Shown: positions 1 through 52,734 of the stretch, in pieces
Position numbering within the stretch: the stretch's first letter is position 1
Layout: every line of letters begins with the position of its first letter
Source of the DNA: a virus
Reading direction: 5' to 3' (one strand)
IMG/VR virus record: IMGVR_UViG_3300030399_000018
DNA: 52,734 nucleotides
Position numbers and translations under genes: made by a program
Notes under the pieces: model-generated
Told to the model about the DNA's origin: nothing
Databases searched by the model: none
The model's input: only the letters and a program-made list of their open reading frames with translations

Positions 1-127
1 TGATTTTATTTCGAGAGGAATCTTTTACAGAAGCATTGCTAGAAGAGGTTGCATCTTTGACTGAAGATCATTGGGATGAGGTGGCTAACTTTAAAGACAC
101 GATTAAGCTGGCAGTAGACAATGAGAA
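1..127. repeat. Left copy of the 127-bp terminal direct repeat (identical to 52608-52734); circular-closure overlap
   Basis: The string tgattttatttcgagagg...gcagtagacaatgagaa at 1-127 recurs exactly at 52608-52734. The window ends exactly at the repeat end. Confidence 0.95.
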
Positions 128-458
128 ATATATCTCCCTTGGTTTGAAGAAATCCTGTCGGTTATATACCATGAGGGATGACGACAGATTAGTTGGATAT
201 ATGTCTGTATTAGTAGACACCCATCTCCACTATAAGAATGATCTATTTGCATTTGTTGATACAATCTTTATAGATATCGATTATCGTAAAGGTGCTAGTG
301 CGCTCTACTTTATGAAATTGGTAGAAAATCAAATGAAGTTGTTGGATGTAAAAGTAATGTCATACCACATTAAAGTAAAAGCAGATTATCCTGCTATTTT
401 CAAACGGCTCAAATTCGAAAAGGTTGAGCATATTTATTCTAAACTGTTAGGGGAATAA
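1..458 (+). CDS. GNAT-like acetyltransferase, paralog 2. The 5' end is cut by the window edge; the true ATG is at 52607 and the gene wraps the junction.
   Basis: The frame is open from base 1. In the duplicate copy, an ATG at 52607 (ATGA overlap with the upstream stop) gives MILFREESFTEALLEEVASL. The ORF track start at 36 is an internal TTG. FIDIDYRKGASALYFMKLVE resembles the GNAT acetyl-CoA motif A. Confidence 0.6.
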   Translation, partial: ILFREESFTEALLEEVASLTEDHWDEVANFKDTIKLAVDNEKYISLGLKKSCRLYTMRDDDRLVGYMSVLVDTHLHYKNDLFAFVDTIFIDIDYRKGASALYFMKLVENQMKLLDVKVMSYHIKVKADYPAIFKRLKFEKVEHIYSKLLGE

Positions 459-459
459 C

Positions 460-1737
460 ATGGGATTTTCTGGAGCCGCTGCGGCGGGAGAGGGTGCAAA
501 AGCTGCTGGTGAAGCCGGTGCAGGGGCCGTCACTGCGGGTGGCCTGGGAGCTGCTGGTGCGACCGCTGGTGGTTTAAGTACCGGCGCACTGGCGGGCATT
601 ACCTCAGGGGTACTTGCAGATGGTGGTGCCACTCTGGGTGGCCTTAGCGGTATTGCTGGTCTTGGTGCCGGAGGAGCCGTTGGTGCTGGTGCACTAGGAG
701 CATCATCTCTTGCCTCTATTGGAGCAGGGCTCGGCGCTGGTATCGCAGGTGGTGACGCCTTGGGGGACTTTGCTGGAGGGAGTTTGTTGTCCTCGGGGGG
801 TGGTCTACCTTCAGCGGGTGGGGATGTATTCTTGAATGCTGACGGCTCTCTGTCGGCGGCCCCGGGTTCTCCGACTGCTGCGGCGTCAGGGACTTCCCCA
901 ACGAGTGCCCTCGCCAACACCAGTGCAAATGGTCTAGGCACCACAGGCACTCCCACGGGCAGTATTGGTGGGGCTGCTCCCAGCTCGGTGACCGGCCCTA
1001 CAGGCGGCGCTCAATTTACTGATGCTACCCAGGGCGCGGCCCAGTTCTCTGACGCCCCACAGGCTGCCCCACTGGGAGCTAATCCAGGGGCTGCCGGCGC
1101 GGCGGGGGATCAGGGATCATTGTCAAGTCTATATGGTCCAAACTCTACGGCGATCCAAAGTCCTATGGGACAGGCTATCTCAGGCTCCACTGGTGGGGAT
1201 GTTGGCGGGGCTACTATGGGCCAGGTCATTCCGAATATGGGCACTCTGGGGCAAGGCTCTCCTAGCTTTCTTAGCTCTATGTTTGGTGATGCTAGTGGGA
1301 ACATTACCCCAGGTAGTGTGGCCCAGAAAGAGGCACCTAATCTTATTAGCTCTTTGGCAAATGAAGGTCTGGGAGCGTATCAGCAATATGCTAAAAACCA
1401 GGCAGCAAAGAACTACGCAAATCAAATTAGCCAACTATATAGTCCCACGGGGGCCTATGCTCAACAGATGCAGCAGACCTTGGCTAGGCAAGATGCCGCC
1501 GCTGGGCGTAACAGTCAATCTGGCACTCGTGCTGTGCAGCTTGCCGCCGCTCTGACCCAAGGACAGGCACAGGCACTTGGTGGTAATAACTACTCACAGG
1601 CATCTCAGAATGTGGCCAGGACTGACGCCTTGAATGGTCTGTTCACACCCACCATTATGAATGCTGCCGGTACTGCGGGAACATCCGCCTACACCGGACT
1701 GGCTGGTCTTTTTAGCTCGCCGTCTTACTCATATTAA
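460..1737 (+). CDS. Gly/Ala/Ser/Thr-rich low-complexity virion protein (putative ejection/internal protein)
   Basis: The ATG lies 1 nt after the upstream stop. The N-terminal ~230 aa are almost only G/A/S/T and the C-terminus is Q/A/N-rich. It sits in the block preceding the SLT-domain giant protein. Confidence 0.6.
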   Translation: MGFSGAAAAGEGAKAAGEAGAGAVTAGGLGAAGATAGGLSTGALAGITSGVLADGGATLGGLSGIAGLGAGGAVGAGALGASSLASIGAGLGAGIAGGDALGDFAGGSLLSSGGGLPSAGGDVFLNADGSLSAAPGSPTAAASGTSPTSALANTSANGLGTTGTPTGSIGGAAPSSVTGPTGGAQFTDATQGAAQFSDAPQAAPLGANPGAAGAAGDQGSLSSLYGPNSTAIQSPMGQAISGSTGGDVGGATMGQVIPNMGTLGQGSPSFLSSMFGDASGNITPGSVAQKEAPNLISSLANEGLGAYQQYAKNQAAKNYANQISQLYSPTGAYAQQMQQTLARQDAAAGRNSQSGTRAVQLAAALTQGQAQALGGNNYSQASQNVARTDALNGLFTPTIMNAAGTAGTSAYTGLAGLFSSPSYSY

Positions 1738-1755
1738 TGATAGGGACTATCAAAA

Positions 1756-2766
1756 ATGCCATATACAAATGACGCCCAAACGCTTGCGGATATTGTGAGT
1801 CCTGCCGCTGCGGCTATGCAAATGCAGACCCAGAACGAGCAGGCTAATCAAGAACAAGCTATCAAGAATCAAGTGCTCCAACAACAAGCTCCAGCTATGG
1901 GACAGCAAATTGCTGCTCAGAATGCTGAGGCTCAAGCACGAGCAGCCAATCTCACGGCAAACACCCAAGGTCAGCAACTTACCAATCAAGGAACTGCTGC
2001 TACCCAACCAGGGGCAATTGCTGCTGCCAACGCTGGTAACTCAGCTAAGATGACTGCTGACCAAGCACAGAAACTTAGTACCTATGGTCAGATTGCGGGA
2101 CAGGTAGCTGGCATGATGGACAACGTTCCTCCTGCTGCTCGACCCGCAGCTATGAATCAGATGCTCCAGCAATACGGTGTAGATCCTAAGATGCTTGGTC
2201 CTTTAGCCAACGGTGATCCAGACATGCTCCGGAACTTCTCTCAGAAGGCTATTCAACAAAGTGCCAACTTTCAAACTGAGATGGCTAAGACGACCCTCCA
2301 AGGTCAGAACCAACAAGCTAATACTGGCCTGGAGAATCAAGGTCGTGTGGCATCTTCGCAGATCCTTGCTGGGGGTAGGGCCGATGTTGCTAACATCAAC
2401 GCCAATGCTAAGATGAGCGCAACTCCTGCGGCTGTACAAGCCCAGTTGGAAAAGAAGGTGGCAGACGGCACTGCAAATCCTCAAGAGATTTCCTCGGTAA
2501 ACCAACTACGTCAGTTGAATCAGATGGCCAAGGTCAATCCTATGATTGCTGCTATGCTGAACCAAGCCAATGCACAGTCAACAATGCCCCAGGTGCCTCA
2601 GGCAGGCCCAGCGCCCTCGGCGGCACCTACGCCCATCCCATCTAACGATGCTGGGCAGAAGGCAGTGTCGAGTAAGTTTGGTTCGTATGATCCTGATAAG
2701 TTCACTTACGTGCAGGCGATTAATCCGAAAACCGGCCAGATGGACGTGGGCCGTATTCCTAAATAA
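1756..2766 (+). CDS. Gln/Ala/Asn-rich virion protein (putative ejection/internal protein)
   Basis: 336-aa ORF with Q/A/N-rich helical-looking sequence. It is tightly packed between the Gly-rich protein and the 1586-aa protein. Confidence 0.6.
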   Translation: MPYTNDAQTLADIVSPAAAAMQMQTQNEQANQEQAIKNQVLQQQAPAMGQQIAAQNAEAQARAANLTANTQGQQLTNQGTAATQPGAIAAANAGNSAKMTADQAQKLSTYGQIAGQVAGMMDNVPPAARPAAMNQMLQQYGVDPKMLGPLANGDPDMLRNFSQKAIQQSANFQTEMAKTTLQGQNQQANTGLENQGRVASSQILAGGRADVANINANAKMSATPAAVQAQLEKKVADGTANPQEISSVNQLRQLNQMAKVNPMIAAMLNQANAQSTMPQVPQAGPAPSAAPTPIPSNDAGQKAVSSKFGSYDPDKFTYVQAINPKTGQMDVGRIPK

Positions 2767-2768
2767 CT

Positions 2769-5700
2769 ATGGCCAATATCGACTTCGGTAACACTCCCTC
2801 TAATGCCCCCGCCCCGAGCGGGGGTGTTTCTTCATCAGCTCTGTACGCACAGGATGCTCTTATCCAGGCCAATCATGCAGCATGGCCCACCGGGGGTAGT
2901 GCTGCCCAACTGAGTCAAGAAACAAACAACTACAACAGTAATGCCGTATCCCCTAAAGGGGCTATGGGCATTGCTCAGGTAGAGCCAGACACCCTCAAAG
3001 CTGTAGAACAACAAGTGGGACGCAAGCTTGACCCTAAGAATGTCAATGATGCCTTGACCATCCATGCTTATGTGATGAACCAGAATCTCGATAAGTTTGG
3101 TGGAGATCCCTCTAAAGCTGTGGCTGCCTACAACAGTGGATGGGATCCTAGCAAGTGGAATAATCCCGAGACCTCAAACTATGTCAACAAGTTTAATGGA
3201 GCTACGCAAGGGGCTACCAATGCTATCGACTTCGGGGATGGTACTAAGGTTAGTACCCCTGGTAGTATAGATTTTGGCGACACACCCGGCGCTGACAAAG
3301 GATCCTCCACCTGGGATAATATCAAAGGTCTTGGAATGCAGGCCGCCAATATCGGAGTGGGTGCCCTTGAAGCACTACCTATTGGTGTGAGCACGGCACT
3401 CCATGTGGGGGAGAATCTCTACCAAGGACAAGGCGTTGGGCAAGCAGTTCAAACGGCTGCTCAACAGGGCATGGGAGAGTTTCAAGCAGCTTCCCCAGAG
3501 ACACTACTGAATAAGGCTGGTGTCAATACTGATTCCCTCCATGGAACGCAAGGTTACGATCTGCCTGCTAAAGCTCTGGATTTTATCTCGAACACGCTTC
3601 CCGAGAAGGCAGCCCCGTACTTTGCGCAGGGTATTGCAAATGCTACTGGTTATGATAAGCCCATTACAGACCAGGATCTTGCTGATATCAAGGGGGGAAT
3701 CCAGACAGGAATGTTGGTTACTCCTGCGGCAGAAATCCTTCATCGTATGGGTGGCCCCAAAGCGGGCACTCCTGAAGCCACGGCTGAGTTGGACAAACTC
3801 AATCAAACAGACATGGAGGCTCCTAAAGGTCCGACTACGGGCGTACAACAAGGCATTGATTTTGGGGACGTTGACAGGGCTAACAATGCTTATCAAGCCG
3901 CCACCATTGATGCTCAAGAGAATGCTCTAGCTGATGTGCCAGGACAGACTCTTGATGCTATGCGGGAGCAAGCACAGAATGAAGCCGCTGGCATTAACAG
4001 TGATGCAGATGTAGCAGAAGCTAAAGCCGCAGGACAGGGAGATCTCTTCTCTGAACCCAGCTCGGTAGATCTGGAAATGCAGCGTCGTATTGATGCTATG
4101 AAGTCGGCAGATCCTCAACAGTTGGATATGTTTAGTGATCCAGCACAACATCCTTTTGATCAGTTCATGACTCGTGGAGCTACTGATGAGGAGATGAAAT
4201 CGGGTTCTCCCGCCGATGCACCAAGAACGCTGTCCCAAGATGAGTTTGAACAGACCATGCAAAATCTAGCTAGTACAGTAGATGATCAAGGTCGTCCTAA
4301 AACTGGCGTCACCATGCCAGACGATATGGAAGATGCCTATAACAAGTATCTAGATACTGTCCGTGATGACCAAGGTGGTCTCTTTGATCGTGCCACTATG
4401 GCCAAGAACTTCGCTGAAAGCGCAGCGGCAGATGCTATGGACAGGCGTGTGGCAGAGCATCCCATTGTGGCTGCTGCACAGGCTCGCGTTGATTCTTTCA
4501 ATGCACAGATAGCGGCCTCGCAAGAAGCGGGGCATGGGGTGACTAACCTCACTCAACAGCGCGATCTAGCGCAGGCCACTCTTGAAAAGGCCAAGACCAA
4601 TATTGGCAAAGCACTAGGCCGTGATCCTACCCTTCCCTGGGAAAAAGATGGTGTAGTGAATATGTTCACCTTCGGTAACTTGCCAGAGATGTGGCGTTCC
4701 ATGAAAGCGGTGCTTCAGGGTATCCACGGCGTTGCTTTCAAGATGCTGGATAAGATGATCAATCGTCCTGGCAATCTTGATTCAACAGGTAAGATTGTTA
4801 CTGCTGGTATGAAGCAGTTTGCCTCTCGTGAAGCTAATCGGGATTGGGCTCAGACTGTTAATGAGCAGCCTAAGGCTGTGTTGAAGGGCGTAGCGGGACT
4901 CCGCTCGGGTATTGACTCATTCAATCCCTACGAAGCCCAAGAAATCAGCCCTGCTGAGATCAAGCAACAGATGATTCAAGCTCCTGACTTGGCTCCTGGG
5001 ACTGTTAAATCGGCTCTACGGAATAACATCCTACAAGGTGGGCAACAAATGTCTATCTTCAGCCGCAATCCTATTGTCAAGTATGTTACTGAATCAATGG
5101 ATCGAGCACTACGAGATGCTCAGCACTTTACCCGCACTGCCTTGATGGGTAAGGATGGACTGCGTGAAAAGATCCGTGGTATGTCAGAAGACGAACTTAC
5201 GGGTATCCGATCCCTCATGGAACTCAATGAAGGTGTGAAGGAATTTACTCCCAACGAACTGAAAGGACGTGGGTTCAGTGACAAGCAGGTTGATTACTAC
5301 AACAAGTCTCGTGAGCTTAGCAAAGGTGCTTATGACGCACTCAACCGGGGTCGTGCCCTTGCCGGGCTTCCCGCTGTGGACCAACGTATTGGTCACATTG
5401 CTGGATACTTCATGGGAGATTTTAAACGTCTGGTAACGGACGGAGAGGGTAGTGTACGTGCAGTCCTGGCCCACAACAATCGCTTTGCGTTGAATACTAT
5501 CTCTCAGCATTTCATGGAAAATCACCCTGATGCAGCCAACCTCAAGTTGGGTGAGATCAAGATGAACAAACTCAATGATGCTGGTAATGGTATGGACCAT
5601 CGGTTCGAAGGTTACATGAATACCATCAACATGCTCAAAGAGACCAACGCTGATGTGGCACAGGTGGTAGATGCATACAAGACGTATATGTCTCGTGATG

Positions 5701-7529
5701 CTGCTAACGCCATGAAATACCGTGCTGCATATAAATCTAAGGAGGGGGTGATTGGCGCAGAAGGGCGCAAGATGTGGCAGTCAGCACAGAAGAATGCTGT
5801 GGATGGAGCGAAGCAAGAACTTCACTCGCTGGAGGCTATTAACAAATGGGCTGAGGTACAGAAGTCGATCCACGACTCCAAGCAGTTCCTAGCGGACCCG
5901 GAGATTGATAAGCCCAACGCCAAGGGAATGGCTCAAGCTTATCTCGATAACGTCCAACACAGGAACCAAGGTCTAGGTCAACAGTTTGTTAACAGTCTTG
6001 TTAATGGTGTATCAGAGGTTACCGGGGTAGGTCCGAGTCAACTACGTAACTTTAGTGCTGGCACCAAGACTGGGCTGCTTACAATGTTTATCGGTCTTGG
6101 GAAATTAAGCCACTCTTTCGTAACACTGATTCAACCTTTGCAAGGTATTCCAGTAGTAAATTCTCTGATGAAAGCCCGGGGAGCGGATCTGGGTCTAGCT
6201 CAAGTTTCAGCAGTTGTGAAGTCAATGATGAGTCAGAAGGATATGTTGCAAGCACTGACGACAAAAGGAACTGTAAGCGATCCATTTGTTCGTAAAGCGT
6301 TAGATTACGCATCGAAGAATGATACCTTTAATAGTTCGCAGTTTCAGTTTGGACACTTGACAGACGTTAACCGAAGTCGGCTAGGTTCCAATCTGCGGAC
6401 GGCCTTTGAGTTTAACGTCACTGGTATGGAAGCAGGTACTCGTAGCTTTACCTACATGTACTACGCCCACATGCTCCGTGACCTGGGGCTTCCTGACAAT
6501 GAGGCATTAGCAACTGCTCATAATGCAATGCGCAGTGTGATGGTGGATTATAGTGCGTGGGAACGTCCTGGTGTGTTTGGTAAGTTGGGCTTCCTTGGTG
6601 ACTTGACGGCCATGTTGACGCGGTACAAGTTTAACCAATTGAGCCAGTATGCTACCGCAGGTAAGGAGATGGGCAATGGTAAATTTATGCCTATGGTTTC
6701 TTTACTCACGACTAGCCTTGCTGCTGCTGGGGCTCGTGGGTTCATTGGTTATAGTGTTGCTAATGAGTTGGTGAAGTTCCTTTCTACCTGGGCAGCTAAG
6801 AACAGTAGCACCATTCAACCTACCAGTCTGGATCAAATCTTCTTGCATGCTATTCATGGATTAAACCCACACCTCAGGGACGCTTTGAATTTTGGACTGC
6901 CCTCTGGACTGGGATTAAATCTTACCGGCTCGTTGAGCCACGCAGATGATATTCCAAATGATCCGTTGGGTACGTTGTTACCCCAGGCACAGCCACTTGG
7001 TAACATTGCTAAGTCGGCCTATGAGTTTGCTCACAATCCGAACAAGCAAACAGCCAAGACTGCTGTGTATGATGCCTCTCCTAACTCGGTTAAGGGTATC
7101 GAAGAGAACCATATGTTCACTGATGCTAATGGGAATTACTACAATCCACACACTCAGTTGCTGGAAACCAACCGGTCTCCTGCTGACCAGACTAAACGAA
7201 CCTTTGGGTTCCGTCCGGTCAAAGAAGCTAACGATGACTTCACAGCGAACATAGCTAAGGAACAAGGGAATCAATTAGCTGAGGTTCGTCAAGACGTCAT
7301 CAAGAAGATGTTGTCAGATCGAGATGCTGGTAGTTTGACGCAACAAGGGATGCAGCAATACGCACAGCGGTATGTCCAACTACAAGGAGATCCGTCTGAT
7401 CTGACCTCGGCTATTGTTGAGCACGCAGGTATTGGACAGCACTTGGATCGGCTACAGCGTGAGCAAGGCATTCCTAACAGTGGCCTCAGCTCTATCTATA
7501 AATATGAAAGAGGAGATACACTCAAATGA
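2769..7529 (+). CDS. Giant internal virion / DNA-ejection protein with an N-terminal lytic transglycosylase (SLT, GH23) domain
   Basis: 1586 aa. SLT motifs are present near the N-terminus: QET(NNYN), GAMGIAQV and AAYNSGW. The size and position match podovirus internal core proteins with a murein-hydrolase domain. Confidence 0.9.
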   Translation: MANIDFGNTPSNAPAPSGGVSSSALYAQDALIQANHAAWPTGGSAAQLSQETNNYNSNAVSPKGAMGIAQVEPDTLKAVEQQVGRKLDPKNVNDALTIHAYVMNQNLDKFGGDPSKAVAAYNSGWDPSKWNNPETSNYVNKFNGATQGATNAIDFGDGTKVSTPGSIDFGDTPGADKGSSTWDNIKGLGMQAANIGVGALEALPIGVSTALHVGENLYQGQGVGQAVQTAAQQGMGEFQAASPETLLNKAGVNTDSLHGTQGYDLPAKALDFISNTLPEKAAPYFAQGIANATGYDKPITDQDLADIKGGIQTGMLVTPAAEILHRMGGPKAGTPEATAELDKLNQTDMEAPKGPTTGVQQGIDFGDVDRANNAYQAATIDAQENALADVPGQTLDAMREQAQNEAAGINSDADVAEAKAAGQGDLFSEPSSVDLEMQRRIDAMKSADPQQLDMFSDPAQHPFDQFMTRGATDEEMKSGSPADAPRTLSQDEFEQTMQNLASTVDDQGRPKTGVTMPDDMEDAYNKYLDTVRDDQGGLFDRATMAKNFAESAAADAMDRRVAEHPIVAAAQARVDSFNAQIAASQEAGHGVTNLTQQRDLAQATLEKAKTNIGKALGRDPTLPWEKDGVVNMFTFGNLPEMWRSMKAVLQGIHGVAFKMLDKMINRPGNLDSTGKIVTAGMKQFASREANRDWAQTVNEQPKAVLKGVAGLRSGIDSFNPYEAQEISPAEIKQQMIQAPDLAPGTVKSALRNNILQGGQQMSIFSRNPIVKYVTESMDRALRDAQHFTRTALMGKDGLREKIRGMSEDELTGIRSLMELNEGVKEFTPNELKGRGFSDKQVDYYNKSRELSKGAYDALNRGRALAGLPAVDQRIGHIAGYFMGDFKRLVTDGEGSVRAVLAHNNRFALNTISQHFMENHPDAANLKLGEIKMNKLNDAGNGMDHRFEGYMNTINMLKETNADVAQVVDAYKTYMSRDAANAMKYRAAYKSKEGVIGAEGRKMWQSAQKNAVDGAKQELHSLEAINKWAEVQKSIHDSKQFLADPEIDKPNAKGMAQAYLDNVQHRNQGLGQQFVNSLVNGVSEVTGVGPSQLRNFSAGTKTGLLTMFIGLGKLSHSFVTLIQPLQGIPVVNSLMKARGADLGLAQVSAVVKSMMSQKDMLQALTTKGTVSDPFVRKALDYASKNDTFNSSQFQFGHLTDVNRSRLGSNLRTAFEFNVTGMEAGTRSFTYMYYAHMLRDLGLPDNEALATAHNAMRSVMVDYSAWERPGVFGKLGFLGDLTAMLTRYKFNQLSQYATAGKEMGNGKFMPMVSLLTTSLAAAGARGFIGYSVANELVKFLSTWAAKNSSTIQPTSLDQIFLHAIHGLNPHLRDALNFGLPSGLGLNLTGSLSHADDIPNDPLGTLLPQAQPLGNIAKSAYEFAHNPNKQTAKTAVYDASPNSVKGIEENHMFTDANGNYYNPHTQLLETNRSPADQTKRTFGFRPVKEANDDFTANIAKEQGNQLAEVRQDVIKKMLSDRDAGSLTQQGMQQYAQRYVQLQGDPSDLTSAIVEHAGIGQHLDRLQREQGIPNSGLSSIYKYERGDTLK

Positions 7530-8110
7530 CCAACGTAAACAATCTAACCTACTCCGCTAATGGGTTGAAGCTGACGGAAGAATTCGAAAGCCTCTCCCTT
7601 AATGCCTACCAAGATGGTACAGGGGTCTGGACGAACGGGGATGGAAATACTCATAATGTAACTCCAGGCTCTACAATTACGGCGGCTCAGGCTACTTCGG
7701 ATCTGGCGGCGAATGTTGAAGGTGCTGCATATGTGGTCAATACGGTCGTCACCACACCATTGAACCAAAACCAGTTTGATGCTCTCGTAGATTTTGTCTT
7801 CAATCTCGGCTCGGGTAACTTCCAAAGTTCCACGCTGCTTCGGAAGCTCAACAATAATGACTTTGTGGGAGCATCCCAGGAATTTCCTAAGTGGAATCAT
7901 GCTGGTGGTGTCGTGGTTGATGGTTTAACGAGGCGTAGGCTTGCGGAGCAAGTACTCTTCAATACTCCGACAGTCGTGAATCAACAACCAACGGCCCCTG
8001 TAGTATCTGCTGGGATACCACCCAACAGCGGTGATCCACAACCTTCGGTTACGGAAGTAATTTCTAATGCTGAGAATTGGTTGTCTAATCTTCAAGATAA
8101 GCTCCCATGA
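7526..8110 (+). CDS. GH24 phage lysozyme (P22 gp19 / T4 E-like), putative endolysin
   Basis: Its LTEEFES...AYQDGTGVWTNGDGNT and PLNQNQFDALVDFVFNLG and STLLRKLN motifs parallel P22 gp19 (E..AY.D..G..T.G.G, PLNQNQYDAL, STVLRQLN). The ATGA start overlaps the upstream stop. Confidence 0.9.
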   Translation: MTNVNNLTYSANGLKLTEEFESLSLNAYQDGTGVWTNGDGNTHNVTPGSTITAAQATSDLAANVEGAAYVVNTVVTTPLNQNQFDALVDFVFNLGSGNFQSSTLLRKLNNNDFVGASQEFPKWNHAGGVVVDGLTRRRLAEQVLFNTPTVVNQQPTAPVVSAGIPPNSGDPQPSVTEVISNAENWLSNLQDKLP

Positions 8111-8136
8111 GCGCTTTGCATCGCTTATAAAATAAA

Positions 8137-8167
8137 GCCGCCCATTAAACCGGGCGGCCTTTTTATT
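8137..8167. terminator. Bidirectional rho-independent terminator where the two gene arms converge
   Basis: GCCGCCC (8137-8143) pairs with GGGCGGC (8152-8158). It is followed by CTTTTTATT on the plus strand and by TTTATTTTAT on the minus strand. Confidence 0.8.
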
Positions 8168-8297
8168 CCTGCTCAAATGCTTTGGTGATCAAAAACGAAA
8201 TGATACCTAGATCAATAAGGATATAGAATGCTTCATCATCCTCTGCGTACTGAATACCAAACATCAAACCTTTAATCCAAGCCCCGGATATTGTCAT
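8163..8297 (-). CDS. Small hypothetical protein (44 aa), below the ORF-track cutoff
   Basis: Hand translation gives MTISGAWIKGLMFGIQYAEDDEAFYILIDLGIISFLITKAFEQE. The stop lies inside the terminator and the ORF overlaps the upstream small ORF. Confidence 0.3.
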   Translation of the reverse strand: MTISGAWIKGLMFGIQYAEDDEAFYILIDLGIISFLITKAFEQE

Positions 8298-8442
8298 ACA
8301 TCTCGATTATAAAGTGAATTACGTCCAGCACGAATCCCACTAACAAGATCCACCAACCCGTTGTCCAGGTTGGCAGACTTATCAACAGGGAAAGTAACAG
8401 ACTAAGAAGCGTTAGATTCTTTAAGAAGCTCCTTAGTCCCAT
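8272..8442 (-). CDS. Small putative 2-TM membrane protein (56 aa), below the ORF-track cutoff
   Basis: Hand translation gives MGLRSFLKNLTLLSLLLSLLISLPTWTTGWWILLVGFVLDVIHFIIEMYDNIRGLD, with two hydrophobic stretches. The start overlaps the end of the upstream ORF. Confidence 0.3.
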   Translation of the reverse strand: MGLRSFLKNLTLLSLLLSLLISLPTWTTGWWILLVGFVLDVIHFIIEMYDNIRGLD

Positions 8443-8870
8443 GCGATATGAAAGAGATTCTTAGTCCAACTGCGATATCTAAAATAGATGTGGAAATGGT
8501 ACATATCTAGGCGAATAGTCCACCAATTACCTAGTTCGATAATGCCGTTGTCCATATTAGTGTAGTATCGAATTGGCTGTCCTTCTGGCTTAACCATATA
8601 CTCGACAGCCCACCCATCATCTTCCCGGACTAGCTCCGGAATAGGCATTCGCATATTGGTGTAATCAAGCTGAATGCCTTTCGTGAACCGCACTACCTTA
8701 TTGGGCACACCATCCCAGTTATAACCATTCAATCGACCTTGCCACCAAGCTAAATTACTTGGCCGCCCCAGCTTTATCCGAGAGGAGTTGTTCAATTGCT
8801 TTTTGAGCCTCATATTTAGCCTCAGCATCTTGTTTAAGAAACTCCAGGATCTCCTCCTGGGCCTCAACAT
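8433..8870 (-). CDS. Hypothetical protein (start uncertain)
   Basis: 145-aa ORF. Its N-terminal ~35 codons overlap an alternative-frame 55-aa acidic ORF, so the true start may be the internal MRLKK. Confidence 0.5.
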   Translation of the reverse strand: MLRPRRRSWSFLNKMLRLNMRLKKQLNNSSRIKLGRPSNLAWWQGRLNGYNWDGVPNKVVRFTKGIQLDYTNMRMPIPELVREDDGWAVEYMVKPEGQPIRYYTNMDNGIIELGNWWTIRLDMYHFHIYFRYRSWTKNLFHIAWD

Positions 8871-8908
8871 TGTTAACTTCAGTCGTCACTTTCTTCTTGG
8901 TCCGCAGG

Positions 8909-9085
8909 TTACTCGTCTTCATAATTGTCGTTCAATGCTTCCAAGAGTTCATCATACTTCTCAATCACTTGGTCCGTCAAGAACTCAACAAGTTCAGTGG
9001 ACGTAATATCCAACAGTTCCAAAATCGTCAATTCATCAAGCTGACTTAGCTTTTCTTTGATCTCTTCAATCGTCAGTTCACTCAT
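8909..9085 (-). CDS. Small acidic hypothetical protein (58 aa)
   Basis: Hand translation gives MSELTIEEIKEKLSQLDELTILELLDITSTELVEFLTDQVIEKYDELLEALNDNYEDE. The ATG overlaps the stop of the HD gene (ATGAGTGA). Confidence 0.4.
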   Translation of the reverse strand: MSELTIEEIKEKLSQLDELTILELLDITSTELVEFLTDQVIEKYDELLEALNDNYEDE

Positions 9086-9626
9086 CCAATTCCTTAAACA
9101 TCTTCATAAAAGCAAAGGCTGCGGTCTTGGGCTCCATATTCAAAGGCATATATTCTGGATCAATCTCAGGGCGAATGCCCCTCCAAAGACTCCAATCATT
9201 ACCTTGTGATGGCAGTAAGTAATGTGCCTCATCACTTAACTGTTCCCAATCTGCTTGTTTTACTTCTTTATAGTTATCCCAATCCAGATTATACTTCTCA
9301 CCAATAACTTCCATAATCTTTTCTTCCATCTTATTGTAGTCGGGAAGAAATTGTTTGATCGGAGAGGGCATATCTGTAATATACGCTTCGGCAGCATCAT
9401 GCAGCAGTCCGGTACGACACAATCGAGTGTCGAATCCTTTGGATCGCAAACGGCGTGCCACGGCAATGCTGTGTTCTGCCACCGACATAAAATCTGAACA
9501 GTGGCCATTAAACCGACAGTTGTTAGATAAAGCGAACGCAATGTCGTTAATATCAATCTGCTCTGGCTTAGGATCCATGAAGTAAAAAGATTTACCGCTG
9601 GACGTCTCGATATATGGTTCGATCAT
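9078..9626 (-). CDS. HD-domain phosphohydrolase (YfbR-like 5'-deoxynucleotidase type)
   Basis: SVAEHSIAVARRL (His) and LLHDAAEAYITDMPSP (HD...E..D) match HD-superfamily metal-binding motifs. Confidence 0.85.
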   Translation of the reverse strand: MIEPYIETSSGKSFYFMDPKPEQIDINDIAFALSNNCRFNGHCSDFMSVAEHSIAVARRLRSKGFDTRLCRTGLLHDAAEAYITDMPSPIKQFLPDYNKMEEKIMEVIGEKYNLDWDNYKEVKQADWEQLSDEAHYLLPSQGNDWSLWRGIRPEIDPEYMPLNMEPKTAAFAFMKMFKELDE

Positions 9627-10075
9627 TTAATATATTCCTCGATCCTATTTAAAATCGTAGGATCTGCGTCTATGGTTCCAACATACCAATTACACTGGTG
9701 ACACAATAATCCTCTAACCCGTCCAGTAGTATGATTATGATCCACATGGAGTGGGATCTTACCTGGTTTGCGGTTACATAATTTACACCCACCGTTCTGA
9801 GTGTCTAGCATCCTGGCATAGTCTTCCAGGGTTAATCCGTAGTTCTTCAATAGCATTCTACTTCTACGAATTTCTGGATTGTCCTTCTCTTTTTGCTTTC
9901 TTCTATCTTGGATGACTTTGGCCCTGTCAGGATTAGCAAGAATCCACTTAGTAGTATTCGAACGCTGATCTGATTTATAGACTGGATTCGTTTCCTTTAG
10001 CCATTTATCATAACAGGGTTTGCACATACCTCGTGCTTGGTGTTTTCGTTGTGGATGACACTCAGCTAGTTTCAT
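9623..10075 (-). CDS. Recombination endonuclease VII family protein
   Basis: CKLCNRKPGKIPLHVDHNHTTGRVRGLLCHQCNWYVG is the typical Endonuclease_7 core. There is also an N-terminal CxxC-type cluster (GMCKPCYDKW). Confidence 0.85.
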   Translation of the reverse strand: MKLAECHPQRKHQARGMCKPCYDKWLKETNPVYKSDQRSNTTKWILANPDRAKVIQDRRKQKEKDNPEIRRSRMLLKNYGLTLEDYARMLDTQNGGCKLCNRKPGKIPLHVDHNHTTGRVRGLLCHQCNWYVGTIDADPTILNRIEEYIK

Positions 10076-10442
10076 TCAGAATGCCGTTTGGTCCGTATGG
10101 AAGGTCGTCCCATTTGGTCCCCTTCTTGCTCAGAGCAGAAAGAAACATCCAACAGCAACCAAGATGATCAATGTGAGGTAGGCCCGATTCGCCATCAAGA
10201 TACTCACCTTTCTTGATAGCCCCAAGATGGCGCTCCATAGCAGCAACCAGCCTACTATAGTTAATACCTTTGGCCCAGTTCCAACTGGCGTATTTATTTG
10301 AACCAAAGGTAAGTACGGCAGCCAGCCCCTCCAATGCCCAAGGATCGAGTAGATCCATTCTAGGCTTGTCTGTATCATGCTTGGTCCCACCTGCATGTTG
10401 ATCGGGGAATAGATCCCCTTGTGCGTCTGCTTTAAATCCCAT
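10062..10442 (-). CDS. DUF5664-type (dATP/dGTP diphosphohydrolase N-terminal-like, MazG-related) nucleotide pyrophosphohydrolase
   Basis: KHDTDKPRMDLLDPWALEGLAAVLTFGSNKYASWNWAKG...SGLPHIDHLGCC matches my memory of that family (K.D.GKPR..L.P..al..va.VltfGa.KY...NW..G). I chose the ATG at 10442; the ORF track starts at 10502. Confidence 0.7.
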   Translation of the reverse strand: MGFKADAQGDLFPDQHAGGTKHDTDKPRMDLLDPWALEGLAAVLTFGSNKYASWNWAKGINYSRLVAAMERHLGAIKKGEYLDGESGLPHIDHLGCCWMFLSALSKKGTKWDDLPYGPNGILNETS

Positions 10443-10641
10443 TGTACAAGTCTCCGGTATCGGCCAGAGAGCTGGTGTAATCGCCGCGATTAATTCTATC
10501 ATTTAGATCCAGTATCATTGACGCCAAGATGTGAAACGTACTGGTGTTGGCGTGTTGCCAGTCAGTCAACGTACCGCTAACCAATGCTCGGCCAGCGAGT
10601 TCAATCATCTGCTGCAACTCAGTATAATCTTTAGCTTCCAT
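10432..10641 (-). CDS. Hypothetical protein
   Basis: 69-aa ORF in the operon frame chain. Its start overlaps the upstream gene end. Confidence 0.45.
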   Translation of the reverse strand: MEAKDYTELQQMIELAGRALVSGTLTDWQHANTSTFHILASMILDLNDRINRGDYTSSLADTGDLYNGI

Positions 10642-11395
10642 AGCGCTTCTTCAAGTAGTTGAGGGAGACTTGCATGGCGTCAAATTCTCCGTTGTTGACT
10701 TCGTGGAGAACCCAGATACCCCGCCAATAGTTGTTACCTTGTGCACCCAGGTAATCTTCATCATGTTCATAACAACAGCCTGCAAAGATACCCGTAATCT
10801 CCGTACCATCGGCTTTCTGTCCGTAAGCGATGCCACGATTCTGTACGTGGCCCATCACTGCTGACATATGCCGTTTTGTAAGAAGCGCTGAAGGACTTGC
10901 AACTGGACGTCCCATGACACCGGAAGTGAAATAATGGCTGTAAGCAATACCATCAATAACACAAACCTCCAGAAAAGGTTTAACTTCCCACCCATAGCGT
11001 TCATAACCCAGGTCATCGACACTAATAGTCCCATCGAGCTTAGGATCACCATCAACCACACGATCAATTCGATTCTCATGATTTCCGAGTGTCAGTACCA
11101 TCCTAGGTTTGTATTGTTTCTTACCGTTCTTGCGGGCACGTTCGTTGAACTCATTCATAGGCCCCAGGAGACGCTGCATAGCCTCGTGGCTGGCCTCGAT
11201 GTCTGCGATGTACCTACGACCCTCAAACGACTTACGACCTACGTCATAGGAACTAAGGCTAGCCATATCCGCAAAGTCGCCTATGTTCACAATTACCTCA
11301 GGCTGTTTCTCGACGATGTAATGGCCGATGCGTTCTAGGTAATCGTAGTTATGGTCCGGCTTTACTTGACAATCGGGCAGCACTAGATGTTTCAT
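10631..11395 (-). CDS. Calcineurin-like metallophosphoesterase
   Basis: VNIGDFADM (GD motif) and LGNHENRID (GNHE motif) are present, plus later His-rich motifs (YSHYF, MGHVQ). Confidence 0.85.
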   Translation of the reverse strand: MKHLVLPDCQVKPDHNYDYLERIGHYIVEKQPEVIVNIGDFADMASLSSYDVGRKSFEGRRYIADIEASHEAMQRLLGPMNEFNERARKNGKKQYKPRMVLTLGNHENRIDRVVDGDPKLDGTISVDDLGYERYGWEVKPFLEVCVIDGIAYSHYFTSGVMGRPVASPSALLTKRHMSAVMGHVQNRGIAYGQKADGTEITGIFAGCCYEHDEDYLGAQGNNYWRGIWVLHEVNNGEFDAMQVSLNYLKKRYGS

Positions 11396-11583
11396 TGCTT
11401 CCCCTCAGGAAGTTCATGCAGATCGTGGATCGCATGGGTTTCTGTGCTTGCAAAGATAGGGTGTCCTGATTCAATCAAAGTATCAAGGCCCACCTCAATC
11501 ACGTAAGCCAACTCAGCACCTTCAAGGATGCCTTGGAAGACCACACTACCATCCTCCCGTTCCACAGTTCGCTTTACTCGCAT
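11392..11583 (-). CDS. Hypothetical protein
   Basis: 63-aa ORF with a 4-nt overlap onto the downstream gene. Confidence 0.5.
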   Translation of the reverse strand: MRVKRTVEREDGSVVFQGILEGAELAYVIEVGLDTLIESGHPIFASTETHAIHDLHELPEGKQ

Positions 11584-11617
11584 GAGCGGCGCTCCACCGC
11601 GATGTTATCGCTTTTCA

Positions 11618-11773
11618 TTAAAGGGCCGCAACCAGTGCTGCGCTTGCCTCGGCTATCGTAGCGTAGTAGGTTTCGGTTTCAACAGCCCCTTCCGTTGCGG
11701 TGGGCGGGACAAAGAGAACAACAACAAACCCATTAAGGATCTGTCGGATTACTGCTGATGCCATTGAATTCAT
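11618..11773 (-). CDS. Small hypothetical protein (51 aa)
   Basis: The ATG at 11773 forms an ATGA overlap with the endonuclease I stop. The longer ORF-track version (to 11836) would overlap endonuclease I. Confidence 0.4.
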   Translation of the reverse strand: MNSMASAVIRQILNGFVVVLFVPPTATEGAVETETYYATIAEASAALVAAL

Positions 11774-12156
11774 TTGAACCATTCCTTTGGAATAGAGTCT
11801 ATCGTAGCCCATTTGATCCCGTGCTGGTCGCACCACTCGCCATATGTAGTCTTAGAGACTCGGCTCAGTTTATTATTGGGATTCTGGAACACTAGATAAA
11901 CAGTGATGTCGGGATGTTGTTCTTTGATATGAAGATGTTTAGCACGATCTTGTGCTTTGAACAGTCCCTTAGTTTCGATGTACACACCCTCTTTTACTTT
12001 GAAGTCTGGGTTGTATGTGTGTGTTACTTGATACTGGAGCTTATCTGTTTCGTATTTTAGTTTTGGATAAGCTTGTGCAAATGTTTGCTCGAACTTACTC
12101 TTGTATGGCTTGATCGAGTCTAACTTCTGTTTCCTTCGGGAATTCCCACCAGTCAT
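11770..12156 (-). CDS. T7 gp3-type endonuclease I (Holliday junction resolvase)
   Basis: HTYNPDFKV..GVYIETKGLFKAQDRAKHLHIKEQHPDITVYLVF...TTYGEWCDQHGIKWA...IPKEWF parallels T7 endonuclease I (HTYTPDF..GIFVETKG...DRKKHLLIREQHPELDIRIVF..TSYGEFCEKHGIKFA..IPAEWI). Confidence 0.9.
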   Translation of the reverse strand: MTGGNSRRKQKLDSIKPYKSKFEQTFAQAYPKLKYETDKLQYQVTHTYNPDFKVKEGVYIETKGLFKAQDRAKHLHIKEQHPDITVYLVFQNPNNKLSRVSKTTYGEWCDQHGIKWATIDSIPKEWFK

Positions 12157-12799
12157 TGTCTTTTTTCATTATCCAAAGTAATTTACCGTTTCGTAGAAGT
12201 CGTTCGTCATCGTTGTATAGGGCTTGAACTATCTCGAACATGTCCCATTCGTCTTCTACGTCATTAATATACTTACCCGCTTTTACCGGCCCAATACCCC
12301 GGATACCATGAACATTATCACTAGTATCCCCAGTGAGAAGCTGCCTATAAAACAGGCGTAGTCCGTCAAGAGGATCGACCATATCAAACTCATCTCGTCT
12401 CCAGTTGTAGTGACGACCTGCGATCTGCTTAAGGTCTTTGTCTATGGAGCAGATGATCGTGGTTAGCGGTTCCGCTTGGCTTTGATTGATGCCCATCTCA
12501 TCGTCAGCCTCATTACCGTCGGAGACTCTGGCACCCCACTTAGTGACCATGTAAGCATTAGCCTCGGCGCGGAACACTGGCGGTATTTTGTCTTTCCTGT
12601 TGGCTTTGTATTCTGGATCGATTTCATAACGTTTGTTGTTGTCGCCTGTGATAAAACATTGGTAGGAGTCGGCACGCGTGGTGTTGAGTATTCGATTCAT
12701 TAGGTCATCGATGTCTCGTACCACAGCGTCCCAACCGTACTCATTGTTGTAGGCGGCACAGGAGAACGCTACAATATCAGCATCCACCAATGCTCGCAT
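12095..12799 (-). CDS. 5'-3' exonuclease / flap endonuclease (FEN family)
   Basis: VDADIVAF, YKANRK, EADDEMG and DKDLKQI are present, plus the H3TH motif LLTGDTSDNVHGIRGIGPVKAGK. Confidence 0.9.
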   Translation of the reverse strand: MRALVDADIVAFSCAAYNNEYGWDAVVRDIDDLMNRILNTTRADSYQCFITGDNNKRYEIDPEYKANRKDKIPPVFRAEANAYMVTKWGARVSDGNEADDEMGINQSQAEPLTTIICSIDKDLKQIAGRHYNWRRDEFDMVDPLDGLRLFYRQLLTGDTSDNVHGIRGIGPVKAGKYINDVEDEWDMFEIVQALYNDDERLLRNGKLLWIMKKDNDWWEFPKETEVRLDQAIQE

Positions 12800-12802
12800 G
12801 AT

Positions 12803-13021
12803 TTAGGCTGCCGGGGGAGTAGTCGTTTCCGTCGGAGCAACAACTACCGGAGGCACCACAACCGTTTCCGGCTTCGGATCAGCCGCTGCTGCGGGAGCTG
12901 CCGGCTTGGCCGTCACACCAAACATCGCATCCAGCTTCTGTTCAATACGCGTGAATGCTGCTTTGATGTCAGCCAATTCTGCTACAACTTTTGCTTTAAA
13001 CGTCGAGAAAAAAGTAAACAT
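12803..13021 (-). CDS. Hypothetical protein with a Pro/Ala/Thr-rich C-terminus (72 aa)
   Basis: I chose the internal ATG at 13021 (MFTFFSTFKAK...) because the longer ORF would overlap the SSB gene by 113 nt. Confidence 0.45.
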   Translation of the reverse strand: MFTFFSTFKAKVVAELADIKAAFTRIEQKLDAMFGVTAKPAAPAAAADPKPETVVVPPVVVAPTETTTPPAA

Positions 13022-13085
13022 TTCTAATATGTCCTTAATTTGTGTTAGTGTTATAAGTCGTGTGTACAGCCGTGCTGCAAATGGT

Positions 13086-13676
13086 TCAATAAGGAATAGA
13101 ATCTTCCATATCTTCGATACTTCCCACATCTTTACGAGCGGTGTCTTCAGCTTCTCCACTACCAAAAACAAATGCCTCAAAACGCTCAGCAGTTGCAATT
13201 ATGTCATCCACGTGAGGGGGAACCTTTGCTCCCGTTGTGAGAAGTTCAATCGCGTTGCTCAGACTTGACTGGCGAACAATAAAGATCTGCTTCTTCGCCC
13301 GTTCCTCCGGAGTTTCGTAGGTCGGCTTTGCAGTGGCATAACTTGCAGTACCAGTGCGAGCCGATGTCCCCGTCGTCGAACCAGACCCACTTGTGCTCCC
13401 CGAGGTCGCACCGCCGCCGTGATTTCGAGTTGCGGTCGTCCATTCCCAATACTTCTCCCCTTTAACCAACTCAACGTCATACACTTCCAACGCCTTTGCG
13501 TCTGCCAGCACCCTAAACGTAGTCCCTTCGGTCTTGCTGAAGGACATAAGCTTCTTCGCACCAACCTTACCACCATCACTCAGATTCTTGTATGCTACTT
13601 CAAGCATCTGATAACTACCCTTGGCAGTCGGTTTCGTTTCACTGGTTACTGATAAAACCTGAACTTGAATACTCAT
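13086..13676 (-). CDS. Putative single-stranded DNA-binding protein (T7 gp2.5-like architecture)
   Basis: It has an N-terminal beta-rich domain, a G/S/T linker and an acidic C-terminal tail ending in an aromatic residue (GSIEDMEDSIPY). It sits between the polymerase and the exonuclease and has its own promoter and SD (AGGAGATTGAATG). Confidence 0.6.
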   Translation of the reverse strand: MSIQVQVLSVTSETKPTAKGSYQMLEVAYKNLSDGGKVGAKKLMSFSKTEGTTFRVLADAKALEVYDVELVKGEKYWEWTTATRNHGGGATSGSTSGSGSTTGTSARTGTASYATAKPTYETPEERAKKQIFIVRQSSLSNAIELLTTGAKVPPHVDDIIATAERFEAFVFGSGEAEDTARKDVGSIEDMEDSIPY

Positions 13677-13700
13677 TCAATCTCCTAAATGTATATATAC

Positions 13701-13730
13701 ATCTTAACACAATTTAATAAGGCTTGTCAA
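13701..13730 (-). promoter_or_regulatory. Sigma70-like promoter upstream of the SSB gene
   Basis: The minus strand reads TTGACA (13730-13725), an 18-nt spacer, then TAAGAT (13706-13701). It is embedded in the last codons of the polymerase gene. Confidence 0.5.
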
Positions 13731-14436
13731 CTTTAACCATATCAAGAGTGTTCATTCCGACTTTCACTTCACAAGCTAAGGGCACTGTCCAGTTAATCTT
13801 GAACGTCCGATTCAGGTTGCTCACCAGATCGTCGAACACCTCGTAGAACAGCTTTACAACTTGGTCCACATACTTCTTCTCGCAATCCACTACGATTGAA
13901 TCGTGGACCGTTGAAATCAACAGTACCGGAATACCAAGAGCCTTCAACCGGCGTGAGAAGCTGATACGGGCGATCATCATTACATCGGCACCTGTCCCCT
14001 GTACTGGGTAGTTTGTTAGAGTTGTCCATGGTACTTTGAGTTCTCCGTAGCGATCTCGCGTGATTTTGATAGTCCACTCTCGTCCTGACGGACCGACGAG
14101 CGGTCGACCAGCCATGACCTCTTCCGCCCAGTGCTTATGTGTCGCATCAAGTACTTTGTATTTACCATAGAATTTTTCTCCTATTCCGTCCCAGAAAGCG
14201 GGACTGGTGGACACGTGCATGAAATCCGGATCCACTGAAAAGGCGTAGCCGCTCCCTCGGAAAATAGTGCGGAAGAGGTAGATCTTTGCAATGAATCGAC
14301 TAGGTAGGTTAAAGGCTTTTTCGTTGAGGCTGTGCGGATCTTGGCCTTCAACAATCTCCTTGATCCCAACCGGGTCTTGGCTAAGCTGCAAGGCTGTGCG
14401 CCACTCCAATTGGCTGGCATCACACGCTACCAGCAT
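13714..14436 (-). CDS. Family-A DNA polymerase, C-terminal fragment (palm motif A onward)
   Basis: It starts MLVACDASQLEWR, which corresponds to Pol I motif A (DYSQIELR). Downstream it has QGTGADVM (motif B region) and VHDSIVVD (motif C, HD). Confidence 0.9.
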   Translation of the reverse strand: MLVACDASQLEWRTALQLSQDPVGIKEIVEGQDPHSLNEKAFNLPSRFIAKIYLFRTIFRGSGYAFSVDPDFMHVSTSPAFWDGIGEKFYGKYKVLDATHKHWAEEVMAGRPLVGPSGREWTIKITRDRYGELKVPWTTLTNYPVQGTGADVMMIARISFSRRLKALGIPVLLISTVHDSIVVDCEKKYVDQVVKLFYEVFDDLVSNLNRTFKINWTVPLACEVKVGMNTLDMVKVDKPY

Positions 14437-14563
14437 TAGATTCCTTCAGATCCCGTGTCTTGACAGCATGACTCAAAGCCTCATATTCTTCCTTACTCAA
14501 GTTCATTATGAAGTCCTGGAAGGTGTCAGAATACTCCAGCTTTACAAAGATATTACTCAACAT
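14420..14563 (-). CDS. Small ORF (47 aa) filling the gap between the two polymerase fragments
   Basis: Hand translation gives MLSNIFVKLEYSDTFQDFIMNLSKEEYEALSHAVKTRDLKESNAGSV. Its stop overlaps the start of the polymerase C-terminal fragment. Confidence 0.3.
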   Translation of the reverse strand: MLSNIFVKLEYSDTFQDFIMNLSKEEYEALSHAVKTRDLKESNAGSV

Positions 14564-14585
14564 CTTTTCTTCGTTGACAACGTGC

Positions 14586-15725
14586 TTAGTCACTATATCT
14601 GCTCACGAATAAATCAGCAGCTTCCCCATCAAAGTTCTGCTGGTTGGGTTTAGAAGCACTGAGGCGACCGCTGACGGCCACGCATTGATTCAGTTGACCG
14701 TGGAGTACACCTGGTTCCCACATCTGCTCTCGGTTGACTTTGATGATCCCTTCATATGTTTTAGACAATAGGGTATCAAGTCGCACCTGACGCTGGATCA
14801 ACTCAATGATTGCTTTGGTAGCTTTGTTGCCTTTGAGTTTGAGTAAGGTATCTTGATTCGTTGCCCAGAATCCCTCCTTCTTTAGTTCCGACCCACGCAG
14901 GGGTGTCACTAATCTGGGAAGTTCGTGGAGAATCTCGATGTTCTTATATTTAGGTTCCCCTACTCGTGCTCCGCTTTTGAAGAAGCCGATGTGCTCCTTA
15001 CCTTCCTCCACAATTGTTCCACCATAAAGAAAGGCAGATAGCTGATCCCCACTACCGAAGTTAATAGGCACGTTAGGATAAATGCTAGATAACTTCTCGG
15101 TGATGCGTTGTATCTCTCCCTTAATCTCCTCCGCACGTTTATGACATAACTCCTCGTCGTACACCAAACCATTTTTCTCCATAGTCTGAAGGATCAATAG
15201 ATCCATGCCCATGAGATTGACCAAACGTTTCTGGTTTTGTGTTAACAGTTCTTGTTGTTTATGATACAAGGCCAAGGTCATCTTGGCATCCCAGATAGCA
15301 TACTCCTCTAGGATAGGCCACGGCACATCTTCCGTTTGGATTCCTTTAGCCCAATACTCCGTCTTAACAACGTCTAACTTATGTCCAAGATCATGCCGCA
15401 CGAGGGCATCCTCCAACGAAGGATACCTCTCCGTTTGTCTACTTAAGATGAACTCGCCGGTTTGGGTGTCGTGGACTCGGCAGATTTCTGGGACTTCGAT
15501 TCCAATTTTGTTGAGCCAATGGATATCAAATTTAATGTTGTGCCCAATGAGAACTCTAGCTCCGAGAATCTTGTCTCTAAGGATTTCGATGCTATCCGAT
15601 GTAACCTTATTTGCTCCCGCAGAAGTCTCATCTGCCCAGCTATAACATACAATTGTGTTTCGTCTATCATAGGGCGCACCATTGTTGTGTGTGCTCGTCT
15701 CTACATCTACGCATAGTGCACTCAT
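14586..15725 (-). CDS. Family-A DNA polymerase, N-terminal fragment (3'-5' exonuclease, thumb and fingers up to the pre-motif-A region)
   Basis: VDVETS (Exo I) and IGHNIKFDIHWL (Exo II) are present. It ends SGRLSASKPNQQNFDGEAADLFVSRYSD, which corresponds to Pol I TGRLSS.DPNLQNIP....IR.AF. Confidence 0.9.
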   Translation of the reverse strand: MSALCVDVETSTHNNGAPYDRRNTIVCYSWADETSAGANKVTSDSIEILRDKILGARVLIGHNIKFDIHWLNKIGIEVPEICRVHDTQTGEFILSRQTERYPSLEDALVRHDLGHKLDVVKTEYWAKGIQTEDVPWPILEEYAIWDAKMTLALYHKQQELLTQNQKRLVNLMGMDLLILQTMEKNGLVYDEELCHKRAEEIKGEIQRITEKLSSIYPNVPINFGSGDQLSAFLYGGTIVEEGKEHIGFFKSGARVGEPKYKNIEILHELPRLVTPLRGSELKKEGFWATNQDTLLKLKGNKATKAIIELIQRQVRLDTLLSKTYEGIIKVNREQMWEPGVLHGQLNQCVAVSGRLSASKPNQQNFDGEAADLFVSRYSD

Positions 15726-15913
15726 TAATCATAAAATGCAGTCGTAGCTACGTCAAACCGGAAGCCCTTGATACCCTCGTCAATAAACTTCTGGGTGTGG
15801 GCACCGGCCGTCTCCACTGCGTCATCGTAGTTCATGAAGATAGCCACAGGAGTTTGATCTTTTCCATCACAGCTACGTACCACCACAAACGCCACTTCCT
15901 GTTTCTTAGTCAT
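15725..15913 (-). CDS. Hypothetical protein
   Basis: 62-aa ORF with 1-nt and 8-nt overlaps onto its neighbours. Confidence 0.5.
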   Translation of the reverse strand: MTKKQEVAFVVVRSCDGKDQTPVAIFMNYDDAVETAGAHTQKFIDEGIKGFRFDVATTAFYD

Positions 15914-16433
15914 GTTTAGCTATGTCCACAATAAGGTGAATGCGATCACTGTCGCCTTTGTTTTGTACACTGTGCATCAAAGAATTATCAAACCAGAAAG
16001 CTGTGCCACCTAGTTCGTTAAGGACTTCATCACCACACATAAAAATACTATCAGCATCGGTAAGGCATAAATGATATCGGTTATACGCATCCGTGTGGTC
16101 CTTGAGGTCTATATGGGGATAGATAACTTTCCCTGGCTTAAGGCGAGTCAACACCATGCGACCCAATACAGCGTCGTCTTCTGTGTACCCCAGATGTTCC
16201 AAGAAGTTATATACAAAATCTCCCAGCTTTTCAAGTTCCCCTGACGCTGGATAGCATCCTTTGTTATCTTCTTCATCAATATCAAAGATCAGCAGAATAT
16301 CATCAGCTTCTTTGTGAAAAGAATTACCTTTGGTTCGAATATCATTCTGGTTCCACAAATGTTCCTTGTCAGCTAGTTCCTCAAGAAGAGGTCCAGCGTC
16401 GAAGTCAAACTCCAACAACTTAAAGTTTTTCAC
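15906..16433 (-). CDS. Aspartyl/asparaginyl beta-hydroxylase-like 2OG-Fe(II) cupin oxygenase
   Basis: YPHIDLKDH...NRYHLCL...WFDNSLMHSVQNKGDSDRIHLIVD matches the Asp_Arg_Hydrox pattern (H.D ... R.H.PL ... FD.S..H...N....R..L..D). Confidence 0.75.
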   Translation of the reverse strand: MKNFKLLEFDFDAGPLLEELADKEHLWNQNDIRTKGNSFHKEADDILLIFDIDEEDNKGCYPASGELEKLGDFVYNFLEHLGYTEDDAVLGRMVLTRLKPGKVIYPHIDLKDHTDAYNRYHLCLTDADSIFMCGDEVLNELGGTAFWFDNSLMHSVQNKGDSDRIHLIVDIAKHD

Positions 16434-17662
16434 ATTAAATCCTGATATCTGGCAATGGTTGGATCAATCAGTGTTTCAAATCTTCCGTGGCGCATCTCGG
16501 GCTTGCCGTCTGGATCACCAACAAGTTTGTTCTTGGACAGGTGCATGAAGCGTAAGTTGTCATACCCAGGCTCATTCACTTTGCCAATGCCCAAAATCCA
16601 ATCCGCCTCAGCTTGTTTACTTGTCTTGGCGTTAGCCACATTACCCATGGTAAGCCACTTTTGACCCTCTCCCGATCCATCAGATTGGCACACCCCCACA
16701 ACGGGGCAGTACGTCTTCGCAAGTTCACGCGCCCATATGTAGATCGCCCCAAGGCGGAGATCTTCCCGGTCGGAATCAAAACCCTTGATCTTGTCAATTT
16801 GATCGAATACAACGAGAGATGGTTTTTGGATCGAACAGATCTTTTCCACCTGCCTCCAGTGGATACTCGCCGAATCTTTGAGTTTGATATTCCCATGAGT
16901 TACCTCGTGATATCGTCTGTGGTTCCCCGGCATATCCCGTAACAAAGTTACCATGTCAATCCCTAGGGCTGCTTGGTAACAACGTAACATTACTTCTCGG
17001 CCAACCTGCTCATTATTGAACCAGAGAATCGGACCCTTAGCTTGCGAAGCCATGTGTGTAACTTCCGAAGCGAGGAACGTCGTCTTGCCTGTTTCGGGGC
17101 GTGCAAATACAAAACCAAAATTACCCTGTCGAAGCGAACCAAGAGCCTGATTAAGACTGTTAAGACGCCATCGCAAACCTTCCACAGCACGACTTGCATT
17201 AACGATCTCGATAAGATCATCAGATACGAAGTCATCCAAGTCACTATCTTTAGATGCATCTCCTTCACCTGTTTGTTTAAGTGCCTCCAGCTTGGCTAGA
17301 ATGCCCTCCATTGGCTTGCGGCCCTCTGCTGCATCGTAGGCATCCAGCGATAGTTCCCGTAGGAGCCTGGACGTTTGTAGGCCGTCTATTAATTTCTCGG
17401 TACTTTCCAACGAAGCTTCATTCTTCCTGATAGCTTCAAATACATCTTGATAGAACTCTATCTTACCACGATTCGTTGAGAAATACAAGTTAGATAGATC
17501 ATCTACTGTGATACTCTCGTGGTTGTCACCAAGAAAGTGGGCATCAATAGTACGTAGGATTGGATGTAGGTCTTTGGAGAGATCCTCTACATCGATTCTA
17601 TCACGTATACCATGGTAAGTCGTCTTGTTCAGTAGGTGGCGGATTACGCTCAGTTCGCTCAA
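16430..17662 (-). CDS. DnaB/T7 gp4-type replicative DNA helicase
   Basis: It has Walker A (FARPETGKTTFL), Walker B (LVVFDQID) and a DnaB-like N-terminal helical domain. Confidence 0.9.
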   Translation of the reverse strand: MSELSVIRHLLNKTTYHGIRDRIDVEDLSKDLHPILRTIDAHFLGDNHESITVDDLSNLYFSTNRGKIEFYQDVFEAIRKNEASLESTEKLIDGLQTSRLLRELSLDAYDAAEGRKPMEGILAKLEALKQTGEGDASKDSDLDDFVSDDLIEIVNASRAVEGLRWRLNSLNQALGSLRQGNFGFVFARPETGKTTFLASEVTHMASQAKGPILWFNNEQVGREVMLRCYQAALGIDMVTLLRDMPGNHRRYHEVTHGNIKLKDSASIHWRQVEKICSIQKPSLVVFDQIDKIKGFDSDREDLRLGAIYIWARELAKTYCPVVGVCQSDGSGEGQKWLTMGNVANAKTSKQAEADWILGIGKVNEPGYDNLRFMHLSKNKLVGDPDGKPEMRHGRFETLIDPTIARYQDLM

Positions 17663-18074
17663 TAAAAACCTCCATCGCTTGAGCTATCTCCTTTTCGGAG
17701 AATTTTACACGTCCCACAGGCTTGGCCTGCTTCGGTACTTCGTTACTAATCTTTTGAATTAACGTCTCGTGCGCTGCAAGCGCGGCGTCCAGTGAAAGGA
17801 AAGGTCCAGCATTGTAAAACTTACCGTTGTGTTCAACGGAAACTTCCCAGGTATCGTTAGCGTAATTTTTAGAGATACCCTTGACTCCGGTACACGTGGT
17901 ACGTCGGCGTCGTCTATACTTCAAGTGTTCAGCATGCGTCTGTAGCTGTAGGTTGGTCCACTGATTGTTGAGGGGATTACCGTCGAGGTGACGGACTCGT
18001 TCAGGGGGGACCACACCAGTCATGTAATACCATGCGAGGTTACATGCTAACCACAATACTCCATTAACACACAC
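17601..18074 (-). CDS. HNH-AP2 homing endonuclease (free-standing). The reading frame is open upstream to 18236 without any ATG.
   Basis: HLDGNPLNNQWTNLQLQTHAEH is an HNH_3 motif and GVKGISKNYANDTWEVSVEHNGKFYNAGPFLSLDAALAA is AP2-like. The in-frame upstream extension IKELKEQIRYDLVSGYFFWIVSKRGRSLTTPAGTIDHFGHRRV is the usual N-terminus of this family. Confidence 0.8.
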   Translation of the reverse strand: MCVNGVLWLACNLAWYYMTGVVPPERVRHLDGNPLNNQWTNLQLQTHAEHLKYRRRRRTTCTGVKGISKNYANDTWEVSVEHNGKFYNAGPFLSLDAALAAHETLIQKISNEVPKQAKPVGRVKFSEKEIAQAMEVFIERTERNPPPTEQDDLPWYT

Positions 18075-18246
18075 CCTACGATGACCGAAGTGGTCAATTG
18101 TACCTGCTGGTGTTGTTAGGCTTCTACCTCTTTTAGAAACAATCCAAAAGAAATATCCAGATACTAAATCGTATCTGATTTGTTCTTTTAGTTCTTTTAT
18201 ATTAATAGTTTCTTTTATATTATAGCTCTCCTCATATTATGTAACT

Positions 18247-18275
18247 ATTATCTCACAGAATAGAAGGGCTGTCAA
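18247..18275 (-). promoter_or_regulatory. Sigma70-like promoter immediately upstream of the HNH-AP2 gene
   Basis: The minus strand reads TTGACA (18275-18270), a 17-nt spacer, then GATAAT (18252-18247). A GAGGAG SD follows at 18233-18228. The spacer shares 13 identical nt with the early promoter at 36431-36459. Confidence 0.6.
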
Positions 18276-18377
18276 GTAGACCAGCCCATTGTGTTGCTTA
18301 TCTACAACTGGATGTCCCTATCCCAAGACCTACCCAAATACCTAACAATAAACCAATGAGATAACACAAGATTGGAG

Positions 18378-18515
18378 TCATGGTGTTTGTTGCTCCTGTA
18401 CAACAGATAGCCAGTATTGAAGGTCTTTCACTGGTATTACAATACCATCCAGTGTACCCGGATTCTCTAGGTAGTTAGACAGTTGTTCAATTACAACAGC
18501 AATGTCTGCATTCAT
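18378..18515 (-). CDS. Small hypothetical protein (45 aa)
   Basis: Hand translation gives MNADIAVVIEQLSNYLENPGTLDGIVIPVKDLQYWLSVVQEQQTP. It has a TAATG overlap with the upstream stop. A 26-aa TM peptide ORF follows (18301-18381). Confidence 0.3.
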   Translation of the reverse strand: MNADIAVVIEQLSNYLENPGTLDGIVIPVKDLQYWLSVVQEQQTP

Positions 18516-18838
18516 TATGGATTAGCATCCGGTATAACTGCCCGTCGTCCTTTGTCCCGCTCAAGGGCAAGTTGGCAGTGGTTGGTTTGAAACCAGCTAA
18601 GGAGCTTACACATCACACATCCCCACTCCTCACCGGCTAGCTGAGCCTTCGCAGAACGGCTTGAGATGGTCTCGTTGGGATCCCCGAAGGTCAGGGCATT
18701 ACCCAACTGGTCCAACGTCACCAGGACGTTCTTAAGCCAGCTATCACCTTGAACTGCTTGGTACTTCCCCAGGATAGCCAAGGGCATTCGGAGGAACGAG
18801 ACAGTGCAATTCTCCAGATATAGTTCTAGTTTGTTCAT
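18515..18838 (-). CDS. Hypothetical Cys-containing protein coupled to the protease gene
   Basis: 107-aa ORF with a 4-nt overlap onto the protease gene. It has DQLGNALTFGDPNETISSR and HC motifs but I did not recognise a family. Confidence 0.55.
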   Translation of the reverse strand: MNKLELYLENCTVSFLRMPLAILGKYQAVQGDSWLKNVLVTLDQLGNALTFGDPNETISSRSAKAQLAGEEWGCVMCKLLSWFQTNHCQLALERDKGRRAVIPDANP

Positions 18839-19509
18839 TTAATCAGTTCCAAAGACTTAGCTGGAGTCAAGAAGTTCAGGCCAAACGGGACGTCACTGCC
18901 CCGATCAGCTTTGAGTGCCAGTTCCGCGACACCAACGACACAACTATGTACGTCGTCAACAGCAGGACCACCGCTGTTTCCTGGAAGCATGACACCATCA
19001 TACTGAACAAAAGTAGCAAACTTACCAAGATCGTCCGTGAGGTCTCGACTCGGGTTGCTGACAGTGCCGAACGAAATAGTTTTACTTTGTGCAAGTGGTC
19101 CGCCCATTAAGTGTACTCGTTCCCCATAATATGCGGGGTCTTTACAAACAGGAAAACCTTTCGGCCAATTGATAGTCCCGTCTGTGGTCTTCAGCGTCAT
19201 CAGATCAGGACCAGTGGCAAAGTTCTCCCCGTCCCCTTTCTTTTCGATAACAAAGTCGTGCGGCTTGCCGTCCCCGAAGTCCACTACATAAGGGCTTGCT
19301 GGCACTGCCTGTCCCTCCTGACAGTGGGCTGCTGTAACTACCGTGTGGGTTCCAGCCAGTACCCAACCACTACAGTGGCCCAAGTCCATCGTAACCGACA
19401 CAACACTGTCTAGTTGTTTCTGGAGAGGCGGAAAGTAATGCACGTTAACTGCACATCCGGCCAGCAGAATAGCTAGGCCCACCATTGCACCTCGAATGAA
19501 ATTATTCAC
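18835..19509 (-). CDS. Secreted/lipoprotein trypsin-like (S1 family) serine protease
   Basis: It has a signal peptide with a lipobox (LAILLAGC), the His motif VTAAHC, and the Ser motif GNSGGP. Confidence 0.85.
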   Translation of the reverse strand: MNNFIRGAMVGLAILLAGCAVNVHYFPPLQKQLDSVVSVTMDLGHCSGWVLAGTHTVVTAAHCQEGQAVPASPYVVDFGDGKPHDFVIEKKGDGENFATGPDLMTLKTTDGTINWPKGFPVCKDPAYYGERVHLMGGPLAQSKTISFGTVSNPSRDLTDDLGKFATFVQYDGVMLPGNSGGPAVDDVHSCVVGVAELALKADRGSDVPFGLNFLTPAKSLELIK

Positions 19510-19696
19510 CGTTGAGGATCTCTTTTAGTTTCTCATCGTCGTACACTGTGTCAATCAACCGTTGTGCTGTCCGAATACTCCCGGCAATCAAGGAGGCCGG
19601 GGTGTGGGAGTTGTTGGGATTTGACAACAAACTGCCAAGGATACCTCCCGCATAGCAAAGTAATCTCTCTTTACCTGCAATCATTTCAGTTTTCAT
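19502..19696 (-). CDS. Hypothetical protein (64 aa from the ATG at 19696)
   Basis: The ORF-track start at 19738 is a GTG. The ATG at 19696 (MKTEMIAGK...) overlaps the stop of the upstream small ORF. Confidence 0.45.
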   Translation of the reverse strand: MKTEMIAGKERLLCYAGGILGSLLSNPNNSHTPASLIAGSIRTAQRLIDTVYDDEKLKEILNGE

Positions 19697-19838
19697 TACG
19701 GACTCGATTCCCTGGGAATTTGAAATTATCTCCAGCACGTTTGATCAAGACCAGCAAAAGCCCTGACTGGAACTTGCTGAAATCGATGTGATTGAACTTA
19801 TTCTTACGACCCAGACCTTCTTTACGCCACTGTTTCAT
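19686..19838 (-). CDS. Small basic hypothetical protein (50 aa)
   Basis: Hand translation gives MKQWRKEGLGRKNKFNHIDFSKFQSGLLLVLIKRAGDNFKFPGNRVRNEN. The start overlaps the primase 3' end. Confidence 0.3.
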   Translation of the reverse strand: MKQWRKEGLGRKNKFNHIDFSKFQSGLLLVLIKRAGDNFKFPGNRVRNEN

Positions 19839-20622
19839 CGCCGAATATCTCCTTTACTTGTTCCACTGTATAGCACTTTGGGTCTTCCGTTGTGTGGATA
19901 ACCCGACTTTCATATCCAAGAGTCTGGATCTTTCTACTTAATCCTACCGCTTCTTTGAACTTGTCAGAATCAAGCCACACATCTATGCGCCGATACATTC
20001 TGGCGAGTCGGGTGAGCTTGACTGACGGCATCGATGCACTAAAGCATGGAACTCCAGTTCGACCGGCTTGGGAAACTCGGATGCCGGAAACACAGTCTTC
20101 AACAATGCAGCACGAGTCGCTATCTTGTTCTGGATAGTATGCTGCAATAACATCTGCTGTCGATCCGCTAGTAAAGAAGCGTGACTTGTGGGTTGTTGTG
20201 GCTCGGAAGTTCCGGGCTTGCCACAGGACAACTTCTTTATCGACTCCATAAAAGACATAAAAGAGTTGCTCATTCTTTGGACTCCAAAAAACGTTGTTAC
20301 GGATTAGGTCGGTAGGAGTGAGGTGGTACTTCTGGACCCACTCCACCACACCTAGGGGATAATAATGTCCAATGTCATCAGCAAGGGGTCGTACTCCAGC
20401 TTCGGATTGTGCCCCCACCTTAGGAGTCCCTGAAGTGTTAGCTCCAGCAGATGCCAACTCAGGTAATCCTTGACCTGCTTCGCGGTAAAACTTTCCGCAC
20501 CCGAAACAGAATCCTGATAACCTCGCACCAGCCCCAGCATACCACGCGACATTATCCTTGGACCCACACGACGTACAGGGACCGTGATGGCTAAACTTTG
20601 ACTCACTGGAATGCCCACTCAC
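19822..20622 (-). CDS. DNA primase (zinc finger plus TOPRIM, T7 gp4 N-terminal type)
   Basis: It has CTSCGS...CFGCGKF (a 4-Cys zinc ribbon) and the TOPRIM residues IVEDCVSG (Glu) and WLDSDKF (DxD). The GTG start forms a GTGA overlap with the upstream stop. Confidence 0.85.
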   Translation of the reverse strand: MSGHSSESKFSHHGPCTSCGSKDNVAWYAGAGARLSGFCFGCGKFYREAGQGLPELASAGANTSGTPKVGAQSEAGVRPLADDIGHYYPLGVVEWVQKYHLTPTDLIRNNVFWSPKNEQLFYVFYGVDKEVVLWQARNFRATTTHKSRFFTSGSTADVIAAYYPEQDSDSCCIVEDCVSGIRVSQAGRTGVPCFSASMPSVKLTRLARMYRRIDVWLDSDKFKEAVGLSRKIQTLGYESRVIHTTEDPKCYTVEQVKEIFGDETVA

Positions 20623-20924
20623 TTCTTCCTCTTTGGAGAGATATCAATGGTGATCACCTGGGGGATGTCGATGTAGAGTTGATGGATGTTCTCATCTCGT
20701 CCATTCGGCACTGGGGTTGACTTGGTTGATATAGTATTAGCCATCCTCGCCACCTCTTCCCCGCCGCGAGACTGCGCTCGTTTAATTGCAACTTGGGTTG
20801 CCTTCATTGCTTTTTTTATCTCCGGACACCTACAGTCAGGGTTGTCACACGCTGTGTTTTTCATCCACTCAAGCCGAGTCATCTTTCGATTGCACGGCTT
20901 ACAGAGTATGATTGGGTTAGTCAT
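20619..20924 (-). CDS. Hypothetical Cys-rich (zinc-binding-like) protein, 101 aa
   Basis: MTNPIILCKPCNRKMTRLEWMKNTACDNPDCRCPE. The ATG at 20924 overlaps the upstream stop (ATGACTAA). The longer ORF-track version is an out-of-frame run-on. Confidence 0.5.
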   Translation of the reverse strand: MTNPIILCKPCNRKMTRLEWMKNTACDNPDCRCPEIKKAMKATQVAIKRAQSRGGEEVARMANTISTKSTPVPNGRDENIHQLYIDIPQVITIDISPKRKK

Positions 20925-21162
20925 CTTGGGAGTATCCTTCTCCATACCGGTATCCTGGCCAAAGTGATGCGTCCTCACCGATGATCTCTCCCTCATCAAT
21001 CTCATCGATCTCTTCACCAACAGGGCCGTCATCAATGTCCGGAATGTCTTCAGCAACCGTGGAAAAACATCTGTTACACAGATCAACAAAATCACCACTA
21101 CTGCTGTACTTACGAGTGGATTCATAGTCGTTTAATAGTTTATCACACGCTAGACAGTGAAT
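20917..21162 (-). CDS. Hypothetical CxxC...CxxC protein with an acidic tail; start ambiguous (ATT at 21162 after a strong SD, or ATG at 21273/21261)
   Basis: HCLACDKLLNDYESTRKYSSSGDFVDLCNRCF, then a D/E-rich tail. AAGGAGG lies 8 nt upstream of the ATT at 21162. The ATG starts would overlap the GcvH-like gene by ~90 nt. Confidence 0.4.
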   Translation of the reverse strand: MHCLACDKLLNDYESTRKYSSSGDFVDLCNRCFSTVAEDIPDIDDGPVGEEIDEIDEGEIIGEDASLWPGYRYGEGYSQDD

Positions 21163-21175
21163 TTTGGGTTCCTCC

Positions 21176-21613
21176 TTAAGGGAGACGGACGTTAAGATTG
21201 TTGGCCATGTTCCCCACTGGGGCCTGCCTGGGCACCTCTGCTGCTTGCTCCTCAAAATCATACCAATCAACAAACTTCGGCTTTGTCACAGCTTTCCTCT
21301 TTACCTCAACCGCCTTGACTCCCTCCGGCAACACAGTGAAGATAACATCATCTTCCACCAGTCGATCCGGGAAGTTGCGGGCCTTGTCGTTAAAGAACGT
21401 GATACGTCCCGTAAGCGGACTCTTAAGACTCTCCAGCCCATCATTGGTCTCGATCACCATCATCGGTCCCCCTTTCTTAAGATTGATGGCGTCTGCCTGA
21501 AGGATGTGGAAACACTCTTGCATCTTCTCTTCCAGATACGTCTGACGAAGCCCAATGCTTACCACACCAGCCTTGTCAGTCTCTTGCCATATGTTGCCAC
21601 TAAACGTTTTCAT
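21176..21613 (-). CDS. Glycine-cleavage H-protein-like (lipoyl/biotinyl-type hybrid-barrel) protein lacking the lipoyl lysine
   Basis: A gapless 57-residue alignment to E. coli GcvH [57 protein letters not shown] conserves G, E, F, L, G, V, E, P, G, I, N and D. The E-S-V-K lysine aligns to E-T-N-D. Confidence 0.7.
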   Translation of the reverse strand: MKTFSGNIWQETDKAGVVSIGLRQTYLEEKMQECFHILQADAINLKKGGPMMVIETNDGLESLKSPLTGRITFFNDKARNFPDRLVEDDVIFTVLPEGVKAVEVKRKAVTKPKFVDWYDFEEQAAEVPRQAPVGNMANNLNVRLP

Positions 21614-21783
21614 CAACTTCTCCGGAACCCTTCGGTGATTTGTGCTTTAAACTGTTTAATATTTTCTTGCGATCCATACTCTTTTAGGCCCGCTGCTATA
21701 AGACTGAGAAGTAATCTGTGGTCTTCGAATGTTTCCACCTTAATGACGTAAGGTTGGAATCTGCTTTCCATCTGTACTTTCAT
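21613..21783 (-). CDS. Small hypothetical protein (56 aa) between the ATP-grasp and GcvH-like genes
   Basis: Hand translation gives MKVQMESRFQPYVIKVETFEDHRLLLSLIAAGLKEYGSQENIKQFKAQITEGFRRS. It has an ATGA overlap upstream and a TGATG overlap downstream. Confidence 0.35.
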   Translation of the reverse strand: MKVQMESRFQPYVIKVETFEDHRLLLSLIAAGLKEYGSQENIKQFKAQITEGFRRS

Positions 21784-22631
21784 TTACGTAGTTCCTTAAC
21801 AAAAGCCTCGGCGTATTTTTCTACAGTTGTACCTTCCAGGCCGGGGGCCGTGTTTACTTCTAGCACGAAGCACTGGTTGGCTTTCTCGTTCCATATAACA
21901 TCCACGGCTCCGAAGTCGAGTCCAAGTGCCCGAACTGTTGCGATAGCCATTCCTCGCATTTCCTCCGGCTCTTGAATGTCTTCACGACAATACACCCATC
22001 CTGTGTGATGGTTACGAACTTGGTAGTTCGTTTCGAAGTTGTCTGCAAGGTCTTTCCTCTTACGCTTCTCTTGGACATCAATCACTTCTCCAAAGGCAAC
22101 GTGGATTCGGAACTCTTTTTGTTTCTTGATGTACTTAACATACAACGGAGCCGCTGGTAAACTTGCTTCTTTGCCATTAGCAAGTACAATGCCGTCCCCA
22201 GAATGGCCAGTGAGCTTAGTACGACAAACAACAGCAACTCCGGAAGCAAGCCACTCACGGGCTGTGGGTCCACTAGTCGTGAACTCGGGGATACGTATTC
22301 CATCAACCTTCTCCAACTCTTGAAAAGTCCTAAGCTTATTACTTGCAAGGGACACTTGTTTATGATTGTTAACCCACTTAGAGATAGGAACTCCCCCCAC
22401 ATCCACAGGGGGCCCGCTGTTGCCCCAGTTCAAAAGAATCTTATTACCGGGAGTCAGGTTACGCTGACGATTGGGGCGATCAATGTACAGTCTGGGCACC
22501 CGGCACGACAATAACTGACCCATTCTTTCCGACAGGTTCCGCGCCGACTGACTCCCTATTTTGTACGGAAGGAGAAAGATGGGCGATGCGTTCCTGACTG
22601 GCCCGTTGGTTTTCAATGGCTTTCTTTGCAT
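21780..22631 (-). CDS. RimK/R2K-like ATP-grasp amide ligase (start at 22631 or 22736)
   Basis: ILLNWGNSG, VVCRTKLTGHSGDGIVL, EFRIHVAFGEVIDVQEKR and GLDFGAVDVIWNEKANQCFVLEVNTAPGLEG are typical ATP-grasp strands. The N-terminal PIFLLPYKIGSQSARNLSERMG looks like the pre-ATP-grasp domain, which forces an overlap with the upstream gene. Confidence 0.8.
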   Translation of the reverse strand: MQRKPLKTNGPVRNASPIFLLPYKIGSQSARNLSERMGQLLSCRVPRLYIDRPNRQRNLTPGNKILLNWGNSGPPVDVGGVPISKWVNNHKQVSLASNKLRTFQELEKVDGIRIPEFTTSGPTAREWLASGVAVVCRTKLTGHSGDGIVLANGKEASLPAAPLYVKYIKKQKEFRIHVAFGEVIDVQEKRKRKDLADNFETNYQVRNHHTGWVYCREDIQEPEEMRGMAIATVRALGLDFGAVDVIWNEKANQCFVLEVNTAPGLEGTTVEKYAEAFVKELRK

Positions 22632-24201
22632 TGTTGTAGCGCGCTTTGTAGCCTTCACCGAATTCTCCTTGTACCTTATCTGACACACAATCAGCACACA
22701 AAATGGTGGGCGTGTTCTTTGGTTCACCAGAACCAATGATGGACTTCATGGTGACTCGCGTAAACACACGCTCCCACTCTTCAACTTCACGGCCACACTT
22801 ATCACAGTGACAGTTGGCTTGGACATGCTCCCACAGCGGTTTGGGAATCCCCCCATCCGTGGCGTGGACCGGCACGTACTCCACGCGACGTACTTTGTGC
22901 ACGAAGATTGATCGACCACCAACAGTAACAGTCACAAACATTACATCCGCTTGAAGATTCTCACTGATCCACAGATGCAGAGAGGCATTGGTTACAGCTT
23001 GAGGCAGGAATCCGGTGATGTCTGCCATAGACTTGTCGGGTTGCATCACCTTACCAGCAAACCGATACCGCCCCGTGGGAGTTTGAGTCGTCTCCCAAAT
23101 CTTAATCAACAGCGGCTCGCCACGGACGAACTCAGGATCAGAGATCTTGATGTGACCTTGGGCAGCTTCTGCCTTTTCTTCCTCACTAGAGTTCGCTGGC
23201 TGGGGTGTACGGCCATCCGTCCCCGACGCGGTTAAGAGAGCGACGGGCCGGGTGGTTGAGTTCTCTTGTTGTTTCGATTTTGTCCTGTTCGCTAAGCCCG
23301 CTATGGACTTCAGACTTGCCTGACACACGCCTCCCGACTCGATCACACAATCTTTCGAAGGAGTCGTCAGGGCTTGTTGGAGACTCTTGATTTCCGGGGG
23401 GGTCTCCCTTTCCCCCGTTCTGAAAAAAGAGTGGGGTTCCCCATACCCTTCCCACTCGTCTCGTGCGTTGCCAACGAAAACACCCTGATTTTTATACACT
23501 TTCTCCGGCTTGAGTTCCACTTGCGTGATCTTGATGTTACCCAGGAAGTCAAACTCGTACAACTTACCTGGCTCAATGTCTTGAATGTCATCTATCTTGA
23601 TATTGCTGCGGCTTGTGGGCATTGCTGCGATCCACGGCTCACTGGACACCATGTAGGCATCGTCGGTGTACAGCAGACTCAACGGACGTTCCTTGTTGCG
23701 AACAGCATACAGCCGCTCCGTCTCGGTATTGTACCACACCAAAGCGAAAGCCCCATCAATGGTAGGGATGACGTTCTCCGGGGTATCCACAGCCAGCGCG
23801 TGAGCAATGGCGTGGGAGTCCACCTCAACCTTCTCCGTGGTTAGCTTGGTGTGATTCATCAAGGTGCCGTTGTGGACCAAGATGATGTGATTCTCCACAA
23901 ACGGGTGGGCGTTCTCACTGCTGGCTTCCCCAATGGTCTTGGCACGGTTGTGGCCGATAACAAACCGACCCCGATTGATAGCGTCGCTCTTAAACTTGGT
24001 CCATGCGTCCGTGCGGAATAGGTTGAACGGATTGGTTCCGATCTTGACAACTCGGGCCTCTTTGTTACGGAAGCCGGTCATTGCACCAGTGGCATCCTTA
24101 CCTCGTATGGTGTTGATAACAAGCATTTGTTCGAACAATTCAAGATGCTTGTGGGACAAGCCCATTCCTTTTCGCGCGATAATGCCACAAATACCACACA
24201 T
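22480..24201 (-). CDS. Class-II (Ntn) glutamine amidotransferase domain fused to a ~330-aa uncharacterised C-terminal region with a zinc-ribbon-like motif
   Basis: MCGICGI (N-terminal nucleophile Cys), GHNRAKTIG and ILVHNGTL are present. The C-terminal region has no recognisable family and contains CHCDKCG...ILCADC. Confidence 0.85.
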   Translation of the reverse strand: MCGICGIIARKGMGLSHKHLELFEQMLVINTIRGKDATGAMTGFRNKEARVVKIGTNPFNLFRTDAWTKFKSDAINRGRFVIGHNRAKTIGEASSENAHPFVENHIILVHNGTLMNHTKLTTEKVEVDSHAIAHALAVDTPENVIPTIDGAFALVWYNTETERLYAVRNKERPLSLLYTDDAYMVSSEPWIAAMPTSRSNIKIDDIQDIEPGKLYEFDFLGNIKITQVELKPEKVYKNQGVFVGNARDEWEGYGEPHSFFRTGERETPPEIKSLQQALTTPSKDCVIESGGVCQASLKSIAGLANRTKSKQQENSTTRPVALLTASGTDGRTPQPANSSEEEKAEAAQGHIKISDPEFVRGEPLLIKIWETTQTPTGRYRFAGKVMQPDKSMADITGFLPQAVTNASLHLWISENLQADVMFVTVTVGGRSIFVHKVRRVEYVPVHATDGGIPKPLWEHVQANCHCDKCGREVEEWERVFTRVTMKSIIGSGEPKNTPTILCADCVSDKVQGEFGEGYKARYNNAKKAIENQRASQERIAHLSPSVQNRESVGAEPVGKNGSVIVVPGAQTVH

Positions 24202-24204
24202 GTC

Positions 24205-25107
24205 TTAGCCCCTTGTCTTAACAAAATAAGCTGAATCGGCCAGCCGCTCTGGGATCAGAGCATTTAAGGTAGCTGGTTTAGCAAAAGCAGATCGAACGTT
24301 TCCAACGGCGTGTTTCACATCTTCCCACGATTCAAACTTCAGGTATTGGGAATCTTGACCAAAGATCTGGCTAATCAAGATGGACATATCCGTTGACTTG
24401 GACAGCCCCAACACCGTCTTGCGGATCGTGCCAGTTTCCGTGGCCTTACAAAACTCCACCAACTTGGTGAGCAAGCGTACCCAGATAGTGACCTTGTGGT
24501 GGTCGAACGTTCCATGCATCTGGCGGAACTCCAGCGTGCCCTTGTCCCGCAACGGCAGGATGTTCAGGCCCGTGTATTTGGACCACTTCTCCGTCGACAT
24601 TGCCAAATCCTCCGTCGCCATGAACGTCAACAGATTGGTGTCGAACAGAGGCACACAGTAGATGTTCTTGGCACGACCACGGCCCGTAAACTTGTACAAC
24701 AACGGTTCGATGCACGCATACATCAGAATGATGTCGACAACTTTCTCTGTCGCCAGATCCTGCATGTTCAAATGCACGTGAATCGAAGTGCGGGGGCTGA
24801 AGCACGAGTCTTTCTTCAAGGTGTCCTGCAACAATTCCTGCAAGATGTGAGGTGCATACTTCGCTGGCATTGGCTGGCTGATAAACTCAACCCCACCGTT
24901 GCGAAGAGATCCGTCTGCTGTTGGAATCCACGCCCCTGAATTAGGTGTTGAAGTATCTTGAGCGTTCTCCACCTCTACCTCAATGCCCACCAACACCTCA
25001 CTTTCTATAGGATCGCCGGGAACAGGGAACGTGTCAAACGTCTTTTTCCAGGCCGGGTAGATCTTTACCGGCTTCATCCCAAAATACTCTACGATGGTTT
25101 TTCCCAT
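24205..25107 (-). CDS. Amidoligase_2-family (GCS/glutamine synthetase-like COOH-NH2 ligase) enzyme
   Basis: VGIEVEVEN, ADGSLRNGGVEFISQPM and TSIHVHLNM match the 'putative amidoligase enzyme' pattern. I chose the ATG at 25107 (MGKTIVEY, SD GAGG); the longer ORF would overlap the upstream gene. Confidence 0.8.
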   Translation of the reverse strand: MGKTIVEYFGMKPVKIYPAWKKTFDTFPVPGDPIESEVLVGIEVEVENAQDTSTPNSGAWIPTADGSLRNGGVEFISQPMPAKYAPHILQELLQDTLKKDSCFSPRTSIHVHLNMQDLATEKVVDIILMYACIEPLLYKFTGRGRAKNIYCVPLFDTNLLTFMATEDLAMSTEKWSKYTGLNILPLRDKGTLEFRQMHGTFDHHKVTIWVRLLTKLVEFCKATETGTIRKTVLGLSKSTDMSILISQIFGQDSQYLKFESWEDVKHAVGNVRSAFAKPATLNALIPERLADSAYFVKTRG

Positions 25108-25114
25108 GATAACC

Positions 25115-25735
25115 TCAGGCTCTGTTAAAGATTTTCGTGAGTTGATCCATGTATGCAGCCTCGTAAATATTGGTAACTCGGCCAGCAGAGGATACCCGAG
25201 CCACAGGCAACTGCCAATGGAAAAGCACGTGGTCAGGAGCTTTAAACATGGAAAGAGCCAAGCTGTAATTATTGTCCAGTGCCACACTTCTCACCTTCCC
25301 CGTTTCCAATACAGCCAAAGCCTCCTTCACAGTGTAGATCTTGTGGTCAAATGCCGCTTCGATGGCCTTGATGTCCCAACCCACGTGTTGACCACAAATC
25401 CGTCGGGTGGTGTTCTCCAGCACGGAGTTATCCGAACAAATCCCACGGCGGTACTGACGAGTGGGCTTGCGGCGGAACACTACAGCATCTTTCTTGAATT
25501 GAAAGACACCTACCGGAGGATACTTGAACTTGATGCTGTGTCCCTCCGATCCCATGTTAATGGTAATGGCACCATACTCCGCCGAATCCAGATGAAGTAC
25601 CCCAATCTTGGAGGCACTTTCTTCCACCTCCCGGATCTTCACTAGACACTCTTTGTCCTTCTCCTCCATGTGAAGCCACACGAAGGTTCCCTCCCACCGA
25701 CGGCGGAAGTCCTGAATAACTTCGGAATTATTCAT
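25115..25735 (-). CDS. Hypothetical protein inside the ligase operon
   Basis: ORF of about 206 aa. The ATG at 25735 is preceded by GGGGA and overlaps the upstream stop (ATGAATAA). I did not recognise a family. Confidence 0.55.
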   Translation of the reverse strand: MNNSEVIQDFRRRWEGTFVWLHMEEKDKECLVKIREVEESASKIGVLHLDSAEYGAITINMGSEGHSIKFKYPPVGVFQFKKDAVVFRRKPTRQYRRGICSDNSVLENTTRRICGQHVGWDIKAIEAAFDHKIYTVKEALAVLETGKVRSVALDNNYSLALSMFKAPDHVLFHWQLPVARVSSAGRVTNIYEAAYMDQLTKIFNRA

Positions 25736-25916
25736 CAGCATCCCCAATATCTATGTGAATCTTCCCATCATCAGACAAATACACCGACAATAGGTATAAG
25801 TTGGCCCTGTCTGAGGTGTCAAATACTACTTCGTGATTGTGGAGATGTTCAACAGCTTTCAGGCTGTCAAAGCCATCTACTTCGCCTAGGCCGTTAAGTA
25901 ATTCTCCTAGAGTCAC
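25728..25916 (-). CDS. Small acidic hypothetical protein (62 aa) inside the ligase operon
   Basis: ORF with a 4-nt overlap upstream and an 8-nt overlap downstream. Confidence 0.45.
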   Translation of the reverse strand: MTLGELLNGLGEVDGFDSLKAVEHLHNHEVVFDTSDRANLYLLSVYLSDDGKIHIDIGDADE

Positions 25917-26689
25917 AGCCCAAACTCCACTTTGAGTTTTGCCAACAACACCTTGTCAGAGTTATTGATGCAGTTCTGAATGTCCGAGGCTTGGCCTTCG
26001 GTGAATTTACCGCCGTTGCGGACAAACTCAAGTGCCTTGTCCGTCTGATCCCACACCCACTGGATTCGATCATCCGACTCAATCCAGGCGTTGGAAGCCG
26101 TGCGGTACTCCACACCGTAGCTCTTCTTACGGAAGGCACCAGCACGCCCGTAAAGCTCTCTGCGGCCCATATCTTCGTCGAAGTCCAGCATCAAACAGCC
26201 CACGAACAGGTCCATTGCTTGAATGACACCAAGCACATCATCACCATCGTTGAGAGCGATGTGGACGTGACCACCACACGAACGGAGATTCTTGTTCGCA
26301 GCGTTGGGACGCGGATTCATGTCCCCATCCATCCAAGCATTGAAGTCAGGCTCACAGCCAAACGTCTGAGCTTCGAATGACTGGAGTTGGTCGTCGTCAA
26401 ACACCGCCGACGGCTTGACCAGCATCTCAAGGCCCAACTCTGCTGCAAGGTCTTTGATCCAGGTCTTGTTCTTGTTGATATGCAAAATGAAGTCAGCAGC
26501 GGACTTGCACGGGGGCGTGTTGAACTCCACTGTTACATTGTCTTCTTGGACCGCATTGCCCTCTTCATCAATCGGGCGTGGGAACTGCTTCGATCCTCCC
26601 ACCAAACCGACGCTGCTGATAAACTTCTGCGCTGCGGGGTCAAACAAGAAGACTTCAGGGTCCGTACCGAGCATCGTGATGTTATTCAT
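25913..26689 (-). CDS. phiEco32-like COOH-NH2 ligase type 2 (GCS-superfamily amidoligase)
   Basis: MLGTDPEVFLFD, QEDNVTVEFNTPP, FGCEPDFNAW, RSCGGHVHIAL, RRELYGRAGAFRKKSYGVEYRTASNAW. The ATG at 26689 overlaps the upstream stop (ATGAATAA). Confidence 0.8.
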   Translation of the reverse strand: MNNITMLGTDPEVFLFDPAAQKFISSVGLVGGSKQFPRPIDEEGNAVQEDNVTVEFNTPPCKSAADFILHINKNKTWIKDLAAELGLEMLVKPSAVFDDDQLQSFEAQTFGCEPDFNAWMDGDMNPRPNAANKNLRSCGGHVHIALNDGDDVLGVIQAMDLFVGCLMLDFDEDMGRRELYGRAGAFRKKSYGVEYRTASNAWIESDDRIQWVWDQTDKALEFVRNGGKFTEGQASDIQNCINNSDKVLLAKLKVEFGL

Positions 26690-27266
26690 GGAATACAACC
26701 TCGCAAAAGTGAATGATATTACCCGTGTTTTGGTTAACAAACAACATCTCTTGGAACTTGGCCTGCCTCTTGGCCCAGTCATACAGATACTCGAAATGCA
26801 TCCGAGGCTCTCTTTCCACCTCCGGCAAGACAACTTCTGTGGCGTCAACGGGGTGGTCGCGATCCCGCCGTGTTTCCACAAAGTTAAACACCCAACGCTG
26901 TGATGAATATCGACGAACGCTCTTCTGCAAAGTGGCCATCATGGCATCTACAAACTCAAACTCTAGGCAGTTGTCGTAACCGAAGCCGTTGATCTGATTC
27001 ATCGCACAACAGTAGTTGTACGGAGACACAGTAAACCAGAGCAGAGCCCGTCCTTCGACCAGCACTTGGATAAGTGTGTCTGGTTCACGTTCGGGAGCAC
27101 ACTGACGAGCAAAATAATCCGACGCCGCCGCCGAGATTGTCAGTCCTTTTACTGTCTGCCTGAGGCATTGGCCAAGTCGTTCCACAACCAGCTTGTTGTC
27201 CTTCAGGAAATCCTCGGCAACAAGGTGTAAGGCTGGGTTTAGATGATCACGTGAGGCTTGATTCAC
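26682..27266 (-). CDS. Uncharacterised protein, paralog A of the CC[GA] / N-x-N-[ST]-G-N family
   Basis: PYNYCCAMNQINGFG ... RWVFNFVETR ... LFVNQNTGNIIHF. The motifs are shared in the same order with 27946-28323 and 30213-30932. Confidence 0.6.
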   Translation of the reverse strand: MNQASRDHLNPALHLVAEDFLKDNKLVVERLGQCLRQTVKGLTISAAASDYFARQCAPEREPDTLIQVLVEGRALLWFTVSPYNYCCAMNQINGFGYDNCLEFEFVDAMMATLQKSVRRYSSQRWVFNFVETRRDRDHPVDATEVVLPEVEREPRMHFEYLYDWAKRQAKFQEMLFVNQNTGNIIHFCEVVFHE

Positions 27267-27949
27267 AGGACATACTCCCGAACAAGTTTCATGCAGTATT
27301 GGACAAAAGGATCACGACGCGGGTTGCTGTGAAACTCCGGATGGCCCTGGATCCCAAGAGCTTTGATCTTCGGATACCAGACAATTTCGGCCTCCTTTTT
27401 GTCTGCCATCTTTAAATCGTTTTCGCTGGCCTCAGTGATGTAGATACTGCTGCGGCGGGGATGTGCCCAGGCAATCAATTCATGTTCAACATCATATGGA
27501 TACTGCATCTGGTGATGTACCGACGATGTGGCCAAGACGTAACCATCCTTGGTCATCATATCATGAGTACGACCATGATTATCCACATGCTGAATGAGAG
27601 AACCGCCAGCCAAGGCGCAAACCAACTGAGCACCACGACATACGCCAATAATGGGAATACCGCGATCAATAGCCGTGCGACAGGCACTCGCTTCGATAAC
27701 GTCCCGACGACTAGGCGAGTTGGGCGCATATGATCCCCCGATGGCGGCCGCTTCATTGTAGTAGCTTGGGGAGATATCCTCACCGCCCCAGATGACCAGA
27801 GCATCAATCTCAGCCCCGTCAGCTATGTCCTGAGACGTAACAAGCATCGAGTGGGGATACACCTGATCGAACGGCTCTAGCGCCCCTGTACCACGTCCTA
27901 CGTGTCCTAACGTTAGTACTTTCGTCTTCTCTGCTACTTCCATTTTCAT
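27263..27949 (-). CDS. Class-I glutamine amidotransferase-like / peptidase C26 (gamma-glutamyl hydrolase, PuuD-like)
   Basis: WGGEDISPSYY, RRDVIE, IPIIGVCRGAQLVCALAGGSLIQH (nucleophile elbow Cys), SSVHHQ and GIQGHPEF (His) are present. Confidence 0.85.
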   Translation of the reverse strand: MKMEVAEKTKVLTLGHVGRGTGALEPFDQVYPHSMLVTSQDIADGAEIDALVIWGGEDISPSYYNEAAAIGGSYAPNSPSRRDVIEASACRTAIDRGIPIIGVCRGAQLVCALAGGSLIQHVDNHGRTHDMMTKDGYVLATSSVHHQMQYPYDVEHELIAWAHPRRSSIYITEASENDLKMADKKEAEIVWYPKIKALGIQGHPEFHSNPRRDPFVQYCMKLVREYVL

Positions 27950-28323
27950 TCCTTTCTTAGGTTAGACAAGAGGATCCACGAATCCACCATGTTTCCGCTG
28001 TTGGGATTTATAAACTCAGCCACATGTAGGGCGTCCTCGTGTTTCGATACATACTTGCGCAGTACCTCATACTCATACTCTTCTGCCAGGGGCAAGGTCA
28101 GCGGGTCTCCTGAAAATTCCCAACCATTTCCAATTCTCTGGCGCACGAAGTTGAATATGATGGGGCGGCCCTCTGCCGCCTCGACCAGCTCCCCGACCAG
28201 CCCTTTGGGTGTCTTCGACACTACGTCGGCATATTCATCTACACCAAAGTCCCCGGCCTCATACACACCACAACAATATGGTAATGTTGAATATCGAGCA
28301 TCCAGCATTTTAGCCCACGACAA
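27946..28323 (-). CDS. Uncharacterised protein, paralog B of the CC[GA] / N-x-N-[ST]-G-N family
   Basis: LPYCCGVYEAGDFG ... RPIIFNFVRQR ... EFINPNSGNMVDSW. Confidence 0.6.
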   Translation of the reverse strand: MSWAKMLDARYSTLPYCCGVYEAGDFGVDEYADVVSKTPKGLVGELVEAAEGRPIIFNFVRQRIGNGWEFSGDPLTLPLAEEYEYEVLRKYVSKHEDALHVAEFINPNSGNMVDSWILLSNLRKE

Positions 28324-28747
28324 GGCGCAGTTCTCCGTCCGCAGTGAATGCCTTTTCGATCAGACTGGGGACGGTTGTTTCATACACGCGCAAGCAGCCA
28401 AACACACCAAATGTGGTGGTGGGCTTCTCTTCCGCACACTGTTGTGCGAATTTGATGGCGGCCTCTTCTGTGGTGAATACCTTGTTTAACTCCTTGGCGT
28501 CTGCGGCCTGGAGATAATACCCATATCCCGCCCCAGGTTCGGCAACCTGGGGTTGTTCCGGAGGAGGAGGATCCGCCAGATTGGCGAAACCTTGGGGGAC
28601 AGGGATTTCGTTGCGGTTCCGAATACGTGGGGCAACGCGTGCCACTTCCGCTTGAGCGGGTTCAAAGTTGATCACCGATTTGTTTGGGTCAGCAGTGACT
28701 GCCAACTTACAAACAAACCAGAATTGTTTAATCTTCTGCTTTGCCAT
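28310..28747 (-). CDS. Hypothetical protein
   Basis: I chose the ATG at 28747 (MAKQKIKQFWF), 1 nt after the upstream stop. It has a central Pro-rich linker. Confidence 0.55.
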   Translation of the reverse strand: MAKQKIKQFWFVCKLAVTADPNKSVINFEPAQAEVARVAPRIRNRNEIPVPQGFANLADPPPPEQPQVAEPGAGYGYYLQAADAKELNKVFTTEEAAIKFAQQCAEEKPTTTFGVFGCLRVYETTVPSLIEKAFTADGELRLVVG

Positions 28748-28748
28748 A

Positions 28749-28988
28749 CTATACCTCACCAGTTGTGAAAGTTATTACGCCTAAGTCTCTGAGGGCCTCT
28801 GCATCTGCCATAGTGCAATCCACGGTGCTCAGAAACAACAGATGGGTTATATCGTCCCCTATGTGTTCCTTCAAAGCTTCCGTAAATTCTACGAAAGACT
28901 TCTGATCGTTGACCACCGTTAGGTATTTACCATTGCAGATCAGACTGATTATTAGCCGGTATCCTGGCCAGTCATATGTGCCTACCAT
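28749..28988 (-). CDS. Hypothetical protein
   Basis: 79-aa ORF with a TAATG overlap onto the upstream gene. Confidence 0.5.
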   Translation of the reverse strand: MVGTYDWPGYRLIISLICNGKYLTVVNDQKSFVEFTEALKEHIGDDITHLLFLSTVDCTMADAEALRDLGVITFTTGEV

Positions 28989-29539
28989 TAGTCCATCCCT
29001 GGCATGTCTTGAGTCTCAAGGATGTCATAAAGAACCCCTTCATCCAAACAGGCATGAATGACAACAAGGTCTTCCATCCAAGCAGCTTCAATTTGTGATT
29101 GGGCGTCTGTGTCATCAAACCACTTGACTGTAAAAGGAGACCACTTGGCCCCTGAATTGGGGCGTGTGTGGGTAAATGTAATCATGCCCCATGTGTGAGG
29201 ATGTTTCCATCGACCTCGTATGTCCCAACGACGACACACAATGGATCCACGACCAAAGCCAGCAATCTCGGCCCGCAAGATGTATTCCTGCACCTCATTG
29301 TAGCTTGGGAAATTCCCCAGAGCATACTCAACGTGCTGAGGCATGTCAACCACGCGAGGAAAGCCACTGCTCTTCAGCCGGACTGGAGAGAAATTCTGGT
29401 CCTCCGCTGAGAAGTGTTTAACTTGTGTTACAGGGGACTTGTTAACTATTTCGTGGACAACCGGGGGATCGAAATACAACTTTCCATCCCCCCCAACAGG
29501 GTTGACAACAGACAAACGTGCTCGACCCATCATTGACAT
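28988..29539 (-). CDS. Hypothetical protein
   Basis: 183-aa ORF in the operon chain; no family recognised. Confidence 0.55.
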   Translation of the reverse strand: MSMMGRARLSVVNPVGGDGKLYFDPPVVHEIVNKSPVTQVKHFSAEDQNFSPVRLKSSGFPRVVDMPQHVEYALGNFPSYNEVQEYILRAEIAGFGRGSIVCRRWDIRGRWKHPHTWGMITFTHTRPNSGAKWSPFTVKWFDDTDAQSQIEAAWMEDLVVIHACLDEGVLYDILETQDMPGMD

Positions 29540-29784
29540 TCCTTGAGCAGACGTTCGCGATATTCTCGATCCAGTGCCTTGCCGTTGACCTGAATCAATT
29601 GGCGATCAGCCGTGCCCGGAGCACCACGACGGATCTTGACGATGCGGAAACGGGACGGGTTGGCGAAACCAAGCCCAGTGAACAGATCGAACAAACCATC
29701 CTGAATCGCCACTACCTTGTCGCCAGTACTAAGGTTATGACTGTGGCGGGCATATTGTCGAAGCATCAGTGCATCTGAAAGCAT
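29530..29784 (-). CDS. Hypothetical protein
   Basis: 84-aa ORF with a 10-nt overlap downstream. Confidence 0.5.
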   Translation of the reverse strand: MLSDALMLRQYARHSHNLSTGDKVVAIQDGLFDLFTGLGFANPSRFRIVKIRRGAPGTADRQLIQVNGKALDREYRERLLKECQ

Positions 29785-29788
29785 AATC

Positions 29789-30220
29789 TTATACCTCGAA
29801 AGAAACGATTTTGTACTGGGCAGCTTTTGGGGCTCGCATGGGGACGGTGTGACTGCGTTCTAGCTTTGCCTGCAAAAAGCGCTCTGCGTCGCCACGTGCT
29901 GACCATCCCGCCTTGTTATCGTTCATATAACCACTGATCCGGTTATATTTCAGATTCCAGATGATCCACCGAACCTCGGGAGTCACATCGACGAATATAC
30001 CACTACAGCACAGCACCTCGCCCCGTGAATCAGCAAAATCCACCATAAAGGCAGCACCGAAGTCCCCCCGATCAATTGGGCGGTAATTCACCGACACAAG
30101 CCTCGCCGGAAAATACTGTGTTGAAGTGGTCAGGATATTACGACGGAAAGCCTTCAATTTACCTTCTTGAATCTTGGGCAAGTCACTGGGCTCAACTGGG
30201 CGATAGACTCGATCAGACAT
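29789..30220 (-). CDS. Hypothetical protein (contains an LCCSGIF motif)
   Basis: 143-aa ORF with an 8-nt overlap onto the upstream gene. Confidence 0.55.
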   Translation of the reverse strand: MSDRVYRPVEPSDLPKIQEGKLKAFRRNILTTSTQYFPARLVSVNYRPIDRGDFGAAFMVDFADSRGEVLCCSGIFVDVTPEVRWIIWNLKYNRISGYMNDNKAGWSARGDAERFLQAKLERSHTVPMRAPKAAQYKIVSFEV

Positions 30221-30932
30221 TTTTAATGTCTCCTGGTAGTTTAAATCCTTCCAAAGGATAAATGGCCTGTTGAGCTAGTTGCCCAAAAGGTTGCACTGCT
30301 TGGTCGAGCGCGTATTGTTGCACCCATCCCGGCCACTGACCGTCGTTGACAACCAATCCCTGTTCATTTGTGGGCCAGATTACCTTGGCTCTCTGACTCA
30401 CTTCCGGTACGGGAACATTCTCTTTCTCCTTGTTCTCAAAGAACCACAAGGGGTCGGCTTCCCATTCTGGATAGGTGTATCCCAGTGGTTTCGCCACAGG
30501 ATACCGTTTAACGTACTTATCCAGCTTGTCTAAGTGCAAGGCCGGTTCCCACACCATCATATACAGCTTAGATGGTCCATGTACCCGATTGGGGCGCGAA
30601 TCGATAACCTCAGCCCCAAGTTCCTGAAGCAATCCGGAGATGTGAAGCAGATCCGCTTTATACAGGTTGGGGTCTGTGATGATGTAGTAATAGCTCACAT
30701 TAAGGGAGTAGTGGCGAACGAAAAAAGCCAGAAAAGACTGAACTTCCTTTATGTTTACGAAAGTCCCCCTAATGCTTGACATACACCCAGCACCACAACA
30801 TTTAAAAGCCTTTTCACCATAGCTCCCTTGTTCAACCACAAGGATGTGTCTCGGGTAACTTCCCCCGATCCGGCTAGTCTGTACATAAATCCCAGACTGT
30901 TCAAATCCTAAGGCCTCTTCAGGACAAAGCAT
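30213..30932 (-). CDS. Uncharacterised protein, paralog C of the CC[GA] family with a C-terminal extension
   Basis: I chose the ATG at 30932 (MLCPEE). Motifs: AFKCCGAGCMSSIRGTF ... YYYIITDP ... IDSRPNRVHGPSKLYMMVW. The longer ORF-track version overlaps 30919-31110. Confidence 0.6.
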   Translation of the reverse strand: MLCPEEALGFEQSGIYVQTSRIGGSYPRHILVVEQGSYGEKAFKCCGAGCMSSIRGTFVNIKEVQSFLAFFVRHYSLNVSYYYIITDPNLYKADLLHISGLLQELGAEVIDSRPNRVHGPSKLYMMVWEPALHLDKLDKYVKRYPVAKPLGYTYPEWEADPLWFFENKEKENVPVPEVSQRAKVIWPTNEQGLVVNDGQWPGWVQQYALDQAVQPFGQLAQQAIYPLEGFKLPGDIKNV

Positions 30933-31110
30933 TGCACATCTCCCACGTGTGAATGTCCCCCGAACCCACGAAGATGCGATTGTCCAGATGCTCGCTGATC
31001 TGCACTTGCATCGCTGGTTTGGGCTCTTGTCCCTCATTAGCCAACGGAGGAATCTCGCGCAAGACGCGATTGATTTCGTCATAATACTCTGGGTATGTGC
31101 TGGTGTTCAT
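30919..31110 (-). CDS. Hypothetical protein
   Basis: 63-aa ORF whose stop overlaps the next start. Confidence 0.45.
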   Translation of the reverse strand: MNTSTYPEYYDEINRVLREIPPLANEGQEPKPAMQVQISEHLDNRIFVGSGDIHTWEMCNALS

Positions 31111-31113
31111 GTG

Positions 31114-31470
31114 TCATTCTTCCCACGTTACAGTTGATTTACCTACGAGTTCCCAACAACTAATGTTGGGGTTCAGTGAGGTGCGAAATTCCGGCGCTTG
31201 ATCGCAACCGGGAATGCCGTGGCCCGTTTTGTAGAGATATACCTCCTGTGATTTGGTGTTGGGAGCCATAAATAGATCGAGTTGGCTGTCCTGCTCTTGA
31301 TAGAACCTTCCGTCGTCGTGACGGCACGTCAACTGTCCAGAAAGCTCCATTACAATAAGTCTAGTATTCTTGCGGGCGTCCGGGATGTACGCCCCAAACT
31401 TCATAACCGTACCATCTCTCGTACAGATTCCCTTCCCTACCATTGCCTCTTTCAGATTAAACGGTTTCAT
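31114..31470 (-). CDS. Hypothetical protein
   Basis: The ATG at 31470 (MKPFNLKEAMVGKGICTRDG) lies 1 nt after the upstream stop. Confidence 0.55.
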   Translation of the reverse strand: MKPFNLKEAMVGKGICTRDGTVMKFGAYIPDARKNTRLIVMELSGQLTCRHDDGRFYQEQDSQLDLFMAPNTKSQEVYLYKTGHGIPGCDQAPEFRTSLNPNISCWELVGKSTVTWEE

Positions 31471-31471
31471 G

Positions 31472-32071
31472 TTATGAGTTTCCTTGTTTCTTAAACTCTG
31501 CTTCAACTACTTTGAGGAAATACTCGGCTTGGAGTTGTTTCAGGTGGGGTTTCGTAGTCTCCGCCGCCGCCCACGCCGCCGCCGCCGCCGCCGCCTCCGC
31601 CTCCGCCGCCGCCCTCGCCGCCCACGCCGCCGCCCACCCCGCCGCCCTTGCCGGCCACGCCGAGCCCGCCGCCGCCTCCGCCGCCGCCGCCTCCGCCGCC
31701 GGGGCTTTTGACTTGTCCCCGGTAATCAGAAAGTCCCGAACAATGCCTGGGGGTGTCCAGAGATCCATAACATCGACTGCAAACTGTCGAGCAGATGATT
31801 GCAATAAATCCGTAGCGTCTATGGTGGCGATGATTTTGCGCTGTTTCGCAACAACCTTATTGGTGTGTTTTTCTTCAATGCCAATCAATTCAACCTTATG
31901 CAAAATGTTGCCTGGGGCAAACTGTAGGGCATCAAAGGGGTGATCTGATGCATGGAGCCCCCGATAACAAATCTTTGGGGTTCCTGGAAACACCAACCAC
32001 TCCCCAATTGGAGGAATAGGCGTTCCGTCACGGAGCCTGTCATTTGTAAAGTGATAATAAATTTTACTCAT
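31472..32071 (-). CDS. Hypothetical protein with an N-terminal GLHAS-motif domain and a C-terminal Ala/Trp repeat tract
   Basis: The ATG at 32071 (MSKIYYHFTNDRLRDG) forms an ATGA overlap with the upstream gene. Motifs: CYRGLHASDHPFDAL, then AAEAAAAEAAAGSAWPARAAGWAAAWAARAAAEAEAAAAAAAWAAAE. Confidence 0.6.
   Translation of the reverse strand: MSKIYYHFTNDRLRDGTPIPPIGEWLVFPGTPKICYRGLHASDHPFDALQFAPGNILHKVELIGIEEKHTNKVVAKQRKIIATIDATDLLQSSARQFAVDVMDLWTPPGIVRDFLITGDKSKAPAAEAAAAEAAAGSAWPARAAGWAAAWAARAAAEAEAAAAAAAWAAAETTKPHLKQLQAEYFLKVVEAEFKKQGNS
31561..31702 (-). repeat. Imperfect (GCG)n / (CGC)n trinucleotide tract encoding the Ala/Trp repeat
   Basis: About 142 nt are almost entirely G and C (ccgccgccgcccacgccgccgccgccgccgccgcctccgcc...). 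All frames on both strands are open across it. Confidence 0.9.
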
Positions 32072-32361
32072 TTTCCTTCTCCAGTTTCCAACATCCAGTC
32101 GATCCAAGCAAGGCGAGCATGTTTGGCTTCTTTGGAAGTGAGATGAGTCTTGCGAACGGCAAGATTCCACTGTTCAAGAGAGCGATAGCCCACGAGCCGA
32201 TCCATTATATAATTCCGTAAGCGCAGATGGGCGATATATGCTTTGCACACTCTCTGTTCATGCAAAACTGTGGCGAGCAGAGCGATGCAAATATATTTTT
32301 GGGAACCTGCGGCTATTCGGATCCTGGCCCCTTTCAACAACTCTCGTTCAAGTTTGTTCAC
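32068..32361 (-). CDS. Hypothetical protein
   Basis: 97-aa ORF with 4-nt overlaps at both ends. Confidence 0.55.
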   Translation of the reverse strand: MNKLERELLKGARIRIAAGSQKYICIALLATVLHEQRVCKAYIAHLRLRNYIMDRLVGYRSLEQWNLAVRKTHLTSKEAKHARLAWIDWMLETGEGK

Positions 32362-32564
32362 GTTAACTGCTCCCTACAAAGATTATAAACTTCCGTGTCG
32401 TCGGCCACTCCTTCGTCACGGGCTTCAACTGCTTTTGCTACCCAACGTCCGTCATCCAACCTTATAACTTCTTTAGCTAAACGCCGCAAGGCAAGTGCAC
32501 TTTTGGAAATACATCCGGTGGCTTCACAAGCAGCCGCTATTTCTAAGGCTTCTTTAAGTTCCAT
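32358..32564 (-). CDS. Hypothetical protein
   Basis: 68-aa ORF in the operon chain. Confidence 0.5.
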   Translation of the reverse strand: MELKEALEIAAACEATGCISKSALALRRLAKEVIRLDDGRWVAKAVEARDEGVADDTEVYNLCREQLT

Positions 32565-32686
32565 TTCAGAACTCCATTAGGTTTAAGTAACTTATCTGCA
32601 TTACGGCTTGCAGTTCCTTTCGTCCCACCACGGCTATACATCCGGGCCTCACGTTGCTTACGTGAAGCATCATCTCGAAAAGTCAT
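32543..32686 (-). CDS. Small basic hypothetical protein (47 aa); first ORF after the 32.7-33.0 kb intergenic region
   Basis: Hand translation gives MTFRDDASRKQREARMYSRGGTKGTASRNADKLLKPNGVLKWNLKKP. It overlaps the next start. Confidence 0.3.
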   Translation of the reverse strand: MTFRDDASRKQREARMYSRGGTKGTASRNADKLLKPNGVLKWNLKKP

Positions 32687-32976
32687 AAGGTTAGTACTCC
32701 CAGAACGACTGAAACAAAAAAAGAGCGAGTTGGGGCTTTAAAGCAAATTTGGATTTAAGGGTGAAACAGAGATAAAGATACTACGCCGTGGGCGGCGATA
32801 GCCCAGGTAATAGAAAAGCCCCCAATAGATATTTGTCCGCGTTTGGATATATCTTATTGCAATTATTTTACAGCAAATTTGTCATCCCGAATTAGAACGG
32901 GTATGAGACTACAAAAGTAATAACGTTAGGACTTATTGCACCAGATTGGTGCGTCCCTAATTGTTCGTATAGACGC

Positions 32977-33007
32977 AAAAAAGCCCCTACCTTTATGGGG
33001 TAGGGGC
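32977..33007 (-). terminator. Rho-independent terminator (minus strand)
   Basis: The minus strand reads GCCCCTACC-CCATAAA-GGTAGGGGC followed by TTTTTT. Confidence 0.8.
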
Positions 33008-33043
33008 GACCAATAGCTTGTGGCTATTAGGTAAGGCTAGGTG

Positions 33044-33160
33044 TTAGCACCAGACGATATCGTCGTAAGATATCCAAACGCCGTTCACTACAAAGTGGCG
33101 CAATTTGCGGCAGCGCCAGAAGCCACGACGTTCCGGCCACACAATGTTTGAGTAGTTCAT
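33044..33160 (-). CDS. Small Trp/Arg-rich hypothetical protein (38 aa)
   Basis: Hand translation gives MNYSNIVWPERRGFWRCRKLRHFVVNGVWISYDDIVWC. It has an ATGA overlap with the upstream stop. Confidence 0.3.
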   Translation of the reverse strand: MNYSNIVWPERRGFWRCRKLRHFVVNGVWISYDDIVWC

Positions 33161-33474
33161 GCGACCACCTCAAACGCTTGTGCCGTGGTCTCAATGACGT
33201 CTTGAGCGACCTGAGGCATAGTGTCCAACACTTCGGCACCAGACTCACTGGCAACCGGATGCATGGGCACGCGAACAGCCGCAAGGCGTCGTTCCTCGGC
33301 CAATTTCTCTGCGTCGATGCGGGCTTGCTCGCGTTTGGCTTCGATTTCAGCCGATTCGCGCAACATACGCTGATGATGGCGCTGTGCAATGGTCAATACA
33401 CGATGACCAAGGGTAGTGTGATTGGTTACGCTTTTCGAAGTAAGAAAAGCAAGATGCATGTTTGTAACGTGCAT
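33157..33474 (-). CDS. Hypothetical coiled-coil protein
   Basis: This 105-aa ORF is the most protein-like of three mutually overlapping ORFs here (charged, heptad-like AEIEAKREQARIDAEKLAEERR). Confidence 0.5.
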   Translation of the reverse strand: MHVTNMHLAFLTSKSVTNHTTLGHRVLTIAQRHHQRMLRESAEIEAKREQARIDAEKLAEERRLAAVRVPMHPVASESGAEVLDTMPQVAQDVIETTAQAFEVVA

Positions 33475-33730
33475 GGTAAGCCCCTAATTAAAGGTCGTGG
33501 TAACAAGGTGCTGTACGTAAGCCTGTACAAGCAGAGCGTAATAGGTCGTTTGACCTAGGATAGCGGTGTACATGATTATTTGCCCCCTTGAAAGCAGGCC
33601 ACAATGAACCACACAACCAAAGCACCGGTAAAGAATGCGTACATAACAATCCCCTAATTACCTTGGCAATCTGGCCATCGTCAGAGCACGCCTAACGTGC
33701 TGAACACCTCACGGTGTTTTCGGCCTGAAT

Positions 33731-33919
33731 TTAAACCGGGCTTGCAGCTACTTGAGACGAAATGATCTCATAACCATTCATATGCAAACCCGTGGACAAT
33801 TCCACGCGCTCTTCGGGAGACAACTCCTTAATCTCCTTCATAAACTCAACACCTGTCTGGCCGGTCTTCAAGCCAAAGAAGTCCTTCGATGCGGCTACGA
33901 ACGTCATCTTTTTAATCAT
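33731..33919 (-). CDS. Hypothetical protein
   Basis: 62-aa ORF. SD-like AGGAG (33932-33928) lies 8 nt upstream of the ATG at 33919. Confidence 0.5.
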   Translation of the reverse strand: MIKKMTFVAASKDFFGLKTGQTGVEFMKEIKELSPEERVELSTGLHMNGYEIISSQVAASPV

Positions 33920-34065
33920 TTGAACTACTCCTAGTGTTGGTCATCATCAGAAGCGGCCTAACCGCTTGAACCCCCGGCCCTTACCCCTATACAAGCGTAA
34001 GGCGGTAGGGCTTACATAGGTTCCGGCGGTTCCTATGGCCTACCATGAGGGTTTTCGACCTGTTG

Positions 34066-34911
34066 TTACGCGTGCTGCTCTTCTTCAACAGCCTGCTCTT
34101 CGTCCGCTGTGACAACAGCTTGAACGAGCGCGACCTGTTCAACCGTCGGTGCGGCCGGTTCGATGTGCAGGTGATCGAACAAGGCGAAGCCGAGCGTAAT
34201 CAAATCTTCTTCGTCAAGCGTGCCCACCAGCTTGTCAAGCGCGGCTTTGACCTTGTGGACCTTGGCATCCAGCACAGCCTGACTGATGCGCGCCTCTGCA
34301 AGGCCAGCGATGCGCGTGTTATAGGCTAGCAGGTTTTCACCGTGGTTACGCGGGGTTGCAACCATGATTTCGGTCAGAATGTCTTTTTCGACCTTCTGTT
34401 CCTTTGCCATGCGGCGTTTGTCTTTCTCTGCGTCGCTCAGGTCTTTCACGCCTTGCCAATTGATACCAGCACTTACTAGTGCTCGTTTCGCCAGCACGCG
34501 CATATCTTGGTAGCCGGTTCGCTCAGTGTAACCAACCGCGTCAAGCTGCGGCTTTGCGAACTTCAGAGCGCCGAACGCCTGTTGCAGAATCGTGCGGGCA
34601 TTCATCGCGCTTTGGGTCTTCGGACCCCGGAATTGCTTTCCATCCGGGCCTTTTTCGGGAACGCCGTTCAGCTTGTCGACGGCCTTTGCACAATCGACCA
34701 TCTCGTTCGTAACTTTCTTGAACGATGCGGTATCAATCGCGGTAATCGCGTTACGCACAACCGTCATCTTAGTGATTTGCTCGTCAGAGCTAACGACGAA
34801 GTTATCGAACAGCCATTGCCCGGTCAATTGGGTTTGTTGGGTCGATTGGGCAGCGCCCATCGGTTCGAGCTTTCCTTCTGCTACTGCTGCGGTTCCGGAT
34901 ACGGTAGACAT
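34066..34911 (-). CDS. Hypothetical helical protein with an acidic C-terminus (281 aa) in the GC-richer island
   Basis: I chose the ATG at 34911 (MSTVSGTAAV) because it is preceded by GGAG. No family recognised. Confidence 0.65.
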   Translation of the reverse strand: MSTVSGTAAVAEGKLEPMGAAQSTQQTQLTGQWLFDNFVVSSDEQITKMTVVRNAITAIDTASFKKVTNEMVDCAKAVDKLNGVPEKGPDGKQFRGPKTQSAMNARTILQQAFGALKFAKPQLDAVGYTERTGYQDMRVLAKRALVSAGINWQGVKDLSDAEKDKRRMAKEQKVEKDILTEIMVATPRNHGENLLAYNTRIAGLAEARISQAVLDAKVHKVKAALDKLVGTLDEEDLITLGFALFDHLHIEPAAPTVEQVALVQAVVTADEEQAVEEEQHA

Positions 34912-35148
34912 GGTAATAACTCCACAAAATGTAGGTGGGAACATGATTGCTCCCTTGCCTACCTACAGATTAGGTCATATTTGACCCAGATACAAGTACT
35001 AAGGTGATTACTTTGTAACAGAGCCCGGGTAGCTGTTGCATAAATACAACATATATTGGGGACATGTAACTATTATAGACCTTTGTTCTAGGGCCAGATC
35101 AACTAAGTTGTAACAAGATGTAACAGACGATAGTTTATGCCTATCAAT

Positions 35149-35178
35149 AAAAAAAGCCGATAGTTAAAAGCTATCGGC
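35149..35178 (-). terminator. Rho-independent terminator (minus strand) ending the first early transcription unit
   Basis: The minus strand reads GCCGATAG-CTTTTAA-CTATCGGC followed by TTTTTTT. Confidence 0.85.
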
Positions 35179-35208
35179 CTATAAAATACTCAGGTTAGTA
35201 CTATTTCA

Positions 35209-35418
35209 TTACATGGGATGCCAACTATTGCCCAGATATTCCCAGAAAACCACGCGGAATCCGGATTTTTGAGATAGCAAAAACTTGGAGTATTCGGCAG
35301 GGTCCACAATGTAGCCCAACAGCGTGCCGCGTGCGTTACACAGAGCCCAATAACGATATTGCCCGGTTTGACGCGCTACCTCACGAGCCTTTGCCTCTGT
35401 AGTAAGAAAAGTAAACAT
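35209..35418 (-). CDS. Early hypothetical protein
   Basis: 69-aa ORF whose ATG lies 1 nt after the upstream stop. Confidence 0.5.
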   Translation of the reverse strand: MFTFLTTEAKAREVARQTGQYRYWALCNARGTLLGYIVDPAEYSKFLLSQKSGFRVVFWEYLGNSWHPM

Positions 35419-35419
35419 A

Positions 35420-35536
35420 TCAATAACTCCCGGAGATTAAGCGTACTGCAATTAGGCGCAAGGCAGCGCCATCTTTCCGTTTCATTTCCAGATACATGTT
35501 GCGTAATAACAACAGGCGTTGAGCGAGTTCACTCAT
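35420..35536 (-). CDS. Small early hypothetical protein (38 aa)
   Basis: MSELAQRLLLLRNMYLEMKRKDGAALRLIAVRLISGSY, with an ATGAGTGA overlap onto the upstream stop. Confidence 0.3.
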   Translation of the reverse strand: MSELAQRLLLLRNMYLEMKRKDGAALRLIAVRLISGSY

Positions 35537-35720
35537 TCTTGTAACCCGGTTTGACCAGCGAAGTACACAGCGTGACTTTATAACCATCATCCTTCGGATA
35601 CTCCTCTTTCCACTGCTTGAACCACGTTTCGGCTTCTTGTTTGACGGTTGTAACAACCTCTTCGTCATACTCACCGTATGAATCTTTGACCAAGACCTGA
35701 TACCAAGTAACGTTAGACAT
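35529..35720 (-). CDS. First early hypothetical protein (63 aa, acidic)
   Basis: This is the first convincing ORF downstream of the leftward early promoter. Confidence 0.5.
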   Translation of the reverse strand: MSNVTWYQVLVKDSYGEYDEEVVTTVKQEAETWFKQWKEEYPKDDGYKVTLCTSLVKPGYKNE

Positions 35721-36380
35721 AATGGTAAACCCCTATAAGAGAACAGAGAACAATTACAGAATAGGAGACATTTACCAGGGATGATATTAGTACAAACCCT
35801 ACGTTCCCTTCAGGAACTCACTAAACCATCAAGTAATAACGTTATTACCCCACTTACTGCTAAACAGGTTTGGTCGCGATCACAATCGCTCTAAACGCCT
35901 TATGACGGGTTAGTAAGCCAGACTGGTAGGTATGTATAGGGAAGACGGTTTGACGCCTGTGTAGAGCGTTTTGGTAGGTAATAGAGCTATTGCTATCAAC
36001 CTGGGGGACAGTGTGTATGTGATTGAATGTAAAGAACTGTGATAGAACCAACTTCATTATTAATTCATAAGAGCACAGATAAGAACCATTATTATTTAAA
36101 ATACATGTTCTCTAAGTTAAAACGACCTTCTAAGAATCTTTGACGGCATGGGGGGAAACATTCTTGGATGGAAAAGCTCGAAAGGCAGGATAATACGCTG
36201 CTATGTATTTTCTGGAGGGAGGGGTGTTTCTTATTTATATTTATTTATTTTAAAACCAGCTCGGCGGTGAAGCATACCTCGCAGCCCCTCCAGGGGCAAC
36301 ACTGTAGTACACAGCTTTAGCTGTAGTCCTCTAAGTTCAGGTAAACCTTCACTAAGAGGAATAAAACAAACCCATGCAAA

Positions 36381-36412
36381 CAAGAAAGAAAAAAGAAGTT
36401 TTTCAACTTCTT
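36381..36412 (-). promoter_or_regulatory. AT-rich hairpin plus U-run beginning ~12 nt after the predicted leftward transcription start (attenuator or 5' stabiliser candidate)
   Basis: The minus strand reads AAGAAGTT-GAAA-AACTTCTT followed by TTTTCTTTCTT. Confidence 0.4.
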
Positions 36413-36430
36413 AAAAAGAAAGAAGTATTA

Positions 36431-36459
36431 ATTATAACACAGAATAGAAGCTTTGTCAA
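36431..36459 (-). promoter_or_regulatory. Consensus sigma70 early promoter, leftward
   Basis: The minus strand reads TTGACA (36459-36454), a 17-nt spacer, then TATAAT (36436-36431). Confidence 0.75.
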
Positions 36460-36508
36460 GCTCTAGTACTAAGCTTATTACTTTATTTGTTGTTTTTGTA
36501 TCTTTTAC

Positions 36509-36537
36509 TTGACAAAACGATTAAACTATGGTAAGAT
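36509..36537 (+). promoter_or_regulatory. Sigma70-like promoter, rightward (structural arm), with an extended -10
   Basis: TTGACA (36509-36514), a 17-nt spacer ending in TGG, then TAAGAT (36532-36537). Confidence 0.7.
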
Positions 36538-36662
36538 GGTTGCTAGATGCTGATAGTTGTATCACAATTTGATGTATCTGTCAAGGGAGGTGATCCCTTA
36601 TCTCGTCCCTATCCTGGGTAAGACGTTAAAAGTGCCCCAGGGCCTACTCCAAGAGGATCCCT

Positions 36663-37229
36663 TTGAATATCTACAAACCTACTCGGCGTCGTGCTCTAAG
36701 TGCTCGAAAGAGTCGGTGGGCAGACAGCCAAAAGATCGAAGCAGTTACCACCTACATGATACTGGGCAATTTAAAGCTCGTATCAGGCGCTCTAAGCGTT
36801 CCGTATGACACCCTCAAGGTGTGGAAGGCAAGTGAGTGGTGGAAGACGATGGAGAGCGATCTACGCGTTCAGGAAGACCTCCAGCTATCCAACCGTCTGA
36901 AGAAGATCATTGCCAACAGCTATGATGCTGTTGAAGACCGCCTAGCTAATGGTGACTTCATGTTTGACCAGAAAACTGGTGAAATGCGAAGAAAGCCAGT
37001 AAACATGCGAGATGCTCACAAAGTTGCAGTTGATCTTTCTGATCGACGTGATGTAATGCTTGAACGCCACATTGCTGGTGAATCTGTAACCAACGACAAA
37101 ATTGAAGCAACTCTTCGTAATCTGGCAGAACAATTTGCCCAGATTGCCAACCAAACAAAAAAACCATCGGTTGAAGTCACTGATGTAATCTTCGGAGAAG
37201 ACTCCCAAAATGCCAAGGACAAACCCTGA
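36663..37229 (+). CDS. terS: Putative terminase small subunit
   Basis: The TTG start lies 5 nt after AAGAGGA. It is the first gene of the late arm, directly upstream of HNH and TerL. The N-terminal region looks HTH-like (ADSQKIEAVTTYMILGNLKLVSGALSVPYDTLKVWK). Confidence 0.55.
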   Translation: MNIYKPTRRRALSARKSRWADSQKIEAVTTYMILGNLKLVSGALSVPYDTLKVWKASEWWKTMESDLRVQEDLQLSNRLKKIIANSYDAVEDRLANGDFMFDQKTGEMRRKPVNMRDAHKVAVDLSDRRDVMLERHIAGESVTNDKIEATLRNLAEQFAQIANQTKKPSVEVTDVIFGEDSQNAKDKP

Positions 37230-37509
37230 TGGGACCAGAGACTACACCTACGATACCAAGTATGAATCTACTAGCGCCCATAGGCGCGAGCGATCTGAGC
37301 GAACCCTCGCCCGACGGGAGTTGGCGAAGGAAGGAAAGGTTTCGGTTGGCGACGGCCAAGATGTTGACCATATCCGCCCGTTATCTAAAGGTGGTACTAA
37401 CGCCTGGAGTAATTTACGGGTCGAGTCCGCCCATGATAACCGATCGTTTGAACGCAACTCAGACTCGTCACTGAAGCGTAACGTGAGCCCAACCAAAGGT
37501 AAGAAATGA
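37210..37509 (+). CDS. HNH endonuclease between TerS and TerL
   Basis: DVDHIRPLSKGGTNAWSNLRVESAHDNRS (H-N-H core). It overlaps both neighbours, with an ATGA overlap onto TerL. Confidence 0.85.
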   Translation: MPRTNPDGTRDYTYDTKYESTSAHRRERSERTLARRELAKEGKVSVGDGQDVDHIRPLSKGGTNAWSNLRVESAHDNRSFERNSDSSLKRNVSPTKGKK

Positions 37510-39023
37510 AGGTCACAAGAGACGTTGTAGCTGGTTTTGTTGGCTCCGTCCTTGCTCCTACCTTTGAAGATTCGTGTGCTTCACCAGAGTTTCACCAGGA
37601 GGTTTGGGATCTATGTTGCAGCGAGAACAAGTTTGTTGCTATTGCGGCCCCACGGGGACATGCGAAATCAACCGCTGTTACGCTTGGGTACGGGCTAGCT
37701 ACCCTGCTGTTCAGAGAGCGGAAGTTTATGCTGCTTGTCTCCGATACCGAAGCACAGGCGAGCCTTTTCCTAGGGAATATCAAGAACGCGCTTCAAGACA
37801 ACTCCCAGTTGATTGAATTGTTCGGATTAAAGAAGAACCCTGCTGGCCAAGTCCAGTTTATAAAAGACAGCGAAACTGACATCATTGTAGAATTTGATGA
37901 CGGACACAAGTTCCGGATAATCGCAAAGGGATCAGAACAAAAACTCCGTGGTTTGCTGTGGAACAACAGCCGCCCTGATATCATTATCGGGGATGACATG
38001 GAAAACGACGAACTTGTCATGAACAAGGAGCGTCGTGCCAAGTTTAAGAAGTGGGTTACGAATGCTCTGTTACCGTGTAGAAGCGACCAGGGCATTGTCC
38101 GTTTTGTGGGAACTATCCTCCACATGGACTCGATGCTGGAAGGTCTGATGCCCAAACCCTATGCTAAATCCACTGTAACAGAACCGCTCAAGCAGTACAG
38201 TACAGATCGTAGGATGTGGAGGTCGATCAAGTATCGTGCCCACACAGATGACTGGAAGCAGCTTCTCTGGCCTCAGAAGAAGTCTGTGAAGGAATTCAAG
38301 ATGCTCAAGCAGCAAGCCTTTGAAATGGGGTTAGCTGATGGCTATAGTCAGGAATATCTTAATATCCCAATCGACGAGTCCAGCACCTACTTCCGTCGTG
38401 CCGACTTTCTGGCCATGCGAGAAGAAGATTATAAGAAGCCTGTTCGATACTACATAGCTGTTGACTTAGCTATCTCAGACAAAGAGACAGCCGACTACAG
38501 CGTCTTTGTTATCGCAGGAGTGGATGAAGATAAACGACTCCAAGTCCGCAACGTTATCCGAGAGCGCATGGACGGTCGAGAGATCGTTGACACACTGTTG
38601 ATGCTTCAGAAGCTTTACGATCCTGAGTGTATTGGGATTGAAGAGATGCAAGTCTCCAAGGCCATTGGTCCGTTCCTTCGGGAAGAGATGCAGAGGAATA
38701 ACAACTACATCAACCTTTATCCCCTTAAACACGGTGGTAAAGACAAGATTACCAGAGCCAGATCCATCCAAGCACGTATGCGTGCCCAAGGATGTAAGTT
38801 TGATAAACAGGGTGACTGGTATCAGACCTTCGAAGATGAGCTGATGCGCTTCCCTCGGGATAAGCATGACGACCAAGTTGACGGATTCTCTTACCTTGGT
38901 TTGATGCTGGATGTGGTAATTGAAGCCCCCACCAAAGAAGATCTCGAAGAAGAAGAATATCAGATCGAGTATGAAAGCTCTGGTCTCAGTGATGAAGGCA
39001 GGAATGCAACTACTGGATATTAA
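37506..39023 (+). CDS. terL: Terminase large subunit
   Basis: It has Walker A-like AAPRGHAKST, Walker B LLVSD and IIIGDDMEND, and a C-terminal nuclease with DKHDDQVD. Confidence 0.9.
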   Translation: MKVTRDVVAGFVGSVLAPTFEDSCASPEFHQEVWDLCCSENKFVAIAAPRGHAKSTAVTLGYGLATLLFRERKFMLLVSDTEAQASLFLGNIKNALQDNSQLIELFGLKKNPAGQVQFIKDSETDIIVEFDDGHKFRIIAKGSEQKLRGLLWNNSRPDIIIGDDMENDELVMNKERRAKFKKWVTNALLPCRSDQGIVRFVGTILHMDSMLEGLMPKPYAKSTVTEPLKQYSTDRRMWRSIKYRAHTDDWKQLLWPQKKSVKEFKMLKQQAFEMGLADGYSQEYLNIPIDESSTYFRRADFLAMREEDYKKPVRYYIAVDLAISDKETADYSVFVIAGVDEDKRLQVRNVIRERMDGREIVDTLLMLQKLYDPECIGIEEMQVSKAIGPFLREEMQRNNNYINLYPLKHGGKDKITRARSIQARMRAQGCKFDKQGDWYQTFEDELMRFPRDKHDDQVDGFSYLGLMLDVVIEAPTKEDLEEEEYQIEYESSGLSDEGRNATTGY

Positions 39024-39025
39024 CT

Positions 39026-41293
39026 ATGCCGATTAACAACACCCCTCAGGGGGCTATGCAGAATATGGCCGCCGGAAGTCAAGGGGGTCAGGGAGTTGAT
39101 CCCAACAATGATCCTTATCAGTTGGCAGATGTGGCCCAACAAGCTGGTGCTCAACAGCAACAGATGAACGCCCAACCAGCTCCTCCGCCCCAACCAGATA
39201 TTCCTCACCCAGACACTCAGAAACCGTCTGATCGTCTGCGCAAGTACATTGAGTCGGTCAACATTGCAGATCATCTCGAAGAGGATGAACTACGCAAGAT
39301 TGCCTATGACTGTGCTGAAGGGTTTGAGGTTGACCTCCAGTCCCGCATCGAGTGGGAACGAAAAGTCGATGAGTGGGTGAAGCTGGCCTCTCAGGTCCAA
39401 GAACAAAAAGCATATCCTTGGCCTAAAGCCTCGAATATCAAGTATCCTCTGCTTTCTACCGCAGCTATGCAGTTCGCTGCGAGGGCCTACCCTACCTTGG
39501 TTCCTTCTGATGGTATGATTGTCCAGGGTCAGGTGATTGGTAAGGATCCTGATGACACGAAGCAGGACCAAGCAGAACGTATTGCAACCTACATGTCATA
39601 CGACATTATGCACAACATGATTGGTTGGGAAGAAGGGATGGATAAACTTCTGATCCAACTGCCTCTAGTCGGCACGATGTTTAAAAAGACGTACTGGGAC
39701 TCAGTAAAGAAGAAGAATTGTAGTCATGTATTGCTGCCAAAGCACGTAGTTGTGAACTACTGGGCAACTGATATGTGTAGTGCTGAGCGCATCTCTGAAA
39801 TCATCCCAATGACCAAGAGGGCCATTAAACAGCGTCAGATGGGTAAGTTGTTCTGTAAGGATGTAGATCTAGGTGCGCCCCCAAGCGTGCCCTTTGATGC
39901 CCATCCTAAGCAGTCTATGTGGATGCCAGCAAATGATGACACAACTCCTTATGAGATTATTGAACAGCATTGTTATTATGACCTTGATGATGACGGTTAT
40001 TCAGAACCGTACATTGTTACGTTCCATCGTCAAACCCGTAAAATTCTAAGAATCACGGCACGGTATGATGAACAAACTATGTTTTTTAATGACGATGGTA
40101 CTTTGGCTAGTATTGAGCCTATACATTATTTTACTAAGTTTGGGTTCATACCTAGCCCCGATGGTGGGTTTTATGACATTGGCTTTGGCATGCTTCTTGG
40201 CCCAATTAATGAATCGGTTAATACCCTAATCAACCAACTGACTGATGCTGGTACTTTGAACAATCTTCAGTCTGGATTTATTGGAAAGGGCTTGCGCTTG
40301 CGCATGGGCGATCATCGCTTCATGCCTGGGGAGTGGAAGGCAGTTAATGCTGTTGGAGATGACTTGAAGAAACAGATCTTCCCTCTCCCGACTAAAGAAC
40401 CTAGCGCCGTCCTGTTTCAGTTGATGGGAACCCTTATTACTTCTGGTAAAGAGTTGGCCTCTGTGGCCGACATTTTCACTGGTAAGATGCCCGGCCAAAA
40501 CACCCCAGCTACCACTACAATGGCTACGGTGGAGCAAGGTATGAAAGTATTTACGGCCATCTACAAGAGAATCTACCGTGCTTTGAATGAGGAATTCTGT
40601 AAGTTGTTCAAGTTGAACGCTACTTACCTAGATCCCCAGACCTACAGTGCAGTAGTTAATGAGCAGATTGGCCCAGATGACTTTGATGAAAAGACCTATC
40701 GTGTAGTCCCTGCCGCTGACCCGAACGCAACTAGCGCCTCGGAAAAGCTTCAGAAAGCACAAGGCTTATTGGAACTGTTGCCCATTGGTGTGCTGGATCC
40801 AATCCAAGTCATTACCCGTGTGTTGAAGGCACAAGATCAGCCGAACTACCAGCAGTTGTTTAATCAGCAGGTACAGCAGACTGGGCAAATGCCTCCGCCT
40901 CCCCCGGATCCCAAGGTTCAGGAACTTCAGATGAAGTCGCAGGCGCAGCAACAGGAGATTCAACTCAAAGCCCAAGCACAACAGCAATCCATGCAATTGG
41001 ATCAGCAGTCTGCTCAGGCTAAGATGGAAAATGACAAAGCGGTAGCTGCACAGAAAATGCAGATTGCCGCACAAGAAGCTAACCTCAACGCAGCAGTTGA
41101 ACTTCATACTACCAGGGCTAAGATGGCCCAGGATCAGATGGCCAACCACCAGCAGATTCAGCAAAGCGCTGAAACTCATCAAGAGACTATTCGACAGAGT
41201 GAAGAGTCCCACAAGGCCAAAGTTCAGCAAACTAAGGAGATGGCAAAATCAGCGCAACCCAATCGTTCTCAGACTGGAAAAACCAAGAGATAA
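39026..41293 (+). CDS. Portal protein with a long Gln-rich C-terminal helical extension
   Basis: 755 aa, immediately after TerL. The last ~150 aa are Q/A/K-rich (QELQMKSQAQQQEIQLKAQAQQQSMQLDQQ...). Confidence 0.8.
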   Translation: MPINNTPQGAMQNMAAGSQGGQGVDPNNDPYQLADVAQQAGAQQQQMNAQPAPPPQPDIPHPDTQKPSDRLRKYIESVNIADHLEEDELRKIAYDCAEGFEVDLQSRIEWERKVDEWVKLASQVQEQKAYPWPKASNIKYPLLSTAAMQFAARAYPTLVPSDGMIVQGQVIGKDPDDTKQDQAERIATYMSYDIMHNMIGWEEGMDKLLIQLPLVGTMFKKTYWDSVKKKNCSHVLLPKHVVVNYWATDMCSAERISEIIPMTKRAIKQRQMGKLFCKDVDLGAPPSVPFDAHPKQSMWMPANDDTTPYEIIEQHCYYDLDDDGYSEPYIVTFHRQTRKILRITARYDEQTMFFNDDGTLASIEPIHYFTKFGFIPSPDGGFYDIGFGMLLGPINESVNTLINQLTDAGTLNNLQSGFIGKGLRLRMGDHRFMPGEWKAVNAVGDDLKKQIFPLPTKEPSAVLFQLMGTLITSGKELASVADIFTGKMPGQNTPATTTMATVEQGMKVFTAIYKRIYRALNEEFCKLFKLNATYLDPQTYSAVVNEQIGPDDFDEKTYRVVPAADPNATSASEKLQKAQGLLELLPIGVLDPIQVITRVLKAQDQPNYQQLFNQQVQQTGQMPPPPPDPKVQELQMKSQAQQQEIQLKAQAQQQSMQLDQQSAQAKMENDKAVAAQKMQIAAQEANLNAAVELHTTRAKMAQDQMANHQQIQQSAETHQETIRQSEESHKAKVQQTKEMAKSAQPNRSQTGKTKR

Positions 41294-41337
41294 GTCTTGC
41301 TGTTTTTCAATACCTAAAGCAGGTGCGCTCCACTTCA

Positions 41338-41475
41338 ATGGAGTATTTAGAGTTTAATGCGGGGAAAGACTCGTTACAGGATCGTTATTTGACTGGTCTT
41401 CTTGCTGGCATTAATTCAGTGTTGAACATCCAATTAGCGGATATTGTAGACGAGGAACCTCAAGATGAGCATTAA
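41338..41475 (+). CDS. Small acidic hypothetical protein (45 aa)
   Basis: Hand translation gives MEYLEFNAGKDSLQDRYLTGLLAGINSVLNIQLADIVDEEPQDEH. The stop overlaps the next start by 11 nt. Confidence 0.3.
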   Translation: MEYLEFNAGKDSLQDRYLTGLLAGINSVLNIQLADIVDEEPQDEH

Positions 41476-41812
41476 AGCAGTCATTCATCGACTTATAGTT
41501 AAGCCGGTAAAGATTGAAGAATATGATGAAGTGACCGCCCGTATGAAGGCGGCAGGATTTGAAATTGCAAAGACTGAGGAAACCAAATATCTGCACACCC
41601 AGATCGATCAAGGTACAATCCTAGACATTGGCCCCACAGCATTCCTGGACTATGTGAAGAAACACAATCTAGCAATTCCAGTCAAGGTAGGTGATCTAGT
41701 TACCTACGCTCGACACAGTGGCAAGACAGTGAAAGATCCGAGTACCGAAGAAGATGTTGTCATTCTCAATGACGAAGACATTCTCTGCTACTACGAAAAT
41801 CAAGGGGAGTAA
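41465..41812 (+). CDS. GroES/Cpn10-like co-chaperonin homolog
   Basis: IKAVIHRLIVKPVKIEE resembles IRPLHDRVIVKRKEVE, GTILDIGP resembles GEVLAVGNG, and VKVGDLVTYARHSGKTVKD...VVILNDEDILCYYE resembles VKVGDIVIF..YGVKSEKID..VLIMSESDILAIVE of E. coli GroES. Confidence 0.7.
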   Translation: MSIKAVIHRLIVKPVKIEEYDEVTARMKAAGFEIAKTEETKYLHTQIDQGTILDIGPTAFLDYVKKHNLAIPVKVGDLVTYARHSGKTVKDPSTEEDVVILNDEDILCYYENQGE

Positions 41813-41818
41813 CCAAAG

Positions 41819-42601
41819 ATGGCTGACGCAAATACGGAAGTAGGAACAGTTGTACCTGGGGAAGCAGTTGAACTTAGTCCTGTTCAACAAGAAGCAGTTG
41901 CCCAAGGGTGGGTTCCGAAAGAAGAATATGATGGTGATGAAGAACGGTGGGTAGATGCAGGTGAGTTTATCCGTCGTGGCGAGTTGTTCAAGAAGATTGA
42001 ATCCCAATCTAAAGAACTTAAAGATGTTAAGAAGGCTTTGAATGAGCTTGCTAAACACAACTCCAAAGTTCGAGAAGTTGAGTATCAACGTGCAGTAGAA
42101 GCACTTAAAGCCCAGAAAAAGACAGCTTTGTCCGAGGGCGACGCAGAGCGTGTTGTAGAGATTGATGATAGACTTGATCTCGTAAAAGACCAACAGAAAC
42201 AGCTTCAAGCACAACAGATTCAAGAAGCAAATCAAGTTATTGAACAAACAATGCATCCGGAACTTCAGAACTGGGTGTCTAAGAATAGCTGGTATGAGAA
42301 CAACCGTGCAATGCATGCCTGGGCAGATGCCCGTGGAGTGGAATTAGCTCAGGAAGGTCTTGGTGCCCGTGAAGTTCTTAAGACCCTGGAAAAAGAAGTC
42401 AAGGAACGATTTAAAGAAAAGTTCTCCAATCCTAATCGTGAACGAGCTACTGCTGTCGAGGGTAATCTTCCTCGGGGTAAAGTTGCTGGTAGTGATTACG
42501 AATTGTCAGACGTCGAGAAGACAGTTATGAAAACCTTGGTAGATGGCGGTCACATCACCAAAGAAGAGTACATTAAACAGTTGAAGGCCGTTAAGGGCTG
42601 A
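41819..42601 (+). CDS. Putative scaffolding protein
   Basis: 260 aa, highly charged with coiled-coil-like sequence. It lies between the portal and the capsid genes. Confidence 0.55.
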   Translation: MADANTEVGTVVPGEAVELSPVQQEAVAQGWVPKEEYDGDEERWVDAGEFIRRGELFKKIESQSKELKDVKKALNELAKHNSKVREVEYQRAVEALKAQKKTALSEGDAERVVEIDDRLDLVKDQQKQLQAQQIQEANQVIEQTMHPELQNWVSKNSWYENNRAMHAWADARGVELAQEGLGAREVLKTLEKEVKERFKEKFSNPNRERATAVEGNLPRGKVAGSDYELSDVEKTVMKTLVDGGHITKEEYIKQLKAVKG

Positions 42602-42619
42602 TCCTAGAGGATAACAATT

Positions 42620-43054
42620 ATGAACCGCAAAACCGCAAATCAAGAACAAGACGTCGAGGCAACGAGTGTACGCCCAGTTCGAGTCCCTGTTGGAACTCGT
42701 CCCAGAATGTCCGTAGTAGGCAAGAACCCGAATTTTGAATATCGTTGGGTGAATGACTATCCTGGACGTATTGCAGATTTTAAACGAGGTGGATGGGAAG
42801 TCTGTACGAACGAAGAAGTCGACACCGGTAATTTCCGAGTTGAAGAAGGCGGGTCTCCCGGCTCTTTGGCCTGTCAAGTTGTCAATGGTGGAGATGGTAC
42901 AAAAGCTTATGTGATGAAGATCCACAAAGATCTTTATGATGAAGATCAGAAAGCACAAGAGCAGGAAGTTCGTCGCACAGAAGAAACCCTGACGCCTAAT
43001 ACTAATGATGGCGAATATGGCTCAGTTGTTATCGACCGATCAGGTCGTAAGTAA
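42620..43054 (+). CDS. Conserved head-module protein of unknown function
   Basis: 144-aa ORF in the head module (RVPVGTRPRMSVVGKNPNFEYRWVNDYPGRIADFKRGGWEV). No family named with confidence. Confidence 0.55.
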   Translation: MNRKTANQEQDVEATSVRPVRVPVGTRPRMSVVGKNPNFEYRWVNDYPGRIADFKRGGWEVCTNEEVDTGNFRVEEGGSPGSLACQVVNGGDGTKAYVMKIHKDLYDEDQKAQEQEVRRTEETLTPNTNDGEYGSVVIDRSGRK

Positions 43055-43101
43055 AGTGGCTATGTTGGCCATTAAATTTTAAACTTTTGGAGAAAATCTA
43101 A

Positions 43102-43671
43102 ATGGCTAACGTAAGTCGTGTACAGGGTTTGCGCCCTGTCCGTCACCTTGACGGCTCGCCCTGGAATGGGCAACTCACTAAGTATTTCATCGCTGCGAGC
43201 AATGCTGTCGCTCTCTTTAATGGCGACTTGGTGACCCTTGATTCAACCACCGACGCTGCTGGTGTTCCTGGTATCCGTAAATTCGTTATTGGTACTGATG
43301 CTGCTGCTGTTGGTGTTGTTGTTGGCTTTGCAATCAATCCTTTGAACTTGAACAGCCCGCAATATCGTGCTGCATCTACCGCTACGTATGTGTATGTGGC
43401 AGATGCTCCTGATACCTTGTATGAAGTCCAATCTCAAATCACGATTACCGACTTTAACCAAAATGCCGTATTGACCGACGCAGGTGGGTCCACGGTTACT
43501 GGTCAGTCTGGTGAGAGTATTTCCGCAGTTAATACTACGGCAACTTCGATTTTGAAGTTGATGGGTGCTTCGGTAAAGGTAGACAATGACATTACTTCGG
43601 TAAATGCCAAAGTCTTGGTTATGATCAATAACCATCAATTTAGCGGTGGCACCGGCACTGCTGGCGTCTAA
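43102..43671 (+). CDS. Putative head decoration/cement protein
   Basis: 189-aa beta-rich ORF immediately upstream of the capsid gene with a good SD (TGGAGAAAATCTAAATG). The function is assigned from position only. Confidence 0.5.
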   Translation: MANVSRVQGLRPVRHLDGSPWNGQLTKYFIAASNAVALFNGDLVTLDSTTDAAGVPGIRKFVIGTDAAAVGVVVGFAINPLNLNSPQYRAASTATYVYVADAPDTLYEVQSQITITDFNQNAVLTDAGGSTVTGQSGESISAVNTTATSILKLMGASVKVDNDITSVNAKVLVMINNHQFSGGTGTAGV

Positions 43672-43689
43672 GGTTAAAGGAGATATAAA

Positions 43690-44604
43690 ATGGCTGGTAT
43701 TATCAATAGCTCAAGCTTTGCCAAGGCTCTTTGGCCTGGTGTAAATGCTTGGTACGGTAAATCGTACGACGAGTATCCTGTAGAGTGGGATCAGTTGTTC
43801 GAGAAGTTCACATCGCGCAAGCAGTATGAAGAAGATGTTGGTATCTCGTCTTTTGGTCTTGCCAACGTTAAGCCGGAAGGTAATCCGATTCAATATGACT
43901 CGGAGAATCAAACCTTCACGACTCGTTATACTCACATCGTCTATGCTCTTGGGTTTATCATCACCCGAGAAATCATGGAAGATGACCAGTATGATGTAGT
44001 TGGTCAGCGTAAAGCACAAGGTCTTGCTTTCTCGATTCGTCAGACCAAAGAAGTGGTTGGTGCAAACGTCTATAACCGCGCCTTCAATAGCTCGTATATT
44101 GGTGGTGATAACGTGTCGATGATTAATGCAGCACACCCCAACTTTGCTGGCGGTACGTTCTCTAACCAGATCGGCACGGCCGCTGACTTGTCGGAAGCTG
44201 CTCTTGAGCAGGCATGCATCGACATTGCCAACTTCACGAATGATCGTGGTTTGCGTATCGCAGTTCGTCCGCAAAGCTTGATCCTTCCGATTCAGTTGGA
44301 ATTCGAAGCTGAGCGGATCTTGAAGACGGAACGACGGGTTGGTACTGATAACAACGATCTTAATGCGTTGAAGCAGACTGGGCGTTTCCCCAAGGGCATT
44401 GTTCTTAATCACTACCTGACGAACCCGCTGTCGTGGTTTATTCGTACCGATGTGAAGAATGGTCTGAAGATGTTTGAACGGCGTGGTGATGAGTTCGAAA
44501 TGGATAATGATTTCGACACTGAGAATGCCCGCTTCAAAGCAACCTCGCGTTATTCGTTTGGTTGGACTGATCCGCGCTGCATCTACGGCTCGGCTGGCGT
44601 CTAA
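43690..44604 (+). CDS. Putative major capsid protein
   Basis: 304-aa ORF with a strong SD (AAAGGAGAT). It lies after the scaffold and decoration genes and is followed by a GC hairpin. Assigned from synteny and size; I recalled no motif-level match. Confidence 0.65.
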   Translation: MAGIINSSSFAKALWPGVNAWYGKSYDEYPVEWDQLFEKFTSRKQYEEDVGISSFGLANVKPEGNPIQYDSENQTFTTRYTHIVYALGFIITREIMEDDQYDVVGQRKAQGLAFSIRQTKEVVGANVYNRAFNSSYIGGDNVSMINAAHPNFAGGTFSNQIGTAADLSEAALEQACIDIANFTNDRGLRIAVRPQSLILPIQLEFEAERILKTERRVGTDNNDLNALKQTGRFPKGIVLNHYLTNPLSWFIRTDVKNGLKMFERRGDEFEMDNDFDTENARFKATSRYSFGWTDPRCIYGSAGV

Positions 44605-44609
44605 TAATC

Positions 44610-44636
44610 GCACCCCCTTTTGGGGGTGCTCCTTTG
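44610..44636 (+). terminator. GC hairpin / partial terminator after the capsid gene
   Basis: GCACCCCC-TTTT-GGGGGTGC followed by TCCTTTGG, a weak U-run. Confidence 0.5.
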
Positions 44637-44646
44637 GAGAATAATT

Positions 44647-45108
44647 ATGGGTTATAAGCAACAAGATATTGTTCCGCTGAATGCGGCCTATCCTGATGCA
44701 TTGAATCCCGTCCGCAAAGAATACGCCATTGTTCCGTTTCAGGTACTTCGCACTGATACTGGTGCAACGATTAAAAAGGCTGTTCTTCCCGCTGACGCTA
44801 CGATTCTCGGTATCCGTATGTACATTCAAACTGCATCTAATGCAGGTACTACGGCCACCGTTACGCTGACTGGTCAGGGTGTTGGTCCCACTGGTGCAAC
44901 ATTCGCTTTTGGTACGTTCAGTGTTTTGACGACGGGCACTAGTCTGTTGAACACAACGGTTAACACTGTAACTGGTGTTTTCAATCTGGAGCGTCCTCCG
45001 GCAGTACAAACTTCTGGGGATATTTATATCTATGCCCAGTATGCTGAAACCGGTACTGCATCGACTGCGGGTGGTCCATTCTACTTCGTTGTAGAATACA
45101 CTCGATAA
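44647..45108 (+). CDS. Virion structural-module protein of unknown function
   Basis: The ATG at 44647 follows a GGAG. The ORF-track start at 44620 lies inside the hairpin. Confidence 0.55.
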   Translation: MGYKQQDIVPLNAAYPDALNPVRKEYAIVPFQVLRTDTGATIKKAVLPADATILGIRMYIQTASNAGTTATVTLTGQGVGPTGATFAFGTFSVLTTGTSLLNTTVNTVTGVFNLERPPAVQTSGDIYIYAQYAETGTASTAGGPFYFVVEYTR

Positions 45109-45111
45109 TTG

Positions 45112-45138
45112 AGGGGGCTTCGGCCCCTTCCTTTTCTT
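45112..45138 (+). terminator. Rho-independent terminator
   Basis: AGGGGGC-TTCG-GCCCCTT followed by CCTTTTCTT. Confidence 0.7.
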
Positions 45139-45157
45139 ACTTTATCTAGGACATACC

Positions 45158-45472
45158 ATGCGCCGCGTAATACAAGCAATTACTGGTATCGCCAACGGCG
45201 CTACCGTTCCTGTAGATTCTCGTTCCACAAACTTCGGCATCGGTTTCGGTGTTGTTATTAGTGGGACTATTACCTACACTGTGCAGCACACGTTTGATGA
45301 TATTTATAATCCCGCTGTAACTCCAACATGGTTTAACAATGCGTATGCAGTAGCCCAAACTGCTAATATCGACGGCAATTATGCCTTCCCTGTTGCGGCT
45401 ATTCGCCTTATCACCACAGCCGGAACTGGTACAGCCACTATGACAGCTCTGTTTAACGCAGGTCAAGGTTAA
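45158..45472 (+). CDS. Structural-module hypothetical protein
   Basis: 104-aa ORF after the terminator, upstream of the fiber genes. Confidence 0.5.
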   Translation: MRRVIQAITGIANGATVPVDSRSTNFGIGFGVVISGTITYTVQHTFDDIYNPAVTPTWFNNAYAVAQTANIDGNYAFPVAAIRLITTAGTGTATMTALFNAGQG

Positions 45473-45473
45473 C

Positions 45474-45650
45474 ATGGCAGTGACAACTACTCCGTCGGTG
45501 TCTTATCCGACTCATACATCTAAAGGTACTGGGGTAACGCAAGTACCCAGTGTCTCCATATTTAGTACAGTTTCAGCAGACCAGCTCCTCCTGCTTACGG
45601 GCGGAAATCTGCTTCTAATGTCTGGTGGTGATTGGATGCAGGTACAATAA
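45474..45650 (+). CDS. Small ORF (58 aa) ending in an LLLLTGGNLLLMSGG motif
   Basis: Hand translation gives MAVTTTPSVSYPTHTSKGTGVTQVPSVSIFSTVSADQLLLLTGGNLLLMSGGDWMQVQ. The ATG lies 2 nt after the upstream stop. Confidence 0.3.
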   Translation: MAVTTTPSVSYPTHTSKGTGVTQVPSVSIFSTVSADQLLLLTGGNLLLMSGGDWMQVQ

Positions 45651-46663
45651 CATGGGCGACTATTATGGCCACTAATCAAAACGTAACACAACTGACGGCA
45701 CAGGCTACCTACGACACCACCTCATTGTTCTACGCAGTGGGTGCTTCTGGTACAACTGATACCAAACTTCCTGGGACGGTGCTTCTAACGAACACGGCCC
45801 TCACGGGTGTTCCTACGGCCCCCACAGCGGCTACGGCAACCAACACAACTCAGATTGCCTCGACAGCATATGTCCAAACTAACCTGGGCAGTTATCTTAC
45901 CTCAGCAATTGCTGCAACCACCTACGCTCCATTGGCCTCCCCCACATTCACCGGGACGGTAACAATCCCGACCGGGGCCTCTATTTCTGGCTACGCTCCC
46001 TTAGCTAGCCCCACATTTACCGGATCTCCTGTAGTTCCTGGGTATCTTACTACAGCGGCAGCAGGCTCGACATATGCCCCGCTAGCATCGCCCACTTTTA
46101 CTGGGACTGTTGTTATTCCGACTGTTACCATCAGTGGTGGCACTGTGAATAGTGCTACGATTGGTGCCACAACGGCGGCTAGTGGCAAGTTCACTACACT
46201 ACAAGCAACCAGCACAATAACCCCATCAACTACTTCTGGTGTGGTTGGGACTACTTTGGCGGATAATGCCAATGCTGGAAGTATTGGAGAATTCTTGTCC
46301 AATTCGACTACAGGCACCGGCATTACATCTGGAAATACGGTCAATGCCACCAGCCTCTCTTTGACGGCTGGTGATTGGGATGTGTGGGGTCAGGCGTTGT
46401 TTATCCCCACAGCCGGGAGTATTGTTGTGGGATTAAATGCAGGACTGGGTACTGTTAGTGCAACATTACCGTCCCCGCCCGCAGCAATAGAGCTTGGGAT
46501 CACACTAGCGACTGGTGCGGCAGGAACTACCGGGCTTAACGTCACAGGGACTAGATTCAACGTATCAACAACTACCACTGTCTTTCTAACTGCTGAGGCT
46601 AACAGTGTCACAGTTGCTTCTGCTTCGGTAAATGGGTATATCTTTGCCCGTCGTAGGCGTTAA
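45632..46663 (+). CDS. Tail fiber protein with phage tail-fibre repeats (start TTG 45632 or ATG 45665)
   Basis: It has LTGVPTAPTAATATNTTQIASTAYV and three copies of YAPLASPTFTG, both classic tail-fibre repeat signatures. Confidence 0.8.
   Translation: MDAGTITWATIMATNQNVTQLTAQATYDTTSLFYAVGASGTTDTKLPGTVLLTNTALTGVPTAPTAATATNTTQIASTAYVQTNLGSYLTSAIAATTYAPLASPTFTGTVTIPTGASISGYAPLASPTFTGSPVVPGYLTTAAAGSTYAPLASPTFTGTVVIPTVTISGGTVNSATIGATTAASGKFTTLQATSTITPSTTSGVVGTTLADNANAGSIGEFLSNSTTGTGITSGNTVNATSLSLTAGDWDVWGQALFIPTAGSIVVGLNAGLGTVSATLPSPPAAIELGITLATGAAGTTGLNVTGTRFNVSTTTTVFLTAEANSVTVASASVNGYIFARRRR
45923..46105 (+). repeat. Three in-frame copies of the YAPLASPTFTG tail-fibre repeat
   Basis: The copies begin at 45923, 45992 and 46073. 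Confidence 0.8.
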
Positions 46664-46665
46664 CT

Positions 46666-47103
46666 ATGGCCCGTAATTATTTTAAATCGGGTGAGTGGAA
46701 TGTTTATTGCATGGTGTGCAATAGAAAGGTTAAGGCCAGCCAAATTTTAAAGCGGTGGGATGGGTTGTTAGTTTGTCAGGATGATTACGAAAATCGTCAT
46801 CCGATGGATTTTCTCCGGGCTAGACAAGAGCGGATATCTGTTCCCTTCACTAGCGACACCTCTTTCGATCTGTTCGATGGCCCCACCTATCCGGTGTATC
46901 CATTCTGTACACAAGAGGGCTCTAGTGGGGTTGCTGGATTTGCTGTAGCGGGTTGTGCTAGACCAGGACTGGGCTTTCCCAATGGACTGCCCGTAACTCA
47001 ACCAGAAATTCCTGATGAACCAACCACGATTCCTATCGCACTGATGTCTGGAGCCACCCTGCTCTTAGTATCTGGCGGTACTTTAAACTCAATGAATCTA
47101 TGA
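46666..47103 (+). CDS. Cys-cluster tail-associated protein of unknown function
   Basis: CMVCNRKVKASQILKRWDGLLVCQDDYENRHPMDF, with a C-terminal ALMSGATLLLVSGGTL motif. Confidence 0.6.
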   Translation: MARNYFKSGEWNVYCMVCNRKVKASQILKRWDGLLVCQDDYENRHPMDFLRARQERISVPFTSDTSFDLFDGPTYPVYPFCTQEGSSGVAGFAVAGCARPGLGFPNGLPVTQPEIPDEPTTIPIALMSGATLLLVSGGTLNSMNL

Positions 47104-47300
47104 ATGATATCAATGAACGTATCGCAATACTAGAAGAGCGCTCTGATCGTCATGAGCTTTCTGACAGCGAGATTCTAAAAGAAGTAAAAGCAATCCGCGC
47201 CGACATTAATCGATACAAGGGATTTCTAGGAGCTATCTGGTTCTGTGTCTCTTGTGTCGGTATCTTTTTCAGCGCATTTAAATTCTTCCATAAAGGTTAA
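47100..47300 (+). CDS. XhlA-like small membrane protein (lysis-associated candidate)
   Basis: An N-terminal coiled coil (INERIAILEERSDRHE) plus a single C-terminal TM segment (FLGAIWFCVSCVGIFFSAF). It has an ATGA overlap upstream. Confidence 0.55.
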   Translation: MNDINERIAILEERSDRHELSDSEILKEVKAIRADINRYKGFLGAIWFCVSCVGIFFSAFKFFHKG

Positions 47301-47305
47301 AGATC

Positions 47306-47734
47306 ATGGCTTTTGGACTTGACGACATCATCGGGGCTGGTTTAGAAATTATCAACAAGTTCATTCCCGATCCCGCTGCTAAAGCACAAGCTGCCTACCA
47401 AATGGCACAGCTTCAGCAACAAGAACAATTCAAAGAGTTGGATGTGCAGATTCAAACCATCCAAGCTCAGACGGATTCCAATAAGGCTGAAGCAGCCAGC
47501 ACCAGTGTATTCGTGTCCGGTTGGCGTCCCTTTATCGGTTGGATTTGCGGCGCAGGTTGTGGCTGGAACTGGATTGGACTGCCTGTTGCTACCTTTGCCT
47601 CTACAGCCTTCGGCTACCCTATTCATGTGGCTCCTGCGGATATCTCCCAGATGCTGCCACTGTTGATGGGAATGCTTGGTCTTGGTGCAATGAGAACTGT
47701 TGAAAAACTGAACGGCATCAACGCAGGACAATAA
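47306..47734 (+). CDS. 3-TM holin of the gene-transfer-agent holin type
   Basis: IINKFIPDPAAKAQA...QTDSNKAEAASTSVFVSGWRPFIGWICGAG, followed by further hydrophobic segments. This matches the GTA_holin_3TM pattern as I remember it. Confidence 0.65.
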   Translation: MAFGLDDIIGAGLEIINKFIPDPAAKAQAAYQMAQLQQQEQFKELDVQIQTIQAQTDSNKAEAASTSVFVSGWRPFIGWICGAGCGWNWIGLPVATFASTAFGYPIHVAPADISQMLPLLMGMLGLGAMRTVEKLNGINAGQ

Positions 47735-47737
47735 TCA

Positions 47738-49474
47738 ATGGCAATTAACATGACGTTCACGGATTACAATACGATAATCCCCTCAGATTGGTTGAACAAT
47801 GTAAACACGGCCGTCAACACAACGCTCCCAGGAATCCCCGCCCAACTAGCGGTACTGACAGCCAAGGCAGTTATTAGTCTAACTGACTATGGTTGTAAAT
47901 GCAATGGAACTACTAATGATACCACGGCCGTTTTGGCAGCTATTACAGCGATTGGTAGTTCCAAGGTAACTTTGGTAGTTCCTGGACCCACTCTAATCAG
48001 TGGCAACGTCACCTTCGCACCCAACACCATTTTGTCTATTCCTCACCAAGGTGGGTTTGTTGGAGTTGCAGGCACCGAACAAGTATACGCCCAAGCCCAG
48101 ATTGATGCTGGGGCATATCAAATCTTTACCAATTGTGCTCCTCTGACATCTATCGCTCAGTTTATATATCCGGAGTGGTTTGGGGCAGCAGTTGGTGGCA
48201 CAGACACAGTTAATTTGGCAGCCTTCCAAGCTGCAAGTAACTATCTCCAATTTACCGGGGGCACCATACAGGCGGGATTTGGCATCTATCCAATATCTGC
48301 CAACTTTAACATTGGAACGCAAACTGGTAGCGTGGGACAAAATATCAGATTCCAGGGCCGTGGCGAAAATATTACAACCTTTAACCTGACAAATGCAAAT
48401 AATGGATTTTTGCAGGTTCTTGGGGCTAGTGCCTCTACATTGCAGGGGATTAACCTTAAAGATTTTTCTATAACTAAGACTCCAGCCCCCACAGGGGGAG
48501 TGGGGATTTTCCTTCAATACACAGCTCTAGCCAAACTATCTAATATCCATGTCTCTGGAATGCTTCAGGGAATTGGGTTGTTGGGGGCCGGTAACACCAT
48601 TTTAGATGATATTCTGGTCAACATCACCGGATCTGCCAACAATTGTGATGGGTATGATATTAATGGTGGTGGGGCTAATGTTGGGGGCAATGCCAGCTCT
48701 GTATTTAATCGGTGTTATGTGGATGCTTCTCAATCCACAGGTACTGGTCATATTGGCTTTAAGTCATACGGCGCTTATGTTTCAGATCTCCAATTTATCG
48801 CCTGTGAGACAGCAGATGCTCCTTCGGGGTACTACTTCGACATGACCGCCTCCGCCAATGCGGGGAATGAGGATGTTCAGTTGATTAATTGTCGAGCAGA
48901 CAGTGTGTCTGTCAATGCTGTGTTCGTCAATGGTGCAGGTAGTGTTGGTTCTGCTGACTCCATGGTTTCTATCATTGGAGGGTGGTTCAACTGCAAATCT
49001 ATCCTTGCCGAAGTTGATCTTCTTTTCTTTAATAACTGCCGTGGTATTTCAATATCTGGGGGAACTCAGCTCTATGCCGCAGCCGGAGCAGCTTTCGCCA
49101 CTCATGTGAAGTTGGCAAACTGCAACAATATCACAATCTCGAATGACACTATCTTCAGTGAAATGAAGTATGGGGTATACATGACCAGTTGTGGCTACAG
49201 TCAGATTGGTGGTCGTTTTTATAGTAGTGCGGGCACACCAGCTACTAACTTTGTAGTGGGCTCAGCTTGCGCTCGCGTACTGGTCACATCTTCTACATTT
49301 GATGGCTTCTGTGCTGGTAATGTAGTTAATTTCGATAGTTCGTCGGTAGGGTGTGGAATTCTTACCTCTACCCTGAATGCCGCTACTTTGACTAATACCC
49401 CCCGAATACTGAACTCCTCAGCGAGTCCTATTGGCAGTTCAGATGGCTCAACAGGTTTAAACAGCGGAGTTTAA
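47738..49474 (+). CDS. Tailspike / depolymerase with a pectate-lyase-like right-handed beta-helix
   Basis: LTDYGCKCNGTTNDTTAVLAAI resembles the DFGA.GDG.TDDT.AIQ.AI cap motif. The body is a long G/N/S/T/V-rich repetitive region of 578 aa. Confidence 0.75.
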   Translation: MAINMTFTDYNTIIPSDWLNNVNTAVNTTLPGIPAQLAVLTAKAVISLTDYGCKCNGTTNDTTAVLAAITAIGSSKVTLVVPGPTLISGNVTFAPNTILSIPHQGGFVGVAGTEQVYAQAQIDAGAYQIFTNCAPLTSIAQFIYPEWFGAAVGGTDTVNLAAFQAASNYLQFTGGTIQAGFGIYPISANFNIGTQTGSVGQNIRFQGRGENITTFNLTNANNGFLQVLGASASTLQGINLKDFSITKTPAPTGGVGIFLQYTALAKLSNIHVSGMLQGIGLLGAGNTILDDILVNITGSANNCDGYDINGGGANVGGNASSVFNRCYVDASQSTGTGHIGFKSYGAYVSDLQFIACETADAPSGYYFDMTASANAGNEDVQLINCRADSVSVNAVFVNGAGSVGSADSMVSIIGGWFNCKSILAEVDLLFFNNCRGISISGGTQLYAAAGAAFATHVKLANCNNITISNDTIFSEMKYGVYMTSCGYSQIGGRFYSSAGTPATNFVVGSACARVLVTSSTFDGFCAGNVVNFDSSSVGCGILTSTLNAATLTNTPRILNSSASPIGSSDGSTGLNSGV

Positions 49475-49476
49475 TT

Positions 49477-50226
49477 ATGGCAATATCTGGTGATGCAAGT
49501 TGGAACATGACACGGGATGCCATCATCAATGCTGCCTTTCGTAAGATTGGTGTGTCGGTTGATGGTGCCACAGCGTCCTCGACTCAGCTAGTTAATGCCC
49601 AAGAAGCTCTGAACAATGTGGTATTTTCTCTCTATGCTCAGGGCATGCCTGTGTGGGCCATGACCACCACTTCCTTTACCCCGGTGTTAGGTCAGGTGGC
49701 ATATCCCGTGGGTCTTGGACTGGGCGTGGGTAACTTGAATATTCAGGCACCCCTGAAGATCGTGCAGGCATTCAGCCGGGATAATATCAGCAACACCGAT
49801 ATCCCAATGAACATCTATACCCAGTATAACTATAATCTGCTGAGTACAAAGATCAATGAGGGATATCCTGTACACCTTTGGTATCAGCCGTTAAATCAAG
49901 CCGGGACTATCACAATTTGGCCAGCGCCGGACCAATACACGGCAACTAATCGCTCGATCTATTTTGTGTATCAACGGGCATTTGACCAGTTTGATGCTGG
50001 GACAGATACTCCGGACTTTCCTCAGGTTTGGCTTGAGCCTTTGATTTATTCCCTGGCTCACCGACTCTCTCCGGAATTCGGCTTGCCTTTATCGGAACAG
50101 GATAAACTTAATGAGACGGCTTCCAGCCTAGTGACTAATGCACTCAGCTTTGGCACGGAAGAGGGCAGTTTCTTCATTCAACCTGATTGGGTTGTTATGG
50201 GCATGGGGGGAGGTAATCCAATATAA
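49477..50226 (+). CDS. Putative head-to-tail adaptor
   Basis: 249-aa ORF directly upstream of the gp10-like gene. The N-terminus (RDAIINAAFRKIGV...AQEALNNVVFSLYAQG) is typical of podovirus adaptor-type proteins as I recall them. Assigned mostly from position. Confidence 0.5.
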   Translation: MAISGDASWNMTRDAIINAAFRKIGVSVDGATASSTQLVNAQEALNNVVFSLYAQGMPVWAMTTTSFTPVLGQVAYPVGLGLGVGNLNIQAPLKIVQAFSRDNISNTDIPMNIYTQYNYNLLSTKINEGYPVHLWYQPLNQAGTITIWPAPDQYTATNRSIYFVYQRAFDQFDAGTDTPDFPQVWLEPLIYSLAHRLSPEFGLPLSEQDKLNETASSLVTNALSFGTEEGSFFIQPDWVVMGMGGGNPI

Positions 50227-51656
50227 TGGCCACGAACCCATATTTCACACAATATCACACCCAGAGATTTTCCTTTATTGGGTCTCCTCAGCAGCGCGAC
50301 GGTACATTTCTAAAGGATCAGCGATTCCTTAATATGTACCCAGAGTTGATTAAGAGTCCCATCAGTGATGGTAAAAAATACTACCTGAAGAAACGTCCTG
50401 GTCTGGTGGAGTTTCAGACACTCCCCGCAGGGACTGCTCAGGGGATTTTCTTCTGGAATAATAACTACTACACGGCAGTTGGTGGCATTCTATATGAGGG
50501 AACGACTCCTCTAATCACTTTGTCACAATCAACCAGCCCAATAGGATTTGCCGAATACAGAACTGATGCCCAAGATTCGTTGTTTATCTGTGATGGTATA
50601 TCAGCGTGGAACTTTAATTTGGGAGTGGCTACTGAGATAACCGACCCAAACTTTCCAAATCCCCACATACCTAATCCAATATTTTTGGACGGTTATATTT
50701 TTCTAGCATCAACTGCTACCCAGACGATTCACAACAGCAACTTGGAAGATCCAACTACATGGCCATCCGATGGTTTCATTGATGCGGAAATGTATCCAGA
50801 TAGCATTGTGGCTTTGACTAAGAACCTGAACTATCTAGTAGCTGTTGGTACTGCTTCGATTGAATTTTTGTATGACAATGCCAATGCCACAGGTTCCCCG
50901 CTACAGCGTAATGCTCCGGCGGTGTCCCAGTTTGGGTGTCCGGCTCCATTTACAGTCAACCAGACAGAGACCGAAGTTATCTTAGTGGGATCTACTGGTA
51001 ATGGTGGTAATACCGTATGGACCATTACAGGATTCCAACCAGCAGAAATAGCTAATGAACCCGTCCGAGAAGCCCTGGACACAGAAGGAACCTCAATTTC
51101 ACAAGCGTGGGGAAACACGGTGCAATGTGCTGGCCACAAATGGTACATTCTAAATTTAGTGGGGAATCAGCGCACCTTTGTTTATGATTTCGAGGAAAAG
51201 ATGTGGCATGAGTGGTCTTCCGGTTCTGGGCAACAAGCCTTTTCCTGGAGATTCACTGCCGATGCTGTGGGAGCCCCCGTTTTACTTTCTCCCGATTCTG
51301 GTATTGCAGTTTCTCTTACTCCAAGTGCTTATGTAGATATCACCACCCCAATCAACGCCACAGTCATTACTTCAAAGATTGACTTTGATACAATTCTACG
51401 GAAGAGATTCTATAGGTTGTCTCTTGTAACTGATGCACCAAATGGAGACACGAGTGTTCCCATGACGGTGTACTGGTCAGATGATGATTATAATACGTGG
51501 TCCTCCGGAACTACGCTACAAGTCGATGGGAATTATCCCACTATAACACAACTTGGATATAGCCGCCGAAGGGCGTTTAAATTTGTCTATCAGCAGCCTT
51601 TCCCTCTTCGGATGGAATCGTTTGAGTTAGATATCATTCAGGAAGTCAGGAGATAA
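50226..51656 (+). CDS. Putative tail hub / packaged-DNA stabilisation protein (P22 gp10-like)
   Basis: 476 aa, compared with 472 aa for P22 gp10. The N-terminus (FLKDQRFLNMYPELIKSP..GKKYYLKKRPGL) resembles P22 gp10 (FKNADYIDYLPVNMLATP....GYLRSFPGI). The match is recalled, not computed. Confidence 0.5.
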   Translation: MATNPYFTQYHTQRFSFIGSPQQRDGTFLKDQRFLNMYPELIKSPISDGKKYYLKKRPGLVEFQTLPAGTAQGIFFWNNNYYTAVGGILYEGTTPLITLSQSTSPIGFAEYRTDAQDSLFICDGISAWNFNLGVATEITDPNFPNPHIPNPIFLDGYIFLASTATQTIHNSNLEDPTTWPSDGFIDAEMYPDSIVALTKNLNYLVAVGTASIEFLYDNANATGSPLQRNAPAVSQFGCPAPFTVNQTETEVILVGSTGNGGNTVWTITGFQPAEIANEPVREALDTEGTSISQAWGNTVQCAGHKWYILNLVGNQRTFVYDFEEKMWHEWSSGSGQQAFSWRFTADAVGAPVLLSPDSGIAVSLTPSAYVDITTPINATVITSKIDFDTILRKRFYRLSLVTDAPNGDTSVPMTVYWSDDDYNTWSSGTTLQVDGNYPTITQLGYSRRRAFKFVYQQPFPLRMESFELDIIQEVRR

Positions 51657-51660
51657 TTTT

Positions 51661-52149
51661 ATGGCAGTAGGAATTCCGCCGCCGCCACTCAATTCACCAG
51701 ATGGTAGCTATTACTGGCTTGAGTGGTACTCCAGTCTGACTAACTTCATCAATGGTCAAAACATTCCTTGGAGCAACCTGAACTTTGCCGGGTCGAATAT
51801 CACGGATATCATAACCCGAGACCACAACGATCTTCAGGACATCCAAGGGGGCAATACTAATTTTAGGTATCATTTAGTTGGCATTGGTTCCTGTAGTGCT
51901 GACGCGAGTGCTCAGTCTTTGCCAAACACTTGGTCATTGACCCACACAGCGGCCAGCGGAATCTACACAATTGTTCACAATCAAGACATTCCTGTGACTA
52001 GTTCTATAATTGTGGCGACTTCAACTGGGTCGGCCGTAACGTGGTGTACTGGAACGACAGTAGACACTAATTCCTTTAGTATCCACACATATTCCAACAC
52101 AGGTGTTCCAACAGATCAGGCATTTTCTTTTATGTTTGGCACTGTATGA
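51661..52149 (+). CDS. Small tail-fibre-like virion protein
   Basis: DHNDLQDIQGGNTNFRYHL resembles the H..L.GL.GGD..HL motif common in phage fibre N-terminal regions. Confidence 0.5.
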   Translation: MAVGIPPPPLNSPDGSYYWLEWYSSLTNFINGQNIPWSNLNFAGSNITDIITRDHNDLQDIQGGNTNFRYHLVGIGSCSADASAQSLPNTWSLTHTAASGIYTIVHNQDIPVTSSIIVATSTGSAVTWCTGTTVDTNSFSIHTYSNTGVPTDQAFSFMFGTV

Positions 52150-52607
52150 AAATACAAATTATTAAGTATGACCATAAGTACAAGGATCAGATGGTTGAGA
52201 TTGCTCATCAAATCCACCAAGCATCTCTGTATTCGGAAATTGAGATGGAGGAAGATAAACTACTGGCCCAATTAGAATATGCCAGTAACACTCACCCATC
52301 AGGATATTTTAGATTGGCTGTGCTCGGGGATAAACTTTATGGGGCCTTCCTTGGTATGATAAGTCCAGGATTCTTCTGTGATGCCTTGATCGCCAAGGAC
52401 ATGGGTTGGTGGGTAAAGCCCGAGCATCGGGGATCCCCAGCAGCCATCTGTCTCCTTCGAGACTTTGAGAAGTGGGCAAAAGAGAAAGGGGCTAGTAAGG
52501 TGATGATTGGCCAAACTGGTGTAGAGAACATTGAAAAGACCACGAAGTTGTTTACGCACTGCGGATACAAAGTAGTTGGGTACAACACTGCCAAGGATAT
52601 TATCTGA
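52146..52607 (+). CDS. GNAT-family N-acetyltransferase, paralog 1
   Basis: GWWVKPEHRGSPAAICLLRDFEKWAKEKGASKVMI fits GNAT motif A (R-x-x-G-x-A/G plus the following helix). Confidence 0.7.
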   Translation: MKIQIIKYDHKYKDQMVEIAHQIHQASLYSEIEMEEDKLLAQLEYASNTHPSGYFRLAVLGDKLYGAFLGMISPGFFCDALIAKDMGWWVKPEHRGSPAAICLLRDFEKWAKEKGASKVMIGQTGVENIEKTTKLFTHCGYKVVGYNTAKDII

Positions 52608-52734
52608 TGATTTTATTTCGAGAGGAATCTTTTACAGAAGCATTGCTAGAAGAGGTTGCATCTTTGACTGAAGATCATTGGGATGAGGTGGCTAACTTTA
52701 AAGACACGATTAAGCTGGCAGTAGACAATGAGAA
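52607..52734 (+). CDS. 5' end of GNAT paralog 2 (the same gene as 1-458, duplicated by the terminal overlap)
   Basis: The ATG at 52607 overlaps the TGA of the upstream GNAT gene. The sequence after it is identical to bases 1-127. Confidence 0.6.
   Translation, partial: MILFREESFTEALLEEVASLTEDHWDEVANFKDTIKLAVDNE
52608..52734. repeat. Right copy of the 127-bp terminal direct repeat
   Basis: Identical to 1-127. Confidence 0.95.

Follow-up and report, generated by a model that had tools for sequence, protein, structure and literature searches.

An environmental phage with an intact and divergent phiEco32/LUZ24-type module of amidoligases, amidotransferases and an ATP-grasp ligase

Organization of the locus

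The IMG/VR record IMGVR_UViG_3300030399_000018 is a 52,734-nt stretch of environmental phage DNA, referred to here as the window. The phiEco32/LUZ24-type module of amidoligases, amidotransferases and an ATP-grasp ligase, which is restricted to phages, is present in its region 21,176-28,323 as a copy that is both intact and divergent. In this lineage the module consists of six conserved genes in fixed order. Three of their products are ligases that make amide bonds with ATP, two are glutamine-amide hydrolases and one is a conserved beta-barrel protein. In the direction of transcription the core runs from the C26/class-I GATase through the COOH-NH2 ligase type 2, the 206-aa beta-barrel protein, Amidoligase_2 and the Ntn class-II GATase with its OB fold and Zn ribbon to the RimK-like ATP-grasp ligase. 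The features of the region are as follows.

27263..27949, minus strand: class-I GATase (GAT-I), a Peptidase_C26-type Cys-His-Glu amidohydrolase, 228 aa (Pfam)
26682..27266, minus strand: 194-aa ORF, filling a slot of variable content that separates GAT-I from the COOH-NH2 ligase
25913..26689, minus strand: phiEco32-type COOH-NH2 ligase type 2, GCS2/YbdK-like, GS fold, 258 aa (PF14395, phrog_3815)
25728..25916, minus strand: 62-aa ORF, not conserved
25115..25735, minus strand: conserved beta-barrel protein ‘unk210’, sixth core member, 206 aa
24205..25107, minus strand: Amidoligase_2, GS-fold carboxylate-amine ligase, 300 aa (PF12224, phrog_7469)
22480..24201, minus strand: whole ORF of the class-II GATase (GAT-II)
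23497..24201, minus strand: Ntn-type glutamine amidotransferase domain of class II, GAT-II residues 1-235 out of 573 (Pfam)
22480..23169, minus strand: GAT-II C-terminal region, with predicted OB fold, Cys4 Zn ribbon, long helix and disordered conserved tail ending in TVH
21780..22631, minus strand: RimK-like ATP-grasp ligase, 283 aa (Pfam RimK, phrog_2599)
21613..21783, minus strand: 56-aa ORF, not conserved
21176..21616, minus strand: GcvH-fold-like acidic protein, clade-specific accessory (GCV_H below cut-off)
20917..21162, minus strand: small protein with a Cys4 Zn ribbon and an acidic tail at its C-terminus; a start at the ATT at 21162 would give about 81 aa

The genes are packed tightly on the minus strand. 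Their junctions comprise ATGA twice, GTGA twice and ATGAATAA twice, together with intergenic gaps of 7 and 3 nt, while the GAT-II and ATP-grasp genes overlap out of frame by 152 nt. The first-pass annotation had proposed a translationally coupled operon. Its ATGA overlaps and tight packing were recovered, whereas the quoted ‘TAATG’ junction was not. Nor is the operon self-contained, as the genes belong to an extended series of co-directional genes in which no strong terminator lies from ~33.0 kb to the replication genes. The earlier description was right to place them just upstream of the replication module: primase, helicase and PolA directly follow.

Three of the interleaved ORFs lack homologues in 82 related loci. 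The 194-aa ORF has no hit in Pfam, PHROG, NCBIfam or PADLOC, and its slot, surveyed in 74 loci, is gapless in 44 and filled by unrelated ORFs in 30. The 62-aa ORF is not found in L003 and L004, which are the closest relatives, though independent gene callers report it as a gene, and the 56-aa ORF is likewise called in independent assemblies. Being absent from all related loci, these three are not pathway members. The interleaved ORFs of the earlier description thus divide into these non-conserved frames and the 206-aa ORF, a conserved sixth member.

The GcvH-like protein had been described as following the enzymes. Its match to GCV_H (E = 0.0029, 17.9 bits) is below the Pfam cut-off of 22.2, and it occurs in a small clade only (10/82 loci), directly after the ATP-grasp gene. 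The position of the lipoyl lysine is Asp here and D, E, Y or R across the family, so the protein cannot be lipoylated. Members of the small Zn-ribbon family are found between the ATP-grasp and primase genes in 35 of the 82 loci. The proposed start has a perfect AAGGAGG 8 nt upstream of the ATT, and the family N-terminus reads ‘MRCxxC’. No sequence similarity to LysW or another solved structure was found; the protein is possibly an accessory, a carrier or a replication-module gene product.

The conserved proteins

All five enzyme families named in the first-pass annotation score above the Pfam curated cut-offs on the minus strand at the positions listed, every motif quoted there is found in the translations, and the active sites are intact, with catalytic residues invariant in family alignments. 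All NCBIfam matches, however, fall far below the equivalog cut-offs, so substrate specificities are not transferable.

GAT-I matches Peptidase_C26 (68.4 bits, cut-off 20.5, 9.9e-19) and GATase (42.5 bits, 7.4e-11) in Pfam, and its triad C104/H203/E205 is invariant in 25 homologues. Its best NCBIfam matches, both far below cut-off, are gamma-glutamyl-CDP-amidate hydrolase and PuuD; the gamma-glutamyl-amide hydrolases PuuD and Cj1417-type are its nearest characterized relatives. GAT-I is present in 75 of the 82 loci, almost always immediately upstream of the COOH-NH2 ligase. The latter matches PF14395 (32.2 bits, cut-off 25, 8.6e-8) and phrog_3815 (E = 4.6e-69), with YbdK/GCS2 as nearest characterized relative (the NCBIfam match to YbdK is weak).

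Amidoligase_2 matches PF12224 (42.4 bits, cut-off 22, 1e-10) and phrog_7469 (5.7e-39); no solved relative was found by sequence. Its invariant residues E43, E45, E47, H110, H112, E193 and R195 form the motifs E-x-E-x-E, H-x-H and E-x-R. The gene adjoins that of the Ntn-GAT throughout the related loci, the PA11/TC6 order excepted.

In GAT-II, Pfam detects GATase_6 over residues 1-231 only (57.3 bits, cut-off 27, 2.1e-15) and GATase_7 (3e-10), and C2, H84-N85-R86, N111-G112 and D128 are invariant. The protein also contains a long low-complexity linker. Its C-terminal region, modeled with AF2 at a pLDDT of 88.2, is predicted to be an SSB-like OB fold followed by a Zn ribbon and a disordered tail. 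Almost all of the top 50 Foldseek hits in the PDB are ssDNA-binding OB folds (hSSB1, PriB, RPA, the PolC OB domain), and the similarity of the OB fold is modest (E = 1.8e-3 to 5e-2, probability about 1.0, target-normalized TM-score 0.45-0.58). The Zn-ribbon cysteines C466, C469, C502 and C505 are invariant. The tail, encoded right at the ATP-grasp gene, ends in [TS][LIV][HQ], with H or Q last in 102/120 homologues.

The ATP-grasp ligase begins 152 nt inside the 3′ end of the GAT-II gene, though gene callers prefer a 247-aa form from 22523. It matches Pfam RimK (26.7 bits, cut-off 21, 4.9e-6) and, from residue 18, phrog_2599 (E = 1.9e-78), and the family profile recovers RimK structures at E of about 2e-9. 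K99, E173, K189, D244, E258 and N260 are invariant. The nearest characterized relatives are RimK and MptN; of the earlier label ‘RimK/R2K-like’, the RimK part agrees with these best matches, while R2K membership is unsupported.

The start of the beta-barrel protein at 25735 is backed by the 100% identical P0001, and its AF2 model reaches a pLDDT of 93.3. No significant structural match was found in the PDB (best E = 0.07, Tudor/SH3-like), and those in BFVD are to uncharacterized phage proteins only. The family comprises 930 clusters at 50% identity; among the 150 listed, nearly all members are stand-alone proteins of about 200 aa. The gene sits between the COOH-NH2 ligase gene and that for Amidoligase_2 in 43-45 loci. 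An ORF of 182-205 aa occupies this position in the Alcaligenes, TC6, DL54 and SU10 phages; that of SU10 is undetected by the beta-barrel profile, and that of DL54 is recognized by size and position alone.

Distribution and previous knowledge

Within the 82 related loci the COOH-NH2 ligase occurs in 82, GAT-II in 78, Amidoligase_2 and the ATP-grasp ligase in 76 each, GAT-I in 75 and the beta-barrel protein in 45; most of 80 IMG/VR loci hold the full gene set. The gene-neighborhood comparison thus bears out the grouping first noticed in a single genome: co-occurrence of the five enzymes in 75-82 of 82 loci, in conserved order, is not chance. With G1 for GAT-I, C for the COOH-NH2 ligase, U for the beta-barrel protein, A for Amidoligase_2, G2 for GAT-II and R for the ATP-grasp ligase, the order is G1-C-U-A-G2-R in 40 loci and (G1-)R-G1-C-G2-A in 23. 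Both the G1/C and A/G2 adjacencies are kept across these two main orders while R moves, but the PA11/TC6 order G1-G2-C-A-R breaks the hydrolase-ligase pairing.

This kind of module is not new, having been first noticed in phiEco32-like and LUZ24-like phages. The gene set is also found in Bruynoghevirus, Kuravirus, PA11-like and Alcaligenes phages, and LUZ24-like, phiEco32-like and PA11-like phages carry it in full. The family PF14395 is named ‘phiEco32-like’ in Pfam, and COOH-NH2 ligase matches come from 316 phage records. Cellular genomes are nearly free of it, with 13 COOH-NH2 ligase hits among 185,579 GTDB species genomes; all 13 lie on MAG contigs, those of 26-104 kb being phage-genome-sized and the remainder short fragments. 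A 2009 study predicted the module by comparative genomics (Iyer, Abhiman, Burroughs & Aravind 2009, Mol Biosyst), and a 2023 paper states that its functions ‘remain to be explored’ (PMC10580990). In the literature searched, only this prediction and genome annotations were found, and no experimental characterization, product or target. The description of the system as uncharacterized therefore stands for its biochemistry, though the kind was already known and named.

The same layout is seen in the cultured phages QDWS535 (Alcaligenes), TC6, SU10 and DL54. As in the phiEco32/LUZ24-type neighborhoods (PF14395, PF12224), the COOH-NH2 ligase, an ORF of ~200 aa, Amidoligase_2, Ntn-GAT and ATP-grasp genes follow one another in the same order at the same site upstream of primase and helicase. 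The present copy has diverged strongly, reaching no more than 51% identity with any cultured phage and giving no match at the nucleotide level, and its GAT-II has the long linker and conserved H/Q tail. A gamma-glutamyl cyclotransferase (GGCT) gene accompanies the module in 30/82 loci, as well as in the phages SU10, DL54 and QDWS535, but is absent from this window. Kuravirus, in contrast, has no detectable homologue of GAT-I (the C26 GATase) or of the beta-barrel protein recognizable here, so the six-gene core is valid for this lineage and not for every carrier. New here are this core, the adjacency of hydrolases and GS-fold ligases, the GAT-II C-terminal architecture, the non-conserved interleaved ORFs, the non-lipoylatable GcvH-like protein and the lack of GGCT.

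Relationship to characterized systems

Several characterized systems share parts of the module. RimK, MptN, CofF, LysX and ArgX, the best PDB and NCBIfam matches of the ATP-grasp ligase, share its fold, and the ligase keeps all nucleotide- and Mg-binding residues, yet it scores 37.7 bits against the 143 cut-off of rimK_fam and has no RimA or RimB partner. In the gamma-glutamylation cycles of PuuA/PuuD (putrescine use) and IpuC/IpuF, a GS-superfamily ligase gene likewise stands beside a Peptidase_C26 Cys-His-Glu hydrolase, and PuuD is among the best GAT-I matches. The module ligase, however, is YbdK/GCS2-like rather than GlnA-like, the genes are phage-only, and no oxidizing or decarboxylating enzymes act between ligation and hydrolysis.

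The LysW/LysX pathways, which work with an amino-group carrier protein, also combine a RimK-family ligase with Zn-ribbon modules bearing flexible tails, here the GAT-II C-terminus and the small acidic protein. The likeness is architectural only: sequence similarity to LysW is lacking, the tails end in H/Q or in acidic residues that vary instead of EDWGE, and LysZ-, LysY-, LysJ- and LysK-type enzymes are absent. The module recalls pupylation (Pup, PafA, Dop) in having GS-fold carboxylate-amine ligases beside a protein, GAT-II, that frequently carries Gln as the last residue of its disordered C-terminus. Unlike in Pup, no GGQ/GGE motif occurs in the module tails, and half of the GAT-II tails end in His, so deamidation to an acid is not possible there; Pfam and NCBIfam scans gave no PafA or Dop signature.

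A possible pathway and its acceptor

The favored reading, given slightly less than an even chance, is that the module may constitute a pathway driven by glutamine and ATP in which an acceptor receives an amide-linked adduct. From family membership, such a pathway would be cytoplasmic and use both ATP and glutamine. In each of the three ligases, two with the GS fold and one of the ATP-grasp type, a carboxylate would be activated to an acyl-phosphate and then coupled to an amine, giving up to three successive amide bonds. Gene adjacency suggests C26 as the partner of the COOH-NH2 ligase and Ntn-GAT as that of Amidoligase_2, and each pair could supply glutamine-derived NH3 (carboxylate to carboxamide) or strip a transient gamma-glutamyl handle. 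The RimK-like enzyme would add an amino acid, probably Glu, onto a terminal carboxylate, while the non-catalytic parts, namely the conserved flexible GAT-II tail, the beta-barrel protein and the SSB-like OB/Zn domain, may keep the complex assembled or retain the acceptor. Favoring this reading, GGCT genes accompany the module in part of the related loci, which fits gamma-glutamyl chemistry, and the SU10 homologues are expressed; the lack of GGCT in this window speaks against it. That the genes would build and trim a gamma-glutamyl or peptide-like adduct, as first proposed, is a reasonable hypothesis.

One alternative, rather unlikely, is that a host or phage protein is tagged or amidated for host takeover, with the RimK-like ligase, possibly together with the GS-fold ligases, attaching Glu or another residue to a carboxylate of that protein and the beta-barrel protein and OB/Zn domain serving as substrate adaptors. 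Phage R2K/RimK-type ligases have been predicted as host-protein modifiers (PMC4431377), and in SU10 the ATP-grasp, GAT and GGCT-like homologues were detected by MS and classed as early products (PMC4281155). The closest sequence and structure relatives of the ATP-grasp ligase are ribosomal protein S6 glutamate ligases (RimK), the beta-barrel protein weakly resembles peptide-binding Tudor/SH3-like barrels, and the disordered GAT-II tail is conserved to its [TS][LIV][HQ] end beside the ATP-grasp gene. Against this, no protein with a conserved acidic C-terminus came up as a candidate target, and characterized members of four of the five enzyme families mainly use small molecules. Characterized GGCT and C26 hydrolases so far act on free gamma-glutamyl amines. 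Modification of a peptidoglycan or envelope precursor, by stem-peptide amidation or extra residues that block superinfection, is improbable. PMC10580990 attributes this idea for phiEco32 to Iyer et al. 2009. The ATP-grasp ligase also matches D-Ala-D-Ala ligases, weakly. In Gram-positive bacteria, lipid II is amidated by a glutamine amidotransferase and ligase pair (MurT/GatD). The module, however, has nucleic-acid-type or adaptor-type domains and early/replication genes rather than lysis or envelope genes as neighbors, its enzyme families are nearly confined to phages, and Pfam and NCBIfam revealed no Mur-ligase-like or membrane-associated component.

Equally improbable is nucleobase hypermodification of phage DNA against restriction, an option raised by the first-pass annotation, in which recruitment of the enzymes to ssDNA of the replication fork would fall to the OB/Zn domain. 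The module always adjoins replication genes, the GAT-II C-terminal domain resembles SSB, PriB or RPA OB folds (a modest similarity), and in viral contigs thymidine-hypermodification genes are accompanied by Pfam-type genes, of unknown function, for amidoligases and amidotransferases (Lee et al., NAR 2021/22; PMC8989533). Unlike those clusters, the window avoids restriction sites, and its scanned ORFs, which include few of the plus-strand structural ones, contain no dUMP hydroxymethylase or TET/JBP, 5-hmdU DNA kinase or aGPT-Pplase, no homologue of thymidylate synthase or hydroxymethylase, and no DpdA. The avoidance of 6-bp palindromes in the window is strong: the median observed/expected ratio is 0.72 for 6-bp palindromes versus 1.01 for non-palindromes (p = 2.7e-14), and among words expected 5 or more times, 6/59 palindromes are absent versus 0/3,958 non-palindromes. 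DL54, SU10, L003, L016 and L035 show the same avoidance, which is the look of DNA exposed to type II enzymes and can by itself explain the RM resistance of Kuravirus. Together with the missing base-activating enzymes, it argues against bulk hypermodification. Moreover, DNA of phage tf, which has amidoligase and glutamine amidotransferase genes, is cut by HaeIII and gives normal Sanger reads (PMC3517423).

For the glutamine- and ATP-driven pathway, an acceptor that is protein-bound or carrier-bound is possible, as is, to the same degree, a free small molecule, while neither is probable. A nucleic acid is unlikely, some other kind of acceptor equally so, and a cell-wall precursor would be the least expected substrate for this phage module.

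The core enzymes and their passengers

The five enzymes of the module belong to the families assigned by the first-pass annotation, all scoring above the curated Pfam cut-offs and keeping their catalytic residues invariant. To delimit the core, every window protein was searched iteratively against the complete ORF set of 82 related loci; the number of loci with a homologue is given for each gene below.

Genes of the module and its immediate surroundings, with Pfam E-values and recurrence in 82 loci
27263-27949, minus strand: C26/class-I GATase (GAT-I), Peptidase_C26 / GATase (9.9e-19 / 7.4e-11); 75/82
25913-26689, minus strand: COOH-NH2 ligase type 2, COOH-NH2_lig, PF14395 (8.6e-8; score 32.2 bits, cut-off 25; phrog_3815 4.6e-69); 82/82
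25115-25735, minus strand: 206-aa ORF; 45/82
24205-25107, minus strand: Amidoligase_2 (1e-10); 76/82
22480-24201, minus strand: Ntn class-II GATase (GAT-II), GATase_6 / GATase_7 at residues 1-231 only (2.1e-15 / 3e-10); 78/82
21780-22631, minus strand: ATP-grasp ligase, RimK (4.9e-6); 76/82
20917-21162, minus strand: small Zn-ribbon protein with an acidic tail; 35/82
GcvH-like protein; 10/82
194-aa, 62-aa and 56-aa ORFs; 0/82

PHROG profiles match the enzymes far more strongly than Pfam does (4.6e-69, 5.7e-39, 1.5e-54 and 1.9e-78). The residues invariant in the family alignments are the C104/H203/E205 triad of the C26 enzyme; the C2 nucleophile, N111-G112 oxyanion pair and D128 of the Ntn-GAT; the E-x-E-x-E, H-x-H and E-x-R motifs of Amidoligase_2; and K99, E173, K189, D244, E258 and N260 of the ATP-grasp enzyme. 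The latter matches RimK structures (E about 2e-9), falls below the cut-offs of the RimK (S6 glutamate ligase) families themselves (TIGR00768, 37.7 bits vs 143.4; PRK10446, 31 vs 331) and, as regards the CDC123-like R2K clade, has no D123/CDC123 match in Pfam. Profiles of Amidoligase_2 and of the 206-aa protein retrieved nothing usable from PDB sequences.

Neighbourhood co-occurrence bears out the grouping of the five enzymes, which recur in 75-82 of the 82 loci. The interleaved ORFs of 194, 62 and 56 aa, included in the first description, are passengers found in none of them. What lies between GAT-I and the COOH-NH2 ligase varies: 44 loci have nothing there and 30 have unrelated ORFs. Both the 194-aa and the 62-aa insert ORFs start with GTGA overlaps and end in a ATGAATAA overlap with the next conserved gene (26682-26689 and 25728-25735, minus strand); these matching junctions may reflect similar insertion events. 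Gene junctions across the module comprise ATGA (twice), GTGA (twice), ATGAATAA (twice) and two short gaps, and the 'TAATG' junction quoted earlier is not among them.

Gene order and putative enzyme pairs

Forty loci share the gene order of the window: GAT-I, COOH-NH2 ligase, 206-aa protein, Amidoligase_2, GAT-II and ATP-grasp. Another 23 are arranged as (GAT-I-)ATP-grasp, GAT-I, COOH-NH2 ligase, GAT-II and Amidoligase_2, with longer GAT-II and Amidoligase_2 proteins and without a recognisable 206-aa protein. GAT-I stays next to the COOH-NH2 ligase and Amidoligase_2 next to GAT-II in both order types while the ATP-grasp gene changes place, a pattern read here as two putative hydrolase-ligase working pairs and a free-standing ATP-grasp enzyme. 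Adjacency suggests that GAT-I is paired with the COOH-NH2 ligase and Amidoligase_2 with GAT-II, PA11/TC6 phages being the exception.

In the loci where the ATP-grasp gene comes first, here called variant B (L031, L035, L037, L040, L051, L061, L079 and others), GAT-II is ~640 aa long and Amidoligase_2 ~600 aa, the latter with a 165-aa N-terminal extension. These loci carry up to three GAT-I paralogues and lack a recognisable beta-barrel protein. Fusion of the 206-aa protein into the long variant-B Amidoligase_2 was considered and rejected (hhalign probability <1%).

A gene resembling gamma-glutamyl cyclotransferase (GGCT) lies beside the module in 30 of the 82 loci, and also in the Escherichia coli Kuravirus SU10, the Pseudomonas phage DL54 and the Alcaligenes phage QDWS535. 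A profile of the GGCT cluster from the 30 loci found no such gene (AIG2/GGCT) in any frame of the window. GGCT is a frequent companion among module carriers, not a universal one.

Accessory proteins and domains

Close homologues of the 206-aa protein number 44, and its family comprises 930 clusters at 50% identity; among the 150 clusters listed, nearly all members are stand-alone proteins of ~200 aa. Its AF2 model (pLDDT 93.3, pTM 0.86) consists of small beta-barrels and a few helices. Foldseek searches of solved structures gave no significant match, the best being Tudor/SH3/Sm-like barrels (E 0.07, TM ~0.2), and matches among predicted viral structures were to uncharacterised phage proteins only. 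The single long match, to P0215 (2,519 aa, 42 repeats), is an artefact of low-complexity sequence. The invariant residues are mainly Arg, Gly, Pro and aromatic, with no obvious catalytic constellation, and the protein is probably an adaptor or scaffold.

Past residue 231, neither GAT-II nor its homologues (eight examined) contain a Pfam domain, including SIS, PRTase or PP-loop synthase/acceptor domains. The alignment reveals a variable low-complexity linker, a conserved beta-rich block and four invariant cysteines. Searching with the C-terminal region alone returned no match; its homologues were collected with the full-length protein and then trimmed. In the AF2 model of residues 345-573 (pLDDT 88.2), a barrel and a Zn ribbon are accompanied by a long helix and a disordered tail. 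Nearly all of the model's top 50 Foldseek matches in the PDB are ssDNA-binding OB folds, including hSSB1, PriB, SsbA, RPA, the PolC OB domain and MCM10 (E 1.8e-3 to 5e-2, probability about 1.0, target-normalised TM 0.45-0.58). The barrel has a mildly basic character (median pI 9.0).

The disordered tail of GAT-II (22480-22575, minus strand) is conserved. His or Gln is the last residue in 102 of 120 homologues (P0045-P0164), usually as [TS][LIV][HQ]-COOH, and an (A/S)(V/I/L)Q(D/N)(G/R)E motif lies ~25 residues upstream of this ending. In its OB fold, flexible linker and conserved tip the GAT-II C-terminus is like SSB proteins, a resemblance and not a sign of membership. The reading frame of the tail runs into that of the ATP-grasp gene, the two overlapping by 152 nt in different frames (22480-22631, minus strand). 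Automatic gene callers place the ATP-grasp start at 22523, giving 247 aa; the overlap nevertheless looks real because this stretch encodes an N-terminus (PIFLLPYKIGSQSARNLSE) that corresponds to the beta1-alpha1 element of the ATP-grasp family, and overlaps of 77-197 nt are found in relatives. The His/Gln ending is kept where the two genes do not overlap and is lost where Amidoligase_2 is the next gene, and it is thus a property of the protein that goes with having the ATP-grasp gene as neighbour.

The GcvH-like and Zn-ribbon genes lie downstream of the ATP-grasp gene. The Zn-ribbon gene likely starts at an ATT (21162-21160), which lies 8 nt downstream of a perfect AAGGAGG, immediately past the stop codon of the GcvH-like gene, and gives the usual N-terminus of the family, 'M-x-C-x-x-C'. 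With its sole canonical start, TTG 21273, the protein would be longer by 37 non-conserved residues and the gene would gain a 98-nt overlap. A Zn ribbon and a flexible tail together with a RimK-family ligase recall the architecture of LysW/LysX, again without implying membership: the small Zn-ribbon family has no sequence match to LysW, and its C-termini are variable, in contrast to the conserved C-terminal Glu of LysW (EDWGE). The GcvH-like protein does not fit the lipoyl carrier type. The lipoylatable lysine at the hairpin tip is replaced by D59 in the window and by D, E, Y or R in homologues, and the Pfam score is below the cut-off.

Genomic context and distribution

The module sits in an unbroken minus-strand run of ORFs extending from ~33 kb down to 8.4 kb. 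A sigma-70 promoter of perfect consensus (TTGACA, 17 nt, TATAAT, with a TG extension) heads the leftward genes, and two strong intrinsic terminators separate it from the long gene array. No strong terminator was found within the module region, so the module is part of a long leftward unit. Of the operon proposed initially, the tight co-directional packing stands, whereas its self-contained nature does not. Downstream lie genes for a primase, a DnaB-like helicase, an HNH endonuclease, a 5'-3' exonuclease and endonucleases I and VII, together with several of the following features.

Other features of the leftward strand
36459-36431, minus strand: sigma-70 promoter
35180-35154, minus strand: intrinsic terminator
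33007-32983, minus strand: intrinsic terminator
31472-32170, minus strand: DUF7666 protein, C-terminal half long, low-complexity and Ala/Glu/Trp-rich (AAEAAAAEAAAGSAWPARAAGWAAAWAARAAAEAEAAAAAAAW...)
18835-19509, minus strand: trypsin-like serine protease (Trypsin_2, 3.6e-14), lipoprotein-like N-terminus LAILLAGC, directly downstream of the primase
15906-16433, minus strand: Asp/Asn beta-hydroxylase-type 2OG/cupin protein (Pfam 1.1e-13), between helicase and DNA polymerase
13714-15725, minus strand: family-A DNA polymerase, downstream of the module, split into two ORFs ~150 nt apart
14586-15725, minus strand: polymerase ORF with exonuclease and N-terminal polymerase parts
13714-14436, minus strand: polymerase ORF with C-terminal polymerase part
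9078-10502 region, minus strand: MazZ-like dATP/dGTP diphosphohydrolase N-domain (dNTP pyrophosphohydrolase; 1.5e-27), downstream of the module
9078-10502 region, minus strand: HD (YfbR-like) hydrolase near the MazZ-like gene, with the endonuclease VII gene between

The MazZ-like and HD genes do not form a recognisable 2-aminoadenine set, since no PurZ-like gene was seen. The hydroxylase, considered as an Asp/Arg hydroxylase partner of the module, was rejected (0/82 related loci). The window has no tRNA genes and no site of the LUZ24-type nick consensus TACTRTGMC (1.35 expected), and ten of its proteins compared with PADLOC models matched no known anti-phage defence system.

A GAT-II protein identical to that of the window occurs on at least 23 metagenomic contigs. 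Those listed in the 50-200 kb class are about 52.6-52.9 kb long, and the window is therefore in essence a whole phage genome, found repeatedly in the environment. No nucleotide-level relative of the 7.1-kb region was found among 50,697 phage records by megablast. At the protein level, tBLASTn returned 336 phage records for Amidoligase_2 and 316 for the COOH-NH2 ligase. Carriers include Pseudomonas phages of the Bruynoghevirus (LUZ24-like) and PA11/TC6 groups, Escherichia Kuravirus (phiEco32, SU10, and BASEL Bas88 and Bas94), Salmonella phage 7-11, and phages of Proteus, Aeromonas, Vibrio, Cellulophaga and Salinivibrio. The closest cultured relative is Alcaligenes phage vB_Af_QDWS535, with 51% and 36% identity in these two proteins. 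In the annotated regions of QDWS535, TC6, SU10 and DL54, the module is laid out alike and lies immediately upstream of the primase/helicase genes. An IMG/VR scan with a single COOH-NH2 ligase sequence gave no relatives; a profile built from a three-sequence alignment yielded 224 confirmed loci, and 80 of these were retained. Cellular genomes, sampled at one per species from 185,579 bacterial and archaeal species, yielded just 13 matches, all on MAG contigs, and the module is thus essentially phage-restricted. The contigs of 26-104 kb among them are phage-genome-sized and the others are short fragments.

The module is already known in LUZ24-like, Kuravirus and PA11/TC6 phages, which makes the novelty first attributed to it too high. 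Its lack of a reported product was judged correctly: the literature searched consists of annotations and a 2009 prediction, and our search found no experimental characterisation more than 15 years on. Genome papers on UFV-P2, tf, TC6, SU10 and OM43 phages name the genes as annotation only. A 2023 paper cites Iyer et al. 2009, who worked by comparative genomics, for the prediction of a possible cell-wall/superinfection role, and it describes the module functions as ones that 'remain to be explored' (PMC10580990). ATP-grasp, GAT and YtfP/GGCT-like proteins of SU10 have been detected by MS and are listed as early gene products (PMC4281155).

Possible reactions and acceptors

The module in the window is genuine and intact, a divergent representative of a phage module that is known but biochemically uncharacterised, and not a new kind of system. 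Its best-supported mechanism, favoured at slightly less than an even chance, would be a pathway driven by glutamine and ATP, with several ligases and two hydrolase-ligase pairs. Such a pathway would build an amide-linked moiety (gamma-glutamyl, amidated or peptide-like) on an acceptor. For four of the five enzymes, the relatives that have been characterised mostly have small-molecule substrates: YbdK/GCS2, the GS-like gamma-glutamyl-amine synthetases, the Ntn amidotransferases, and C26 gamma-glutamyl-amide hydrolases such as PuuD and the Campylobacter gamma-glutamyl-CDP-amidate hydrolase. RimK itself modifies a protein. The adaptor-like parts of the module fit a macromolecular or carrier-bound acceptor as well.

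A more elaborate and rather improbable reading is that the phage brings in a carrier-tethered machine. The carrier, in the manner of LysW, would be the conserved, flexible C-terminal end of the GATase that has the OB fold and Zn ribbon, or else the acidic Zn-ribbon or GcvH-fold protein encoded just downstream. On it, the ligases (RimK-like and GS-fold) together with both amidohydrolases could assemble and release a gamma-glutamyl or amidated peptide-like molecule, or alternatively place a new mark on a replisome-associated protein or nucleic acid. If true, the phage would make a metabolite or modification without a known counterpart.

Bulk hypermodification of DNA by the module appears improbable. 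Several points had suggested it: the module adjoins the replication genes, GAT-II contains an SSB-like OB fold, and a Weigele-lab note draws attention to amidoligase/amidotransferase genes (PMC8989533). However, Pfam/PHROGs scans, covering minus-strand ORFs and few of the plus-strand structural ones, found no base-activating enzyme (dUMP/dCMP hydroxymethylase, TET/JBP, 5-hmdU kinase, aGPT-Pplase or DpdA), and HaeIII cuts the DNA of tf, a phage with genes for an amidoligase and a glutamine amidotransferase (PMC3517423). The window genome also strongly avoids 6-bp palindromes, with a median observed/expected ratio of 0.72 vs 1.01 for non-palindromes (Mann-Whitney p = 2.7e-14). CAGCTG, CTGCAG, GGTACC, CTCGAG, GAGCTC and GGCGCC are absent where 5-14 copies of each are expected, whereas 0 of 3,958 non-palindromic hexamers of similar expectation are absent. 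CCGCGG is missing from the genome too. Such avoidance is a mark, if an indirect one, of DNA that restriction enzymes can cut. It is equally present in DL54, SU10 and several metagenomic relatives and can by itself account for Kuravirus RM resistance, so the RM resistance of Gordonclarkvirinae, otherwise a point in favour of modification, was set aside. The missing base-activating enzyme, the HaeIII-cut tf DNA and the palindrome avoidance together place bulk hypermodification low; sparse or site-specific marks may fall outside that argument.

Significance

The module is a widespread multi-enzyme gene set of tailed phages, confined to phages and with homologues expressed during SU10 infection; its beta-barrel protein by itself accounts for hundreds of metagenomic families. 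The analysis tells its true core apart from lineage-specific inserts and, from adjacency and with the PA11/TC6 exception, suggests two hydrolase-ligase pairs. It also points to the SSB-like OB/Zn module and the conserved tail at the C-terminus as the parts by which substrates or partners are likely held, and uses genome composition to argue against bulk DNA hypermodification. Cultured carriers for direct testing are available among the LUZ24-like phages, PA11/TC6 and Kuravirus, including BASEL Bas88 and Bas94. Finding the product would bring to light either a metabolite made by phages or a modification of proteins or nucleic acids, new in each case.

What the first reader, a model, noticed from the sequence alone, without database searches (positions are those of the whole stretch)
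21176..21613. GcvH-like protein with Asp at the lipoyl-lysine position sits directly downstream of the ATP-grasp ligase
Seen: residues IGLRQTYLEEKMQECFHILQADAINLKKGGPMMVIETNDGLESLKSPLTGRITFFND align without gaps to E. coli GcvH [57 protein letters not shown]. The conserved positions are G, E, F, L, G, V, E, P, G, I, N and D. The modified lysine of E-S-V-K aligns to Asp in E-T-N-D (codon about 21440-21442). A ~50-aa charged tail follows.

Established: GcvH and lipoyl/biotinyl domains are swinging-arm carriers modified at the tip of this hairpin. COOH-NH2 ligases and ATP-grasp enzymes activate carboxylates.

Inference: this protein may be the carrier or acceptor of the neighbouring ligases, modified on a carboxylate (or the nearby Lys in SLKSP) instead of being lipoylated. 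It could instead be a decoy for host lipoylation or GcvH-dependent machinery.
Basis: partly seen in the sequence, partly recalled or inferred. Interest (0 to 1): 0.8.

Follow-up and report, generated by a model that had tools for sequence, protein, structure and literature searches.

The report
Lysine-less GcvH-fold partner of phage ligase
A small phage protein has the fold of the lipoate-carrying glycine-cleavage H-protein but has Asn-Asp where the lipoylated lysine should be; it is inherited together with a RimK-like ATP-grasp ligase inside a widespread phage amidoligase gene cluster of unknown function, so it offers a testable handle on that cluster.

Summary
Window 21176-21613 (minus strand) encodes a 145-aa protein. 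Residues 1-100 fold as a GcvH hybrid barrel: pLDDT is about 91 and the top 22 PDB fold matches are all H-proteins. Residues 100-145 are a disordered tail. The lipoyl-lysine position at the hairpin tip is Asp58, in the motif E55-T56-N57-D58.

The protein belongs to a sharply bounded family found only in phages and metagenomes, with 196 clusters at 50% identity. Across 179 representatives, E55 is invariant. Position 58 is Asp in 79% and Glu in 12%. The nearby Lys (K64) is not conserved.

The gene always follows a RimK-like ATP-grasp gene, often with overlapping stop and start codons. Two related phages that lack the ATP-grasp also lack this gene, although they keep the rest of the cluster and the downstream replication genes. 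Most phage lineages with the same amidoligase cluster (phiEco32, LUZ24-like, O4, VPp1) have no GcvH-like protein. The one distant homolog (Alcaligenes phage) has lost the Asp motif.

My best reading (about 0.4) is a dedicated acceptor or swinging-arm partner of the ATP-grasp, modified on a tip carboxylate. No modification has been shown. A non-covalent accessory role and a host-lipoylation decoy remain open.

The parts
21176..21613 (-). GcvH-like protein gene, 145 aa. Residues 1-100 form the hybrid-barrel domain; residues ~100-145 form a disordered tail.
   Evidence: ORF and sequence. Weak Pfam GCV_H hit. Family-level GCV_H hits. AF2 model. Foldseek top 22 matches are all H-proteins.
21440..21451 (-). 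Codons for E55-T56-N57-D58, the hairpin-tip motif that replaces the E-S-V-K(lipoyl) motif of GcvH.
   Evidence: Codons GAG ACC AAT GAT read. Register against GcvH. DSSP strands at 50-56 and 59-65. Conservation: E55 179/179, T56 162, N57 161, D58 141 D plus 22 E.
21506..21517 (-). Codons for E33-C34-F35-H36. These family-specific, near-invariant Cys and His have no equivalent in canonical GcvH.
   Evidence: C34 is conserved in 165/179 and H36 in 163/179. GcvH has hydrophobic residues at these positions. Proximity to the tip is inferred from lipoyl-domain topology only and was not measured.
21179..21325 (-). Disordered C-terminal tail (residues ~97-145). It varies in length and sequence across the family.
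   Evidence: pLDDT 43-55. Family tails are rich in A/R/P/Q and end in R (53/180), F (38/180) or E (16/180).
21613..21783 (-). Small 56-aa ORF between the ATP-grasp gene and the GcvH-like gene. It is an accessory feature, present in only some relatives.
   Evidence: Abuts the ATP-grasp stop and overlaps the GcvH-like start by 1 nt. Homologous small ORFs occur in L004, L005, L008, L018, L022 and L024. Other small ORFs, or none, occur elsewhere.
21780..22523 (-). RimK-like ATP-grasp ligase, 247 aa from the ATG at 22523. The mechanical ORF runs on to 22736.
   Evidence: Pfam RimK E = 6.5e-6 and PHROG 2599. The family profile's best PDB matches are RimK, E about 2e-6. NCBIfam best hits are MptN and rimK_fam. 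The start is chosen by the 44-nt overlap with the GATase-II gene, as in L001.
22480..24201 (-). Class-II (Ntn) glutamine amidotransferase, 573 aa, with a ~340-aa C-terminal extension that contains a CxxC...CxxC motif.
   Evidence: GATase_6 and GATase_7 hits. Sequence.
24205..25107 (-). Amidoligase_2 (glutamine-synthetase-like carboxylate-amine ligase).
   Evidence: PF12224 E = 1.9e-10. PHROG 7469.
25115..25735 (-). Conserved core protein of the cluster, ~206 aa, with no known fold match.
   Evidence: PHROG 11055. Homolog set. AF2 pLDDT 93.6. No PDB fold match better than E = 0.07. Present between the two GS-like ligases in all lineages.
25913..26689 (-). phiEco32-type COOH-NH2 ligase.
   Evidence: PF14395. 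PHROG 3815 E = 6e-69.
26682..27266 (-). 194-aa protein of unknown function; conservation among relatives is variable.
   Evidence: No family hits. tblastn finds it only in L002 and L022.
27263..27949 (-). Class-I glutamine amidotransferase / Peptidase_C26 (gamma-glutamyl hydrolase type).
   Evidence: PF07722 E = 1e-18. NCBIfam best hits are gamma-glutamyl hydrolases, but weak.
27946..28323 (-). 125-aa protein of unknown function at the upstream edge of the syntenic block.
   Evidence: No family hits. Syntenic in 8 of 8 lineage loci.

Best explanation
The gene encodes a lysine-less member of the GcvH / lipoyl-domain fold. It has been recruited as a dedicated protein partner of the phage's RimK-like ATP-grasp ligase.

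Shown:
- It has the GcvH fold.
- The hairpin that carries lipoyl-lysine in GcvH here carries E55-T56-N57-D58, and this is the most conserved part of the family.
- The gene is co-inherited with, and often translationally coupled to, the ATP-grasp gene.

Inferred mechanism:
- The ATP-grasp enzyme docks the hairpin and activates a tip carboxylate as an acyl-phosphate. That carboxylate is Asp/Glu58 or the invariant Glu55.
- The enzyme then joins it to an amine, either glutamate or a pathway intermediate. The small protein thus becomes a covalently modified acceptor, or a swinging arm that presents a tethered group to the other cluster enzymes (two GS-like ligases and two amidotransferases).
- This would combine the chemistry of LysX/LysW or RimK/S6 (an ATP-grasp acting on a protein carboxylate) with the architecture of biotin carboxylase/BCCP (an ATP-grasp working on the tip of a lipoyl/biotinyl-fold hairpin).
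- The variable disordered tail probably docks the protein to a lineage-specific partner.
For: Fold and register.

Family and conservation:
- 36 close homologs have E55, N57, D58 and G59 invariant.
- 196 clusters match at E <= 1e-3 among 1.84 billion representatives, and canonical GcvH is not reached, so this is a distinct family.
- Across 179 representatives: E55 100%, T/S56 97%, N57 90%, D/E58 91%.

Coupling to the ATP-grasp:
- The same gene order is seen in 8 of 8 long loci.
- The ATP-grasp lies immediately upstream in every metagenome locus that has upstream DNA, including the divergent subfamily L015/L016.
- Stop and start codons overlap in L001, L007 and L009.
- All 19 lineage loci keep E-[TN]-N-D.
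- MW202697 keeps GATase-I, COOH-NH2 ligase, Amidoligase_2 and GATase-II, plus the downstream Zn-ribbon and primase genes. It lacks both the ATP-grasp and the GcvH-like gene. MEP401 also lacks both.

Enzyme class: the ATP-grasp profile matches RimK structures best (E about 2e-6). Its best NCBIfam models are RimK-family alpha-L-glutamate ligases.

Precedent: LysX attaches its substrate to the C-terminal Glu of the carrier LysW (PMC12998189).
Against: - No modification has been observed; everything beyond fold, motif and linkage is inference.
- Asp58 is replaced by T, S, N, C or G in about 9% of representatives. Those residues cannot play the same chemical role.
- E55 is invariant, but the equivalent Glu is also conserved in ordinary GcvH. 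Its conservation may therefore be structural.
- N-D-G is also an intrinsically favoured beta-turn sequence.
- The Alcaligenes phage homolog, directly after its ATP-grasp gene, has E-M-S-Y-G and has lost the C34/H36 and ARNFPD motifs.
- 314 isolate phages carry an orthologous ATP-grasp. The representatives examined (phiEco32, O4, VPp1, T5S1, Slicky01) have no detectable GcvH-like protein, so the ligase has some other substrate there.
- Known protein substrates of RimK-type enzymes present carboxylates on flexible C-terminal tails, not on tight turns. The C-termini in this family are not conserved.
Confidence: 0.4

Rival explanations
1. Non-covalent accessory subunit. The GcvH-fold domain binds the ATP-grasp ligase (or its small-molecule substrate) as a specificity factor, lid or scaffold. 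The tip motif is a binding surface and is not itself modified. The disordered tail recruits the complex to another partner.
For: The co-inheritance with the ATP-grasp is the same as for the main explanation. Three observations favour binding over covalent chemistry:
- Variation at position 58 (D, E, T, S, N) is tolerable for a binding surface but not for a fixed chemical acceptor.
- The cluster works without this protein in most lineages.
- The Alcaligenes homolog keeps the fold and position but not the motif.
Against: The only established role of this fold's hairpin tip is covalent attachment. The very high conservation of E55-T56-N57 and of C34/H36 over sequences that are only ~30% identical suggests chemistry or a precise site rather than a generic interface.
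Confidence: 0.25
2. Decoy of host lipoate metabolism. The protein mimics apo-GcvH and binds host LplA/LipB (or the P-, T- or L-proteins) as a substrate that cannot be acylated.
For: The family keeps Glu at -3 (E55, 179/179) and Gly at +11 (G69, 176/179) relative to the tip. From my own recollection of Fujiwara et al. (not checked here), Glu56 and Gly70 flank Lys59 at the same spacing in bovine H-protein and were reported to matter for lipoylation. The W9, G21, P66 and P82 equivalents of GcvH are also kept.
Against: - A decoy gives no reason for strict linkage to the ATP-grasp gene.
- A decoy gives no reason for the new invariant residues T56, N57, C34, H36, N80 and F81.
- By alignment, the GcvH residues that line the aminomethyl-lipoate cavity (E12, E14, S67, D68, Y70 in E. 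coli; recalled from memory) fall on positions that vary in this family (G6, I8, E61, S62, K64).
- Blocking new lipoylation should act slowly compared with a lytic cycle (inference).
Confidence: 0.1
3. A small catalytic or metal-binding module. The near-invariant Cys34 and His36, together with Glu55, Asn57 and Asp58, would form a site such as an amidase-like or metal site. It would do the job that gamma-glutamyl cyclotransferase (GGCT) does in other versions of the cluster.
For: - C34 (165/179) and H36 (163/179) are family-specific.
- GGCT/AIG2/YtfP genes accompany the cluster in phiEco32, T5S1, Slicky01, the Alcaligenes phage and LUZ24-like phages.
- No GGCT is detectable in the window or in the lineage loci.
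- The one genome with both a GGCT and a GcvH-like gene (Alcaligenes phage) has a GcvH-like copy that lost all these motifs.
Against: - The complementary distribution rests on few lineages. O4 and VPp1 show neither gene within 9 kb of the ATP-grasp.
- I know of no enzyme that uses this fold in this way.
- I could not read model coordinates, so the spatial proximity of C34/H36 to the tip is only an inference from lipoyl-domain topology.
Confidence: 0.1
4. A function unrelated to the ligase cluster, for example a replication-associated adaptor. In this reading the adjacency only reflects the gene's place at the junction between the ligase block and the primase/helicase block.
For: - The gene lies at that junction.
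- Many family tails end in acidic residues plus Phe or Leu (38 F and 13 L of 180). From my own knowledge, this resembles the C-terminal tails of T7 gp2.5 and gp4 and of bacterial SSB. Other tails end in basic RRPR-like motifs.
- The whole lineage is syntenic, so adjacency alone is weak evidence.
Against: Relatives that keep the replication-side neighbours (the Zn-ribbon/acidic-tail gene and primase) but lack the ATP-grasp also lack the GcvH-like gene. The gene is translationally coupled to the upstream side.
Confidence: 0.1

Closest known systems
[quoted passage not shown]
   Same: Same hybrid barrel-sandwich fold; the top 22 PDB fold matches are H-proteins. Detectable sequence homology at family level. 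Retained residues: Trp9, Gly21, Glu(-3), Pro(+8), Gly(+11) and the N-x6-P-[DE]-x-L segment.
   Different: The lipoyl-lysine is replaced by Asp/Glu, and V-K becomes N-D. New near-invariant residues are C34, H36, N80 and F81. The C-terminal helix region is replaced by a long disordered tail. No gcvT/gcvP/lplA/lipB context. Found only in phage and metagenome sequences.
LysW/ArgW amino-group carrier protein with LysX/ArgX, and RimK with ribosomal protein S6
   Same: A small acidic protein encoded next to a RimK-family ATP-grasp ligase. In those systems the ligase joins an amine to a carboxylate of the protein, and for LysW the pathway then works on the tethered substrate (PMC12998189; remainder from my own knowledge).
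   Different: LysW is a Zn-ribbon protein whose acceptor is a conserved C-terminal Glu on a flexible tail. Here the fold is GcvH, the C-terminus is not conserved, and the candidate carboxylates sit on a beta-hairpin. No LysZ/Y/J/K-type enzymes are present.
Biotin carboxylase (an ATP-grasp enzyme) with biotin carboxyl carrier protein (BCCP)
   Same: An ATP-grasp enzyme working on the tip of a lipoyl/biotinyl-fold hairpin of a separate small protein (own knowledge). Weak fold matches to biotinyl domains appear below the GcvH matches.
   Different: BCCP carries biotin on a Lys in the M-K-M motif. Here there is no Lys and no biotin ligase, and the ATP-grasp is of the RimK type rather than the biotin carboxylase type.
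GcvH-L of the SirTM / LplA2 / macrodomain operon (PDB 5a35)
   Same: A GcvH paralogue that serves as a dedicated modification substrate in a specialised operon. It is the second-best fold match.
   Different: From my own knowledge, GcvH-L keeps the lipoyl-lysine and is lipoylated before ADP-ribosylation. No LplA, sirtuin or macrodomain gene was found here.
phiEco32-type phage amidoligase cluster (Iyer et al. 2009, Mol Biosyst 5:1636, as cited in PMC10580990)
   Same: The surrounding genes are this cluster: COOH-NH2_lig (PF14395), Amidoligase_2 (PF12224), class-II GATase, ATP-grasp, and a conserved ~200-aa unknown between the two GS-like ligases.
   Different: The described versions carry a GGCT/YtfP gene and no GcvH-like protein. 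The window lineage has the GcvH-like protein and no detectable GGCT. The cluster's function is only predicted; PMC10580990 cites cell-wall modification or a metabolite.

Membership tests
GcvH (glycine cleavage H-protein, PF01597) | Hybrid barrel-sandwich (lipoyl-domain-like) fold | tested here: met
   The AF2 model has pLDDT of about 91 over residues 1-100. The top 22 Foldseek PDB matches are H-proteins, probability 1.00, TM about 0.62 normalised to the target.
GcvH (glycine cleavage H-protein, PF01597) | Lipoyl-lysine at the hairpin tip (E-S-V-K motif) | tested here: not met
   Asp58 aligns with the lysine. No Lys appears among the residues counted at this position in 179 family representatives.
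GcvH (glycine cleavage H-protein, PF01597) | Score above the Pfam gathering threshold | tested here: not met
   17.9 bits against a cut-off of 22.2 for the window protein. Some homologs score better, with a best E of 4.5e-7.
GcvH (glycine cleavage H-protein, PF01597) | Genomic or functional association with gcvT/gcvP or with the lipoate ligases lplA/lipB | tested here: not met
   None of these families was found among about 40 window ORFs scanned with Pfam. The neighbours are amidoligases and replication genes. Not every small ORF of the window was scanned.
Amino-group carrier protein (LysW/ArgW) | Zn-ribbon globular domain with a conserved acidic C-terminal acceptor Glu (EDWGE-type) | tested here: not met
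   The fold is GcvH. C-termini vary: R, F, E, L and others.
Amino-group carrier protein (LysW/ArgW) | Adjacent RimK/LysX-family ATP-grasp ligase | tested here: met
   The ATP-grasp lies immediately upstream in all loci. Its best PDB and NCBIfam relatives are RimK-family ligases.
Amino-group carrier protein (LysW/ArgW) | Covalent attachment of an amine substrate to the carrier's carboxylate | not testable with these tools
   Needs mass spectrometry of co-expressed proteins.
Biotinyl/lipoyl carrier domains (BCCP, E2 lipoyl domains) | Modifiable Lys at the hairpin tip (M-K-M or D-K-A) | tested here: not met
   The tip is N-D.
phiEco32-type phage amidoligase cluster | Co-linear COOH-NH2_lig, Amidoligase_2, class-II GATase and ATP-grasp genes | tested here: met
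   Pfam and PHROG hits at window 21780-26689. The same order occurs in phiEco32, O4, VPp1, T5S1, Slicky01 and the Alcaligenes phage.
phiEco32-type phage amidoligase cluster | Associated GGCT/AIG2/YtfP gamma-glutamyl cyclotransferase | tested here: not met
   A GGCT HMM finds nothing in the window or in 8 lineage loci, with best E above 1. It finds the gene in L009, L010, L011 and L014.

The most novel reading that the evidence does not exclude
A new kind of swinging-arm carrier. A lipoyl-fold protein would carry a side-chain carboxylate (Glu55 or Asp58) at its hairpin tip in place of the cofactor-bearing lysine. A RimK-type ATP-grasp ligase would load that carboxylate with an amine, and the other amidoligases and amidotransferases of the phage cluster would then build or trim a product on the protein. 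This would be LysW-type chemistry on GcvH architecture, and it would reveal what the widespread phiEco32-type amidoligase cluster makes.
Probability: 0.25. Interest if true: 0.85.

Novelty: new variant of a known kind. Interest (0 to 1): 0.6.

Why it matters
The phiEco32-type amidoligase cluster occurs in hundreds of cultured phages. ATP-grasp orthologs are present in 314 records, including LUZ24-like Pseudomonas phages that appear in phage-therapy-oriented studies. Since 2009 its function has rested on prediction alone, with no experiment found in the searchable literature.

A small, soluble, highly conserved protein that travels with one of the cluster's ligases is an obvious experimental entry point. 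One co-expression and intact-mass experiment could show whether it is a substrate and what is attached to it.

If the tip carboxylate is the attachment point, it would extend the lipoyl/biotinyl swinging-arm principle to a cofactor-free, carboxylate-based arm.

There is also a practical point. At least one source's automatic annotation (JGI) names these proteins 'glycine cleavage system H lipoate-binding protein'. Virome surveys could then count them as a host-like metabolic gene (gcvH), which they cannot be without the lysine.

Tried and rejected
1. Direct sequence searches. Pairwise BLASTP against E. coli GcvH and phmmer against PDB found nothing meaningful. Only profiles and the fold comparison show the relationship.

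2. Cultured phages. Megablast and tblastn against 50,697 phage records gave no match for the region or the protein. The family is essentially unrepresented among cultured phages. The exception is an unannotated, degenerate copy in an Alcaligenes phage, found only with an HMM.

3. A fused or hidden GcvH-like domain in other lineages. I looked in the longer ATP-grasp proteins or downstream ORFs of phiEco32, VPp1, Slicky01, O4 and T5S1. hhalign probabilities were below 1% and Pfam found nothing. No Rosetta-stone fusion was found.

4. The Lys of S-L-K-S-P as the modified residue. Rejected because it is not conserved.

5. The Zn-ribbon/acidic-tail protein just downstream (20917-21162) as a LysW-like carrier. 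Rejected as the ATP-grasp partner because it stays with the primase in phages that lack the ATP-grasp.

6. The 206-aa conserved unknown of the cluster. I predicted its structure hoping to identify the pathway. The model is confident, but there is no fold match.

7. Wider sequence collections. An IMG/VR scan with the divergent subfamily found nothing. A scan of 185,579 species genomes found no cellular homolog. BFVD has no comparable viral structure.

8. Promoter and terminator scan of 19.5-29.5 kb. Counts were at shuffle level, so it is uninformative.

9. Iyer et al. 2009 could not be read. Its content is cited only through other papers.

10. Model coordinates are not exposed. I could not measure distances between C34/H36 and the tip, and I could not evaluate a fused-chain complex model.
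Full report
**1. What is at the coordinates**

- Window 21176-21613 on the minus strand is an ORF of 145 codons (MKTFSGN...NVRLP). Its ATG is at 21613-21611 and its TAA at 21178-21176.
- It is the last gene of a co-oriented, tightly packed block:
  - 125-aa unknown (27946-28323)
  - class-I GATase / Peptidase_C26 (27263-27949)
  - 194-aa unknown
  - phiEco32-type COOH-NH2 ligase (25913-26689)
  - ~206-aa unknown
  - Amidoligase_2 (24205-25107)
  - class-II GATase of 573 aa (22480-24201)
  - RimK-like ATP-grasp (21780-22523)
  - a 56-codon ORF (21613-21783)
  - this gene
- The ATP-grasp stop abuts the small ORF. The small ORF's TGA shares its A with the ATG of the GcvH-like gene.
- 'Directly downstream of the ATP-grasp' is therefore right in the operon sense, with one small ORF in between.

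**2. Is it GcvH-like?**

- Alone, the protein gives only a sub-threshold Pfam GCV_H hit (E = 0.0029; 17.9 bits against a cut-off of 22.2). It gives nothing meaningful by phmmer against PDB or by BLASTP against E. coli GcvH.
It scores far above shuffles: +33 against -54 +/- 15, with 0 of 20,000 reaching it.
- Independent evidence is stronger:
  - 24 of 36 homologs hit GCV_H, with a best E of 4.5e-7.
  - hhalign of the family against E. coli GcvH gives 92.4% probability and E = 5e-7.
  - An AlphaFold2 model built on 36 sequences has pLDDT of about 91 for residues 1-100.
  - The model's 22 best PDB matches are all H-proteins or GcvH-L (probability 1.00, E from 3.6e-5).
- In every alignment E-T-N-D lies opposite E-S-V-K(lipoyl).
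- DSSP puts strands at 50-56 and 59-65, so N57-D58 form the turn.
- Residues ~100-145 have pLDDT 43-55 and are disordered.

**3. The family**

- A word-indexed search found 36 relatives, all from metagenomes, with E55, N57, D58 and G59 invariant.
- An exhaustive HMMER search of 1.84 billion representatives found 196 clusters at E <= 1e-3 and 156 at E <= 1e-10. Ordinary GcvH is not among them, so this is a distinct, bounded family.
- Conservation over 179 representatives:
  - W9, G21, E55, P66 and P82 have no substitutions at all.
  - G69 176, A78 176, P50 172, C34 165, H36 163, T56 162 (plus 11 S), N57 161.
  - D58: 141 D, 22 E, then T 6, S 3, N 2 and a few others.
  - K64, the Lys in S-L-K-S-P, is Lys in only 50.
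- The tip is therefore the most conserved surface element, but Asp58 itself is 'acidic in 91%' rather than invariant.
- The invariant Glu55 and Gly69 stand at -3 and +11 from the tip. That is the spacing of residues conserved in canonical H-proteins, so their conservation may be inherited.
- C34, H36, T56, N57, N80 and F81 are new to this family.
- Tails are rich in A/R/P/Q and vary in length. They end either in basic motifs (terminal R in 53 of 180) or in acidic stretches ending in F or L.
- The domain is mildly acidic, with a median pI of 5.0.
- No member occurs in 185,579 species-representative genomes. BFVD holds no comparable viral structure.

**4. Context and co-inheritance**

- Eight long contigs of the same phage lineage keep the whole gene order from the 125-aa unknown to the split DNA polymerase. 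They have ~52-64 kb genomes with a DnaB helicase, a split family-A polymerase, a 5'-3' exonuclease and endonuclease I.
- Because the whole lineage is syntenic, adjacency alone is weak evidence. Four further points make the link to the ATP-grasp specific:
  1. Eleven more metagenome loci, including the divergent 'QCWHILP' subfamily, have the ATP-grasp gene immediately upstream whenever upstream DNA is present. All 19 loci keep E-[TN]-N-D.
  2. The ATP-grasp stop overlaps the GcvH-like start in L001 and L007, and in Alcaligenes phage vB_Af_QDWS535.
  3. The closest database relatives by helicase are the Alcaligenes phage, the uncultured podovirus MW202697 and the OM43 phages MEP401/402. MW202697 keeps GATase-I, COOH-NH2 ligase, the ~200-aa unknown, Amidoligase_2 and GATase-II. 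It has neither an ATP-grasp nor a GcvH-like gene. MEP401 also lacks both.
  4. Both of those phages keep the gene that lies just downstream of the GcvH-like gene in the window, a Zn-ribbon protein with an acidic tail, next to their primase. The GcvH-like gene therefore belongs to the ATP-grasp side of the junction, not to the replication side.

**5. Limits of the link**

- Orthologs of the ATP-grasp occur in 314 cultured phages of several families. All carry the same core cluster.
- In the representatives I examined (phiEco32, O4, VPp1, T5S1, Slicky01), neither an HMM nor hhalign finds a GcvH-like protein. This includes the longer ATP-grasp proteins and the downstream ORFs.
- Several of these lineages carry a GGCT/AIG2/YtfP gene instead. 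That gene is undetectable in the window and its lineage.
- The single distant homolog is an unannotated 94-codon ORF in the Alcaligenes phage (L009:9650-9934; hhalign 97.5%). It has E-M-S-Y-G at the tip and lacks the C34/H36 and ARNFPD motifs. That genome also has a GGCT.
- The GcvH-like protein is therefore a lineage-specific addition to the cluster, not its universal carrier.

**6. The partner enzyme**

- A profile of the ATP-grasp family matches RimK structures best (7qyr, 5zct, 4iwx; E about 2e-6 over positions 40-240). D-Ala-D-Ala ligases and graspetide ligases score lower.
- The best NCBIfam models are MptN, rimK_fam and S6-glutamate ligase.
- From my own knowledge, characterised members of this group add L-glutamate to a carboxylate of a protein or cofactor. 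The related LysX attaches its substrate to the C-terminal Glu of the carrier LysW (PMC12998189).
- Also from my own knowledge, biotin carboxylase is an ATP-grasp enzyme that works on the hairpin tip of BCCP, a protein of the same fold superfamily.

**7. Most likely mechanism, and rivals**

I commit to this reading: a dedicated protein partner of the ATP-grasp, most probably its acceptor or swinging arm, modified on a tip carboxylate (E55 or D/E58). Confidence is about 0.4.

- Shown: the fold, the tip motif and its conservation, the co-inheritance, and the translational coupling.
- Inferred: docking, acyl-phosphate formation, ligation of an amine, and any hand-over to the other enzymes.

Rivals:
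- A non-covalent specificity or scaffold subunit (0.25). This fits the variation at position 58 and the dispensability of the protein in other lineages.
- A decoy of host lipoylation or glycine cleavage (0.1). It fits the retained Glu(-3) and Gly(+11), but it explains neither the ATP-grasp linkage nor the new invariant residues.
- A small Cys-His catalytic or metal module that replaces GGCT (0.1). It fits the complementary GGCT pattern, but the sample is small and I could not measure geometry.
- An unrelated, replication-linked adaptor (0.1). This is suggested by tails that resemble SSB and gp2.5 C-termini, and it is contradicted by point 4 above.

**8. Comparison with the known, and novelty**

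- It works like a carrier or acceptor of the LysW/S6 kind and looks like GcvH, but it is a member of neither:
  - The defining lysine of GcvH, BCCP and lipoyl domains was tested and is absent.
  - The Zn-ribbon and conserved C-terminal Glu of LysW are absent.
- I found no paper that describes a GcvH-like protein in this cluster. The cluster's own function is cited only as a prediction from 2009.
- JGI names some members 'glycine cleavage system H lipoate-binding protein', which is misleading.
- I rate it a new variant of a known kind. It would be categorically new only if the carboxylate-arm chemistry is demonstrated.
- Interest is 0.6. It is a clean, conserved and previously unremarked family that makes an old open question experimentally approachable, but its mechanism is so far inferred.

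Noticed in passing
window 20917-21162 (minus strand): A gene missed by mechanical ORF listing. It encodes an 81-aa protein with a CxxC...CxxC Zn ribbon and a long acidic tail. It starts at ATT, 8 nt after an AAGGAGG that overlaps the GcvH-like stop codon. The start is ATG in most relatives, but ATT with the same 'EEPK' upstream frame in the window, L002, L004 and L021. The gene lies next to the primase even in phages that lack the ATP-grasp (MEP401, MW202697), so it belongs to the replication module.
   Followed up: yes
window 20619-21125 (minus strand): The first ~60 codons of the 168-aa ORF listed here overlap the Zn-ribbon/acidic-tail gene in another frame and are probably not translated. 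The real gene, a second Zn-ribbon protein (CKPC...CDNPDCRC), most likely starts at 20945 or 20924.
   Followed up: partly
L009:9650-9934 and L009:9937-10137 (Alcaligenes phage vB_Af_QDWS535, OK172329.1): The 843-nt 'empty' stretch after the annotated ATP-grasp gene of this cultured phage holds two unannotated genes. One is a degenerate GcvH-like ORF of 94 aa with E-M-S-Y-G at the tip. The other is the Zn-ribbon/acidic-tail ORF of 66 aa.
   Followed up: yes
window 15906-16433 (minus strand): A 175-aa Asp/Asn beta-hydroxylase-family protein (PF05118, E = 1e-13) lies between the helicase and polymerase genes. tblastn finds no counterpart in the flanks of the related loci, so it is an accessory gene of this genome. 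It is curious next to a protein whose conserved tip is Asn-Asp, but there is no evidence of a link.
   Followed up: partly
window 25115-25747 (minus strand): The ~206-aa protein conserved between the two GS-like ligases in all versions of the cluster gives a very confident model (pLDDT 93.6). It has no PDB fold match better than E = 0.07. The weak matches are tandem small beta-barrels (Tudor/SH3-like).
   Followed up: yes
window 21613-21783 (minus strand); L004:9473-9664 and 9819-10004; L005:9813-10004; L008:9828-10004; L018:172-342; L022:9813-9989; L024:286-477: A family of ~56-63-aa proteins (motif F-x-P-x-x-I-x-x-E-T..D..LL) sits between the ATP-grasp and GcvH-like genes in many relatives, twice in L004. 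It is replaced by unrelated small ORFs, or by nothing, in others.
   Followed up: partly
window 9078-9626 and 10062-10502 (minus strand): A YfbR-like HD 5'-deoxynucleotidase (weak hit, E = 1.8e-5) and a protein with the N-terminal domain of dATP/dGTP diphosphohydrolase (PF18909, E = 1.5e-27) flank an endonuclease VII gene. They suggest manipulation of the nucleotide pool. I did not look for a PurZ-like gene.
   Followed up: no
window 13714-15725 (minus strand): The family-A DNA polymerase is split into two genes (379 aa and 240 aa) with a 57-codon ORF between them. The split is the same in all relatives and in the Alcaligenes phage and MEP401.
   Followed up: no
window 18835-19509 (minus strand): A trypsin-like serine protease (PF13365). 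Its N-terminus (MNNFIRGAMVGLAILLAGC) looks like a lipoprotein signal peptide with a lipobox. It is conserved in most relatives.
   Followed up: no
window 22480-23500 (minus strand; C-terminal ~340 aa of the GATase-II protein): The class-II amidotransferase carries a long C-terminal extension with no family match. The extension contains C-x2-C...C-x2-C (CHCDKC...CADC). It is shorter or absent in other versions of the cluster: 411 aa in total in MW202697 and 470 aa in the Alcaligenes phage.
   Followed up: no
family members P0037-P0180: The disordered tails fall into two types by their ends: basic (..RRPR..RGR) and acidic ending in an aromatic or Leu (..DDVEEF..EPDF..DGLEF). The acidic type resembles the C-terminal docking motifs of SSB and T7 gp2.5 (own knowledge). 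I did not test whether tail type correlates with anything.
   Followed up: partly
source names: JGI's automatic annotation names several family members 'glycine cleavage system H lipoate-binding protein'. In virome surveys these would be counted as a gcvH auxiliary metabolic gene, although they lack the lipoyl-lysine.
   Followed up: no

What the first reader, a model, noticed from the sequence alone, without database searches (positions are those of the whole stretch)
26682..30932. Three paralogous unknown proteins (CC[GA] ... [FY]xF/I ... N-x-N-[ST]-G-N) are interleaved with the ligase genes
Seen: three ORFs share the same ordered motifs.
- 26682-27266: PYNYCCAMNQINGFG ... RWVFNFVETR ... FVNQNTGNIIHF
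- 27946-28323: LPYCCGVYEAGDFG ... RPIIFNFVRQR ... FINPNSGNMVDSW
- 30213-30932, more weakly: AFKCCGAGCMSSIRGTF ... YYYIITDP ... RPNRVHGPSKLYMMVW

Two of them directly flank the class-I GATase gene. A fourth ORF (29789-30220) has LCCSGIF, but its spacing differs, so I do not count it.

Inference: triplication of an uncharacterised domain with an invariant Cys-Cys pair next to amide-bond enzymes suggests a few roles. They could be thiol-dependent enzymes, thioester carriers, or alternative substrates or specificity subunits.
Basis: seen in the sequence. Interest (0 to 1): 0.7.

Follow-up and report, generated by a model that had tools for sequence, protein, structure and literature searches.

The report
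Paired Cys-Cys proteins flanking a phage amidotransferase
Two of the three flagged genes are true paralogues of an undescribed phage protein family with an invariant Cys-Cys pair. The family always sits around a glutamine-amidotransferase-like gene inside a widespread phage amide-ligase cluster of unknown function, but the third gene cannot be shown to belong.

Summary

**ORF A and ORF B are real paralogues.**
- ORF A is 26682-27266; ORF B is 27946-28323.
- BLASTP gives E=3e-7, and the profile hits are reciprocal.
- They represent the long and short forms of a family with 173 cluster representatives in metagenomes.
- The family has no Pfam, PHROG, NCBIfam or PDB sequence match.
- The Cys-Cys pair is invariant in 101 of 101 aligned members.

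**Genomic context is constant.**
- Ten independent loci all carry the family next to a Peptidase_C26/class-I GATase, COOH-NH2_lig and Amidoligase_2.
- The usual order is B-GATase-A-ligase, with overlapping start and stop codons.

**Fold.** A confident AlphaFold model of B (pLDDT 90) has only weak matches. The best are GNAT acetyltransferases (TM about 0.48) and LUZ24 gp12, which also has a Cys-Cys motif. There is no CoA-binding motif.

**ORF C (30213-30932)** heads a separate conserved family in the same neighbourhood. Its match to A/B is collinear but rests on the CCG tripeptide: P=0.002, falling to background when CCG is masked. ORF D's CC is not conserved.

**Verdict.** This is a duplication, not a proven triplication. 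The likeliest role, which is inference only, is a pair of thiol-dependent transferase or partner subunits working with the C26 amidotransferase.

The parts
27946..28323 (-). ORF B, the short form (about 120-125 aa) of the Cys-Cys domain family. Motifs are LPYCCGVYEAGDF, RPIIFNFVRQR and FINPNSGNMVDSW. The start may be the ATG at 28308 rather than the TTG at 28323.
   Evidence: AlphaFold model pLDDT 90.3. C17, C18, G19 and N106 are invariant in 50/50 members.
27263..27949 (-). Class-I glutamine amidotransferase / Peptidase_C26-like thiol enzyme, with GVCRGAQ and GHPE motifs. Its start overlaps the stop of B (ATGA) and its stop overlaps the start of A (GTGA).
   Evidence: PF07722 at 1e-18, PF00117 at 7e-11; phrog_7218; junctions.
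26682..27266 (-). ORF A, the long form (194 aa) of the Cys-Cys domain family. It has a variable N-terminal extension of about 75 aa plus the domain. Motifs are YNYCCAMNQINGF, QRWVFNFVETR and FVNQNTGNIIHF.
   Evidence: C86, C87, F95, R124, N178 and N180 are invariant in 51/51. H186 is in 50/51 and E131 in 46/51.
25913..26689 (-). phiEco32-type COOH-NH2 ligase (GCS2/GS-like carboxylate-amine ligase). Its ATG overlaps the end of ORF A by 8 nt.
   Evidence: PF14395; phrog_3815 at 6e-69; homologues in 308 GenBank phages.
25115..25747 (-). Conserved protein of about 206 aa and unknown function, always found between the COOH-NH2 ligase and Amidoligase_2.
   Evidence: phrog_11055. A 206-209 aa gene is in the same slot.
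24205..25107 (-). Amidoligase_2 (glutamine-synthetase-like amidoligase). The start was inferred from homologue length.
   Evidence: PF12224 at 1.9e-10; phrog_7469 at 1e-38.
22480..24201 (-). Class-II (Ntn) glutamine amidotransferase, beginning MCGICG.
   Evidence: (PF13522, PF13537).
21780..22631 (-). RimK-like ATP-grasp ligase. The start is uncertain.
   Evidence: PF08443 at 6.5e-6.
30213..30932 (-). ORF C, a member of a separate conserved family with core motifs xCCGA, YYYIIT and PN-x-(N/V)-HGP. It is a possible but unproven distant relative of A/B.
29789..30220 (-). ORF D, a conserved neighbour of unknown function. Its CC is not conserved, and it is not a family member.

Best explanation
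SHOWN.
- ORF A and ORF B are diverged paralogues (about 25% identity) of a previously undescribed, apparently phage-restricted protein family.
- The family is built on an alpha/beta domain of about 115 residues.
- Its ordered motifs are [YFL]-P-x-C-C-[GA]-x2-[EQ]-x-[GN]-x-F, then R-x3-F-N-F-V, then N-x-N-[ST]-G-N-x-I-[DH].
- There are two subfamilies. The short form (B) is the bare domain. The long form (A) adds a variable N-terminal extension.
- The two forms are normally encoded as B - Peptidase_C26/class-I GATase - A - COOH-NH2 ligase, with overlapping start and stop codons.
- This arrangement sits at the head of a phiEco32-type amidoligase cluster: COOH-NH2_lig, Amidoligase_2, class-II GATase and RimK-like ATP-grasp.

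INFERRED.
- The domain has a GNAT-like topology but no acyl-CoA-binding loop.
- A and B act together with the C26-type thiol amidotransferase / gamma-glutamyl hydrolase as dedicated subunits of one step of the cluster's amide-bond pathway.
- The most likely chemistry is thiol-dependent acyl transfer (gamma-glutamyl or aminoacyl). One cysteine of the invariant pair would take the acyl group as a thioester and pass it to an amine.
- The long form keeps a Cys-Cys + His186 + Glu131 set typical of thiol acyl-enzymes.
- The short form replaces that His/Glu pair with an Asp/Lys-type pair. It is more likely a non-catalytic or differently specialised partner.

ORF C is not demonstrably part of this family.
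For: Paralogy and family:
- Paralogy is supported.
- The family has 173 representatives at E<=1e-3 and two size classes.
- CC is invariant in 50/50 and 51/51 members, and other motif columns are conserved.
- No Pfam, PHROG, NCBIfam or PDB sequence match was found for the window proteins or for 50 and 51 family members.

Context:
- The window plus L001, L003, L012, L014, L015, L017, L018, L020, L023 and Alcaligenes phage L004 all carry Peptidase_C26, COOH-NH2_lig and Amidoligase_2.
- The order B-GATase-A-ligase holds in 7 loci, with overlapping or near-abutting genes.
- At least two paralogues are present per locus in 9 of 10 loci. Variants are tandem B-B (L015), B-B-A (L017) and A-A (L004).

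Fold:
- The AlphaFold model has pLDDT 90.3 and pTM 0.82.
- The only full-length PDB matches are GNAT acetyltransferases: 3g8w_B (probability 0.89, TM 0.48) and 1xeb_F (TM 0.47).
- Viral matches include several N-acetyltransferases and LUZ24 gp12 (probability 0.95). LUZ24 gp12 itself has FPSCCTA.
- A gp12 homologue was deposited as 'N-acetyltransferase'.

Catalytic-type residues:
- Two columns covary between subfamilies: E131/H186 in the long form against K,R61/D,E,H114 in the short form.
- In the model these columns lie at the end of strand 55-61 and within strand 112-118. Whether those two strands neighbour each other in three dimensions was not checked.

The GATase keeps its nucleophile elbow (GVCRGAQ) and GHPE.
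Against: - The GNAT similarity is weak. Foldseek gives E=0.2 and TM below 0.5, and no sequence-level signal exists.
- The GNAT acyl-CoA motif is absent.
- I had no model coordinates, so I could not check that the Cys pair, His and Glu lie together in space.
- No domain fusion to the GATase or a ligase was seen among 150 listed hits.
- One cluster has a Peptidase_C26 gene but no CC protein (Rhizobium phage).
- In another cluster the single CC gene lies 3.4 kb from the GATase (L018).
- Two adjacent cysteines plus His/Glu is also a plausible metal site.
- No experiment exists for any gene of this cluster type in the papers I could search.
Confidence: 0.4

Rival explanations
1. A and B are non-catalytic scaffold or specificity subunits of a heteromeric amidotransferase. 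The analogy is small subunit - glutaminase - synthetase operons such as purS-purQ-purL or gatC-gatA-gatB. In this reading they dock the C26/class-I glutaminase onto the COOH-NH2 ligase, so that ammonia or a gamma-glutamyl group is channelled.
For: - The four genes B-GATase-A-ligase have overlapping stop and start codons.
- The same order recurs in 7 independent loci.
- The proteins are small and always come in at least two paralogous copies in 9 of 10 loci.
Against: - Pure scaffolds rarely keep an invariant Cys-Cys plus invariant Asn, Arg and His in loops.
- There is no sequence similarity to PurS or GatC: no Pfam hits at E<=0.1.
- The Peptidase_C26 profile fits the enzyme better than the classical GATase profile does. 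That hints at hydrolysis rather than ammonia channelling.
Confidence: 0.22
2. The Cys-Cys pair, with His/Glu in the long form or Asp/Glu in the short form, binds a metal or an Fe-S cluster, possibly bridged across an A-B heterodimer. The proteins would then be small metallo-enzymes or redox partners rather than thiol acyl-enzymes.
For: - The conserved set C, C, H186, E131 (long form) and C, C, E22, D/E/H114 (short form) are classic metal ligands.
- Two paralogues with two Cys each would give four thiolates.
Against: - Adjacent cysteines seldom chelate the same ion.
- There is no CxxC or other Fe-S spacing.
- There are no further conserved Cys.
- No redox enzymes are conserved in the cluster.
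Confidence: 0.13
3. A and B are protein substrates or covalent carriers on which the cluster's ligases build or park an amide- or thioester-linked group. The analogy is LysW-type carrier proteins used by RimK-family ATP-grasp ligases, or Pup-like Glu/Gln tags.
For: - The cluster contains a RimK-like ATP-grasp and GS-like ligases.
- One motif column is Glu in the short form (46/50) and Gln in the long form (41/51). This is reminiscent of Glu/Gln switching in tag systems.
Against: - There is no conserved C-terminal acidic tail, and C-termini are variable.
- The conserved residues sit in a folded core rather than on a flexible arm.
- A GcvH-like lipoyl-carrier domain gene next to the ATP-grasp is a more obvious carrier candidate.
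Confidence: 0.12
4. The three-way resemblance is chance. Only a shared CC dipeptide links unrelated ORFs.
For: - CC dipeptides occur about 8 times in this proteome.
- ORF D's CC is not conserved.
- ORF C's score falls to background once CCG is masked.
Against: For A versus B this is excluded:
- E=3e-7 over the whole domain.
- Reciprocal profile hits.
- Shared family-wide motifs.
Confidence: 0.03

Closest known systems
GNAT (Gcn5-related N-acetyltransferase) fold, e.g. PDB 3g8w and 1xeb
   Same: - These are the only full-length structural matches to the confident model of ORF B (probability 0.89, TM 0.48 and 0.47).
- Several viral N-acetyltransferase models appear among the weak hits.
- The element order beta-beta-beta-alpha-beta-alpha-beta-beta fits the GNAT core from strand 2 onward. 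This mapping is my reading.
   Different: - The Foldseek E-value is not significant (0.2).
- There is no Pfam acetyltransferase hit.
- There is no conserved Q/R-x-x-G-x-G/A acyl-CoA loop before the first helix.
- The short form lacks the N-terminal GNAT arm.
- An invariant Cys-Cys pair is not a GNAT feature.
Pseudomonas phage LUZ24 gp12 / phrog_8299 (unknown function)
   Same: - It is a structural match to the B model (probability 0.95, TM 0.46).
- It has an F-P-S-C-C-T motif near the start of the conserved domain in 7 of 7 homologues.
- It is encoded upstream of the same kind of amidoligase cluster.
- One homologue was deposited as N-acetyltransferase.
   Different: - Sequence profiles barely connect: hhalign P=0.003 to the long form and 0.11 to the short form.
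- It has no N-x-N-x-G-N motif.
- It is not adjacent to a class-I GATase.
phiEco32 gp87/gp88 and their counterparts in GAP52, LAh_8 and LUZ24 (gp14/gp15)
   Same: - They are a pair of paralogous unknown proteins (hhalign probability 92%).
- They sit in the slot just upstream of the COOH-NH2 ligase.
- Each has a Cys-[Phe/Tyr]-Gly motif near the N-terminus.
   Different: - They are 270-400 residues long.
- There is no detectable sequence relation to the A/B family: hhalign probability 1.9% or lower, against either paralogue's profile.
- They have a single Cys.
- There is no class-I GATase between them.
phiEco32-type phage amidoligase system (Iyer et al. 2009, as cited in PMC10580990 and PMC11318856)
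   Same: - COOH-NH2_lig, Amidoligase_2, class-II GATase and RimK-like ATP-grasp are present in the same order.
- The cluster lies in the early/middle region ahead of the replication genes.
   Different: - This lineage adds a Peptidase_C26/class-I GATase bracketed by the two CC proteins.
- No gamma-glutamyl cyclotransferase gene was found among the window ORFs scanned.
- The system's function is only predicted. Later papers cite it as cell-wall modification.
Small subunits of heteromeric amidotransferases (PurS, GatC)
   Same: The gene-order analogy is small protein - glutaminase - larger partner, with translational coupling. The comparison rests on my own knowledge of purSQL and gatCAB operons.
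   Different: There is no sequence similarity, and those subunits have no conserved cysteines.

Membership tests
Cys-Cys domain family defined here (A/B type) | Significant sequence or profile similarity across the whole domain of about 115 residues | tested here: met
   A and B meet it: BLASTP 3e-7, and profile E-values from 1e-57 to 5e-5. ORF C does not: no hit at E<1 with any family HMM, and hhalign probability is at most 13.5%.
Cys-Cys domain family defined here (A/B type) | Invariant C-C-[G/A] after the first strand, and N-x-N-[S/T]-G-N in the last hairpin | tested here: met
   A and B meet it. ORF C has CCG and a looser P-N-x-(N/V)-H-G-P with different spacing. One C-family member has NCG.
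Cys-Cys domain family defined here (A/B type) | Encoded beside a Peptidase_C26/class-I GATase within a COOH-NH2_lig + Amidoligase_2 cluster | tested here: met
   10 of 10 loci. ORF C lies 1.9 kb upstream in the same transcription direction.
Cys-Cys domain family: membership of ORF C by fold | Predicted structure superposes on the ORF B model | not tested
   Both structure-prediction jobs went on ORF B. No model of C was made.
GNAT acetyltransferase superfamily | GNAT alpha/beta fold | tested here: inconclusive
   The best PDB hits are GNATs, but with E=0.2 and TM 0.47-0.48. Viral N-acetyltransferase hits have TM 0.39-0.42.
GNAT acetyltransferase superfamily | Acyl-CoA pyrophosphate-binding loop Q/R-x-x-G-x-G/A between strand 4 and helix 3 | tested here: not met
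   There is no conserved Gly-rich motif in the columns before the first helix, in 50 short-form or 51 long-form sequences.
GNAT acetyltransferase superfamily | Match to a Pfam acetyltransferase profile | tested here: not met
   0 Pfam families for A, B and all 50 short-form members. No PDB sequence hit.
phiEco32-type amidoligase gene cluster | COOH-NH2_lig (PF14395) + Amidoligase_2 (PF12224) + class-II GATase + ATP-grasp in one co-directional block | tested here: met
   The order is the same as in phiEco32.
phiEco32-type amidoligase gene cluster | Associated AIG2/gamma-glutamyl cyclotransferase gene | tested here: not met
   None was found among 30 window ORFs scanned against Pfam. It is present in phiEco32, LUZ24, LAh_8 and L018. 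The smallest ORFs were not scanned.
Class-I glutamine amidotransferase / Peptidase_C26 (the flanked gene) | Profile match plus the nucleophile elbow G-x-C-x-G and the H-P-E pair | tested here: met
   PF07722 at 1e-18 and PF00117 at 7e-11. GVCRGAQ and GHPEF are in the translation.
Carrier or small-subunit families (PurS, GatC, LysW-type, PP-binding) | Profile match, or a conserved attachment site such as an acidic C-terminal tail or a Ser for phosphopantetheine | tested here: not met
   No Pfam or NCBIfam hit at E<=0.1. C-termini are variable.

The most novel reading that the evidence does not exclude
The A/B proteins, the ORF C family and LUZ24 gp12/phrog_8299 would be branches of one new superfamily of CoA-independent, GNAT-derived Cys-Cys proteins. 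These would be the missing core components of the widespread phage amidoligase clusters. They would hold pathway intermediates as protein thioesters, so that a gamma-glutamyl or peptide product is assembled on a protein template inside the infected cell. That would be a phage-specific, carrier-templated route to amide bonds.
Probability: 0.15. Interest if true: 0.8.

Novelty: new variant of a known kind. Interest (0 to 1): 0.55.

Why it matters
**An old open question.** The phiEco32/LUZ24-type amidoligase cluster occurs in hundreds of sequenced phages. The COOH-NH2 ligase alone has homologues in 308 GenBank records. The cluster has had only a computational prediction of function since 2009.

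**What this finding adds.**
- It defines a clean, unannotated family: two subfamilies, an invariant Cys-Cys pair and a confident model.
- The family is locked to one enzyme of that cluster.
- The pairing theme recurs in other lineages. phiEco32-type clusters carry a different pair of paralogues in the same slot, and LUZ24 gp12 is a likely structural relative.

**Concrete handles for experiments.**
- Specific residues can be mutated.
- A predicted B-GATase-A(-ligase) complex can be tested.
- Cultured phages carry relatives: Alcaligenes vB_Af_QDWS535 and LUZ24.

If the cysteines carry acyl intermediates, this would be a new kind of amide-bond machinery. If they do not, the family is still a useful marker and a needed annotation.

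Tried and rejected
**No matches or no annotation**
- Megablast of the 9.5-kb cluster, and tblastn of A, B and two other family members, against GenBank phages gave no match.
- Pfam, PHROG and NCBIfam scans of A, B, C, D and of 50 and 51 family members gave nothing.
- Profile searches of PDB sequences gave nothing meaningful.

**Structure**
- The first structure model, from an 8-sequence alignment, was too poor to use (pLDDT 64). Its fold search was discarded.

**Wider searches for family members**
- IMG/VR scans for relatives of A/B and of C found none.
- A motif scan of 185,579 species-representative genomes for CCAMxQxNxF gave 31 chance matches and no true member.
- The family therefore looks phage- and metagenome-restricted, within the limits of an exact-pattern scan.
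- One rep-search hit, P0119 (960 aa, repetitive EAGDF protein), was rejected as a false positive.

**Relationships tested and not supported**
- phiEco32-type upstream pair versus the CC family: no relation.
- ORF D as a member: rejected.
- ORF C as a member: enlarged its family to 9 sequences, then ran hhalign with shuffle and masking controls. The result is suggestive but rests on CCG.

**Literature**
- I found no experimental work on the cluster or on LUZ24 gp12.
- The key 2009 paper (PMC3268129) is not held.

Full report
**What the window is.**
- The window is a podovirus-like phage genome of about 52.7 kb. The same genome has been assembled at about 52.8 kb in 11 samples.
- It has terminase, portal, major head and internal-virion genes on the plus strand. 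A long minus-strand early/middle block ends in DnaB helicase, a split family-A DNA polymerase and an exonuclease.
- It has no close relative among 50,697 GenBank phage records.
- The finding lies in the minus-strand block. The relevant genes, in transcription order, are listed below.
  - ORF C at 30213-30932, then ORF D at 29789-30220, then four small unknown genes.
  - ORF B at 27946-28323.
  - A Peptidase_C26/class-I GATase at 27263-27949.
  - ORF A at 26682-27266.
  - COOH-NH2_lig at 25913-26689.
  - A conserved 206-aa unknown protein, then Amidoligase_2, then a class-II GATase.
  - A RimK-like ATP-grasp, then a weak GcvH-like gene.

**Checking the observation.**
- Every quoted string is present at the stated place.
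- ORF A and ORF B are significantly similar. BLASTP gives 26/106 identities and E=3e-7, running from the CC motif to the NxNxGN motif.
- The similarity is reciprocal at profile level. The long-form profile hits B at 1.7e-7, and the short-form profile hits A at 5e-5.
- ORF C is not significantly similar to either: E=0.54 and 0.26.
- ORF D is not similar either. Its CC is replaced by SS, GS or DS in homologues.

**The A/B family.**
- Word-indexed searches found only 3-4 close homologues of each protein.
- A profile of those eight, scored against 1.84 billion cluster representatives, found 173 proteins at E<=1e-3. One listed hit was a repetitive false positive.
- The hits fall into two size classes. 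The short form, like B, is 110-145 aa. The long form, like A, is 180-260 aa with the domain at the C-terminus.
- In 50 short-form sequences, C17, C18, G19 and N106 are invariant. E22, G24, F59 and N111 are above 90%.
- In 51 long-form sequences, C86, C87, F95, R124, N178 and N180 are invariant. Y83, N128, E131, W164 and H186 are at or above 90%.
- Two subfamily-specific switches stand out.
  - Glu22/Gly24 in the short form correspond to Gln91/Asn93 in the long form.
  - Lys,Arg61 + Asp,Glu,His114 in the short form correspond to Glu131 + His186 in the long form.
- In the model, the second pair of columns lies at the end of strand 55-61 and within strand 112-118. The covariation would fit direct contact, but I had no coordinates to check that the two strands neighbour each other.
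- No member matches any Pfam, PHROG or NCBIfam profile or any PDB sequence.

**Context.**
- I looked up or fetched nine further independent loci that carry family members, including the weakest hits of the profile search (E about 1e-4).
- All carry Peptidase_C26/GATase, COOH-NH2_lig and Amidoligase_2.
- The order B-GATase-A-ligase holds in the window and in L001, L003, L012, L014, L017 and L020.
- Variants are two tandem short forms before the GATase (L015), two short forms plus a long form (L017), and one short form 3.4 kb upstream (L018).
- In the window, B's stop overlaps the GATase start (ATGA). The GATase stop overlaps A's start (GTGA). A's end overlaps the ligase ATG by 8 nt.
- Among GenBank phages, the COOH-NH2 ligase has homologues in 308 records.
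- The CC family was detectable only in the closest of these, Alcaligenes phage vB_Af_QDWS535. It has two long-form-like copies between its GATase-like gene and the ligase, and one copy is unannotated.
- A motif scan of species-representative bacterial and archaeal genomes found no true member.

**Fold.**
- With the 50-sequence alignment, AlphaFold gave a confident model of B: pLDDT 90.3 and pTM 0.82.
- The element order is beta(7-13), beta(21-24), beta(34-36), alpha(39-50), beta(55-61), alpha(86-93), beta(98-105), beta(112-118).
- The Cys pair lies in the loop between the first two strands. FNFV forms the central strand. N-P-N-S-G-N is the last hairpin.
- No PDB match is significant. The only full-length ones are GNAT acetyltransferases: 3g8w_B (probability 0.89, TM 0.48) and 1xeb_F (TM 0.47).
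- Against predicted viral structures, the best hits are uncharacterised phage proteins (E down to 3e-4). Several N-acetyltransferases and LUZ24 protein A9J6V5 (probability 0.95) also appear.
- A9J6V5 matches LUZ24 gp12 in length (219 aa). gp12 lies upstream of LUZ24's own amidoligase cluster.
- gp12 carries F-P-S-C-C-T at the start of its conserved domain, in 7 of 7 homologues.
- It belongs to phrog_8299, of unknown function. One homologue was deposited as 'N-acetyltransferase'.
- The GNAT acyl-CoA loop is absent from the family alignments.
- I therefore describe the fold as GNAT-like, not as a GNAT.

**ORF C.**
- Its family has 3 close homologues.
- Iterative searches of the fetched loci, plus one metagenome scan, enlarged it to 9 diverse members.
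- They share a core of about 110 residues: x-C-C-G-A, a helix, Y-Y-x-I, a helix ending L-G-A, then P-N-x-(N/V)-H-G-P and a final hydrophobic strand.
- This order of elements is the same as in A/B, and one member reads P-N-L-N-T-H-G-N.
- hhalign of the short-form profile against this core gives a collinear 103-column alignment, but only 13.5% probability (P=0.002).
- The score of 23.8 beats all 120 column shuffles, which average 10.6 +/- 2.0 with a maximum of 17.7.
- Masking the five columns around CCG drops the score to 13.7, against a null of 10.6 +/- 2.2.
- ORF C may well be a distant relative, and I would put that near even odds. The evidence in hand amounts to a shared tripeptide plus a plausible register.

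**How it most likely works.**
- The following points are shown.
  - There are two paralogues.
  - They are locked around a C26-type thiol amidotransferase / gamma-glutamyl hydrolase at the head of a four-ligase cluster.
  - The loop residues are invariant polar or thiol residues.
  - The GATase has an intact nucleophile elbow and His-Pro-Glu.
- The following points are inferred.
  - The pair works with the GATase, and probably with the adjacent ligase, on one step of the pathway.
  - The long form's Cys-Cys/His/Glu set suggests a thiol acyl-enzyme.
  - The short form, which lacks that His/Glu pair, would be its partner.
- The rivals are not mutually exclusive: a pure scaffold role (PurS/GatC analogy), a metal or cluster site, or a protein substrate or carrier.
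- The pathway's product is unknown. Later papers cite the 2009 prediction of cell-wall modification to block superinfection (PMC10580990, PMC11318856). I found no experiment.

**Comparison with what is known, and verdict.**
- By sequence the family belongs to nothing described. By fold it is at best a CoA-loop-less, Cys-Cys variant of the GNAT scaffold. By context it is an add-on module to the phiEco32-type amidoligase system.
- phiEco32-, GAP52-, LAh_8- and LUZ24-type clusters carry a different pair of paralogues in the same slot (hhalign 92% between the two). Each has an N-terminal Cys-Phe/Tyr-Gly motif, and neither is related to A/B by sequence.
- The recurrence of a paralogous pair of Cys-motif proteins ahead of the ligases may be the more general rule.
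- The finding is real and useful, but it is a duplication rather than a demonstrated triplication, and its mechanism remains inference. Interest is 0.55.

Noticed in passing
L005 6809-8990 (phiEco32 gp88, gp87); L007 7146-8974; L008 6999-8988; L009 7243-9008; L006 5433-7507: In phiEco32-, GAP52-, pSal-, LAh_8- and LUZ24-type clusters, the slot just upstream of the COOH-NH2 ligase holds a pair of 270-400 aa unknown proteins. They are paralogues of each other (hhalign 92%, E=5e-7). Each has a Cys-[Phe/Tyr]-Gly motif about 20-30 residues from the N-terminus. This parallels the A/B pair here, although the sequences are unrelated to it.
   Followed up: partly
L057 4164-4823 (LUZ24 gp12), L006 3939-4349, L058-L062: LUZ24 gp12 / phrog_8299 has a conserved F-P-S-C-C-T motif and structurally matches the ORF B model (probability 0.95). 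It lies upstream of the LUZ24 amidoligase cluster. A homologue in phage Pae-1 was deposited as 'N-acetyltransferase'.
   Followed up: partly
L004 8394-8972 (Alcaligenes phage vB_Af_QDWS535, OK172329.1, about 40055-40633): There is an unannotated ORF of about 190 aa between gene 44 and the COOH-NH2 ligase. It is a second Cys-Cys family member (profile E=5.6e-8; PACCAF ... FNHNSGRE).
   Followed up: yes
window 21176-21616 (-); L001 13642-14085: A weak GcvH-like (lipoyl-carrier) domain gene lies directly downstream of the RimK-like ATP-grasp. Pfam E=0.003 in the window, and a precomputed PF01597 hit exists in L001. It is a candidate swinging-arm carrier for the pathway.
   Followed up: no
window 15906-16433 (-): An Asp/Asn beta-hydroxylase-type 2OG-Fe(II) dioxygenase (PF05118, 1e-13) is encoded next to the helicase gene. 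It is a peptide-modifying enzyme that could belong to the same chemistry.
   Followed up: no
window 18835-19509 (-); L001 16266-16979; L014 18672-19304: A trypsin-like serine protease gene is conserved a few genes downstream of the amidoligase cluster in this phage lineage.
   Followed up: no
window 31472-32170 (-): A DUF7666 protein carries an Ala/Trp/Glu-rich low-complexity C-terminal tail (AAEAAAAEAAAGSAWPARAAGWAAAWAARAAAEAEAAAAAAAWAAAE).
   Followed up: no
L001 1633-1938: A related phage contig encodes a 101-aa protein with a ribosomal L7/L12 C-terminal domain hit (PF00542), upstream of the cluster.
   Followed up: no
L018 13824-15131: In one distant cluster the Peptidase_C26 enzyme is 435 aa, with an extra N-terminal region of about 230 aa of unknown nature. 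The single CC-family gene there lies 3.4 kb upstream instead of adjacent.
   Followed up: partly
window 13714-14436 and 14586-15725 (-): The family-A DNA polymerase is split into two ORFs, exonuclease plus N-terminal part and C-terminal part, as reported for LUZ24-group phages and phiEco32 (PMC3517423).
   Followed up: no

Follow-up and report, generated by a model that had tools for sequence, protein, structure and literature searches.

A divergent promoter pair and conserved non-coding leader blocks in the control region of a phage from peat metagenomes

The interval from 35721 to 36662 of the window, which is the whole 52.7-kb stretch of DNA that was analysed, contained two divergent sigma-70 promoters, and the leader of the leftward transcript carried short non-coding blocks that were conserved in related phages. 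As a divergent phage control region it is ordinary in kind, while its set of motifs is previously undescribed, non-coding and widely conserved. The leader signals may form a cis-acting RNA that gates immediate-early transcription, with a C-rich block termed Module A as a platform for loading Rho. This proposal, derived from sequence, is tentative and stands somewhat below an even chance; attenuation or antitermination signals, which the first-pass annotation had considered, remain the best reading of the leftward leader. Phages that depend wholly on the host RNA polymerase must time early and late gene expression with no polymerase that they encode themselves. In this family the timing seems to come from one 80-bp promoter pair together with conserved signals in the leaders, for which no described RNA family gave a match.

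Genome setting, relatives and coding potential

By its gene layout the 52.7-kb window can be read as one phage genome. Structural genes occupy the plus strand from 36663 to the end of the window and onward through 1-8110; early and replication genes occupy the minus strand, from 35720 leftward to 8433. TerL, the portal, the major head protein and an internal virion protein with a lysozyme domain were recognisable. The replication genes recognised were those for a split family-A polymerase (PolA), a DnaB-like helicase, a primase, a 5'-3' exonuclease (FEN) and endonuclease VII. The phage is podovirus-like, with a T7-type replisome. No phage RNA polymerase gene was recognised among the ORFs scanned, suggesting that the phage relies on the host sigma-70 RNA polymerase. 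The window contained no tRNA or tmRNA gene.

The plus-strand gene at 36663-37229 is a putative TerS, named by its position upstream of an HNH gene and TerL plus a weak HTH match only. Its N-terminal HTH part was strongly conserved. The conserved HNH gene (37210-37509, plus strand, 99 aa) lies between TerS and TerL and overlaps both, and TerL (37506-39023, plus strand) was nearest to Mu-like headful terminases. Because the position of the HNH gene was also kept in the relatives L003 and L005, a role in the packaging machine is more likely for its product than one as a homing endonuclease.

The DNA of the window occurs in peat metagenomes, where it was carried by 24 sequencing runs, all as peat-metagenome contigs. 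The sole cultured relative was Alcaligenes phage vB_Af_QDWS535 (TerL 55%, TerS 40%), followed by an uncultured Manatee Spring phage; a literature search on QDWS535 returned no paper. Relatives were gathered by TerS-guided searches, which gave 10 and then 46 viral loci, and a further 80 metagenome loci. A megablast search of the region against 50,697 phage records gave zero matches, as did a distant blastn search with the Module A of a relative. Among the Rfam 15 covariance models, which include phage antiterminator and leader RNAs, none matched the window at the gathering score, and for 35600-36800 the matches were at chance level only (E >= 0.48).

The gap of the window was aligned with those of its three closest relatives. 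Conserved islands stood amid diverged DNA at 36140-36290, at both -35 boxes and at 36585-36605. A DNA pattern from the first island retrieved further contigs of 50-56 kb, and an nhmmer profile of the island gave 60 hits (35 non-redundant), always upstream of TerS and in one orientation. Recognisable versions of the island were seen by eye in more distant loci (TerS 28-40%) and in QDWS535. Modules A and B were kept with TerS identity down to about 40%, and G-boxes resembling Module A were seen by eye beyond that.

The gap was described in the first-pass annotation as poor in ORFs, and this was confirmed, as ORFs of only 20-65 aa were present and none of them was conserved. When 46 stop-to-stop frames were compared with 163 loci, no relative of any frame was found outside Module A, and inside it only two opposite-strand frames gave short matches of the kind that nucleotide conservation produces. 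ORFs across the blocks differed in frame and length between relatives, and the indels were not multiples of 3. The long leftward leader thus carries conserved non-coding signals and not a hidden gene, in agreement with the earlier view of it. A Lys/Glu-rich plus-strand ORF on the purine tract (36374-36466) was rejected as a gene, since it had no ATG in several relatives and no promoter.

The promoter pair and the blocks of the PL leader

In the promoter scan, PL was found at 36459-36431 on the minus strand (TTGACA-17-TATAAT, 12/12 with TGn) and PR at 36509-36537 on the plus strand (TTGACA-17-TAAGAT, 10/12 with TGn), both of the sigma-70 type and 50 bp apart. Both correspond to extended -10 promoters, with TTGACA, TATAAT, a spacing of 17 ± 1 bp and TGn as the elements sought. 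The pattern TTGACA-N17-TAnnnT occurred at three sites in the whole 52.7 kb, versus 0.38 expected, and PL and PR were two of the three. Both promoters recurred in nearly all relatives with 9-12 of 12 hexamer matches, 10-12 in most, and usually with TGn. PR of the relatives scored 11-12/12 with TG. PL scored 10-12/12 in most of the 14 distant loci scanned, at a distance of 300-430 nt from the G-run of Module A, and also in most close relatives where it was correctly picked. The back-to-back promoters noted in the first-pass annotation were thereby confirmed by the scan, by their rarity in the window and by their recurrence, and the family-wide conservation of both supports its description of a divergent control region, which is the central one of the phage. 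Judged from promoter position, the PL transcript would start near 36424 and run leftward, and the PR transcript would start near 36544 and run rightward into TerS. No comparable plus-strand promoter was found upstream of Module A in 35 + 14 = 49 loci, and transcription from PL is therefore the only visible transcription of the blocks.

A 16-bp palindrome, GTACTAAGCTTATTAC, occupies 36466-36481 between the -35 boxes of PL and PR and is a candidate regulator site. Eight copies of the palindrome GTAMTAASSTTAKTAC, of 16 bp each, were present in the window versus 0.12 expected (3241, 27904, 29726, 32682, 32917, 34996, 35833 and 36466). One lies between the -35 boxes, one perfect copy lies in the leader and three lie in gaps just past early terminators. 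The palindrome looks like the site of a putative transcription regulator of the phage and would mark where early and middle units start.

The 5' end of the PL transcript (36380-36424, minus strand) consists of CUUCUUUCUUUUU, a hairpin at 36412-36393 with the arms AAGAAGUU-GAAA-AACUUCUU, and then UUUUUUCUUUCUU. The stem has 8 bp with 2 G-C pairs and is followed by a U-run, and it was too A/U-rich to be called by the terminator scan. Thermodynamically it was ordinary (-7.4 kcal/mol, z -0.57). In close relatives two CU-rich tracts of the CUUUCUUUU type flank the hairpin, whose sequence changes while its pairing is kept by covariation. The CU tracts were also kept in distant relatives, where they flank AAGAGAUUGUUAAGAG instead and the 5' hairpin is absent. 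The leftward hairpin with its U-run (36412-36381), to which the first-pass annotation had drawn attention, is therefore present in the sequence, but it is weak and confined to close relatives. In the relative L108 the CU module as a whole is found past the rightward promoter, where it again has the transcript sense.

Two further hairpins lie on the way to Module A. H2 (36284-36297, minus strand) reads GCCCC-TCCA-GGGGC on the plus strand, and hairpins of unrelated sequence were found at its position in L003, L021, L024, L030, L035, L037, L016 and L005. Module B (36259-36282, minus strand) comprises an invariant GCTC, the stem-loop H1 and an invariant TCGC, so that the PL-sense RNA reads GCGA-hairpin-GAGC. 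H1 occurred in 26 distinct versions, and its three outer pairs were paired in 88% of cases in the plus sense and in 93% in the minus sense. Sixteen cells were changed at both sides, compared with 2.7 in shuffles. The covariation score was 0.58 versus 0.15; none of 500 shuffles reached it, and all slid controls were lower. The pairs of H1 are thus kept by compensatory changes among relatives, which was the outcome of the covariance check suggested earlier for the leader. Four C.A mismatches of the plus sense become U.G wobbles in the PL sense, and zero wobbles were unique to the plus sense. This asymmetry hints at RNA as the functional form, with about two independent lineages behind it. A second B-type motif was found in some distant relatives, and elsewhere in the window the GCTC-N-TCGC motif was not above chance. 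Compensatory changes were found in H1, in the PR-leader hairpin and in the PL 5' hairpin, but not in Module A.

The AT-rich spacer at 36226-36258 ends in TTTTAAAAC. The very AT-rich stretch reported earlier for the leader is present at 36230-36255. In distant relatives the spacer is about 150 nt long and contains repeated TTTAAAC and CTTCTAGG motifs as well as further hairpins.

Module A (36140-36226, minus strand) reads on the plus strand as the G-run followed by GGGGGGAAAC...AAGCTCGAAAGG...TAATACG...TTTTCTGGAGGGAGGGG. It was found in about 35 non-redundant contigs and in QDWS535, and 33 sequences were aligned over about 85 columns with almost no indels. The near-invariant letters are G6-N-G6-A4, CGTAA, CTAC, TTTT and AAAGGNGGGG; G6-N-G6-A4 is followed by an AT-rich core of a fixed length of about 65 nt and then by AAAGGNGGGG. 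No consensus secondary structure was found by alifold on either strand, and the PL-sense RNA folded no better than shuffles (-7.2 kcal/mol over 105 nt, z -0.06). The plus-strand GC skew of the 100-nt bin with Module A was positive in 35 of 35 loci (mean 0.41), and this was the sole such bin; in the window the skew was +0.31 to +0.45 over 36130-36249. In composition Module A resembles a rut site, for which an untranslated RNA of at least some 80 nt that is rich in C, poor in G and weakly structured is expected.

In one low-coverage peat run, contigs stopped at both sides of 36034-36287, and in relatives many metagenome contigs terminated no more than about 50 nt from the G-run. The stretch of G-run and AT-run seems especially prone to assembly breaks.

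The distal leader (35721-36139, minus strand) was weakly conserved and contains the perfect palindrome GTAATAACGTTATTAC at 35833-35848. Next come the small early ORFs at 35154-35720 on the minus strand, of 63 and 69 aa plus an overlapping frame of 84 aa, which end at a strong intrinsic terminator at 35180-35154. The terminator scan showed that the early region is segmented by strong intrinsic terminators. Lineage-specific arrays of 3-5 palindromic or direct 16-22-mers were present directly left of Module A in the distant relatives L107 (1744-1911), L010 (3007-3077) and L001 (4293-4365), with TGTTGTATAATAACAACAC, TGTCGGTTTTTTGACA and TCTTATATAAGACAT as examples of the repeats; these could be iterons or operators. 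The leaders of distant relatives contained a 7-1-7 palindrome, GAGAATNATTCTC (L001:4234-4246, L098, L100, L102, L104, L105, L150, L153, L155). In the loci read by eye it sits inside TGAGAATnATTCTCA and resembles a Fur-family box; by eye it was absent from the gap of the window itself.

Possible functions of the leader blocks

The cis-acting reading starts from an immediate-early RNA of about 1.27 kb, which would run from 36424 to the terminator at 35154 and of which the first ~700 nt would be an untranslated leader acting as RNA in cis. This leader would open with the two CU tracts, with the small hairpin between them in close relatives. Two small hairpins would follow, and the one clamped by GCGA...GAGC is a candidate site for modifying or protecting the elongation complex; Module B and H2 would modulate that complex. 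Module A would then be exposed as an unstructured, C-rich and G-poor stretch of fixed length (about 85 nt) that, being rut-like, could load Rho. The leader would in this manner set the amount of transcription that reaches the small early genes. Action as RNA is suggested by the transcript sense of the CU module, by stems that covary while their sequence is free, by the wobble asymmetry, by the rut-like composition of Module A and by the segmentation of the early region by terminators; since strong intrinsic terminators cut this region, control of read-through is plausible. Several points speak against the cis-RNA reading. Module A is kept in sequence and in exact length, which a plain rut site does not need and which such a site does not explain. 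Single-sequence folds were no better than shuffles, and zero Rfam matches were obtained, known antiterminator RNAs included. The AT-rich tracts, the G/C runs and the palindromic arrays of distant relatives look origin-like, and the conserved HTH of TerS makes a conserved DNA target possible too.

In layout the region works like the lambda-type early leaders, and it shares with the left end and origin of T7 the combination of host promoter, long leader and AT-rich tract. The early leaders of the lambda PL and PR promoters carry nut (boxA and the boxB hairpin), beyond which lie Rho-dependent terminators, tR1 with rutA/rutB among them, and the put RNAs of HK022 form two stem-loops that make RNA polymerase terminator-resistant. 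The region studied here shares with them divergent early promoters for the host polymerase, leader hairpins that adjoin short conserved single-stranded words, a C-rich unstructured patch downstream and terminators within the early region. It differs in that no boxA/boxB words were seen in the leaders read by eye and no Rfam match was obtained, in the conservation of Module A in sequence and exact length, and in that no N-like protein is known here. The second promoter, moreover, drives the packaging and structural operon and not a lysogeny/replication arm. At the left end of T7 the strong host promoters A1-A3 precede a long untranslated early leader, and the primary origin of T7 consists of promoters followed by a 61-bp AT-rich region. 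The replisome genes, the internal virion protein with its lysozyme domain, the consensus host promoters in front of a long leader and the AT-rich tract directly downstream of a promoter all recall T7. Unlike in T7, no phage RNA polymerase was among the scanned ORFs and the divergent promoters adjoin TerS, and the G-run boxes and the GCTC-hairpin-TCGC motif have no T7 counterpart.

The same features might instead belong to a transcription-activated replication origin for the T7-like replisome, with PL doubling as early promoter. This rival, which touches on the origin-proximal reading of the first-pass annotation, is a live one but less likely than the cis-acting leader. Such an origin would comprise PL, the AT- and purine-rich tract just downstream of it, the G-run-flanked AT core of Module A, and the hairpins as single-strand initiation signals. 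The T7-like replisome, for which no dedicated initiator was recognised, is in keeping with this, as are the AT-rich tract of 60-150 bp that follows PL in relatives, the strict spacing within Module A and the repeat arrays that L107, L010 and L001 carry next to it. The cumulative GC skew, which the first-pass annotation had proposed to inspect for an origin, has its minimum here, at about 35-36 kb; however, the skew switch coincides with the switch of the gene strand and is not independent evidence. The oriV of RSF1010 contains iterons, a GC-rich stretch, an AT-rich stretch and the single-strand initiation hairpins ssiA/ssiB, and at the mitochondrial heavy-strand origin the G-run of conserved sequence block II is served by a T7-like polymerase and helicase. 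Repeats (in the relatives), G/C runs, an AT-rich core, word-framed hairpins and a T7-like replisome are found here as well. AT-rich tracts are present and repeat arrays occur in the three relatives named; the window itself is without iterons, and its palindromes are dispersed after early terminators, like transcription-factor sites. Where two B-type hairpins are both present they lie on one strand, which is a further difference from these origins. The covarying stems of free sequence and the U.G wobbles confined to the PL sense suit RNA better than an origin. In addition, PL makes a C-rich RNA and not the G-rich RNA that the mitochondrial mechanism needs, and a pyrimidine-rich RNA is, by established hybrid stability, a poor orientation for a persistent R-loop. 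It is a long shot that Module A and the GCTC-hairpin-TCGC clamps form a new family-wide signal by which transcription of the host polymerase from PL is coupled to the initiation of DNA synthesis by the phage, and no better a chance is given to that signal being the phage counterpart of the mitochondrial G-run block.

A packaging signal or genome end is improbable, though slightly less so than this coupling. Module A and its flanks would then be a cos or pac site bound by the HTH of TerS together with HNH-TerL. In every case the block precedes TerS by 0.4-0.9 kb and has one orientation, TerS is highly conserved at its N-terminus, and the HNH gene between TerS and TerL is conserved, such a gene being a hallmark of HK97-type cos phages. 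Of the 66 truncated contigs listed, at least 9 have an end no more than about 50 nt from the G-run (L074 and 8 from the regex table), and the start sequences of L116 and L120 also fall near it. Both the contigs that bridge the site and the cluster of contig ends, however, also fit an assembly break. Contigs of three runs bridge the site unbroken, the 254-nt hole that a fourth run shows at the G-run and AT-run is what a break from low coverage typically looks like, and a 51.6-kb record whose first letters follow directly on the G-run closes on itself, about 127 nt separating the G-run from the end of the record. For these reasons the clustering was set aside as a sign of a genome terminus. Moreover, PL sits between the block and TerS and transcribes across the block, it is the promoters, not TerS, that the block accompanies in loci where extra genes are inserted upstream of TerS, and TerL is nearest to headful terminases. 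A comparably small chance is given to a trans-acting RNA, in which an abundant PL leader, or a short attenuated CU-rich RNA with its end at the 5' hairpin and U-run, would serve as a stable sRNA or decoy and titrate a host factor, for example Rho, Hfq or a defence sensor. In its favour, the transcript is mostly non-coding and comes from a consensus promoter, its CU-rich 5' part with hairpin and U-tail is sRNA-like in close relatives, and the C-tracts suit Rho binding. Against this, the 5' hairpin is absent in distant relatives, there is no evidence of a stable 3' end, and no Rfam family matched. Nothing pointed to the anti-defence RNA that had been suggested for the leftward leader.

The cis-acting leader, the origin and the packaging site all concern blocks that are short, sharply defined and present in the culturable phage QDWS535, so that roles in Rho action or antitermination, replication or packaging are directly testable. 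Any of the three roles, if true, would give a widespread group of phages from freshwater, soil and peat, known almost exclusively from metagenomes, its first functional landmark.

The PR leader and the start of TerS

The conserved motif of the PR leader (36585-36629, plus strand) consists of GGGAGGTGATCC at 36585-36596, TATCT, a hairpin CGTC...GACG at 36604-36625 and TTAA. The arms of the hairpin in the window lie at 36604-36607 and 36622-36625. In 9 close relatives the unit reads [A/G]GGAGGTGATCC, 2-3 nt, TATCT, the hairpin and TTA[A/C]. Six stem sequences were present among these nine (CGTC/GACG, CACGG/CCGTG, CCTAC/GTAGG, CGG/CCG, CCCAG/CTGGG and CGTG/CACG); the stems were listed by script, as the alignment was too ragged for counting pairs. 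Distant relatives have a simple 5' stem-loop after PR instead. Both rightward hairpins of the first-pass annotation, AAGGGA/TCCCTT and CCTGGG/CCCAGG, are present in the window, but neither is kept in relatives: at the site of the former the relatives keep the sequence GGAGGTGATCC and not a hairpin, and the latter is specific to the window.

The GGAGGTGATCC box is an 11-13-nt stretch that we take to be the exact complement of the 3' tail of 16S rRNA. This unusually long SD-like box precedes TerS by 60-110 nt, and TerS has a ribosome site of its own. In the 9 close relatives neither a start codon nor a frame was conserved after the box. A tiny upstream ORF beginning at the conserved ATC after the box was rejected, as its length varied from 3 to 28 codons and its frame varied too; a GACGTTAA stop was in frame with that ATC in 3 of 9 sequences only. 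The TTG start of TerS at 36663, as assigned earlier, is plausible, with the SD sequence AAGAGGA (36651-36657) 5 nt upstream.

A STAB-SD is an SD-like sequence in a leader that binds 30S subunits without starting a gene, and was first described for cryIIIA of Bacillus thuringiensis. The SD-like stretch of the PR leader is similar in its length of 11-13 nt, in its position 60-110 nt before the TerS ribosome site and in the lack of a conserved frame. It differs in that the box is followed by the conserved TATCT-hairpin-TTAA. By analogy only, the PR box may work like a STAB-SD stabiliser; most likely the box and hairpin would dock 30S subunits and so protect or prime the long late mRNA.

Some relatives showed additional elements in this interval. 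In L031, L032, L112 and L024, though not in the window, a second promoter-like site of the TTGACA-N17-TGGTAG type lies in tandem about 25-60 nt downstream of PR, and a small covarying hairpin directly precedes the SD-like box. L088, L085, L096 and L075 carry small ORFs for signal-peptide-like proteins between PR and TerS, and in L075 a tRNA-Met (CAT) gene (1409-1484) is inserted there as well.
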